In this document: positions 1 to 32,000 of the stretch, one piece after another
Layout: every line of letters starts with the position of its first letter
Position numbering within the stretch: position 1 is the first letter of the stretch
From: an uncultured Candidatus Saccharibacteria bacterium
GTDB taxonomy: Bacteria; Patescibacteriota; UBA1384; XYA2-FULL-43-10; 1-14-0-10-43-13
NCBI GenBank assembly: GCA_964543385.1
Contig: CAZIYE010000002.1
Span: 90,001 to 122,000, forward strand
DNA: 32,000 nucleotides
Reading direction: 5' to 3'
The notes under the pieces: model-generated
The model's database searches: none
Seen by the model: the letters and a program-made list of their open reading frames with translations, nothing else
What the model was told of the DNA's origin: nothing
Position numbers and translations under genes: made by a program

Positions 1-8
1 GAGTAAAA

Positions 9-791
9 GTGAAATACAAGGATTTTGCAGTCGAGTTGGCGAAAGAAGCCGGAAAAATAATCAAATCAAATTTTACAATTGGTATGGAAAAGGGCTGGAA
101 AGGTATCGATGGCCCTGTAACAAAAACGGATAAAGGGGTAAATAGTCTTGTGATAGAATCAGTCAAGAAGTATTTTCCTGATCACAATATCAGAGGAGAA
201 GAGGAGAGCTATCATGAACAGAAATCTGAATTTCTCTGGGTTTGCGATCCAATTGATGGAACAATTCCTTTTTCGCATGGGTTGCCAGTTTTTATGTTCT
301 CATTGGCATTAGTTAAAAATGGTGAGCCAATAATGGGTGTTTTATATGACCCAATTTTAGACAAACTTTTCTACGCCGAGAAAGGCCATGGTGCTACATT
401 AGATGGCAAGGCTATCAAAGTATCAGATCGAGAAACACTAAAGGACAGTGCCGTTGATATAGAAAGTTGGTCAACTGCCAGATATTACGCTCCTGCTCTT
501 GAGAGGGAAGTATATTCTACCGATGCTCTTCTTGTCCACTATGCTTGCATTACTTACCCTTGCGCTTTAGTGGCAGCAGGAGAGTTCGTGGGCGCAATAT
601 TTGCCGGCTATACCGAGTGGGACATTGCAGCGGTCAAGGTGATTGTAGAGGAGGCTGGCGGCAAGGTAACAGATCTATTTGGTCAGGAGCAACGTTACGA
701 CCAAGATATTAAAGGGGCTGTTATATCAAATGGCAAAACACACGATATATTACTTAAAATAGTAAAAGAGGCAATAGCAAAAAATGAATGA
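9..791 (+). CDS. Inositol monophosphatase family protein (IMPase/SuhB-like)
   Basis: 260-aa ORF with IMPase signatures WVCDPIDGT and WDIAAVKVIVEEAGG, plus the acidic EEE patch; GTG start. Confidence 0.85.
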   Translation: MKYKDFAVELAKEAGKIIKSNFTIGMEKGWKGIDGPVTKTDKGVNSLVIESVKKYFPDHNIRGEEESYHEQKSEFLWVCDPIDGTIPFSHGLPVFMFSLALVKNGEPIMGVLYDPILDKLFYAEKGHGATLDGKAIKVSDRETLKDSAVDIESWSTARYYAPALEREVYSTDALLVHYACITYPCALVAAGEFVGAIFAGYTEWDIAAVKVIVEEAGGKVTDLFGQEQRYDQDIKGAVISNGKTHDILLKIVKEAIAKNE

Positions 792-1416
792 TTTTAAAAA
801 TATATTAAATCTTTTGCACTTAGCTGAGAAGCTAAAATACGAACTTCGTCATAGTTGGCTTTCTGACGGACGGCAGGAGAGTGTTGCTGAACATAGCTGG
901 CGAATGGCGCTAATGGTTATTCTATTTAAGTCATATCTAAATGAGGGGTTCAATGTAGAAAAAGCCCTGAAAATTGCCATTGTTCATGACCTAGTTGAGG
1001 CTGAAGTTAAAGATACTCCAGCATTTGATACTAGTAAAGAAGATGAAAAAAAAGAGCTTGAAGAAAAGGCGGCCAAGAATTTTATAAAGGTAGCAGGTGA
1101 TGATATCGGACAGGAACTTTATAATCTTTGGCGGGAGTACGAGGACACCGAAACTTACGAGGCGAGAGTAGTAAAAGCGCTAGGTAAATTAGAAGTTCGC
1201 CTGCAGCATAATGAAGCAGATCTAAAAACCTGGGAGGACGTTGAATTTCCAAGAGCACTTTTCGCCGCCGATAAATTTTGTGATTTTGATGAAGTTTTGC
1301 GTGGTTTTAATGATTTAGTAAAAGACGAATCAAGGTCCAAAATAGTTACTGCTGCAATTAATATCAAAAAAATAGAAGAAGAGGCAGAAGAGCTAAGGCC
1401 AAAGCAAGTTAGATAA
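784..1416 (+). CDS. HD-domain phosphohydrolase, YfbR-like 5'-nucleotidase family
   Basis: 210-aa ORF; ESVAEHSWRMALMV and VHDLVEAE (H...HD...D metal ligands); 8-nt overlap with the upstream gene (ATGAATGA). Confidence 0.7.
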   Translation: MNDFKNILNLLHLAEKLKYELRHSWLSDGRQESVAEHSWRMALMVILFKSYLNEGFNVEKALKIAIVHDLVEAEVKDTPAFDTSKEDEKKELEEKAAKNFIKVAGDDIGQELYNLWREYEDTETYEARVVKALGKLEVRLQHNEADLKTWEDVEFPRALFAADKFCDFDEVLRGFNDLVKDESRSKIVTAAINIKKIEEEAEELRPKQVR

Positions 1417-1423
1417 GGAAAAA

Positions 1424-1966
1424 ATGAAAATTACATTCATTACTGGAAATAAATCAAAAGTAGAGCAACTTAGACGGTTTCTAAAAGTATCAGTTGACCA
1501 TGTCAAGCTAGATCTCGAAGAGATACAATCCCTCAACCTAGAAGAGATAGTAGAAAAGAAAGCAAAGCAAGCGTATGAGATTATCAAAAGCCCAGTTTTA
1601 GTGGAGGATGTCTCGCTCGTTTATACTGCCCTCAACGGCCTTCCTGGGCCATTAATTCGTTGGTTTCTCGAGCAATTGGGTAATGCTGGTCTCTGTCGTC
1701 TTATAAATCATTATAATAAAGATAGGTCAGCTACTGCTAAAGTCGCCTACAGTTATTTTGACGGCAATAATTTACAAATATTCACAGGTGAGATCACAGG
1801 CAAAATCGCGGCTCACCCGAGAGGAGAGAATGATTTTGGCTGGAGTCCAGTTTTTATTCCTGATGGTAGCGATAAAACATTGGCCGAAATGACGCACGAT
1901 GAATATGAAAATTTCTCTATGAGAAAGATTGCTCTACAAAAATTGACAAAATATCTATCAGAATAA
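1424..1966 (+). CDS. rdgB: Non-canonical purine NTP pyrophosphatase (RdgB/HAM1/ITPase family)
   Basis: 180-aa ORF; N-terminal KITFITGNKSK motif and C-terminal RGENDFGWSPVFIPDG...TLAEM block typical of the family. Confidence 0.8.
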   Translation: MKITFITGNKSKVEQLRRFLKVSVDHVKLDLEEIQSLNLEEIVEKKAKQAYEIIKSPVLVEDVSLVYTALNGLPGPLIRWFLEQLGNAGLCRLINHYNKDRSATAKVAYSYFDGNNLQIFTGEITGKIAAHPRGENDFGWSPVFIPDGSDKTLAEMTHDEYENFSMRKIALQKLTKYLSE

Positions 1967-2000
1967 AAAAACAAACGGCGCATATGCCGTTTGTTTTTTT
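1965..2000. terminator. Bidirectional intrinsic terminator between convergent genes
   Basis: ACAAACGGC (1971-1979) pairs with GCCGTTTGT (1986-1994). It is flanked by an A-run on one side and a T-run on the other. Confidence 0.8.
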
Positions 2001-2021
2001 ATGATGCAAGATAAATATTGC

Positions 2022-2786
2022 TTATGGTCTCAAGGTTCCTGCAAAAACTTGCCAGGCTAATAGCGATTTTGCCACTAGGCTTAAGATAATATAGGCGCGC
2101 TCACCATATAGATAATCACTCCATTTGCCGAGCTTCTTATACTGCAATACTTGGTTTATGGCAAAGCTATTGAAGAATAAAAATATAGAGAAGTAAATCC
2201 AATAGACAAAATTTGGTGCCTTATCTGCACTACCTGGATTCCACAAATATATACCAATCGCAATCCATGGACCGATACCAGCGATACAGCCGAATATAAA
2301 TGATGTCCAATTTGCCTTTGTCGTTGATTGATTATGAAGCTCCATCATCCAACCAAATAGAATCATGGTCGCATTTAAAATAATAATTGCAATTAACGCT
2401 GAGATATCATAAATGCCTACAAGCATTGCAATAACTAGAATCATTATTGACGAGCTAAAGGAATATTCAATCCATCGGGCATAATTAGCTCCTTTGGCCA
2501 AATTTTTATTGTACCAATTATTTATTCCTGGTAATGAAATTAACAAATGAGCTAAAGAAGAAAGAAATAGAAAAGATGCCACGACTGGTCCAATTTGTAG
2601 CTCAAATAAATTTCTAGTGCTTGGCAGTAACTGTTGTGAGATTACATCGTATTTCAGAAAAGAACCAGTGACGGGTAATTTAAATCCACTTGATACTAGC
2701 AACATGGCAATGCCCTGTCCGAAGTGCAAAATGGCCATTATGATATTAAACCGCCTGAGCTTATAAAATTTTTCTTCTCGATCCAT
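2022..2786 (-). CDS. Heliorhodopsin (7-TM retinal protein)
   Basis: 254-aa ORF with heliorhodopsin motif blocks in order: ILHFGQG, LSSLAHLL, RWIEYSFSSS (Glu107), FGWMME, FGCIAGIGPW, FNSFAINQVLQYKK, GERAYIILSLVAKSLLAWQ (Lys240). AGGAGG RBS upstream of the ATG. Confidence 0.85.
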   Translation of the reverse strand: MDREEKFYKLRRFNIIMAILHFGQGIAMLLVSSGFKLPVTGSFLKYDVISQQLLPSTRNLFELQIGPVVASFLFLSSLAHLLISLPGINNWYNKNLAKGANYARWIEYSFSSSIMILVIAMLVGIYDISALIAIIILNATMILFGWMMELHNQSTTKANWTSFIFGCIAGIGPWIAIGIYLWNPGSADKAPNFVYWIYFSIFLFFNSFAINQVLQYKKLGKWSDYLYGERAYIILSLVAKSLLAWQVFAGTLRP

Positions 2787-2813
2787 TGTTCCTCCTAATT
2801 GTTAGATGTATCT

Positions 2814-2841
2814 ATTATATACTAATTTCAATTGTTGCCAA
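2814..2841 (-). promoter_or_regulatory. Sigma70-type promoter for the heliorhodopsin gene
   Basis: Minus strand reads TTGGCA, 16 nt, TATAAT, about 28 nt upstream of the ATG. Confidence 0.5.
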
Positions 2842-2847
2842 TTATTA

Positions 2848-2876
2848 TTGACGTAACATCTATTTTATGTTAAAAA
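2848..2876 (+). promoter_or_regulatory. Sigma70-type promoter for the 2909 gene
   Basis: TTGACG, 17 nt, TAAAAA. The ORF-track start at 2867 lies inside the spacer, which argues for the ATG at 2909. Confidence 0.45.
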
Positions 2877-2908
2877 ATAGATTGCGTTTCGACGCAAAGG
2901 GGGACTCC

Positions 2909-3277
2909 ATGAATTCAGATAAAAAAGATCAAAGTGTCGAAAAGACACCTCTCGAGATTATATTTGATAGTCTCTGTGAGAAGATTTCTGGCGAAGGGTT
3001 AGCTCGTTTAGAGCCTAAAACCAAAAAAGCCAGACATGAGATCGACCTTTTATTTTCGCTATTTGCTCTATATAGAGCACGATTTAGTGGAATAACGGTT
3101 GATAATCGGGATGTAATCGTCAATATTATAGAAGACCATATTGACGAGAATTTCAGACCGATATCTGCTGAAGATATCGGCCATGGTGGTAAGAAATATT
3201 CATTTGAACGAGTCGGCAATAGCCGCTCGCTACATGTATGTTTCATTGGGAACGAAATCAACCTCGTCCTCACATAA
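2909..3277 (+). CDS. Hypothetical protein (122 aa from the ATG at 2909)
   Basis: ORF 2867-3277 trimmed to the ATG at 2909, which is preceded by an AAGGGGGA RBS. No family recognised. Confidence 0.5.
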   Translation: MNSDKKDQSVEKTPLEIIFDSLCEKISGEGLARLEPKTKKARHEIDLLFSLFALYRARFSGITVDNRDVIVNIIEDHIDENFRPISAEDIGHGGKKYSFERVGNSRSLHVCFIGNEINLVLT

Positions 3278-3294
3278 TCCACCTAATTTTGTTG

Positions 3295-3331
3295 GCTGGC
3301 CAGGGTATCAAACCCGGCCGGCTTTTTGTTT
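3295..3331 (+). terminator. Intrinsic terminator
   Basis: GCTGGCC(A)GGG (3295-3305) pairs with CCCGGCCGGC (3313-3322), 7-nt loop, followed by TTTTTGTTTT. Confidence 0.75.
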
Positions 3332-3352
3332 TCATATAAAAGATATCAACGC

Positions 3353-3829
3353 TTAGGTCCGATTATCTATTAGTTCAGCTAGCTCTTTTTTTACTAGTGC
3401 AATATGCTCTTTAGTTTCGCGTTTTAGATCCTCCATGACTCGGCGTACGCTTGCAGCATCTGATGATATAAATTCGAAATAGTTTTTTTCGAAAAACGAT
3501 TCTTCAAATTGCAGGGATTTTTGTAGTGCCTCAGCCAATGTCATATATTCTTCAGAAACAATTTCCTCTTCAATTTCCTCGTTTATTAATCGAAGTGATT
3601 CTTCTGGTAGAAGATTAAGTCTAATAGAAAAAACGTCATTACTTTTCATTAGAGCTTCAAGCCACTGAGCATGACGGTTTTCCTCGCTTGAGATTTTTAG
3701 CCAAAAATCATGATTTTGAAACATCTGAGAGTATCGGCGATATAATCTCATAAAACTGTGTTCGTTGCGAATCATTAACTCCATTATTCTTTTGCTTTCA
3801 GTAGAATTTTTTGGAGATTTATTTTTCAT
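3353..3829 (-). CDS. Ferritin-like (rubrerythrin-fold) four-helix protein, function unknown
   Basis: 158-aa ORF; an ExxH-type motif (EENRHAQWLE) and helical heptad character suggest a ferritin-like diiron fold. No second metal motif was verified. Confidence 0.45.
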   Translation of the reverse strand: MKNKSPKNSTESKRIMELMIRNEHSFMRLYRRYSQMFQNHDFWLKISSEENRHAQWLEALMKSNDVFSIRLNLLPEESLRLINEEIEEEIVSEEYMTLAEALQKSLQFEESFFEKNYFEFISSDAASVRRVMEDLKRETKEHIALVKKELAELIDNRT

Positions 3830-3899
3830 TTAGTATCCAATTACTTTTTAATTGCTAACAGAATTATAACATATTCATAATTTTTTGATTTATCGTTTT

Positions 3900-3923
3900 A
3901 AAAAAGCCAAACTAGAAAGTTTG
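3900..3923 (-). terminator. Possible weak terminator after tRNA-Gln
   Basis: Minus strand reads CAAACT-TTCT-AGTTTG followed by GCTTTTTT. The stem is only 6 bp and AT-rich. Confidence 0.35.
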
Positions 3924-3933
3924 ACATTTTTTA

Positions 3934-4007
3934 TGGCTCGGGGACATGGATTCGAACCATGATTCACGGCTTCAAAGGCCGCTGTCCTGCCATTAGACGA
4001 TCCCCGA
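3934..4007 (-). tRNA. tRNA-Gln (anticodon UUG)
   Basis: Hand-folded 74-nt cloverleaf: acceptor TCGGGGA/TCCCCGA, D arm GTCT-AATGGCA-GGAC, anticodon stem GCGGC/GCCGT with loop CT-TTG-AA, T arm CATGG-TTCGAAT-CCATG, discriminator G, encoded CCA. The U1:A72 pair is typical of bacterial tRNA-Gln. Confidence 0.9.
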
Positions 4008-4062
4008 ATATATTTCGATTTATTCTAACCTAAATAAGCGATTATTTCAATAAGAAGGGAGT

Positions 4063-4094
4063 AAAAAGCCAAAACCGCTGCAATCCTGCAGCGG
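4063..4094 (-). terminator. Intrinsic terminator of the 4143-4523 gene
   Basis: Minus strand reads CCGCTGCA-GGAT-TGCAGCGG followed by TTTTGGCTTTTT. Confidence 0.75.
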
Positions 4095-4142
4095 CTCGAA
4101 AATCCATTTTCGGTTTTGGCAAGGCCAAGGTGGTCTTACTGG

Positions 4143-4523
4143 TTACGGGGCGTGAATCGCCCTCATTTCCTCTTCGGTGAGGGGGATCCCTTCGCAGGAA
4201 CCGGTGTAATAGTAGCACCAGTACCAACAGAGGGGGACTACTTTCGGCCCCAGCACTTGTAGTATCGGGACTTGAGCGGTTGGGGCCGGCATGGTTTCGA
4301 CGGTCTCCAGAACCGGAGGAGTGTAGAATGTTTGGAACGAGGATTCCTCGATTCTATAATTCTCACTCTCCATTTGTGCGAAAAACACGCCGAAGGTTCC
4401 TTCGCAGGTCATTGTCTGCGATGTAGCAGTTTCGACGGCTTCTGCCGTCTCTGCTGCCGTGCAGGCAATAGCTGCAAGAACAAACATCGCTGCCATAAAG
4501 GCGAGCTGAATCAACTTCCGCAT
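4143..4523 (-). CDS. Small secreted or lipid-anchored Cys/aromatic-rich protein, no recognised family
   Basis: 126-aa ORF. AAAGGAGGA RBS lies 6 nt before the ATG. Signal peptide MRKLIQLAFMAAMFVLAAIAC. It has its own consensus promoter and terminator, and is visibly G+C-rich relative to its flanks. Confidence 0.6.
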   Translation of the reverse strand: MRKLIQLAFMAAMFVLAAIACTAAETAEAVETATSQTMTCEGTFGVFFAQMESENYRIEESSFQTFYTPPVLETVETMPAPTAQVPILQVLGPKVVPLCWYWCYYYTGSCEGIPLTEEEMRAIHAP

Positions 4524-4577
4524 AGGGGTTCCTCCTTTGTGAGACGGAAGTGCAGCAGTGTAGCTGCGTTGATCAGT

Positions 4578-4606
4578 ATTATATAAGCATTGTTGGCATA
4601 TGTCAA
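4578..4606 (-). promoter_or_regulatory. Exact-consensus sigma70 promoter
   Basis: Minus strand reads TTGACA (4606-4601), 17 nt, TATAAT (4583-4578). Confidence 0.7.
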
Positions 4607-4624
4607 GTTAAAAATTGGTTTTAT

Positions 4625-4656
4625 ATTTAAAACACCCCGACAAAAGTCGAGGTGTT
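4625..4656 (-). terminator. Probable terminator of the RNase P RNA transcript
   Basis: Minus strand reads AACACCTCGAC-TTTT-GTCGGGGTGTT (one mismatch) followed by TTAAAT. Confidence 0.55.
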
Positions 4657-4696
4657 ACCCCACTGGTTGCCCAGTGAAAGGGCCATATTGTGGGGA

Positions 4697-5028
4697 TAGA
4701 CTAAAAGTAGATTATAAGCCGGGTTCTGTCAAGGATGACAATCTATCTAAGCATGGAGACCTTGCATATCCTTCGAGCAGAAGTTGATATGATCGGTCCA
4801 CTCCACTTGCACCAAACGAGGCTTGCCACGGACGCATGTTGCCATACGAACGCGTGAGCTCTTACCTCACGATTTCAACCTTACCGGTTGTAAACAACTT
4901 AGGCGGTATATTTTCTGTTGCGCTATTCTCGAACCTCACGGCCCGCTCATTTTCACGAGCGTTTTGCTCTATGGTGCCCGGACTTTCCTCCCCGCGTATG
5001 TGGGGCTGTCATCACATCCACTTTTAGC
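4697..5028 (-). ncRNA. rnpB: RNase P RNA, bacterial type A
   Basis: Minus strand contains GAGGAAAGTCCGGGC, ACAGAAAATATACCGCC, GGTAAGGTTGAAATCGTGAGGTAAGAGCTCACG and ACAGAACCCGGCTTAT. P1 pairs CTAAAAGTGGAT (5' end) with ATCTACTTTTAG (3' end). Ends are approximate, within a few nt. Confidence 0.9.
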
Positions 5029-5034
5029 ATAATA

Positions 5035-5063
5035 ATTATAAATAAAAATGCTATTTTTGTCAA
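5035..5063 (-). promoter_or_regulatory. Exact-consensus sigma70 promoter for rnpB
   Basis: Minus strand reads TTGACA (5063-5058), 17 nt, TATAAT (5040-5035). The predicted start falls 7 nt downstream, at the 5' end of the P1 helix. Confidence 0.7.
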
Positions 5064-5068
5064 CAGAT

Positions 5069-5097
5069 TTGAGCTAGATGCATGATTTGGATATAAT
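5069..5097 (+). promoter_or_regulatory. Sigma70-type promoter for the K+ channel gene
   Basis: TTGAGC, 17 nt, TATAAT. The ORF-track start at 5078 lies inside the promoter. Confidence 0.5.
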
Positions 5098-5119
5098 GAT
5101 AGAAATAAATGGAGAAAAA

Positions 5120-5497
5120 ATGAAAAAAAGTACAGCGGACATATTAGCGGCTTTATCAGTATTATTAATTATTATTGCCTTCGGTGTATGGTATTTCAGA
5201 TTTGAGGAAGGTTGGAGTGCTATCGACTCTTTCTACTTTACTGTTATGACTATGACGTCGGTAGGGTATGGCGATTTTGTACCCACGCACAATGCATCAA
5301 AAATTGTTACTGCTTTTTATGCTATGGTTAGTATTCCTCTAGTTATTTTCTCTCTGGGGGTAATCGCCAAAAGCTACTTTGAAAAAAGAATTGGCAATAT
5401 CGAACAGAGAATGTCTGAGATATTAACGAGGGAAAAGCTATTAGAAGAAGATGTTGAAGAAGCAATCGATGATGGCAAGAAGAGCGAAAAAAAATAA
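5120..5497 (+). CDS. Minimal 2-TM potassium channel (KcsA-like pore domain)
   Basis: Selectivity filter TMTSVGYGD between two hydrophobic helices. Start moved to the ATG at 5120, which follows a GGAG RBS. No RCK or ligand domain. Confidence 0.8.
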   Translation: MKKSTADILAALSVLLIIIAFGVWYFRFEEGWSAIDSFYFTVMTMTSVGYGDFVPTHNASKIVTAFYAMVSIPLVIFSLGVIAKSYFEKRIGNIEQRMSEILTREKLLEEDVEEAIDDGKKSEKK

Positions 5498-5553
5498 ATA
5501 TCATATAATTTAATATTAACTTCGTCTAAATAATATTTAATAAAAAGGATTTT

Positions 5554-6111
5554 ATGGAAACGCCAAAAAACATTGTGCGAGCCATCGCTGGAGAAAGTAT
5601 GGCGAGAAATAAATATACCTTCTTTGCCTCACAGGCCAAAAAAGAGGGCTATGAACAAATATCAGCAATTTTTCTAGAAACGGCTGATAACGAGAAGGAA
5701 CATGCTAAAAGGTTGATGAAATTATTAGATGGCCCAACAGAATCATCTTTGGACAGCTTCGATTTTCCTGTAGTTAAAGGTACTGTAGAAAATCTGGCCG
5801 CCGCTGCTGCAGGTGAGAAATATGAAAATACCGTAATGTATCCTGAGTTTGCCAAAGTTGCGAAAGAAGAAGGATACGACGAAGCCGCAAAGATATTTAC
5901 TGAAATCGGCGAAGTCGAAGAACATCATGAGGGTCGTTATTTGAAGCTAAAAGAAAATATAGAAAAGGGGATCGTATTCAAAAGAGACACAGAGGTTTCA
6001 TGGCGTTGTCGAAATTGTGGCTATGTCCATAAAGGAACGGACGCTCCGCATATTTGTCCGGCCTGCGCTCACCCACAAGCTCATTACGAGCTTCTCTCTG
6101 AAAATTACTAA
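5554..6111 (+). CDS. rbr: Rubrerythrin
   Basis: 185-aa ORF. N-terminal ferritin-like diiron domain (ESMARNKY, EKEHAKRL, GEKYE, EEHHEGRY) plus C-terminal rubredoxin-like CRNCG...CPAC. Confidence 0.9.
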   Translation: METPKNIVRAIAGESMARNKYTFFASQAKKEGYEQISAIFLETADNEKEHAKRLMKLLDGPTESSLDSFDFPVVKGTVENLAAAAAGEKYENTVMYPEFAKVAKEEGYDEAAKIFTEIGEVEEHHEGRYLKLKENIEKGIVFKRDTEVSWRCRNCGYVHKGTDAPHICPACAHPQAHYELLSENY

Positions 6112-6120
6112 ACAATTAAT

Positions 6121-6145
6121 AAAGACCTGCCGATGGCAGGTCTTT
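6121..6145. terminator. Bidirectional intrinsic terminator between convergent genes
   Basis: AAAGACCTGCC-GAT-GGCAGGTCTTT perfect hairpin with AT-rich flanks. Confidence 0.8.
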
Positions 6146-6171
6146 ATTAATATATGGCTAGATCAAATTTT

Positions 6172-7020
6172 CTAGTAACTTGCATCAAAATTAATGTCTT
6201 TTTCCAGATCAACATTCCCATTATTCTTTTTTTCTTTTTCTGCCAACTGACGGTAATCCATTATCCGTCTCTCTTTCTCTTCTCTAGGTAGTTTAGTATT
6301 GGCCAAGGCAGGCCCGCCGATACATCCTCCTGGACAATTCAAGATATCAAAAAAACGATACTGAGTTGTGCCTGATTTTATTTCATCAAAATGCTTGAAT
6401 AGATTTTTTGGTTCATCTGTTATGCATATCTCCGAATCTTTAAAAAAATTCTTCAATAATGCGGTTTGGGCTAAGCCTCCAGAAATTGGATATATTTTTG
6501 TGTCTTCCTCATAGAAAGAGTCAAATTGGTAATCTTTACCAGATTCCAATATTTTTTTTTCTTCAAGAACTTGTGCCAATTCCTTGAATGTTATAACAAG
6601 ATTTATTATGTCTTTGTAGAGTGGTGCTTCTAGTGCTTGTTTTGCCAAACAGGGTGAAACGAACACAATATTGTGGCTAGAATAATATTTTCTAAGTATC
6701 TTTGCCATTGCTGCCATTGGAGAAACATGAGGAACAAGATATTGGACTAGTTCTGGGTATCTGGACTTAACCAATGATACGCAGGTAGGGCAGGGAGATG
6801 TTATATAATATTTTTGATCCGGATGGCTTTTTACATATTCCACATAAGAATAATTTACCATTCTGGCGCCAAAGGTCAGTTCGCATACCTTGTCAAATCC
6901 CAGCTTTTTAAGAGCTCCAATTATTTGAGGATACTCAAAATCAATCGGGAAACTTGGGGCAAGCATACAGATGGAGGGTTTCTTTAGCAGTTCCAATAGT
7001 TCTAATTGTCTGGGATTCAT
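6172..7020 (-). CDS. [FeFe]-hydrogenase catalytic-domain-like protein (Fe_hyd_lg_C-like), stand-alone
   Basis: 282-aa ORF with H-cluster-like motifs TSPCPTC, SPCLAKQALE and ILNCPGGCIGGP. No N-terminal ferredoxin-like domain. Confidence 0.6.
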   Translation of the reverse strand: MNPRQLELLELLKKPSICMLAPSFPIDFEYPQIIGALKKLGFDKVCELTFGARMVNYSYVEYVKSHPDQKYYITSPCPTCVSLVKSRYPELVQYLVPHVSPMAAMAKILRKYYSSHNIVFVSPCLAKQALEAPLYKDIINLVITFKELAQVLEEKKILESGKDYQFDSFYEEDTKIYPISGGLAQTALLKNFFKDSEICITDEPKNLFKHFDEIKSGTTQYRFFDILNCPGGCIGGPALANTKLPREEKERRIMDYRQLAEKEKKNNGNVDLEKDINFDASY

Positions 7021-7121
7021 TTTTGTTTTGTAATTTAATTATTATAATTAAATTTTACACAAATCATGTCAATAACAAAAGCCCCTTTTGGGGCTTTTGT
7101 TAGATAATCTATATAGTATCC

Positions 7122-7358
7122 TTACTTCTCTGACTTTTTTCCTTCGTCTATCAGCTCTTTTACTCTCTGTCCACCCTTATGGCCGATTTCCTGATAGAAG
7201 TTTGGACCATATTTATCGCTTGTGGCCTGTCCACCTTTTTGTCCACCCTTATGGCCGATTTCCTGATAGAATTCTCTGCCATGAGTTTGACTGGTTTTGC
7301 TCCCGCCCTTGCGTCCTGCCTCTTGGACTGTCATGCCACTATTTTTTTTCATTGCCAT
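7122..7358 (-). CDS. KGG-repeat general stress protein (YciG/GsiB-like)
   Basis: 78-aa ORF with repeated FYQEIGHKGGQ / GRKGG units; AAGGA RBS. Confidence 0.8.
   Translation of the reverse strand: MAMKKNSGMTVQEAGRKGGSKTSQTHGREFYQEIGHKGGQKGGQATSDKYGPNFYQEIGHKGGQRVKELIDEGKKSEK
7235..7325. repeat. 91-nt segment identical to 7431-7521
   Basis: Base-by-base identity by eye, covering the same coding segment in KGG genes 1 and 2. Confidence 0.9.
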
Positions 7359-7386
7359 CTAAACATCCTTTCAAATTTTTATCCGT

Positions 7387-7551
7387 CTATCTTCTCTCTG
7401 TGGATTTACCTCGATTGATAAGATCTCTAACTTTTTGTCCACCCTTATGGCCGATTTCCTGATAGAATTCTCTGCCATGAGTTTGACTGGTTTTGCTCCC
7501 GCCCTTGCGTCCTGCCTCTTGCACGGACATTTGACCTTTTGGCTCTTTCAT
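7387..7551 (-). CDS. KGG-repeat stress protein (54 aa, below the ORF-track cutoff)
   Basis: Hand translation: MKEPKGQMSVQEAGRKGGSKTSQTHGREFYQEIGHKGGQKVRDLINRGKSTERR, then stop (CTA at 7387-7389 on the plus strand). AAGGA RBS 5 nt before the ATG. Confidence 0.7.
   Translation of the reverse strand: MKEPKGQMSVQEAGRKGGSKTSQTHGREFYQEIGHKGGQKVRDLINRGKSTERR
7431..7521. repeat. 91-nt segment identical to 7235-7325
   Basis: See the partner copy. Confidence 0.9.
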
Positions 7552-7614
7552 TGTGTTCCTTTAAAATTATTATTGTGAAATTTGATAATCAAAATTTAAC
7601 AAATCTGCAAAGTG

Positions 7615-7836
7615 CTATTTCTCGCTTTCCTTGCCTTCATTGATTAATTCGCGGACCCTTTGTCCTCCTTTGTGGCCGATCTGCTCATAAAACTCGGGGC
7701 CATGTTCACGGCTAGTGGTTTCTCCTCCTTTGCGTCCAATCTGTTGGTAAAAATTATGATCGTGTGTTTCTTTGGTGCGCTCTCCACCTTTCCGTCCTGC
7801 ATCCTGCACGGACATTTGGCCTTTTTGATTTTGCAT
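7615..7836 (-). CDS. KGG-repeat general stress protein
   Basis: The ORF track gives 7615-7845 with a GTG start. The ATG at 7836 has GGGAGGTG correctly spaced upstream. Repeats GRKGGE, FYQQIGRKGGE, FYEQIGHKGGQ. Confidence 0.8.
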   Translation of the reverse strand: MQNQKGQMSVQDAGRKGGERTKETHDHNFYQQIGRKGGETTSREHGPEFYEQIGHKGGQRVRELINEGKESEK

Positions 7837-8039
7837 CTCTTTCACCTCCCTTCGAAATTTTATATTATGTTTTTACTATCAAAACTTACACTACCGGCTG
7901 CTCCTCAGCCTTTCAATGATAATCTTGCCAAAACAATAGAGGTTAAAGCATAAGGATTTTTGCTATATATCACAGTACCTTGCTTTGGGGATGAAAAATG
8001 TTAAAATATTAAATATAGGACTATAAAATAAGGATAAAA

Positions 8040-8660
8040 ATGAAAAGATTGTTTCTCGATATTGAAACCATTCCAGCAGATGGAGAGAAAATAGATACCC
8101 TGAAAAAACTCTGGGAGGAAATTAAAAAGAAAAACAATAACGGTATCAAAAAAGTTGAGTCTGATTTCGAAACTTTTTTCCGCAACACCTCATTTCAAGG
8201 GGAATTCGGTCGAATATTGTGCATTGGATATGCCATTGATGATAACGATGTTGGGTGCTTAGTCGGTGACGAAAAAGAAATACTTCGGAAATTTTGGAAA
8301 TTAGCTGGTGATACGAATCTGTTTGTTGGACACAATCTAATGGAATTTGATTTAAGATTCATATATAAACGTTCGATTATTCACAATATTAGACCATCAC
8401 GTGAGCTTAGCTTTGCTAGATATAGGTCGGAACCAATTTTTGACACAATGAAAGAATGGGAAAAGTGGGGCGCGCAAGGGGTTAGTCTTCATCGTCTAAC
8501 TACAGCACTCGGTATTACTTCTCCTAAAGAAGAGGGGATAGACGGATCAAAGGTTTATGACTATTTTCTTGCTGGTAAAACAGATGAAATCGCTGAATAT
8601 TGCAAGAGAGATGTTGCCGCCACGAGAAGTGTCTATAAGAGAATGACTTTTCAGCAATAA
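8040..8660 (+). CDS. DEDD-type 3'-5' exonuclease (PolB-exonuclease-like / RNase H-fold)
   Basis: 206-aa ORF. ExoI FLDIETIP, ExoII GHNLMEFDLRF, ExoIII YCKRDV. AAGGA RBS. Confidence 0.65.
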   Translation: MKRLFLDIETIPADGEKIDTLKKLWEEIKKKNNNGIKKVESDFETFFRNTSFQGEFGRILCIGYAIDDNDVGCLVGDEKEILRKFWKLAGDTNLFVGHNLMEFDLRFIYKRSIIHNIRPSRELSFARYRSEPIFDTMKEWEKWGAQGVSLHRLTTALGITSPKEEGIDGSKVYDYFLAGKTDEIAEYCKRDVAATRSVYKRMTFQQ

Positions 8661-8727
8661 CTGAGGGAAATAAAGATCTCTGTACTTTCATCTTCTTCTT
8701 TATCTGGACCAGTGTTATAATTACATC

Positions 8728-9531
8728 ATGAAGAAGTTTTTTAGCTCGATTCTTATGGTTTTTGCCATCGTTAGCGCAATACTTTTTTTCGTACTCCTAA
8801 ATATTTCCTTTTTCGTAAATGAGGGAAAAATAAAAAACATTTTAGAGAATGGAAACTTCTATGATAATATTGCTTTCTACATAAAAAATGAGATTGTTAC
8901 AAAGTCTGATTTCAAGCTCAATGAAGGCAATAATTTTGAGGATCTAAATCAAAATGTTAATGCTGACAAGATTAAAATAACTATCAACAATGGTCTGCAT
9001 GACATTTTTTCTTCCTTGGAAAATCCCAATAACTCGGAAAAGATTTTCCCTGTTAAATTTTCTAGCGAGAATACTGATGGTACAAAGTTCTATTTTGAGA
9101 AATATTTTAACATCCAGGATAATCCAGTTCTTGAATTGTTGTCAGAAAAAAATACAATATTATTGATCATTGGGGGATTGTCACTGCTGCTTCTACTATT
9201 CGGCATGCTATTTTTCTTGAAAAATCCAAAGGGTGGTCTAATGTACTTGGGTGTTTTTGCTCTCAGTACTACATTTGTGTTAGCAATTATAGCGATATTG
9301 TTGAAATTATTTGCTAGCGAGTATATGCAGACATTTGCTAATAATGTCCACCTTTTTAGAGATGCGAAGCTATTGTCGATATTAAAAAGGATTTTGTCCG
9401 TGATCGTTAGCAATCAATTTTACTATTATCTGATTGAGATAATTAGTCTATTTGTTCTTGCTATAACTTTTTTCTCCCTTCGCAGAATGATAGTCAGAGA
9501 AGATCTGCAAGAGATTGACAAGAAAATATAG
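8728..9531 (+). CDS. Hypothetical membrane protein
   Basis: 267-aa ORF with an N-terminal TM helix and about 4 C-terminal TM helices. No family recognised. Confidence 0.5.
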   Translation: MKKFFSSILMVFAIVSAILFFVLLNISFFVNEGKIKNILENGNFYDNIAFYIKNEIVTKSDFKLNEGNNFEDLNQNVNADKIKITINNGLHDIFSSLENPNNSEKIFPVKFSSENTDGTKFYFEKYFNIQDNPVLELLSEKNTILLIIGGLSLLLLLFGMLFFLKNPKGGLMYLGVFALSTTFVLAIIAILLKLFASEYMQTFANNVHLFRDAKLLSILKRILSVIVSNQFYYYLIEIISLFVLAITFFSLRRMIVREDLQEIDKKI

Positions 9532-9544
9532 TTTGTTGGTAAAA

Positions 9545-10012
9545 TTAACTAGTTCCTATTTTGGACAAAAGCCAGTTTCTTGAATCTTCTAGAATTTGTC
9601 TAGTTTCCTTGTAGGTGATCTTTTCAAGTGCATTCTCATATGTTAGCCATTTGGCATCAGTAATTTCTTTCCCATCAATTTTGATCTCAAGGTTCTCGCA
9701 AAAACAAGGGAAAAATTTGACAGTTTTATCTACCATTGTGCCGTGGTCATTCCAGCTATATTTTTCTATGAAATAAGTATCGGTAATTATCTTGAGAGGT
9801 CTTATCCCGGTCTCTTCGTAAAGTTCTCTTTCTGCTGTTTCAATTTCTGTTTCGCCAACCTCGGGATGTCCCTTTGGAAAGCTCCAAAATTGTCCATATT
9901 GTTCTATCAACAAAAAATAGATAGTACTTGGATCTTTATATTTTTGAAATATTGGCACAACGCCGTAAGAGAAATCCTTCATATTAGTGGAGGACCTCGC
10001 CTTCGCCGTCAT
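9545..10012 (-). CDS. Nudix hydrolase (Ap4A-hydrolase-like)
   Basis: Nudix box GHPEVGETEIETAERELYEETGI. An alternative ATG at 9982 would start 1 nt after the kinase stop and remove the 29-nt overlap. Confidence 0.8.
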   Translation of the reverse strand: MTAKARSSTNMKDFSYGVVPIFQKYKDPSTIYFLLIEQYGQFWSFPKGHPEVGETEIETAERELYEETGIRPLKIITDTYFIEKYSWNDHGTMVDKTVKFFPCFCENLEIKIDGKEITDAKWLTYENALEKITYKETRQILEDSRNWLLSKIGTS

Positions 10013-11633
10013 GGGCGTCGTAAGGCTTTTTACTTAGAATTGGCATCGAGAAAAAGAAGGTTGTGCCTTTGTCAGCGCCATCGGAGTGAAACCAAATTTT
10101 ACCTTTTTGCAATTCAACAAATTTCTTAGATATATACATGCCAAGTCCGGTGCCCTTGACTTCGTCTTTAAGCACATCTACCTGAGTGAATTTCTCAAAG
10201 ACTGCCTGCTGGCGATCTTTTGGTATTCCCTTGCCATTATCCTCAACCGATATAACGATTTTTTGATCATCGTTCATAACTCTGACGACTATTTTGCCGC
10301 CATCGGGAGTGTATTTTATCGAGTTTCCGATGACATTAATAAGTACTTCAGTAATACGAGTAACGTCAAACCAAGTAGGTGGCATTTTGTGCTTAGGCTC
10401 TTCGAAAGTCAGTGTATGTTTGGCTTCTCGTGCCTTCGACATCACTTCAGTGATTGCTTGACTTATAACATCCTCGACAGGCTTTTGTTCCCAGATGATA
10501 TGGATTCGTCCAGACTCAATCCTGGAGACATTTAGGAGGTCTTTTACCATATTTGCAAGCCTTGTAGCGGATTGAAATACGCTATCGAGGTAAGTGCGAG
10601 CTTTATCAGGGATCTTGCCACCAAGACCCTCGATCAAAATCATAGAAAGGTAACCCTTGATCGCAGCGATAGGGGTATTGAGTTCATGCGATGCCATGGA
10701 CAAAAAGTCATCTTTCAATTTATCCACTTCCTTTAGATGATCATTGGCAGTCTCAAGATCTTTGGCAAGTTTTTGAATTTGTTCTCGACGTTTTATTTCC
10801 TGCTTGACAGACTTAATAAGTAAATATCCACCAATGGAAACCAAACAAAAGATTGTTGCATTGATCAAAAATTGGTTAAACGTTTTCGATAATATAGTTT
10901 GAGTTCCTATGGCAATAATTACGATTATAGCACTGGCTTCTGTTAAAATTACTTTTATATCAAAAAGTCCCTTTGCTACCATTGCATAGGTTGTGAATCC
11001 AACAAATGGTAGAACGAAATATGTGCCGAGGTATACAAAATTATCGAGCTTAAATACCAAAACGAGTATGAGATTAAAGAATATCATTAAAAAGAACATT
11101 GATGAAACTCCAGTAAAGATAAATTTTATTTGTTCTCTTATAAAACCTTCGGCCTTTAGAAATTTTTTTATTAATAAATAAAATCCTGTTCCTATAGAAC
11201 CAACTGCAGTAACTAGAAACAGTAACATGCCAGGGCCAACTTTTGGGCTTCTAGTATTGTTCACGGCATCGATTTCAACTCCAGGGAAGAATATAGGGGA
11301 CATCACAACCGCAATAGTTGCAACAACTACGATGGAATAAATAAAATAAAATTTACGTTTAAATGGCAGTTTTCCCTCTGGGAAAGCTTGAGCAAATAGA
11401 AAGAAAAAAACGGACTGAAGTACAGCGAAAACCATTACTAATCGCATGAGAATTAAAATAGTATTATAATCTTGGGCAAGCACAGAAAAATAATTTGAAA
11501 CAGACCATAAAACTAGTGAAAGGGTCAAGTAAAAAAATAAAGTTCTTAGGGTTTTGTTTTTGGACTTTGTTAATGCAATTATGCCCAGGACTAGATTTAG
11601 GGCTGCACCCAGAATAAGTATCAGCGCGTTCAT
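9984..11633 (-). CDS. Sensor histidine kinase with a multi-TM N-terminal domain
   Basis: 549-aa ORF. About 7 N-terminal TM helices, H-box SMASHELNTPIAAIKGY, N-box NVIGNSIKYT, G1 VEDNGKGIP, G2 GTGLGMYISKKF. AGGAGGG RBS. No response regulator in the window. Confidence 0.85.
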   Translation of the reverse strand: MNALILILGAALNLVLGIIALTKSKNKTLRTLFFYLTLSLVLWSVSNYFSVLAQDYNTILILMRLVMVFAVLQSVFFFLFAQAFPEGKLPFKRKFYFIYSIVVVATIAVVMSPIFFPGVEIDAVNNTRSPKVGPGMLLFLVTAVGSIGTGFYLLIKKFLKAEGFIREQIKFIFTGVSSMFFLMIFFNLILVLVFKLDNFVYLGTYFVLPFVGFTTYAMVAKGLFDIKVILTEASAIIVIIAIGTQTILSKTFNQFLINATIFCLVSIGGYLLIKSVKQEIKRREQIQKLAKDLETANDHLKEVDKLKDDFLSMASHELNTPIAAIKGYLSMILIEGLGGKIPDKARTYLDSVFQSATRLANMVKDLLNVSRIESGRIHIIWEQKPVEDVISQAITEVMSKAREAKHTLTFEEPKHKMPPTWFDVTRITEVLINVIGNSIKYTPDGGKIVVRVMNDDQKIVISVEDNGKGIPKDRQQAVFEKFTQVDVLKDEVKGTGLGMYISKKFVELQKGKIWFHSDGADKGTTFFFSMPILSKKPYDAHDGEGEVLH

Positions 11634-11660
11634 TTCCCTCCTATGATTAGCAATCAGATA

Positions 11661-12779
11661 TTATTTTAATTTACTCAAAAATTCTTTGGTATGATCAGCT
11701 CTTTTCTTTACGGAATCGTCTGAATAATAGTTTGGTATTAAAGCGCCATCTATAGAAACATGTAATCTTCCGTCCATAATAGGATTGTTCATGGCTATAT
11801 TTCTAATAATATATGAGCCTACTGATCCTGCTAACATTGATGCTGTAGATAGCTGGGGCCATGTCTTTATTGTTTTGCCCACCTCGAGTAATGAGTCTTG
11901 CATACGGCTGACGGCGTTTTGGGGTTGAACAATTTTTAGAGATAGAGTTACGCGGTCCTGCGGCGATAGTTTGCCATGACTATTTTTGATAAGTTTGATG
12001 TCTTCTTCTGATATTAAGCCGTGGAAAGGTTTCAAGCTAGATTTCAAGTCATATCTTTCTATGTCAACCATAACATTATCACCATTATCGGTAATCATTA
12101 TTAAAGGTATTTTTTTATCTTTAGCTATTAGGCGCATATGAAGCTTCAGATGCAGGCTGTCTATCTCGTCAAAAACTATATCAGAATCTTTTACAAATTC
12201 ATCAATATTGTCTTCACTTATACCATCAGAGAAAATTTGAACATTTATATACGGATTTATCTCATAAATTCTTCTTGCTAGAGCGATGGTTTTCTTTATA
12301 TTAACGGATAGTAGCTCTGTTACAATTCGATTCATATTCGATGTGGAAATTGAATCACCATCAGCAATCTTAATGTTTTTGCATCCGCCTTGCATAACAG
12401 TAGCTAATACAATATTACTGCCAACGCTTAGGCCGGCAACTGCAAGATTTGTATTCCGATATTTATCTTGTTCGGCGTGGTTTATTAAATATTTGTTGCG
12501 CGATGTTAGAAGAGTATAAAAGTCATTCTCTTCTAATGCCCTTATGACTGTTTTTCTCCATGGATAGACCACCAATGTCCCCAAGGTCTCTTGTTTAAAC
12601 TCTGACAATGTCAATTGTAGGTCAGCTTCTTTGCCTATACATGTCAGTTCAACCAATTCTTCAGCTTGGCACTCAAATATGTCGCTATAAACATATCCTT
12701 CGGAATTGAGTTTCAGCAAAATACTATCAAGCTCTTCTTTTGAGAAAAAATTAATTATATCTGGTTTAAATTGATCCAT
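11661..12779 (-). CDS. ThiF/MoeB/E1-like adenylyltransferase with an N-terminal extension of about 100 aa
   Basis: 372-aa ORF. Rossmann/ATP motif VAGLSVGSN...IKIADGDSISTSNMNRI and a Mg-binding-like FDEID. GAGGGAG RBS lies inside the 3' end of the upstream gene. Confidence 0.75.
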   Translation of the reverse strand: MDQFKPDIINFFSKEELDSILLKLNSEGYVYSDIFECQAEELVELTCIGKEADLQLTLSEFKQETLGTLVVYPWRKTVIRALEENDFYTLLTSRNKYLINHAEQDKYRNTNLAVAGLSVGSNIVLATVMQGGCKNIKIADGDSISTSNMNRIVTELLSVNIKKTIALARRIYEINPYINVQIFSDGISEDNIDEFVKDSDIVFDEIDSLHLKLHMRLIAKDKKIPLIMITDNGDNVMVDIERYDLKSSLKPFHGLISEEDIKLIKNSHGKLSPQDRVTLSLKIVQPQNAVSRMQDSLLEVGKTIKTWPQLSTASMLAGSVGSYIIRNIAMNNPIMDGRLHVSIDGALIPNYYSDDSVKKRADHTKEFLSKLK

Positions 12780-14305
12780 TGCTGTTTACTCCCTCTATCG
12801 TTACTAATTGATCCATAAGGCATGAATACAACTCTAGGCTTAGCCTTTTCTTGGCCAATTTTTTCAACAAGAGTTTTGTATTCATAGTTGTTCTTTAGAA
12901 GATTCGAATAAATCTTTTCTCCAACATTTTTTTTTAATTCATCATTTGGTTCGATATTCTTATTCAATTCAACGGCTATTTCAATATATTGATTTCTTAA
13001 ATCATCATACTTCGTGGTCATCGACATTCTAGTTGTCAATTTATCTATAATAGCTTGATCTTCAAGCCCTTTTCTAACTGTCTGCGGATAGATATTCAAG
13101 CCGTAGAGAGTAATCGTTTGGTCTGATTTCCCGTAGAGGACAATGAAAGGTAATTTCCATATGGGAAGATTTAGTTTCTTGGCCTCTTCTAAAATATCTA
13201 TACCTTCATTTTTAAATAAATTAATCATTTCATGGAAGCTATAGATAGTTCCATAATCGTGGAGGTTATAATCTAAAAGTGGCATTCCACCGACAGTAGA
13301 GCAAATTAATTCATTGTCTACGCATTCAAAGTGTTTTAAATGTGGATGATATTGAACAAAAGTAGAAACCGTTCTGCCATTGAAGAGTTTTTCAAGCAGC
13401 TTATCATTTTTGGCACATAGTCTTTTTATCATGATGCTAATAGGGGTCTCATGTCCAAGAATTGCTGCGTCAGCTGATCCATATGTATTCACGCTAGAAT
13501 TGTAGTAGTCTTTAATCTTTGCTTTCTTGTACAAATATTCGCGCCAATCTTCACTTATTGCCTCTGCGCCAAAGATGAATTTAAGGTTATACGAACCCCA
13601 GTCAAATCCCCTGGAAATACCTTCTTCAATTGTATCCTTTACAAAAGGAGGATATCCGCAGATCACTATTTGCTCATAGTTGTTTCCTATTTCGCTAATA
13701 ATTCTTAAAATGCTGTCCATGGAAATACCTGGAGTTATGACGGAAAGATCATACCCTCTCTGTGCTATTCTTAGGCAGGAATTTAGCGTAAATACACCGG
13801 CAACATACATACCCATTGAATAGGCATCGACTATTAATGTTCTTTTCTTGTCTATGTGAAAAAAATCCTTCAAGATCATCTCATAAATAATCGTTGTTTC
13901 TAGCTCCAAGTAATTGCCTCTAGGCCAAAAATACGGTTTTCCGCTTGAACCAGAACTGACAGAAACCATCTTAATGGAGTCCATATAATTGCCGGGAAGT
14001 AGTTCTGAAATAGGATATTCGTGCAGGTAATTTTTTTTGTCTATAAAACGGTTCGATTTGTTTGCTGAAAATTGCTTATAGGCGGGGACACTATTTTTTA
14101 TTTCGGCCTCAAGCTCTGAGTATATTTCTTTCGAATATTTCTCGATCTCTTTAGGGTCAGTATTTTTTAGATAATTTAAAGAAAAATCAACGTCATAAAT
14201 TTTAAGAGCCTCAAAAAAAGGATTGCTTGAATTGTTAATCTGTCCAATTGCTTGGTCTTTAAAATATGGTTTTAATGTTGTATAGTTATTAAAGATACTT
14301 TTCAT
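12755..14305 (-). CDS. Adenylate-forming enzyme, PaaK / F390-synthetase / LuxE-like
   Basis: P-loop-like SVSSGSSGKPYFWP and YGSADA motifs of the ANL/PaaK group. The ORF track starts at 14338 (GTG). The ATG at 14305 avoids overlap with the divergent gene. 25-nt overlap with the downstream E1-like gene. Confidence 0.7.
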   Translation of the reverse strand: MKSIFNNYTTLKPYFKDQAIGQINNSSNPFFEALKIYDVDFSLNYLKNTDPKEIEKYSKEIYSELEAEIKNSVPAYKQFSANKSNRFIDKKNYLHEYPISELLPGNYMDSIKMVSVSSGSSGKPYFWPRGNYLELETTIIYEMILKDFFHIDKKRTLIVDAYSMGMYVAGVFTLNSCLRIAQRGYDLSVITPGISMDSILRIISEIGNNYEQIVICGYPPFVKDTIEEGISRGFDWGSYNLKFIFGAEAISEDWREYLYKKAKIKDYYNSSVNTYGSADAAILGHETPISIMIKRLCAKNDKLLEKLFNGRTVSTFVQYHPHLKHFECVDNELICSTVGGMPLLDYNLHDYGTIYSFHEMINLFKNEGIDILEEAKKLNLPIWKLPFIVLYGKSDQTITLYGLNIYPQTVRKGLEDQAIIDKLTTRMSMTTKYDDLRNQYIEIAVELNKNIEPNDELKKNVGEKIYSNLLKNNYEYKTLVEKIGQEKAKPRVVFMPYGSISNDRGSKQQWINLNQI

Positions 14306-14311
14306 GATTCT

Positions 14312-14324
14312 AATATAGCATATT
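14312..14324. promoter_or_regulatory. Palindrome AATAT-AGC-ATATT in the 24-bp divergent gap
   Basis: Perfect 5+3+5 inverted repeat. The minus strand reads TGCTATATT (extended -10-like) 6 nt before the ATG at 14305. Confidence 0.35.
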
Positions 14325-14329
14325 AAATT

Positions 14330-15454
14330 ATGAGCCACAATAATAAAGAGGCAGCGCTTGTCCTGGGGGGACTAGGCTTAATAGGTGGGTCACTAGCCCA
14401 AGAACTTACAAAGAATTTTGACGTGTTTGTTGTGGACAGAAGAGAGCCTAAGGAAAAAAATGGAAGTGTGAAATATTATGTATCCGATGCGCTAAGTGTC
14501 TCAAGCCTTGAGAAGTTAATAATTGAACATGAGCCAAGACTAATCGTTAATTCAATAAATATAGCCACTATTTTTTCAGATAACCCTGAGGCAAACTATA
14601 AAAAGCTTGTTAAGTTTTACTATAGTTTGTATCAGATATTTAGTAAGATCTCACATCCGATACATTTCATTCAGATGGGGACAACTGGTTCTGGTGGACT
14701 AGGCTTTGATATTCCTTTTACTCATGGGGACAGAATAGAAGATCTCCCGATCATAAACAAGGCTGCTTTTGCCGGTGTTTCGACGGCAATGCTGACCCTT
14801 ATGTCCAGGTCTTTTGGCCATAGAGTAAAAGTGTCGGAAATTAAACCAGGCTTGTCAATTTTTCGAAAAGATATTGTTAAAGAAAAATTTGATGGCAGTA
14901 ACCTTATCCTTATAGATGGTGGTGAAAGTGGTTTTTATACATACAATGAACTAGCGCTCCTCACATGTTATATGGGTTTTACAACAGTAGACACGATCAT
15001 TGATAAAGTTATGAAAATTATTGGTGGCGATAAAAGCTTCCATAATCACTGTGTTTATGACACGATAGGCAGTCTCAATGGTGCTATTATTACGCAAAAT
15101 CACCTAGACCATTGGCGTTTGGTTAAATATCTTAATATTATGAAAAGACTGTCTGGCAAAGACTATATAATAGCTACGGGCAAACTTGGCCCTCCAAGCA
15201 TCACAAGAGACTTAATTCTTACATACCTAAAAAAGGAAAATCCTGATGTCGACGAGGAATCTTTTGCTAAGAAAATCAAGGGTGATGCAAATATAGTCAA
15301 TACAATAAAATTCATCAAGAAGAATGATAAAACTCTTTATGAATATCTATTAACTGAATTGAATTACGAAAACTATCTCAAAGCTATATATACTAAAGAT
15401 GAGCCGTGGGAAAACGTTAAAGCTATGTTGGCTAGACAGAAACTGATAGTATAG
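14330..15454 (+). CDS. Atypical NAD(P)-binding Rossmann-fold protein (SDR / reductase-like)
   Basis: 374-aa ORF. N-terminal ALVLGGLGLIGGSLAQEL dinucleotide-binding motif. An NKAAFAG segment resembles the SDR SKAA region, but I could not find a YxxxK. Confidence 0.55.
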   Translation: MSHNNKEAALVLGGLGLIGGSLAQELTKNFDVFVVDRREPKEKNGSVKYYVSDALSVSSLEKLIIEHEPRLIVNSINIATIFSDNPEANYKKLVKFYYSLYQIFSKISHPIHFIQMGTTGSGGLGFDIPFTHGDRIEDLPIINKAAFAGVSTAMLTLMSRSFGHRVKVSEIKPGLSIFRKDIVKEKFDGSNLILIDGGESGFYTYNELALLTCYMGFTTVDTIIDKVMKIIGGDKSFHNHCVYDTIGSLNGAIITQNHLDHWRLVKYLNIMKRLSGKDYIIATGKLGPPSITRDLILTYLKKENPDVDEESFAKKIKGDANIVNTIKFIKKNDKTLYEYLLTELNYENYLKAIYTKDEPWENVKAMLARQKLIV

Positions 15455-15474
15455 ACTAATCCACAGTTTTTCTT

Positions 15475-15503
15475 TTGACAATCTATGTGATCGCAGCTAA
15501 ACT
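15475..15503 (+). promoter_or_regulatory. Sigma70-type promoter opening an ORF-less region
   Basis: TTGACA (15475-15480), 17 nt, TAAACT (15498-15503). Confidence 0.45.
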
Positions 15504-15826
15504 ATATCAGTTCGCCATACTCTTATAGTTTATAGCGGACCTAGCTAATCATGGTCGTGCATTTATCTTGCTAGAAAGTGATGTGGCAACATCACAATAA
15601 TCAATCAATCCTCAAGGACTGATTTTTATTTTGGGCAGATTCCGGCTGCTCTTGCCAATCCAACCGTCTGGTTGTGTATTCCGGCAGAACATCACTGACT
15701 ATTTTATTGCACGTATTAGTCAACTAGATGTTAGCACTTTTCTATCCCTCCTGATCCACCCTGTTTGTAAAAAATGTGCAGATGGATCAGGATAGCGGTT
15801 TGTTCACTGTATAACCGCTGATAACA

Positions 15827-15868
15827 AATCAGCGTGTTGACAAAAAATCACACGCTGATTTTTGTTTG
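15827..15868 (+). terminator. Intrinsic terminator-like hairpin immediately upstream of the 15890 gene
   Basis: AATCAGCGTGT (15827-15837) pairs perfectly with ACACGCTGATT (15850-15860), followed by TTTGTTTG. Confidence 0.55.
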
Positions 15869-15889
15869 ATGTTTATGTATAATTTACTT

Positions 15890-16465
15890 ATGAAAATTTT
15901 ATCCAAAGAAAAATCTCGGGAGATATTAATCAAATTATTATCACTTTTCCAATGCGATCAGTTTGAGAAGATGGATAAATATCTCAATTCAAAGCCATTC
16001 AGATTCTTCAAATTCTATGCAAGCAATTCTTGCGAGCTCCCATTTTTATTTTGGGATGAAAAAGAAGCCAAGAAGATATTTGATTCCGCGATTAGTATTA
16101 GTGGTGCGGTAAAGGATAGTGATGGTGGTGTATACGGTATTGGTAATTATGATTATTTAGATAAATTAGCAAACTTTTTGAAAACACAGGGCTTTGTAAA
16201 TATATACGGCGCTGGTAATTGGGATCCCTTCGGCAATGTTGGTCACAGTGCCATTGGCCTAAATGTTAATGAAATTAGGGGTATTAGCAGACATAACTAC
16301 GATGACATCTATTTCTTTGATGAAAATTTTACCTGGATGCTCGCATTTAATCATCATAGAAACGGATTTTTTGCCGGATCAAAAGAAATGATAGAAGATT
16401 TTTCATATTCAGTGCCCGAATTTCGCAAATACCTCAGAGAAGAATGCTCCTGCTGCGGGCTTTGA
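15890..16465 (+). CDS. Hypothetical protein ending in CSCCGL
   Basis: The ORF track gives 15866-16465 (TTG start). TATAAT at 15878-15883 sits 6 nt before the ATG at 15890, so the mRNA may be leaderless. No family recognised. Confidence 0.55.
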   Translation: MKILSKEKSREILIKLLSLFQCDQFEKMDKYLNSKPFRFFKFYASNSCELPFLFWDEKEAKKIFDSAISISGAVKDSDGGVYGIGNYDYLDKLANFLKTQGFVNIYGAGNWDPFGNVGHSAIGLNVNEIRGISRHNYDDIYFFDENFTWMLAFNHHRNGFFAGSKEMIEDFSYSVPEFRKYLREECSCCGL

Positions 16466-16812
16466 CTTATCCGCTAAGTTGACATTTGACACCCTTTAAT
16501 TGCTTCTGTAGAATTTATGCATGGATACGTTATGGACAAAATTTAGACCCAAACGCAAGTTGCGGGCTAAGTGTGTCTTTGAAGAACTCCAAATAGATAG
16601 GACCCCTCTGGGGCCCTTTTTTGTATCCTGTACACTCACAATCTAACGAAAGGAGGACTCCGGAGAATGGGAGCAATGTTGGTACACGTTTCTGCATTAG
16701 AATATCTCTCAGTGCTCGCTCTTCGGAGATTCTCCGAAGAAGACCTGCGAAGGATTCAAAAAGCAGAGGATTTCGCTACTGAGAAGTTGCAAGGCATATT
16801 GCGGCGTGATGG
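16443..16812 (+). repeat. Perfect 370-bp direct repeat, copy 1 (partner 20231-20600)
   Basis: Identical by eye at an offset of 3788 bp. About 24 further upstream bases match with 3 mismatches. Confidence 0.9.
16486..16514 (+). promoter_or_regulatory. Sigma70-type promoter inside repeat copy 1
   Basis: TTGACA, 17 nt, TAGAAT. Confidence 0.55.
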
Positions 16813-16867
16813 TGCCGCGGTCAATATTGCGAGATTTATCTATACTGCCTTTCAAAATTCGCTGTAA
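16667..16867 (+). pseudogene. Truncated 5' copy of the HD hydrolase gene at 20455
   Basis: The first 48 codons are identical to 20455-20598. The sequence then diverges and stops after 18 unrelated codons. The HD catalytic motif is absent. Confidence 0.65.
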
Positions 16868-16887
16868 ATGCCCTGACCCCCTATAGC

Positions 16888-17229
16888 CTAAGTGCTGTGG
16901 GGGGTCTTGATATTAGTTCTTTTAAAGCTGCCGCGGACAAGTTTAAAAGCCAAGCGTCCGTCCTTGTGCTGCATCGGTGTACCGATTAATTCTCCGCAAT
17001 CACAAGTTAGATTTTTCAGGGTTGATTCGTCATGTTCATTGGAACTATTAAAACTATCGGATATTATCCGGTTTATATAACAACGTTTGAGCCAACCAGG
17101 ACCATCTTTCTGGTATAAAAATATCTTTTTTCCACATTTAGCGCACCTGACGCGGGTAATCTTAGCAGTGCCGCCTCTGGCAGCCAGATATTTATCTCTT
17201 TTGATTTTGAATTGGTGTGACTGTTCCAT
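16888..17229 (-). CDS. Hypothetical zinc-ribbon protein
   Basis: 113-aa basic ORF with CAKCG ... CDCG cysteine pairs. No family recognised and no obvious RBS. Confidence 0.45.
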   Translation of the reverse strand: MEQSHQFKIKRDKYLAARGGTAKITRVRCAKCGKKIFLYQKDGPGWLKRCYINRIISDSFNSSNEHDESTLKNLTCDCGELIGTPMQHKDGRLAFKLVRGSFKRTNIKTPHST

Positions 17230-17283
17230 TATAAAAAATTATTCGAATCATTATTATATCAATAAAGATTTTTTTTCTCAATT

Positions 17284-17373
17284 ATGAGAGAGCAAGATGA
17301 TTCAAAATTCTCATATTCAGTGCCTGAATATCGCAAATACCTCAAAGAAGAATGCTCCTGTTGTGGGCTTTAA
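17284..17373 (+). pseudogene. Relic or mini-ORF of the CSCCGL-tail gene family
   Basis: Hand translation MREQDDSKFSYSVPEYRKYLKEECSCCGL, then stop. Aligns with the last 22 residues of the 15890 gene product. Confidence 0.5.
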
Positions 17374-17405
17374 ATTTTTTAGTTCTGCATTACAGTAAAG
17401 CCAAT

Positions 17406-17434
17406 TTGACAAAACAAATTGCTTAGAATATCAT
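17406..17434 (+). promoter_or_regulatory. Sigma70-type promoter for the 17552 gene
   Basis: TTGACA, 17 nt, TATCAT. Confidence 0.45.
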
Positions 17435-17551
17435 CATATGAAACAAGCTTTATAGAAAGAAAAATATCTCCCAGACAAGTAAAATGTTGTTAGGGGATCA
17501 TCTTTTTATAGGACAAAATATAGAATTTAAAATCCAAGCAAGAATCAAAAA

Positions 17552-18952
17552 ATGAATGCCAATAATCAAAGAGTTGCTATAGCTGGACTTGGACCTCATG
17601 CCAAACGTATCTATATTAGGGTTCTCGCAAATTATGAAATTCAACCAAAATTAGTAATAGATATACAGTCTTCTGAGGAAAGTGTTAGGAAATTTCTAAG
17701 AGAGCATAAAATCAAATGTGATCTATATTTTGTACCGGATAAAAACAAAGATCTTAGGCGTCTTTCCGGAGAAGACAAGAAAAATATTGCACGTCTCCTC
17801 AAAAAAAATAAAATCAATAAAGCAATAATATCTACAGAACCAAAATCTCATGTCGCATATGCGGAATTTTTTTTGAAACAGAAGTTGCCAGTTCTAATGG
17901 ATAAGCCAGTTACGGCCATAAAAAATGCATGTTTCGATGATCGCCTTGCCCAGCAAATCTATAAAGAATATAAGCATCTGAGAGATATGTCTATTCAAAA
18001 TGATGTTCCTCTAGTAATCCAATCTCAGAGGAGATATCACGGTGGATATATCTTTATCAGGGAATTACTTAAAGATACCATATTAAAATATGGTATTCCG
18101 GTTACGCATATGGATATTTATCATTGTGATGGTCAATGGAATATGCCAATAGAATACATTACTAGGGATAATCATCCTTTTAATTATGGGTATGGTAAGG
18201 TTTTACATAGTGGCTATCATTTTGTTGATTTCATGAGTTGGATAGTAGCTCTTAACAATTTATTACCAGACAAAAAGCCGGATTGTTTCGATGCTATTCA
18301 CAAGACAGTTAAACCTCAAGATCAACTCTTTCAACTTAATGAAAGCTATGAAAAACTTTTTGAAAAAGAGTTACCAGGATTGCCAGAGAAAGATTTTTCC
18401 AAAATGGGTGAACTAGATTCTTACTCATTTATGCAATTCAAAAGAGAGGGCAAAGTAGTCACTTCTGTAAATCTGAATATGTTGCACAGTGGATTTTCTC
18501 GACGGGCTAGTTCTGAATTGGCCAAGGATGTTTATAAAGGTAATGGCAGGGTAAGGCATGAGAGAATAAATATCCAGATTGGTCCGATACTCAATATACA
18601 AGTTCATAGTTATCAATCTTATGAAATCAAAGATAGCAGTTATTCAAAGAAAGAGATTGAACCTGGCGGTTTAGACCACTTCGATATTTATATATTCAGG
18701 AATTCTGGTATTATCGGTGGCAAGTCGTTCGAAAAAATTCAGGTCTCCAACCGGAGCCGTATCAATAGGAGAACGCACATGGGCCATAATGAGGAAGCCA
18801 GGGAAAGGTGCACAAAAGATTGGTTACAAGGAAATGAGAGTGAGAATGATGTGTTAAAACACAAGCTCACTAATTTAGTTATGTCTACCCTATATCGCTG
18901 TTCTGCCAAGGAAAATTTAGGCAGATTCCCATATATGGAAGTTAAACTGTAG
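17552..18952 (+). CDS. Gfo/Idh/MocA-like oxidoreductase with a large uncharacterised C-terminal half
   Basis: 466-aa ORF. N-terminal RVAIAGLGPHAKRIY Rossmann start and AIISTEPKSHVAYAEFFLKQKLPVLMDKP, which resembles the family xTPxxxH...EKP block. Confidence 0.55.
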   Translation: MNANNQRVAIAGLGPHAKRIYIRVLANYEIQPKLVIDIQSSEESVRKFLREHKIKCDLYFVPDKNKDLRRLSGEDKKNIARLLKKNKINKAIISTEPKSHVAYAEFFLKQKLPVLMDKPVTAIKNACFDDRLAQQIYKEYKHLRDMSIQNDVPLVIQSQRRYHGGYIFIRELLKDTILKYGIPVTHMDIYHCDGQWNMPIEYITRDNHPFNYGYGKVLHSGYHFVDFMSWIVALNNLLPDKKPDCFDAIHKTVKPQDQLFQLNESYEKLFEKELPGLPEKDFSKMGELDSYSFMQFKREGKVVTSVNLNMLHSGFSRRASSELAKDVYKGNGRVRHERINIQIGPILNIQVHSYQSYEIKDSSYSKKEIEPGGLDHFDIYIFRNSGIIGGKSFEKIQVSNRSRINRRTHMGHNEEARERCTKDWLQGNESENDVLKHKLTNLVMSTLYRCSAKENLGRFPYMEVKL

Positions 18953-18990
18953 TTTGACAATCAAATCCAAGTACGAGGGGGAGCTGAAAG

Positions 18991-19683
18991 ATGCCGGTTA
19001 CTGTGGCGTTTGACGGTTTGAATCGATGCGGTAAAGGCACCCAGGCAGCATTGCTGCAGTCTCGCCTTCGCGAGATGGATGTTTTTTCCGTGATCATCAG
19101 AGGCGACGGTTCGAGGGATGGCTTGGGATTGACACCAGGTGATCCAGAAGACCTCTGGTGGCAAGGCTTCAAAAGCTGTCTAAAGGGCAGCGAAGGGACA
19201 ACGCGCTGGTTCGATAAATGGAATGAAGCAGCGTGTCGCTTAGCGCATGAATTAATTTGCTGGCAGGGAATAACATTCCCTCAAATGCTGAAAGATTCAG
19301 GGCGTAAAAGCGGAGTCTTACTTATCGATCGGAGCATTATTTCCAGAATTATGGTTATGCGGCAAGCCGGAGAGTATAACGGTTTAAACAGCCTGTATAC
19401 TGTCGGAGGCGAGCCACAAGACATTGACTGGGAAGAGGTGCTACCCACAGTGCTGTTCAATTTCCATGTGCCCCAAGAGGTACTTCTGGCACGGTTGGAT
19501 CATGATGATCCAAAGTATCAGTTCCGAAAGGGCATTATCGAACAGCATTTCCAACTCCATGTCTCTGTTTCTAGGGAGCTGCCAGAAGAAATTTTAGGCA
19601 GAACAATCCCTTTGAACGGCGACAATGAGCTTGAGGTTATCCACGAAGAAATATCTGCGGTAGTGGAACCTCTATTGCATTAG
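18991..19683 (+). CDS. P-loop nucleoside/nucleotide kinase, thymidylate-kinase-like
   Basis: 230-aa ORF. VAFDGLNRCGKGTQAALL resembles the Tmk FEGxDGxGKxTQ P-loop, and LIDRS resembles the DRY/DRS motif. GGGGGAG RBS. G+C-rich (34/60 at 19021-19080 by hand count). Confidence 0.55.
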   Translation: MPVTVAFDGLNRCGKGTQAALLQSRLREMDVFSVIIRGDGSRDGLGLTPGDPEDLWWQGFKSCLKGSEGTTRWFDKWNEAACRLAHELICWQGITFPQMLKDSGRKSGVLLIDRSIISRIMVMRQAGEYNGLNSLYTVGGEPQDIDWEEVLPTVLFNFHVPQEVLLARLDHDDPKYQFRKGIIEQHFQLHVSVSRELPEEILGRTIPLNGDNELEVIHEEISAVVEPLLH

Positions 19684-19693
19684 TGCGGGCAGA

Positions 19694-19716
19694 GTGTGGG
19701 GCAGGACGCCCCACAC
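19694..19716 (+). other. GC-rich hairpin between the kinase and Nudix genes
   Basis: GTGTGGGGC-AGGAC-GCCCCACAC, perfect 9-bp stem. It is followed by CATAATTTG, a weak U tract. Confidence 0.4.
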
Positions 19717-19746
19717 CATAATTTGAAAAAGTAATAAAAGGAGTAT

Positions 19747-20175
19747 ATGAGGCACAGTTTTGATTCAGTGAATGTCAGTACAATAATTTTTAATAGAAAA
19801 GGACAGGTTCTTTTGGGAAAAAGAAGTATGGACGAGGATGTATATCCCGGACTTTGGTGTGTGCCTGGAGGCAAGATAGATGTGGAAGCCTGTGAAGGTG
19901 AAATTATCGAGAACAATTTAAAAAGAGAGGTGAAGGAAGAGATAGGGATAGAGATAGAACCTCTCTTTTATCTTGCTAGCAATTGTCTTATAAAAGGAGA
20001 CGAGGCAAAATTATATCTGATGTTTGTATCAGAGCATGTTGCCGGTGAGCCATTTGCACTTGACGGTACCGAAGAAGTTAAATGGTTTGAAATCGATGAA
20101 CTAACACCAGAAATGCTAACGCCTAAAACCTATGACAATATTCAAAAAGCGAGTGACAAAAGAATATCTCTCTAA
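19747..20175 (+). CDS. Nudix hydrolase
   Basis: 142-aa ORF. Nudix box core NLKREVKEEIGIE with an expanded loop before it (GGKIDVEACEGE). AAGGAG RBS. Confidence 0.8.
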   Translation: MRHSFDSVNVSTIIFNRKGQVLLGKRSMDEDVYPGLWCVPGGKIDVEACEGEIIENNLKREVKEEIGIEIEPLFYLASNCLIKGDEAKLYLMFVSEHVAGEPFALDGTEEVKWFEIDELTPEMLTPKTYDNIQKASDKRISL

Positions 20176-20206
20176 AAATATCTAGACAATTTCGAAATCT
20201 TAATTT

Positions 20207-20253
20207 ATTTCCGCAAATATCTCAGAGAAAAATGCTCCTGCTGCGGGCTTTGA
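20207..20253 (+). pseudogene. Relic of the CSCCGL-tail 3' end
   Basis: Encodes ...YFRKYLREKCSCCGL then stop, with no start codon. The frame is continuous with the Nudix ORF across its TAA. Confidence 0.45.
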
Positions 20254-20600
20254 CTTATCCGCTAAGTTGACATTTGACACCCTTTAATTGCTTCTGTAGA
20301 ATTTATGCATGGATACGTTATGGACAAAATTTAGACCCAAACGCAAGTTGCGGGCTAAGTGTGTCTTTGAAGAACTCCAAATAGATAGGACCCCTCTGGG
20401 GCCCTTTTTTGTATCCTGTACACTCACAATCTAACGAAAGGAGGACTCCGGAGAATGGGAGCAATGTTGGTACACGTTTCTGCATTAGAATATCTCTCAG
20501 TGCTCGCTCTTCGGAGATTCTCCGAAGAAGACCTGCGAAGGATTCAAAAAGCAGAGGATTTCGCTACTGAGAAGTTGCAAGGCATATTGCGGCGTGATGG
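20231..20600 (+). repeat. Perfect 370-bp direct repeat, copy 2 (partner 16443-16812)
   Basis: See copy 1. Confidence 0.9.
20274..20302 (+). promoter_or_regulatory. Sigma70-type promoter of the HD hydrolase gene (inside repeat copy 2)
   Basis: TTGACA, 17 nt, TAGAAT, about 150 nt upstream of the ATG at 20455. Confidence 0.55.
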
Positions 20601-21090
20601 CACACCAGCCATTGAGCACTCAAGAGCACTTGCACTCAAAGCATGCGAGCTAAAACTGTCAGCAAACGCTATAGCGATTGCCTGGTTGCACGATGTGTTG
20701 GAGGACAACCTCAATGTCACATCGTGGGACCTGTACTGTTTGTTTGGAGTCGTCCATGGGGCGATCATCACCAACGGCGTAATAGCCTTGACACAATGCG
20801 ACTGGATGTCTGACGAAGTGTACTTCAATAGGATCGAAGTTGCATCCTCAGTCAACTGGGAGATTGTAGTCGTCAAATTAATTGATCGCTGGCATTTCCA
20901 TTCGGACTTTTACAACGGTCCGGAGAAGAAAGAGCTAGCCAAGATTGACCAGACACAGAAGATCTTCCAGCAGACTATCAGAAACTGTGAAGTATTAGTT
21001 CCGGAAGATTTCCGGTCGACATACAATCAGTTGCTGGATGAAGTACTGGAGCTTGCAGAAATCCGGCAAGCTGAACTAATGGCCGCATAG
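20455..21090 (+). CDS. RelA/SpoT-type HD-domain hydrolase (small alarmone hydrolase-like)
   Basis: 211-aa ORF. RRDGTPAIEHSRALAL...AIAIAWLHDVLEDN...LFGVVHGAIITNGVIALTQ parallels the SpoT/Mesh1 hydrolase block (R..G.PYI.HP..VA....AALLHDVVED....FG..V..LV.GVTK). AGGAGG RBS. Confidence 0.6.
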   Translation: MGAMLVHVSALEYLSVLALRRFSEEDLRRIQKAEDFATEKLQGILRRDGTPAIEHSRALALKACELKLSANAIAIAWLHDVLEDNLNVTSWDLYCLFGVVHGAIITNGVIALTQCDWMSDEVYFNRIEVASSVNWEIVVVKLIDRWHFHSDFYNGPEKKELAKIDQTQKIFQQTIRNCEVLVPEDFRSTYNQLLDEVLELAEIRQAELMAA

Positions 21091-21127
21091 GCTCTGTCCA
21101 CGATGGACCGAGCCTATTGCATTTTTA
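21090..21127 (+). terminator. Intrinsic terminator after the HD hydrolase gene
   Basis: GGCTC-T-GTCCA-CGA-TGGAC-C-GAGCC, then TATTGCATTTTTAT. Confidence 0.55.
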
Positions 21128-21165
21128 TATTAGAAAAATTAATCAAGTTATGCTATAAAAATAAT

Positions 21166-23337
21166 ATGAAAGAAATTGCAAAAGCCTACGACCATCAACA
21201 ATTTGAAGAACCCATCTATAAGCACTGGGAAGACTCTGGTTATTTTAAGCCTGAAATAAATATGGGCAAAAAGCCAGAATATGACAGAGAAATTGACGGT
21301 AAGCCTTTTGTTATCTCTATGCCACCGCCGAATGTAACAGGTAAGTTACATGTTGGCCACTCGTTGTTTATTACATTGCAAGATATAATGATCCGATATC
21401 ATCGCTTGAAAGGCGAACCAACTCTTTGGCTGCCAGGAACAGATCATGCAGGTATTGCCACTCAAACTGTAGTCGATAAAATGCTTAAGAAACAAGGAAT
21501 CGACAAGCGAGAGCTTGGCCGTGAAAAATTCATTGAAGAAGTGTGGAAATGGAAAGAAGAGTACGGAGGTACTATTACTAGACAACTCCGTCGTATGGGC
21601 GCTTCTTGTGACTGGTCAAGAGAGAGATTTACGCTTGATGAAGGCCTTAGTTTCGCTGTTCGTAAAGCCTTTGTTGATCTCTATAAAAAAGAGCTGATAT
21701 ATCAGGGGCTTAGAGTTGTGAACTGGTGTCCTCGTTGTCGTACAGCTATTGCTGATGATGAAGTCGAATATCAAGAACAGAAATCAAAATTATATTGGAT
21801 CAAATATGGTCCCTTTGTATTGGCGACTACTCGTCCTGAAACTAAATTAGGTGATACTGCAGTTGCGGTCAATCCAAAAGATAAAAGATACCTTGATATG
21901 GTTGGCAAAAAGTATATGATTCCGGGAGTTTTAGGTGAATTTGAGGTCATAGTGGTTGCTGACAATGCGGTTGATCCCGCGTTTGGTAGTGGTGCGGTAA
22001 AAGTCACTCCCGCACATAGCTTCGCGGACTACGAAATTGCTCAACGTCATAACCTTTCAATGAAGCAGATAATCGATGAAAATGGTCGTATGATGGCTAA
22101 TACTGGTAAATATGCCGGAATGAAGACCTCTGAGGCCAGAGAAGCCATAGTGGCGGACATGGACAAGCTGGGATTAATTGATCATGTAGACGAATATGAT
22201 AACAGTCTTCCGACTTGCTATCGTTGTGGAGGAACTATCGAGCCGATTCCATCGAAGCAATGGTTTGTTAAGATGAAAGATCTTGCCAATAGGGCAAAGA
22301 AAGTTGTTGAAGATGGAAAAATGGATATAATTCCTGATCGTTTCAAAAAGTTGTATATCCAATGGATGGAAAATATTCGCGACTGGTGCGTGTCTCGTCA
22401 AATTTGGTGGGGTCATCAGATCCCAGTTTGGTATAGGGGTGATGAGATCTATTGCGGCATGGAAGCTCCCGATGGTAAGGATTGGAAACAGGATCAAGAT
22501 GTGCTCGATACTTGGTTTTCCTCTGCCTTGTGGCCTTTTTCAACCCTTGGTTGGCCAGGGGAGACAAAGGACTACAACTATTTTTATTCCACAACAGTAA
22601 TGGAAACTGGTTATGATATTTTGCCTTTCTGGGTAGCTAGAATGGCTACTTTTGGTCTCGAATTTACCGGCAAGGTACCTTTTGAAACTGTTTATTTTCA
22701 CGGCCTAGTTCGCGATGAAAAGAATAGGAAAATGAGCAAATCTCTTGGCAATGTTTTAGACCCTCTCGATATTATTCCAAAATATGGCACGGATGCTCTT
22801 AGGATGGCGCTTGTAGTCGGTTCAGCTCCTGGTCAAGATTTAGCAGTAGGGGAGTCAAAGATTAAGGGCTATCGTAATTTCTCTAATAAAATATGGAACG
22901 CTTCCCGGTTTGTTCTGCTGCAAGTTTCAAATGGGGATTTAAGAACCGGTGAAATTGGTGCAGCAAGGTTAGATAGTTTAGACATAAACAAAGCAACTCT
23001 AACTAATCAAGACAAAGCTATACTAAAGGATTTAGAAAATGTTAAAAAGTCCGTCACGGAGAAATTAGACAAGTTCAGATTCTCTCAAGCAGGAGAGGAA
23101 TTGTATGAATTTTTCTGGCATACATTTTGTGACATCTATATAGAAAAAGCAAAAGAACAAATTGCAGATGAGAAGTTCAAGGATAATACTAAAAAAATAT
23201 TGATAAAAATCCTCTCTGAATCCCTAATCCTTCTTCATCCTTTTGTGCCTTTCGTCACTGAGGCTGTATGGCAGGAGCTTCGGAAGGTATATCCAGATCT
23301 CTCCAAATCCATCATGATTTCAAGATGGCCTCTATAA
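21166..23337 (+). CDS. valS: Valyl-tRNA synthetase
   Basis: PPPNVTGKLHVGH (HIGH), GTDHAGIATQ, KMSKS. The start was moved from 21103 to the ATG at 21166 because 21103 overlaps the upstream terminator. Confidence 0.9.
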   Translation: MKEIAKAYDHQQFEEPIYKHWEDSGYFKPEINMGKKPEYDREIDGKPFVISMPPPNVTGKLHVGHSLFITLQDIMIRYHRLKGEPTLWLPGTDHAGIATQTVVDKMLKKQGIDKRELGREKFIEEVWKWKEEYGGTITRQLRRMGASCDWSRERFTLDEGLSFAVRKAFVDLYKKELIYQGLRVVNWCPRCRTAIADDEVEYQEQKSKLYWIKYGPFVLATTRPETKLGDTAVAVNPKDKRYLDMVGKKYMIPGVLGEFEVIVVADNAVDPAFGSGAVKVTPAHSFADYEIAQRHNLSMKQIIDENGRMMANTGKYAGMKTSEAREAIVADMDKLGLIDHVDEYDNSLPTCYRCGGTIEPIPSKQWFVKMKDLANRAKKVVEDGKMDIIPDRFKKLYIQWMENIRDWCVSRQIWWGHQIPVWYRGDEIYCGMEAPDGKDWKQDQDVLDTWFSSALWPFSTLGWPGETKDYNYFYSTTVMETGYDILPFWVARMATFGLEFTGKVPFETVYFHGLVRDEKNRKMSKSLGNVLDPLDIIPKYGTDALRMALVVGSAPGQDLAVGESKIKGYRNFSNKIWNASRFVLLQVSNGDLRTGEIGAARLDSLDINKATLTNQDKAILKDLENVKKSVTEKLDKFRFSQAGEELYEFFWHTFCDIYIEKAKEQIADEKFKDNTKKILIKILSESLILLHPFVPFVTEAVWQELRKVYPDLSKSIMISRWPL

Positions 23338-23623
23338 ACAGTCTTTAGTAGTAGTCAGCTGTTTGTCGATTAAATAATTTCTATTTGGTCTTTTCTATAT
23401 TGTTTTAGTTGTCATATTCTAGGATTATTTTGTTAAATATCATTAATCAACATTATTGCCACAAATGGTTGGATTTTTAGCAAAAACAAGTAGTAAACAG
23501 CATAAAAAAGAACAGATAGCTCAAAAAAGAAGGCAAAGATTTCGAGCTAAGCTTTGGCAGCACAGTAATAAATATGTTGACATGTGGTTTAAAAAAATTA
23601 AAAGTTTTTTTAACAGGAGATAG

Positions 23624-24127
23624 ATGGCTGGAAGAAGAAAAAAGCAAATAGCAATCGGTACAATCATGGCCCTTATAATTATTCTTGTAGTTGTATTCTT
23701 TTATGGAATTAAGGCAGATAATAGGCAGGATAATCCAGAAATAACAAGTATACGGACTGATAGCTTTGATGAGAAAGTACATAATGTAGAGCCCGACAAA
23801 GCGTATTTAAGAAGTATAGATACAGAAGGGTTTGGTTTAACAAAAAGGATCTATGCAAACGGCAAGTTTATGCATACTGTGAGTGCAAGTTTGCCGCTAG
23901 TAGAGGATCCGGAGTTTTACCAGGGATGGCTTGTTAAGCCTGGCAATGATGTTGATAAAGAAGAATTTATTGCGACAGGAAAACTTATTTATACTGAGAG
24001 TGAATTTTTTCTCTTTTATGAATCGGATCAGGACTTGAAAGATTTCTCAAAAATTATAGTTTCGAAACAGATTCAAAATGATGCTGTTCCTAATAGCTAT
24101 GTTCTAGTCGGATCATTTGCAAACTGA
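23624..24127 (+). CDS. Single-pass membrane-anchored hypothetical protein
   Basis: 167-aa ORF. AGGAGA RBS and an N-terminal TM helix IAIGTIMALIIILVVVFFYGI. The C-terminal YQGWLVKPG segment weakly recalls anti-sigma-K RskA C-domains (low certainty). Confidence 0.5.
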   Translation: MAGRRKKQIAIGTIMALIIILVVVFFYGIKADNRQDNPEITSIRTDSFDEKVHNVEPDKAYLRSIDTEGFGLTKRIYANGKFMHTVSASLPLVEDPEFYQGWLVKPGNDVDKEEFIATGKLIYTESEFFLFYESDQDLKDFSKIIVSKQIQNDAVPNSYVLVGSFAN

Positions 24128-24198
24128 TTTTGACAAAATAGCAGATATCGCCTAATATAAATGTATTAAATTATTTAGGCAAAAACCAAGGAGAGCAT

Positions 24199-24663
24199 AT
24201 GAGTAACAATTTAAAAACTTTTCTATTCATACTTTTAGCAGTTTTCTTAGTTTCTGGAGGGCTTATCTTTATAAGCGCAAAGTCAAAGAAAAGTGCTGAT
24301 AGCAATACAACTACCCAAAGCGAGGACGGCGGAGTAGCTGGTGCGTCGACTCAGGACGAAAAAAGTGAAGGGAAAAAAGATAGCGCTTATATTGAAAAGT
24401 TGGCAAAGTTTATGGCTGAAAAGGGTATGGTCATGTTCGGTGCATATTGGTGCCCGCACTGTGTCGACCAGAAAAAGCTTTTCGGTGATGCCTTCAAATA
24501 TGTTGACTATGTTGAGTGCGATGAGAAGGGTCCAAATGCAAATCCAGACGAATGTGTGGCAAATGGAATAGAAGGATACCCAACGTGGGTTTATCAAGGT
24601 CAGCAATACGGTGGCTATAAATCTTTCTCCGAGCTTGCAAAAATAGTAGGATTTAACGAATAG
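24199..24663 (+). CDS. Membrane-anchored thioredoxin-fold protein (VKOR-partner-like Trx domain)
   Basis: 154-aa ORF. N-terminal TM helix, CPHC active site in GAYWCPHCVDQKKLFG, second Cys pair ECD...ECV, and GYPTW. Confidence 0.7.
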   Translation: MSNNLKTFLFILLAVFLVSGGLIFISAKSKKSADSNTTTQSEDGGVAGASTQDEKSEGKKDSAYIEKLAKFMAEKGMVMFGAYWCPHCVDQKKLFGDAFKYVDYVECDEKGPNANPDECVANGIEGYPTWVYQGQQYGGYKSFSELAKIVGFNE

Positions 24664-24684
24664 TATTATAAAGGTCTCTTAAGG

Positions 24685-24712
24685 AATGTCCCAAGAAATT
24701 GGGACATTTTTT
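24685..24712 (+). terminator. Intrinsic terminator
   Basis: AATGTCCCA-AGAAAT-TGGGACATT followed by TTTT. Confidence 0.75.
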
Positions 24713-24935
24713 AAATAATAGTTCTTGTTATCTGTGCGATGTTGTTATTCGGATTGCAAAAGCAGCGCAATTAATGGTAATTGCTTGGGGATAACCCGTG
24801 TTATTAATTTAAAATTTAAAATTTAAAATTTCAGCAAGTGCGTTTGACAAGATAAAATTAACAGCTTCAGCATTTACTATTTTATATGATTACGGATCGT
24901 TAATTATAGATTATTTAATTTCGAGCACATATTTG

Positions 24936-24965
24936 TTGACAGTTGAGCTTAGACACGAATAAAAT
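24936..24965 (+). promoter_or_regulatory. Possible promoter for the small zinc-ribbon gene
   Basis: TTGACA, 18 nt, TAAAAT. Confidence 0.4.
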
Positions 24966-25064
24966 ATTAATTAAGTAATCGATTATAAGGCTATCAATAT
25001 TTTCTGTCTCCTTCTGTGAGCTGAAAGTAGAGGCGCCAATATATACGGAAGGAGGTGAATTAGA

Positions 25065-25208
25065 ATGGAAGCATATTGCGTAAAATGCAAGGCTAAGGTT
25101 GAGATCAAAAATCCTCAATCAATTACTATGAAAAATGGTAAGCCAGCAACATCAGGTGAGTGTCCAGTTTGTGGCACAAAAGTTTTCAGAATTGGCGCTG
25201 CTAAATAG
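25065..25208 (+). CDS. Small zinc-ribbon protein (DUF5679-like), 47 aa, not in the ORF track
   Basis: Hand translation MEAYCVKCKAKVEIKNPQSITMKNGKPATSGECPVCGTKVFRIGAAK. GGAAGGAGGTG RBS. CxxC...CxxC. Confidence 0.7.
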   Translation: MEAYCVKCKAKVEIKNPQSITMKNGKPATSGECPVCGTKVFRIGAAK

Positions 25209-25245
25209 TTTTCGAATAAATTTTTGTTTTTGATAAACGCAAGAG

Positions 25246-25271
25246 TGTCCCCGTACATCGGGGGCATTTTT
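25246..25271 (+). terminator. Intrinsic terminator
   Basis: TGTCCCCG-TACAT-CGGGGGCA followed by TTTTT. It covers the ORF-track TTG start at 25270. Confidence 0.8.
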
Positions 25272-25317
25272 GTGGAGAATTGAAAAAAGTCGGCAGAAGT
25301 ATTATATTTTATATATT

Positions 25318-26733
25318 ATGAAAAGATCAGAATTGTTTTTTGCCTTTCTACAAGTGCCCGTTGACGCAGCCATGATGGTGTTCGCTTTTGTCGCCTCCTA
25401 TTATTTGCGAATGGGGCTAGAATCAGTACCTGATTTCAACAACATTGGCGTTGATGATTATTTGAGATACGCACTATTTTTGATTCCCGTATGGATACTA
25501 ATTTTTGCTGCCAATGGGCTGTATTCAATAAAAAACACGACTGGTTTTTTGTTTGAGTTATATAGAATAGCCATTGCTACATCTGCAGCTATCTTATTTT
25601 TTATCATGATAATTTTTTTCACCAAGACACTATTCTTTTCTAGATTAATTTTAGGATTCATCTGGATCATCAGCGTTGTAGCTCTCATGACGGGGCGTTT
25701 ATCATTGAGATTAGTAAGAAAATATTTGTTAAAAATGGGTTTGGGCGTAAGGAATGTATTAATTATTGGCAATAACATTGTTTCCAAAGAAATCAATTAC
25801 GAGCTTTCGCGTACTTACTCCGGGTTCCATGTTGTCGGTGTTCTAGGAGAAGAGGATCATCTTTCTACGGGTCTTAAAGTTGTCGGTGATCTTGATAATC
25901 TTCCGATGATTATCAAGAAGTATGGGATTGATGAAGTTATTCTAACTGAAAGCAAGATAAGTGAAACTAAAATGATTGATATCATCGAGAGTTGTTATGA
26001 CCTAAAAGCTGGGTTTAAATATATTCCAGATGTCTTTGCTCTTATGTCGGCTAATTTTAAACCAGGATTAATAGGGTCTATGCCTGTAATGGAATTAAAA
26101 TCTATCCCACTAGACGGTTGGGGAAGAATTATCAAAAGAATTTTAGACATAGCTCTCGGCCTAATTGCCTTAATTATCCTTTCGCCGTTATTTATAATTA
26201 TCGCAATAATTATAAAGCTTTCTTCTAAGGGCCCTGTGATGTATCTGCATCAACGTGTTGGTCGGGATGATAAAGTATTCAATTTTTATAAGTTTCGCTC
26301 GATGTATTATGACCAGTGTGATTTTAAGGGCGGAGTCTATTGGACTACTAAAGAAGATGAAAATACTAGAATAACGCCTGTAGGTAAAATACTACGAAAA
26401 ACCAATTTGGACGAATTGCCACAGCTTTGGAATATAATAAAAGGAGATATGAGCTTTGTCGGTCCAAGGCCAGAGCTACCAAAACTGGTTGAAAAATTTG
26501 AAAAAGAAATTCCTGAATATTTCAGACGACACAAGGTAAAATCAGGACTAACAGGATGGGCTCAAGTGAATGGATTAAAAGGGGATACTTCAATAAAAGA
26601 TAGGGTAAGATATGATATCTATTACATAGAGAACTGGTCTTTGTGGTTAGACTTCAAAATTATTATTAAGACGATATGGCTGGTTATTTATGAAATCTTC
26701 AACGGAAAGTTTGAATATCGCTCTCGTTCATGA
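25318..26733 (+). CDS. Polyprenyl-phosphate sugar phosphotransferase (WbaP/Bac_transf family)
   Basis: N-terminal TM helices, central Rossmann-like segment, and a C-terminal catalytic block with DELPQLWNIIKGDMSFVGPRPE. Start set to the ATG at 25318. Confidence 0.85.
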   Translation: MKRSELFFAFLQVPVDAAMMVFAFVASYYLRMGLESVPDFNNIGVDDYLRYALFLIPVWILIFAANGLYSIKNTTGFLFELYRIAIATSAAILFFIMIIFFTKTLFFSRLILGFIWIISVVALMTGRLSLRLVRKYLLKMGLGVRNVLIIGNNIVSKEINYELSRTYSGFHVVGVLGEEDHLSTGLKVVGDLDNLPMIIKKYGIDEVILTESKISETKMIDIIESCYDLKAGFKYIPDVFALMSANFKPGLIGSMPVMELKSIPLDGWGRIIKRILDIALGLIALIILSPLFIIIAIIIKLSSKGPVMYLHQRVGRDDKVFNFYKFRSMYYDQCDFKGGVYWTTKEDENTRITPVGKILRKTNLDELPQLWNIIKGDMSFVGPRPELPKLVEKFEKEIPEYFRRHKVKSGLTGWAQVNGLKGDTSIKDRVRYDIYYIENWSLWLDFKIIIKTIWLVIYEIFNGKFEYRSRS

Positions 26734-27817
26734 GTGGATTACAAATGTGGCAGGCGCTGAAAGAGTTCTTCTCGCACTAAAAGAGCTTTTTCCTAAAGCA
26801 CCTATTTATACGGCGGTGTTCGATCCGGAAAAAGCAAAACCATTCAAAAAATTTGATGTTAGAACATCTTTTTTGCAAAATGTTCCAATGATGAAAAGTA
26901 AAAGAGAATTATTAGTTCCCCTAACGCCGTTTGCTTTTGAACAATTTGACTTATCTGAGTATGATCTTGTTATATCGAGTACCACTGTTGCTGCCAAAGG
27001 GATTATAACTAAGCCAGATACTTTGCATATTTCATATTGTCATACTCCTCCAAGGTATTTATGGGAGCCTGATACCGACCCCAGAGCTCGTAAAGGCAAG
27101 TTTAGTTGGCTTCGTGAGGCTACTATTCACAATATGCGTCTTTGGGATAGAGTAGCGGCTGATCGTGTTGATAAGTTTGTTGCAAATTCTAAATATATAG
27201 CAAAGCGTATTAAGAAATACTACGGCCGGGATGCGGCAGTAATATATCCTGGGGTTGATACTAATAAATTTACTCCTGGGGATATCACTGATGTTAAGGA
27301 CTACTATCTTTTTGTCAGCCGTTTAGTCGATTATAAGCGCTGTGATATCGTTGTCGAGGCTTTCAATAAACTCAATATACCCTTAAAAGTCATAGGAAGA
27401 GGTCCAGAGAGAGAAAAATTAATGAAGATAGCTAATGATAATATTGAATTTTTGGGGTATCTTTCTGATGATGATATGAAAAAGTATTACCGCGAGGCTA
27501 AAGCATTCATCTTTGCTGCAGAAGAAGACTTTGGTATCGTTCCCGTGGAGGCTATGGCCTGTGGGCGTCCAGTGATTGCTTTTGGTAAGGGAGGAGCAAC
27601 AGAATCTGTTGTTGAAAATGTCACAGGAGTATTTTTTCCAGAACAGACCGCTGCGAGCGTTATCGAGGCTGTAAACAATTTCGACTCTTCCAAATTCAAC
27701 CCTGACCTAATCAGAAAACACGCCGAGAAATTTTCAGTCGATAGATTTAAAAAGGAAATTCTTGATTATATAGAAAAAATTATTGAAACTAAAAAAATAG
27801 CAAATAAAGGAGAGTAG
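26690..27817 (+). CDS. Glycosyltransferase family 4 (GT-B, group 1)
   Basis: 375-aa ORF. EEDFGIVPVEAMACGRPVIA (E-x7-E region). 44-nt overlap with the upstream gene. Confidence 0.85.
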   Translation: MKSSTESLNIALVHEWITNVAGAERVLLALKELFPKAPIYTAVFDPEKAKPFKKFDVRTSFLQNVPMMKSKRELLVPLTPFAFEQFDLSEYDLVISSTTVAAKGIITKPDTLHISYCHTPPRYLWEPDTDPRARKGKFSWLREATIHNMRLWDRVAADRVDKFVANSKYIAKRIKKYYGRDAAVIYPGVDTNKFTPGDITDVKDYYLFVSRLVDYKRCDIVVEAFNKLNIPLKVIGRGPEREKLMKIANDNIEFLGYLSDDDMKKYYREAKAFIFAAEEDFGIVPVEAMACGRPVIAFGKGGATESVVENVTGVFFPEQTAASVIEAVNNFDSSKFNPDLIRKHAEKFSVDRFKKEILDYIEKIIETKKIANKGE

Positions 27818-28956
27818 TGAAAAAAGTATTAATCACAATTGCATTCATGATGGTCGTTGTATTACCTGTTTCTGTCAGAGCTGCTTTTCTTGAGGCGGCT
27901 GATGACGTTAACGGAGGAATAGAGAATATTAGCAAAGATCAAAATGTCGAGAATGCCTATTTAGCTGGGGAGACCATAAATGTTGATGGAGATGTTAAAA
28001 AAGATTTAATAGCCGCCGGTTCAGTTATAAACGTTAATGGTAAAGTTGAAGACGACTTGATTGCCGCCGGTTCAAGCTTGAATATCAAAAATTCCATTGG
28101 CGGTTCTGCTAGGGTTGTTGGATCGACTATTACTATAAGTGAAAATATCAATGAAGATCTGTTTGCAGCTGGGGCTGAAATTCTAATCTCCGAAAAGGCA
28201 AAAGTTGCTGGCGATTTTATATTTATGTCTGGCAAAACGGATATAAAAGGCGAGGTTGGCGGCAGTATTAAGGCTATCGGCGGGGACGTTGTGATTTCTG
28301 GAAAGGTCAAAGGAGATATATTATTAAGGAATATCAATAAACTAGTTGTTGAGGATACTGCCGAGGTATCAGGAAAAATCGTGTATTACTCGCCAAATGA
28401 AGCATTGATTGAAAGCGGCGCAAAAATTGTTGGTGGAGTTCAATACAATAAAATAGATCAACAACTGGATAGCTGGGGCTCATACGCAAAAAAAATGACA
28501 TGGGGGATAACCCTTTATCAGATCATAGGATCCTTATTGCTATTGCTCATTTTCATCTATTTTGCACCAAAGATATCCAAAAAGATTGTTGAAGAGTTTT
28601 ACGCAAATTCATTGTTAAATATGGGTTGGGGTATCGTTACTTTTATCGTTTTACCAATAGTGTCACTGATATTGCTCGCTCTTTCCTTTAAGCTGACGAT
28701 AGTTTTGATGTTATTCTACTCTCTTTACATGGTTCTTGGATCAACATTTACATCTCTAGCGGCTGGTAGCTGGGCTTGGAAAAGTATTACTAAAGCTCAA
28801 GAGTATGAAGTTAATTGGCAATCAGTTCTTTTGGGTGTAGTCCTTACAACCTTGCTATCTTTTGTGCCAATTATTGGCAGTTTTGCGCTATTTGTACTTT
28901 TAATAATCTCTTTCGGTGTCCTTATTAGACTTACATTTGTCTCTCTGAGAAAATAG
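27817..28956 (+). CDS. Exported beta-helix-repeat protein with a C-terminal multi-TM anchor
   Basis: GTG start overlaps the GT4 stop (TAGTG). Signal peptide. Repeats of about 17 residues of the type DLIAAGSxINVNGKVxxD, bactofilin-like in pattern. About 4 C-terminal TM helices. Confidence 0.55.
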   Translation: MKKVLITIAFMMVVVLPVSVRAAFLEAADDVNGGIENISKDQNVENAYLAGETINVDGDVKKDLIAAGSVINVNGKVEDDLIAAGSSLNIKNSIGGSARVVGSTITISENINEDLFAAGAEILISEKAKVAGDFIFMSGKTDIKGEVGGSIKAIGGDVVISGKVKGDILLRNINKLVVEDTAEVSGKIVYYSPNEALIESGAKIVGGVQYNKIDQQLDSWGSYAKKMTWGITLYQIIGSLLLLLIFIYFAPKISKKIVEEFYANSLLNMGWGIVTFIVLPIVSLILLALSFKLTIVLMLFYSLYMVLGSTFTSLAAGSWAWKSITKAQEYEVNWQSVLLGVVLTTLLSFVPIIGSFALFVLLIISFGVLIRLTFVSLRK

Positions 28957-28975
28957 GCAAATAATCTGTATTTAA

Positions 28976-29022
28976 AGAAATACCGCCTGCTGACCTTGTC
29001 TGGGCGGTATTTCTGTCTTTTG
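28976..29022 (+). terminator. Intrinsic terminator
   Basis: AGAAATACCGCC (28976-28987) pairs with GGCGGTATTTCT (29003-29014), followed by GTCTTTT. Confidence 0.75.
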
Positions 29023-29100
29023 GACTTGCGACCCTCTAGCAAAAAATGCTAAAATCAGTTTAGGAGAAAAATCACAGTAGTTGTGATTATTTGTTTGTGA

Positions 29101-31233
<2,133 letters not shown>

Positions 31234-31281
31234 TCGTATAAGAATAGCGAATAAGTGAATATTTAGAATAGGAACAACGAT

Positions 31282-32000
31282 ATGGACGAAGAACAAGATA
31301 CAATCAATGAGAACGTTTCAGAAGAAATGGATGAAGTTGCAGAAAATCAACAGACCAATTTACCTGATGAACAGGTAATAGATAGAGAGGCAGATGGTTC
31401 TAGCTCTAGCTCCCCATTTCAGAAGCTTGACTCTATGAGTGATAAGTCAATTACTGAGGACGTCTATGATCCTCTGATTGGTTTTATGAAGCCACGTGAA
31501 TTGGTGACTGAGATGGAGACATCTTATCTTGATTACGCTATGAGCGTGATTGTTTCTCGTGCTTTGCCTGATGTTCGTGATGGCTTAAAACCGGTTCATC
31601 GCCGTGTTCTATATGCCATGTATGAGACAGGACTTCGTCATAATGTTAAATATAGAAAATCCGCTAAAGTTGTTGGTGAAGTTATGGGTAACTATCACCC
31701 TCACGGTGATACTGCTATATATGACACACTTGTCCGCTTGGCGCAGGACTTTTCCATGCGCTATCCAATGGTAGATGGGCAAGGAAACTTTGGTTCAATG
31801 GATGGTGACTCTGCTGCTGCTATGCGTTATACAGAGTGCCGGATGTCATCAATTGCCGAAGAAATGCTTATAGACATCGATAAAGATACTGTCAATTGGG
31901 CCGATAACTACGATGGCTCGACCCAAGAACCAGTTGTTCTACCGGCCAGGGTTCCAAATTTACTTTTGAATGGTACTGTTGGTATCGCTGTCGGTATGGC
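31282..32000 (+). CDS. gyrA: DNA gyrase subunit A, 5' partial (runs off the window)
   Basis: Hand translation contains [60 protein letters not shown] and AAMRYTE (catalytic Tyr region). AGGAA RBS. Confidence 0.9.

Follow-up and report, generated by a model that had tools for sequence, protein, structure and literature searches.

A 392-bp segmental duplication bracketing a four-gene module of an uncultured CPR-type bacterium: a probable scar of general recombination by the host

The window (the whole stretch of DNA that was analysed, 32,000 nucleotides) carries two long direct repeats around a small group of genes, and the coordinates of all features are collected in Table 1. Base-by-base comparison at an offset of 3788 showed that 16443-16812 and 20231-20600 form one exact 370-bp run, and the same pair came out of the repeat search. 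To the left of this run, 16421-16442 and 20209-20230 matched over 22 bp with three mismatches (16423, 16432 and 16442), position 16420 differed between the copies, and further left the similarity was at chance level. The right edge was sharp, with mismatches from 16813 on. Both copies have the same orientation, the whole duplicated segment measures 392 bp including the three mismatches, and the spacer between the copies (16813-20230) is 3418 bp long. All three mismatches sit in the leftmost 22 of the 392 bp (P about 1.8e-4). Chance cannot account for an exact repeat of 370 bp in 32 kb, and the segmental duplication of 392 bp, of which 370 bp are exact, is a real feature of the chromosome of this uncultured CPR/Patescibacteria-type bacterium. 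The duplicated unit comprises the last 14 codons of a gene that we call X, a promoter, a leader of ~146 nt, an AGGAGG ribosome-binding site (RBS) and the first 48 codons of an HD hydrolase gene. The original prediction of identical 370-bp copies at this offset was borne out by the computed alignment and the repeat search, and its list of repeat contents (CSCCGL tail, promoter, AGGAGG, HD start) matched the sequence coordinates; it had also given about 24 further upstream bases with 3 mismatches, of which the mismatch count was right and the length is 22.

Table 1 Features of the duplicated locus (positions in the window)
Feature	Position	Strand	Remarks
Gene X	15866-16465	+	ORF, 199 aa from TTG; C-terminal tail CSCCGL
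Repeat copy 1	16421-16812	+	exact from 16443; JGI contig L008 spans all of it, with unique flanks on both sides
Promoter-like site, copy 1	16486-16514	+	TTGACA-17-TAGAAT; 11/12 consensus matches
Leader, copy 1	16521-16666	+	ATG at expected transcription start, conserved hairpin, terminator-like hairpin + U6 at 16599-16623
Truncated HD' ORF	16667-16867	+	66 aa: 48 HD codons + 18 unrelated codons
Join J2, illegitimate	16812-16813		HD codon 48/49 against region downstream of Zn-ribbon gene; identity to copy 2 ends
Zn-ribbon protein gene	16888-17229	-	113 aa, CxxC...CxC
X-tail relic a'	17295-17373	+	last ~26 codons of a diverged X allele; one frameshift near 5' end
P2, native downstream flank of X	17374-17551	+	promoter-like TTGACA-17-TATCAT at 17406-17434; now drives Gfo operon
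Gfo/Idh/MocA-like oxidoreductase	17552-18952	+	466 aa; Pfam PF01408
P-loop kinase	18991-19683	+	230 aa; weak dTMP kinase match
Nudix hydrolase	19747-20175	+	142 aa; Pfam PF00293, E=1.7e-18
Repeat copy 2	20209-20600	+	exact from 20231; opens with relic a''
X-tail relic a''	20209-20250, stop 20251-20253	+	last 14 codons + TGA stop; start of copy 2
Promoter-like site, copy 2	20274-20302	+	TTGACA-17-TAGAAT; promoter scan
Leader, copy 2	20309-20454	+	terminator-like hairpin + U6 at 20387-20411
Intact HD gene	20455-21090	+	211 aa, RelA/SpoT hydrolase-domain homolog
Valyl-tRNA synthetase	21103-23337	+	conserved right-hand neighbour of HD; context

Gene X, which ends with a stop codon at 16463-16465 and is called at 191-196 aa in other assemblies, is a rare gene. 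Its only Pfam match was a weak, sub-threshold one to DUF6756, only three relatives were found in 5.8 billion protein clusters, and the ortholog in contig L024 of a relative is 74% identical at the DNA level. The locus carries three 3' ends of X. Relic a' is ~88% identical to 16388-16463 and stays in frame over its last 21 codons with four synonymous and two conservative changes, and counting all differences between the X tails gave six synonymous against three non-synonymous (P about 0.01, expectation 25% synonymous). This predominance of synonymous differences means that the three tails derive from diverged functional alleles of X.

The original prediction had placed a Zn-ribbon gene, an X-tail relic, a Gfo-like gene, a kinase-like gene and a Nudix gene in the 3418-bp cargo, and all were located between 16813 and 20230. 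The Zn-ribbon protein had no family match in Pfam and further profile scans, and its homologs adjoin the Gfo-kinase-Nudix operon in contigs L027 (66% aa identity, best tblastx segment) and L039. The Gfo-like oxidoreductase has 847 homologs, many of them fused to Nudix, and the Nudix hydrolase itself gave MutT-like matches under the curated cut-offs. The P-loop kinase is named thymidylate kinase by one source. Its G+C content is 0.49 in the window, 0.44 in L027 and 0.50 in L039, and since the gene is G+C-rich in three genomes, this is a property of the gene itself; the cargo as a whole (G+C 0.388 vs 0.382 for the window) showed no foreign composition signal. The four-gene module recurs in the same two CPR-like contigs with differing contexts and gene orders. 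In L039 it abuts SU10-like phage genes and the homology begins 3 nt before the Gfo ATG, so the module boundaries vary by genome. Searches for plasmid or phage relatives of the cargo returned one 110-bp match, covering 3% of the query, to a gene of a Bacillus plasmid that carries a Nudix-domain annotation, and profile scans of the cargo ORFs found no replication gene.

Each copy of the repeat leads into the HD gene, and the two products that had been predicted, one truncated (66 aa) and one full-length (211 aa), were both found as ORFs. The truncated ORF does not have the H..HD motif, as the conserved H79 and D80 lie beyond codon 48. The intact protein fell just under the cut-off for Pfam HD_4, matched NCBIfam SpoT/RelA models (E about 1e-9) and matched structures of Rel/SpoT hydrolase domains over residues 14-173 (E about 1e-8), and H55, H79 and D80 are invariant in the HD family alignment. 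It looks like a small alarmone hydrolase with a single HD domain. The promoter architecture of copy 1, where the RBS is at 16651-16656, was also found upstream of four HD homologs, and a few Saccharibacteria-like genomes have the leader conserved 5' of a RelA/SpoT-hydrolase-like gene, as judged from an alignment and consensus fold of five sequences from three lineages.

The relatives suggest how the locus was arranged before. The closest relative has, directly after X, the promoter region that forms part of the cargo in the window: L024 10497-10683 aligns with window 17295-17483 at 73%, and the alignment of the two P2 regions was beaten by 0 of 500 shuffles. The HD gene of that relative has another left neighbour, and synteny with its contig L001 begins at window 20253 and continues to the right; the two contigs L001 and L024 are taken to belong to a single genome. 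Among the nearest relatives, TruD comes after X, other genes come before HD, and X and HD are at separate loci. The comparison shows that the X-P2 adjacency is ancestral and the X-HD adjacency derived, as the relative keeps the former and has a different left neighbour of HD. Because X and HD lie at different loci in the closest relatives, we infer the target locus itself, and neither an unoccupied X-repeat-HD locus nor a circular form was found in the contigs and relatives, where the unoccupied-plus-circle and integrated forms share all k-mers.

Taken as a whole, the structure is of a known kind, and the repeat looks like the scar of ordinary host recombination in a much-rearranged locus, not like a new kind of mobile element. 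We consider it rather probable that a Campbell-type or unequal-exchange duplication was made by the general recombination of the host, without an element-encoded recombinase; we infer the mechanism, the order of events and the capacity of the module for excision. A looped-out, circular or sister-chromosome copy of the module would already have carried a piece of the X-HD junction, joined to it by a single illegitimate join (16812/16813), and would then have crossed over homologously with the resident X-HD junction, with the switch point at 16442/16443. Such an exchange would keep one intact X and one intact, correctly promoted HD gene and would leave behind an orphan promoter, a leader and a 66-aa stub. 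As the copies are identical, the event is recent, or gene conversion keeps them so. RecA-type recombination between the copies would delete the module cleanly and restore X-leader-HD, in line with the precise excision that had been predicted.

The truncations are reciprocal: the left side has the intact X and 48 codons of HD, and the right side has the intact HD and a 14-codon relic of X. The clustering of mismatches at the left end marks the end-point of a crossover or conversion and not a uniformly young duplicate, and together with the synonymous excess in the X tails it points to exchange between diverged alleles. A diverged X tail next to a 100% identical 370-bp repeat is awkward for a one-step Campbell event, so a donor from the same population or a later gene conversion would be needed. 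As in the Campbell integration of non-replicating plasmids, a direct copy of the homology segment stands on either side of the insert, each interrupted gene is present once intact and once truncated, the event can do without a dedicated recombinase, and recombination between the copies would reverse it. Unlike in such integrations, neither a circular donor nor a vector backbone nor an unoccupied site was seen here, and the insert holds the ancestral downstream flank of X and relics of two diverged alleles of X, which makes for at least two or three superimposed events. The original prediction had read the locus as a Campbell-type integration of a circular element or a duplication-insertion. 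The reciprocal truncation agrees with this layout, but the derived X-HD adjacency, the diverged X tails and the lack of foreign composition speak against the simple integration of a foreign circle at a long-standing X-HD locus.

The abrupt change from three mismatches in 22 bp to none in 370 bp would also be explained if an old duplication had been homogenised by gene conversion, that is, if the copies were ancient (dating back about as far as the 7-12% divergence between the X tails) and a recent conversion tract had made about 370 bp identical and left the leftmost 22 bp unconverted. The X-tail relics do look old and diverged under selection. However, the identity reaches the illegitimate join at 16812 with no unconverted right margin, whereas a conversion tract has to be flanked by homology left and right. 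Nor was any genome seen in which the copies differ, and we regard this explanation as rather unlikely.

In the duplication genetics of Salmonella and E. coli, the join point connects the end of a unit illegitimately with its own start, instability is expected of long perfect direct repeats, and duplications collapse in a RecA-dependent manner. The present locus shares with such classical segmental or tandem duplications a join of this shape and long perfect direct repeats that are expected to be unstable. It may thus be the remnant of a 3,788-bp unit (16813-20600) doubled head to tail at J2, of which most of the first copy would have been deleted by recombination between the upstream X tail and relic a'' of that copy; the switch at 16442/16443 falls inside the X tail, where such a crossover is expected. 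But two separate events would be required, and the crossover would have had no more than about 44 bp of homology (93%) to work with. In contrast to the classical cases, the doubling is now limited to the last 392 bp of the 3,788-bp unit, and the 3.4-kb body is single-copy. A tandem origin therefore seems improbable to us.

As the sequence comes from a metagenome assembly, an X-repeat-HD chromosome and a separate cargo-repeat molecule or strain could have been threaded together through the shared 370 bp, and an unoccupied chromosome plus a circle has the same k-mers as the integrated form, which contigs alone cannot distinguish. Short-read assemblers traverse a 370-bp repeat only through read pairing. 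However, JGI contig L008 (1553 bp, metagenome 3300045131), which comes from a different assembly but possibly from the same or a sibling sample, is 100% identical to window 15561-17113 and follows the same path: it begins in unique X sequence, crosses all of copy 1 and ends in the first part of the cargo. The Logan contigs, which come from 4-5 runs, all break off within a repeat, exactly 30 nt from its boundary (L025 and L026 end at 16472, and L009 spans 16783-20260), as expected for k=31 assembly over a true exact repeat, which means that all four branch junctions exist in those reads; J2 itself is present in both L008 and L009. The cargo also has neither a replication gene nor, apart from the 110-bp match, plasmid or phage relatives, which speaks against a separate molecule. 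The worry about a strain-merging artefact, raised in the original prediction, is thus largely answered for copy 1, and for copy 2, which no independent contig spans, the cargo-repeat-HD path is that of the source assembly. We give an assembly artefact a low probability.

A site-specific mobile island driven by an integrase, Xer or transposase, with the repeats as attachment sites, is very improbable: direct repeats do flank a module that occurs in different contexts and next to phage genes in L039, as in integrase islands and prophages, but no recombinase was found when the ORFs of the cargo and its surroundings were scanned with Pfam, NCBIfam and PADLOC (none was predicted, and none is present in the 20 ORFs across 5078-24663), the repeats are 370-392 bp of promoter and coding sequence (~10x the typical att length, built of a promoter and two gene ends), there are no terminal inverted repeats and no compositional signal, the only tRNA gene of the window (3934-4007) is 12 kb away, and the module boundaries differ between genomes. 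An integrase island, prophage, ICE or IME is contradicted by the lack of an integrase, of short att repeats and of a tRNA target, and an IS element or composite transposon by a repeat that has no transposase-domain ORF and no inverted repeats at its ends.

With an illegitimate join, a homologous switch point, relics of three diverged alleles of the same gene and a module in varied contexts, the locus would be a well-documented example of operon reshuffling by general recombination alone in a small-genome uncultured CPR-type bacterium. If reads show occupied and unoccupied forms, it would also be a natural case of reversible gene-module gain.

A further reading, which we offer as a speculation with only a slim chance of being right, is that the duplicated unit combines a self-contained regulatory device with the 3' end of X as a recurring homology handle for swapping operons between strains. 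The conserved X 3' end might let recombinase-poor bacteria exchange whole operons. The device would consist of a strong promoter, a conserved hairpin and a leaderless micro-ORF whose stop codon lies at the base of an intrinsic terminator. It might couple expression of the alarmone-hydrolase-like gene to translation efficiency in CPR bacteria, and the orphan second copy left by the duplication might still make a short RNA or peptide. The leader is the more interesting by-product of this analysis, and no known RNA family matched it: the window gave no Rfam match at gathering score, and the leader searched alone gave only E>3 noise. Unlike attenuators of the trp, pheST and erm types, its ORF would be leaderless, the peptide varies between lineages, and no alternative antiterminator pairing was established from the five sequences of three lineages. 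Like them, the leader has a promoter, a short ORF, a hairpin and a terminator-like hairpin with a U-tract about 45 nt before the RBS of the gene, and in three of its five homologs the stop codon adjoins the terminator stem.

Base-by-base comparison and a repeat search showed that 16443-16812 and 20231-20600 form a single unbroken 370-bp identity at an offset of 3788 bp, which bears out the perfect direct repeats claimed for this locus. To the left, 16421-16442 and 20209-20230 still matched with three mismatches (16423, 16432, and 16442), so the original prediction was right about the three mismatches but not about a length of about 24 bases, and left of 16420/20208 only chance-level similarity was found. 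On the right, divergence was complete from 16813/20601 onward, and the cargo spacer between the copies was 3418 bp. The predicted contents, namely the tail of X (the gene ending in copy 1), the promoter, the ribosome-binding site, the start of the HD gene, and the 66-aa and 211-aa ORFs, were accurate, as was the spacer length. A MAFFT alignment hinted that promoter and leader occur once more at 17374-17551, the promoter region before the Gfo operon (P2), but this was rejected, since local alignment of the repeat with P2 was not significant (score reached by 22 of 500 shuffles); the third repetition in the window is limited to the X tail only.

Positions of features in the window and in contigs of relatives (L numbers)
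Feature	Window	Relatives	Remark
X stop codon TGA	16463-16465		after ...CSCCGL
Promoter TTGACA-17-TAGAAT	16486-16514 and 20274-20302		
AGGAGG	16651-16656		
ATG of 66-aa ORF	16667		copy 1
ATG of 211-aa HD gene	20455		copy 2
Leader	16521-16666 and 20309-20454	L001 1399-1545; L002 9871-10000; L006 456-565; L007 278-407	
Module	16888-20175	L027 6001-8629 and 11529-12032; L039 9519-12972	
Kinase gene	18991-19683	L027 7436-8134; L039 11434-12141	

Three X 3' ends are present in the window: that of the intact gene, relic a' (17295-17373), and relic a'' (20209-20253). In the in-frame part, a' differed from the intact tail by four synonymous changes (TGA to TAA included) and two conservative ones, and a'' by two synonymous changes and one non-synonymous change. 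Synonymous changes thus made up 6 of 9 across both relics (P ~0.01 under a 25% synonymous expectation), which means that the relics came from X genes that diverged while functional, in other alleles or lineages, and are not resident X copies in decay. Of the 392 bp, only the 22 at the left edge held a'' mismatches, all three of them (P ~1.8e-4), and this clustering marks 16442/16443 as the site of a homologous crossover or as the place where a conversion tract ends. The other edge of the identity, 16812/16813, is an illegitimate join.

The relatives showed how the locus was arranged before. L001, whose HD protein was 83% identical to that of the window, was collinear with it from the first base past the X stop codon (20253) through HD, the valyl-tRNA synthetase gene, and beyond, and its left neighbours of HD were other genes, absent from the window. 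A decayed X tail upstream of the L001 leader was considered and dropped, because its ~41-47% identity by eye was indistinguishable from chance. L024, from the same sample as L001, had an X with 77% aa identity and, downstream of it, a promoter region and then TruD. Its 10497-10683, covering the X 3' end and downstream sequence, matched window 17295-17483 (relic a' and what follows) at 73%, and the score of the two P2 regions was far above all shuffles. This match indicates that relic a' and the promoter now driving the Gfo operon are the ancestral downstream flank of X, which makes the adjacency of X, leader, and HD derived, and so the entry of a foreign circle into an old X-HD locus is less credible. 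Of the earlier proposal of Campbell-type integration or duplication-insertion, the layout was supported, while a clean insertion of a circle was not. Between a conserved 7TM histidine kinase and X, gene content was wholly different in window 9984-16465 (ThiF-like, 527-aa, and epimerase-like genes) and L024 1182-10570 (decarboxylase, acetyltransferase, and others); this region is a variable island with X as its right edge.

Host general recombination best accounts for the structure: truncation is reciprocal, there is a single illegitimate join and a single homologous switch, and no recombinase is present. A copy of the module that was looped out, circular, or on a sister chromosome, and that already bore a piece of the X-HD junction, would have crossed over with the resident junction, and such a Campbell-type or unequal exchange is the reading towards which we lean. 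An older duplication homogenised by gene conversion would account for the abrupt change in divergence, but it leaves unexplained why identity reaches the illegitimate join, and we regard it as unlikely. A further route would be tandem duplication of a unit of 3,788 bp and then deletion from X tail to X tail; we consider it distinctly improbable. The functional outcome is identical in all scenarios with real DNA: X is intact, HD has its own promoter and leader, and the promoter and leader on the left are orphaned, with a 66-aa stub behind them. Transcription from the left copy would meet a hairpin with a 13-bp stem at 16875-16906, convergent with the Zn-ribbon gene. This hairpin is G+C-rich and overlaps the Zn-ribbon stop codon, and it is probably a bidirectional terminator between the orphan copy and that gene. 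Repeats recombine in a RecA-dependent manner, and 370 bp of perfect homology should permit clean loss of the module. The observation was thus confirmed and its interpretation partly supported, and a duplication generated by recombination around a gene module is a known kind of structure; the locus, mosaic and prone to rearrangement in a CPR-type genome, is a new example of it.

A mis-threaded assembly was judged very unlikely from the contigs of other assemblies. Exact 66-aa stub, kinase, Gfo-like, and Nudix proteins were on record in other assemblies, to which the truncated 66-aa product and the kinase led, and searches for exact matches to X and HD proteins of the window came back empty. A 1553-bp contig of JGI metagenome 3300045131 (L008) equalled window 15561-17113 at 100% identity, starting with 860 bp of unique sequence on the X side, crossing copy 1 entirely, and ending 301 bp into the cargo; for copy 2, no spanning contig was found in any other assembly. 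Two Logan contigs (L025 in 4 runs and L026 in one) stopped at 16472, 30 nt inside copy 1, and a third (L009, 5 runs) covered 16783-20260, that is, the cargo with 30 nt of repeat at either end. Logan contigs are built with k=31, and this break pattern is the expectation for a true exact repeat, which means that those reads contain each of the two sequences that lead into the repeat and each of the two that follow it. An integrated module and a coexisting unoccupied X-R-HD arrangement (R, the repeat) or free circle look the same in contigs, because neither of the latter adds a new junction. Exact-pattern scans for the 29-nt terminator motif found it absent from the metagenome_contigs, genome_contigs, and viral_contigs collections, and L008 places the sequence in the JGI metagenome.

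A site-specific element is hardly credible, since every defining feature tested contradicts it; scans of the cargo and of 20 ORFs across 5078-24663 turned up no integrase, transposase, or replication protein, so the predicted lack of integrase and transposase held. The cargo carries a Zn-ribbon ORF (- strand), a Gfo/Idh/MocA-like oxidoreductase, a P-loop kinase with a weak dTMP-kinase match, and a Nudix hydrolase, and the Gfo-like protein and the kinase had no solved-structure relatives by sequence. The Gfo-kinase-Nudix operon was found in two further CPR-like contigs, with Gfo at 76% aa and 69% DNA identity to the window in L027 and 80% and 72% in L039. Both have a Zn-ribbon homolog near the operon, differing from the window in position and orientation: in L027 it is on the other strand, 3 kb downstream, and in L039 it comes immediately downstream on the operon's own strand, where a paralog also lies upstream. 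Many of the 847 Gfo homologs were fused to a Nudix domain, and with this and their recurrence in varied order the four genes make up a coherent functional module, one that is often moved or rearranged. Three paralogous membrane-protein genes precede the module in L027; in L039, an HTH repressor and SU10-like phage genes (portal, major capsid, adaptor, amidase) at 1-9472 directly adjoin it, at a prophage or phage boundary beside the Gfo operon.

Phage or plasmid origin of the cargo was rejected, as IMG/VR, INPHARED, and PLSDB contained no relatives except for a single short hit, 110 bp or 3% of the query, in a Bacillus plasmid gene that carries a Nudix-domain annotation. A defence-system reading was also rejected; only the Nudix protein matched a PADLOC candidate (PDC-S07), and this may reflect the shared Nudix fold alone. 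The G+C of the cargo was 0.388 and that of the window 0.382, and the kinase gene was 5-13 points higher than its neighbours in all three genomes (window, L027, and L039). We therefore rejected G+C as a sign of foreign origin: the kinase gene is G+C-rich in its own right, which does not mark it as recently transferred, and composition gave no evidence of recent foreign origin of the cargo.

HD has a single domain, homologous to the RelA/SpoT hydrolase domain, and H55, H79, and D80 are kept in its family alignment, so the catalytic motif is missing from the 48-codon stub. The host probably belongs to the CPR/Patescibacteria; among named genomes, the nearest HD homolog was in a Candidatus Saccharibacteria MAG, and a close Gfo homolog was in a Parcubacteria-group MAG. 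Our literature search found no paper linking small alarmone hydrolases to Saccharibacteria.

We regard the leader of HD as the most novel element of the region. It was compared at the five available HD homologs (window, L001, L002, L006, and L007), which represent three lineages with 56-83% aa identity to the window's HD. One layout was common to all five: a consensus-like promoter, an ATG 6-7 nt after the -10 hexamer, which is the expected transcription start, a Lys/Arg-rich ORF of 21-41 codons, a hairpin with a few compensatory pairs, and, ~45 nt ahead of the ribosome-binding site, a G+C-rich terminator-like hairpin and its U-tract. The ORF stop codon abuts the foot of the terminator stem in L001, L002, and L006 and lies 8 nt upstream of the stem in L007, and the window ORF reads through owing to a 1-nt difference. 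Nucleotide blocks are kept across different reading frames, which favours constraint at the RNA level. Rfam gave no family match, and a covariance model search of 263 kb of sequence, distant HD_4 loci included, added no copies. From these five sequences, the leader could possibly be a translation-coupled attenuator, a riboswitch-like leader or new cis-regulatory RNA, or a small RNA.

Elsewhere in the window, three tandem paralogs of small KGG-repeat general-stress-like proteins (78, 54, and 76 aa) lie at 7122-7845 (- strand) and give rise to the direct-repeat families D2 and D3. A bacterial class A RNase P RNA (4699-5025, - strand, 186.6 bits) and a tRNA-Gln(UUG) gene (3934-4007, - strand) are ordinary housekeeping RNAs ~12 kb from the repeat.
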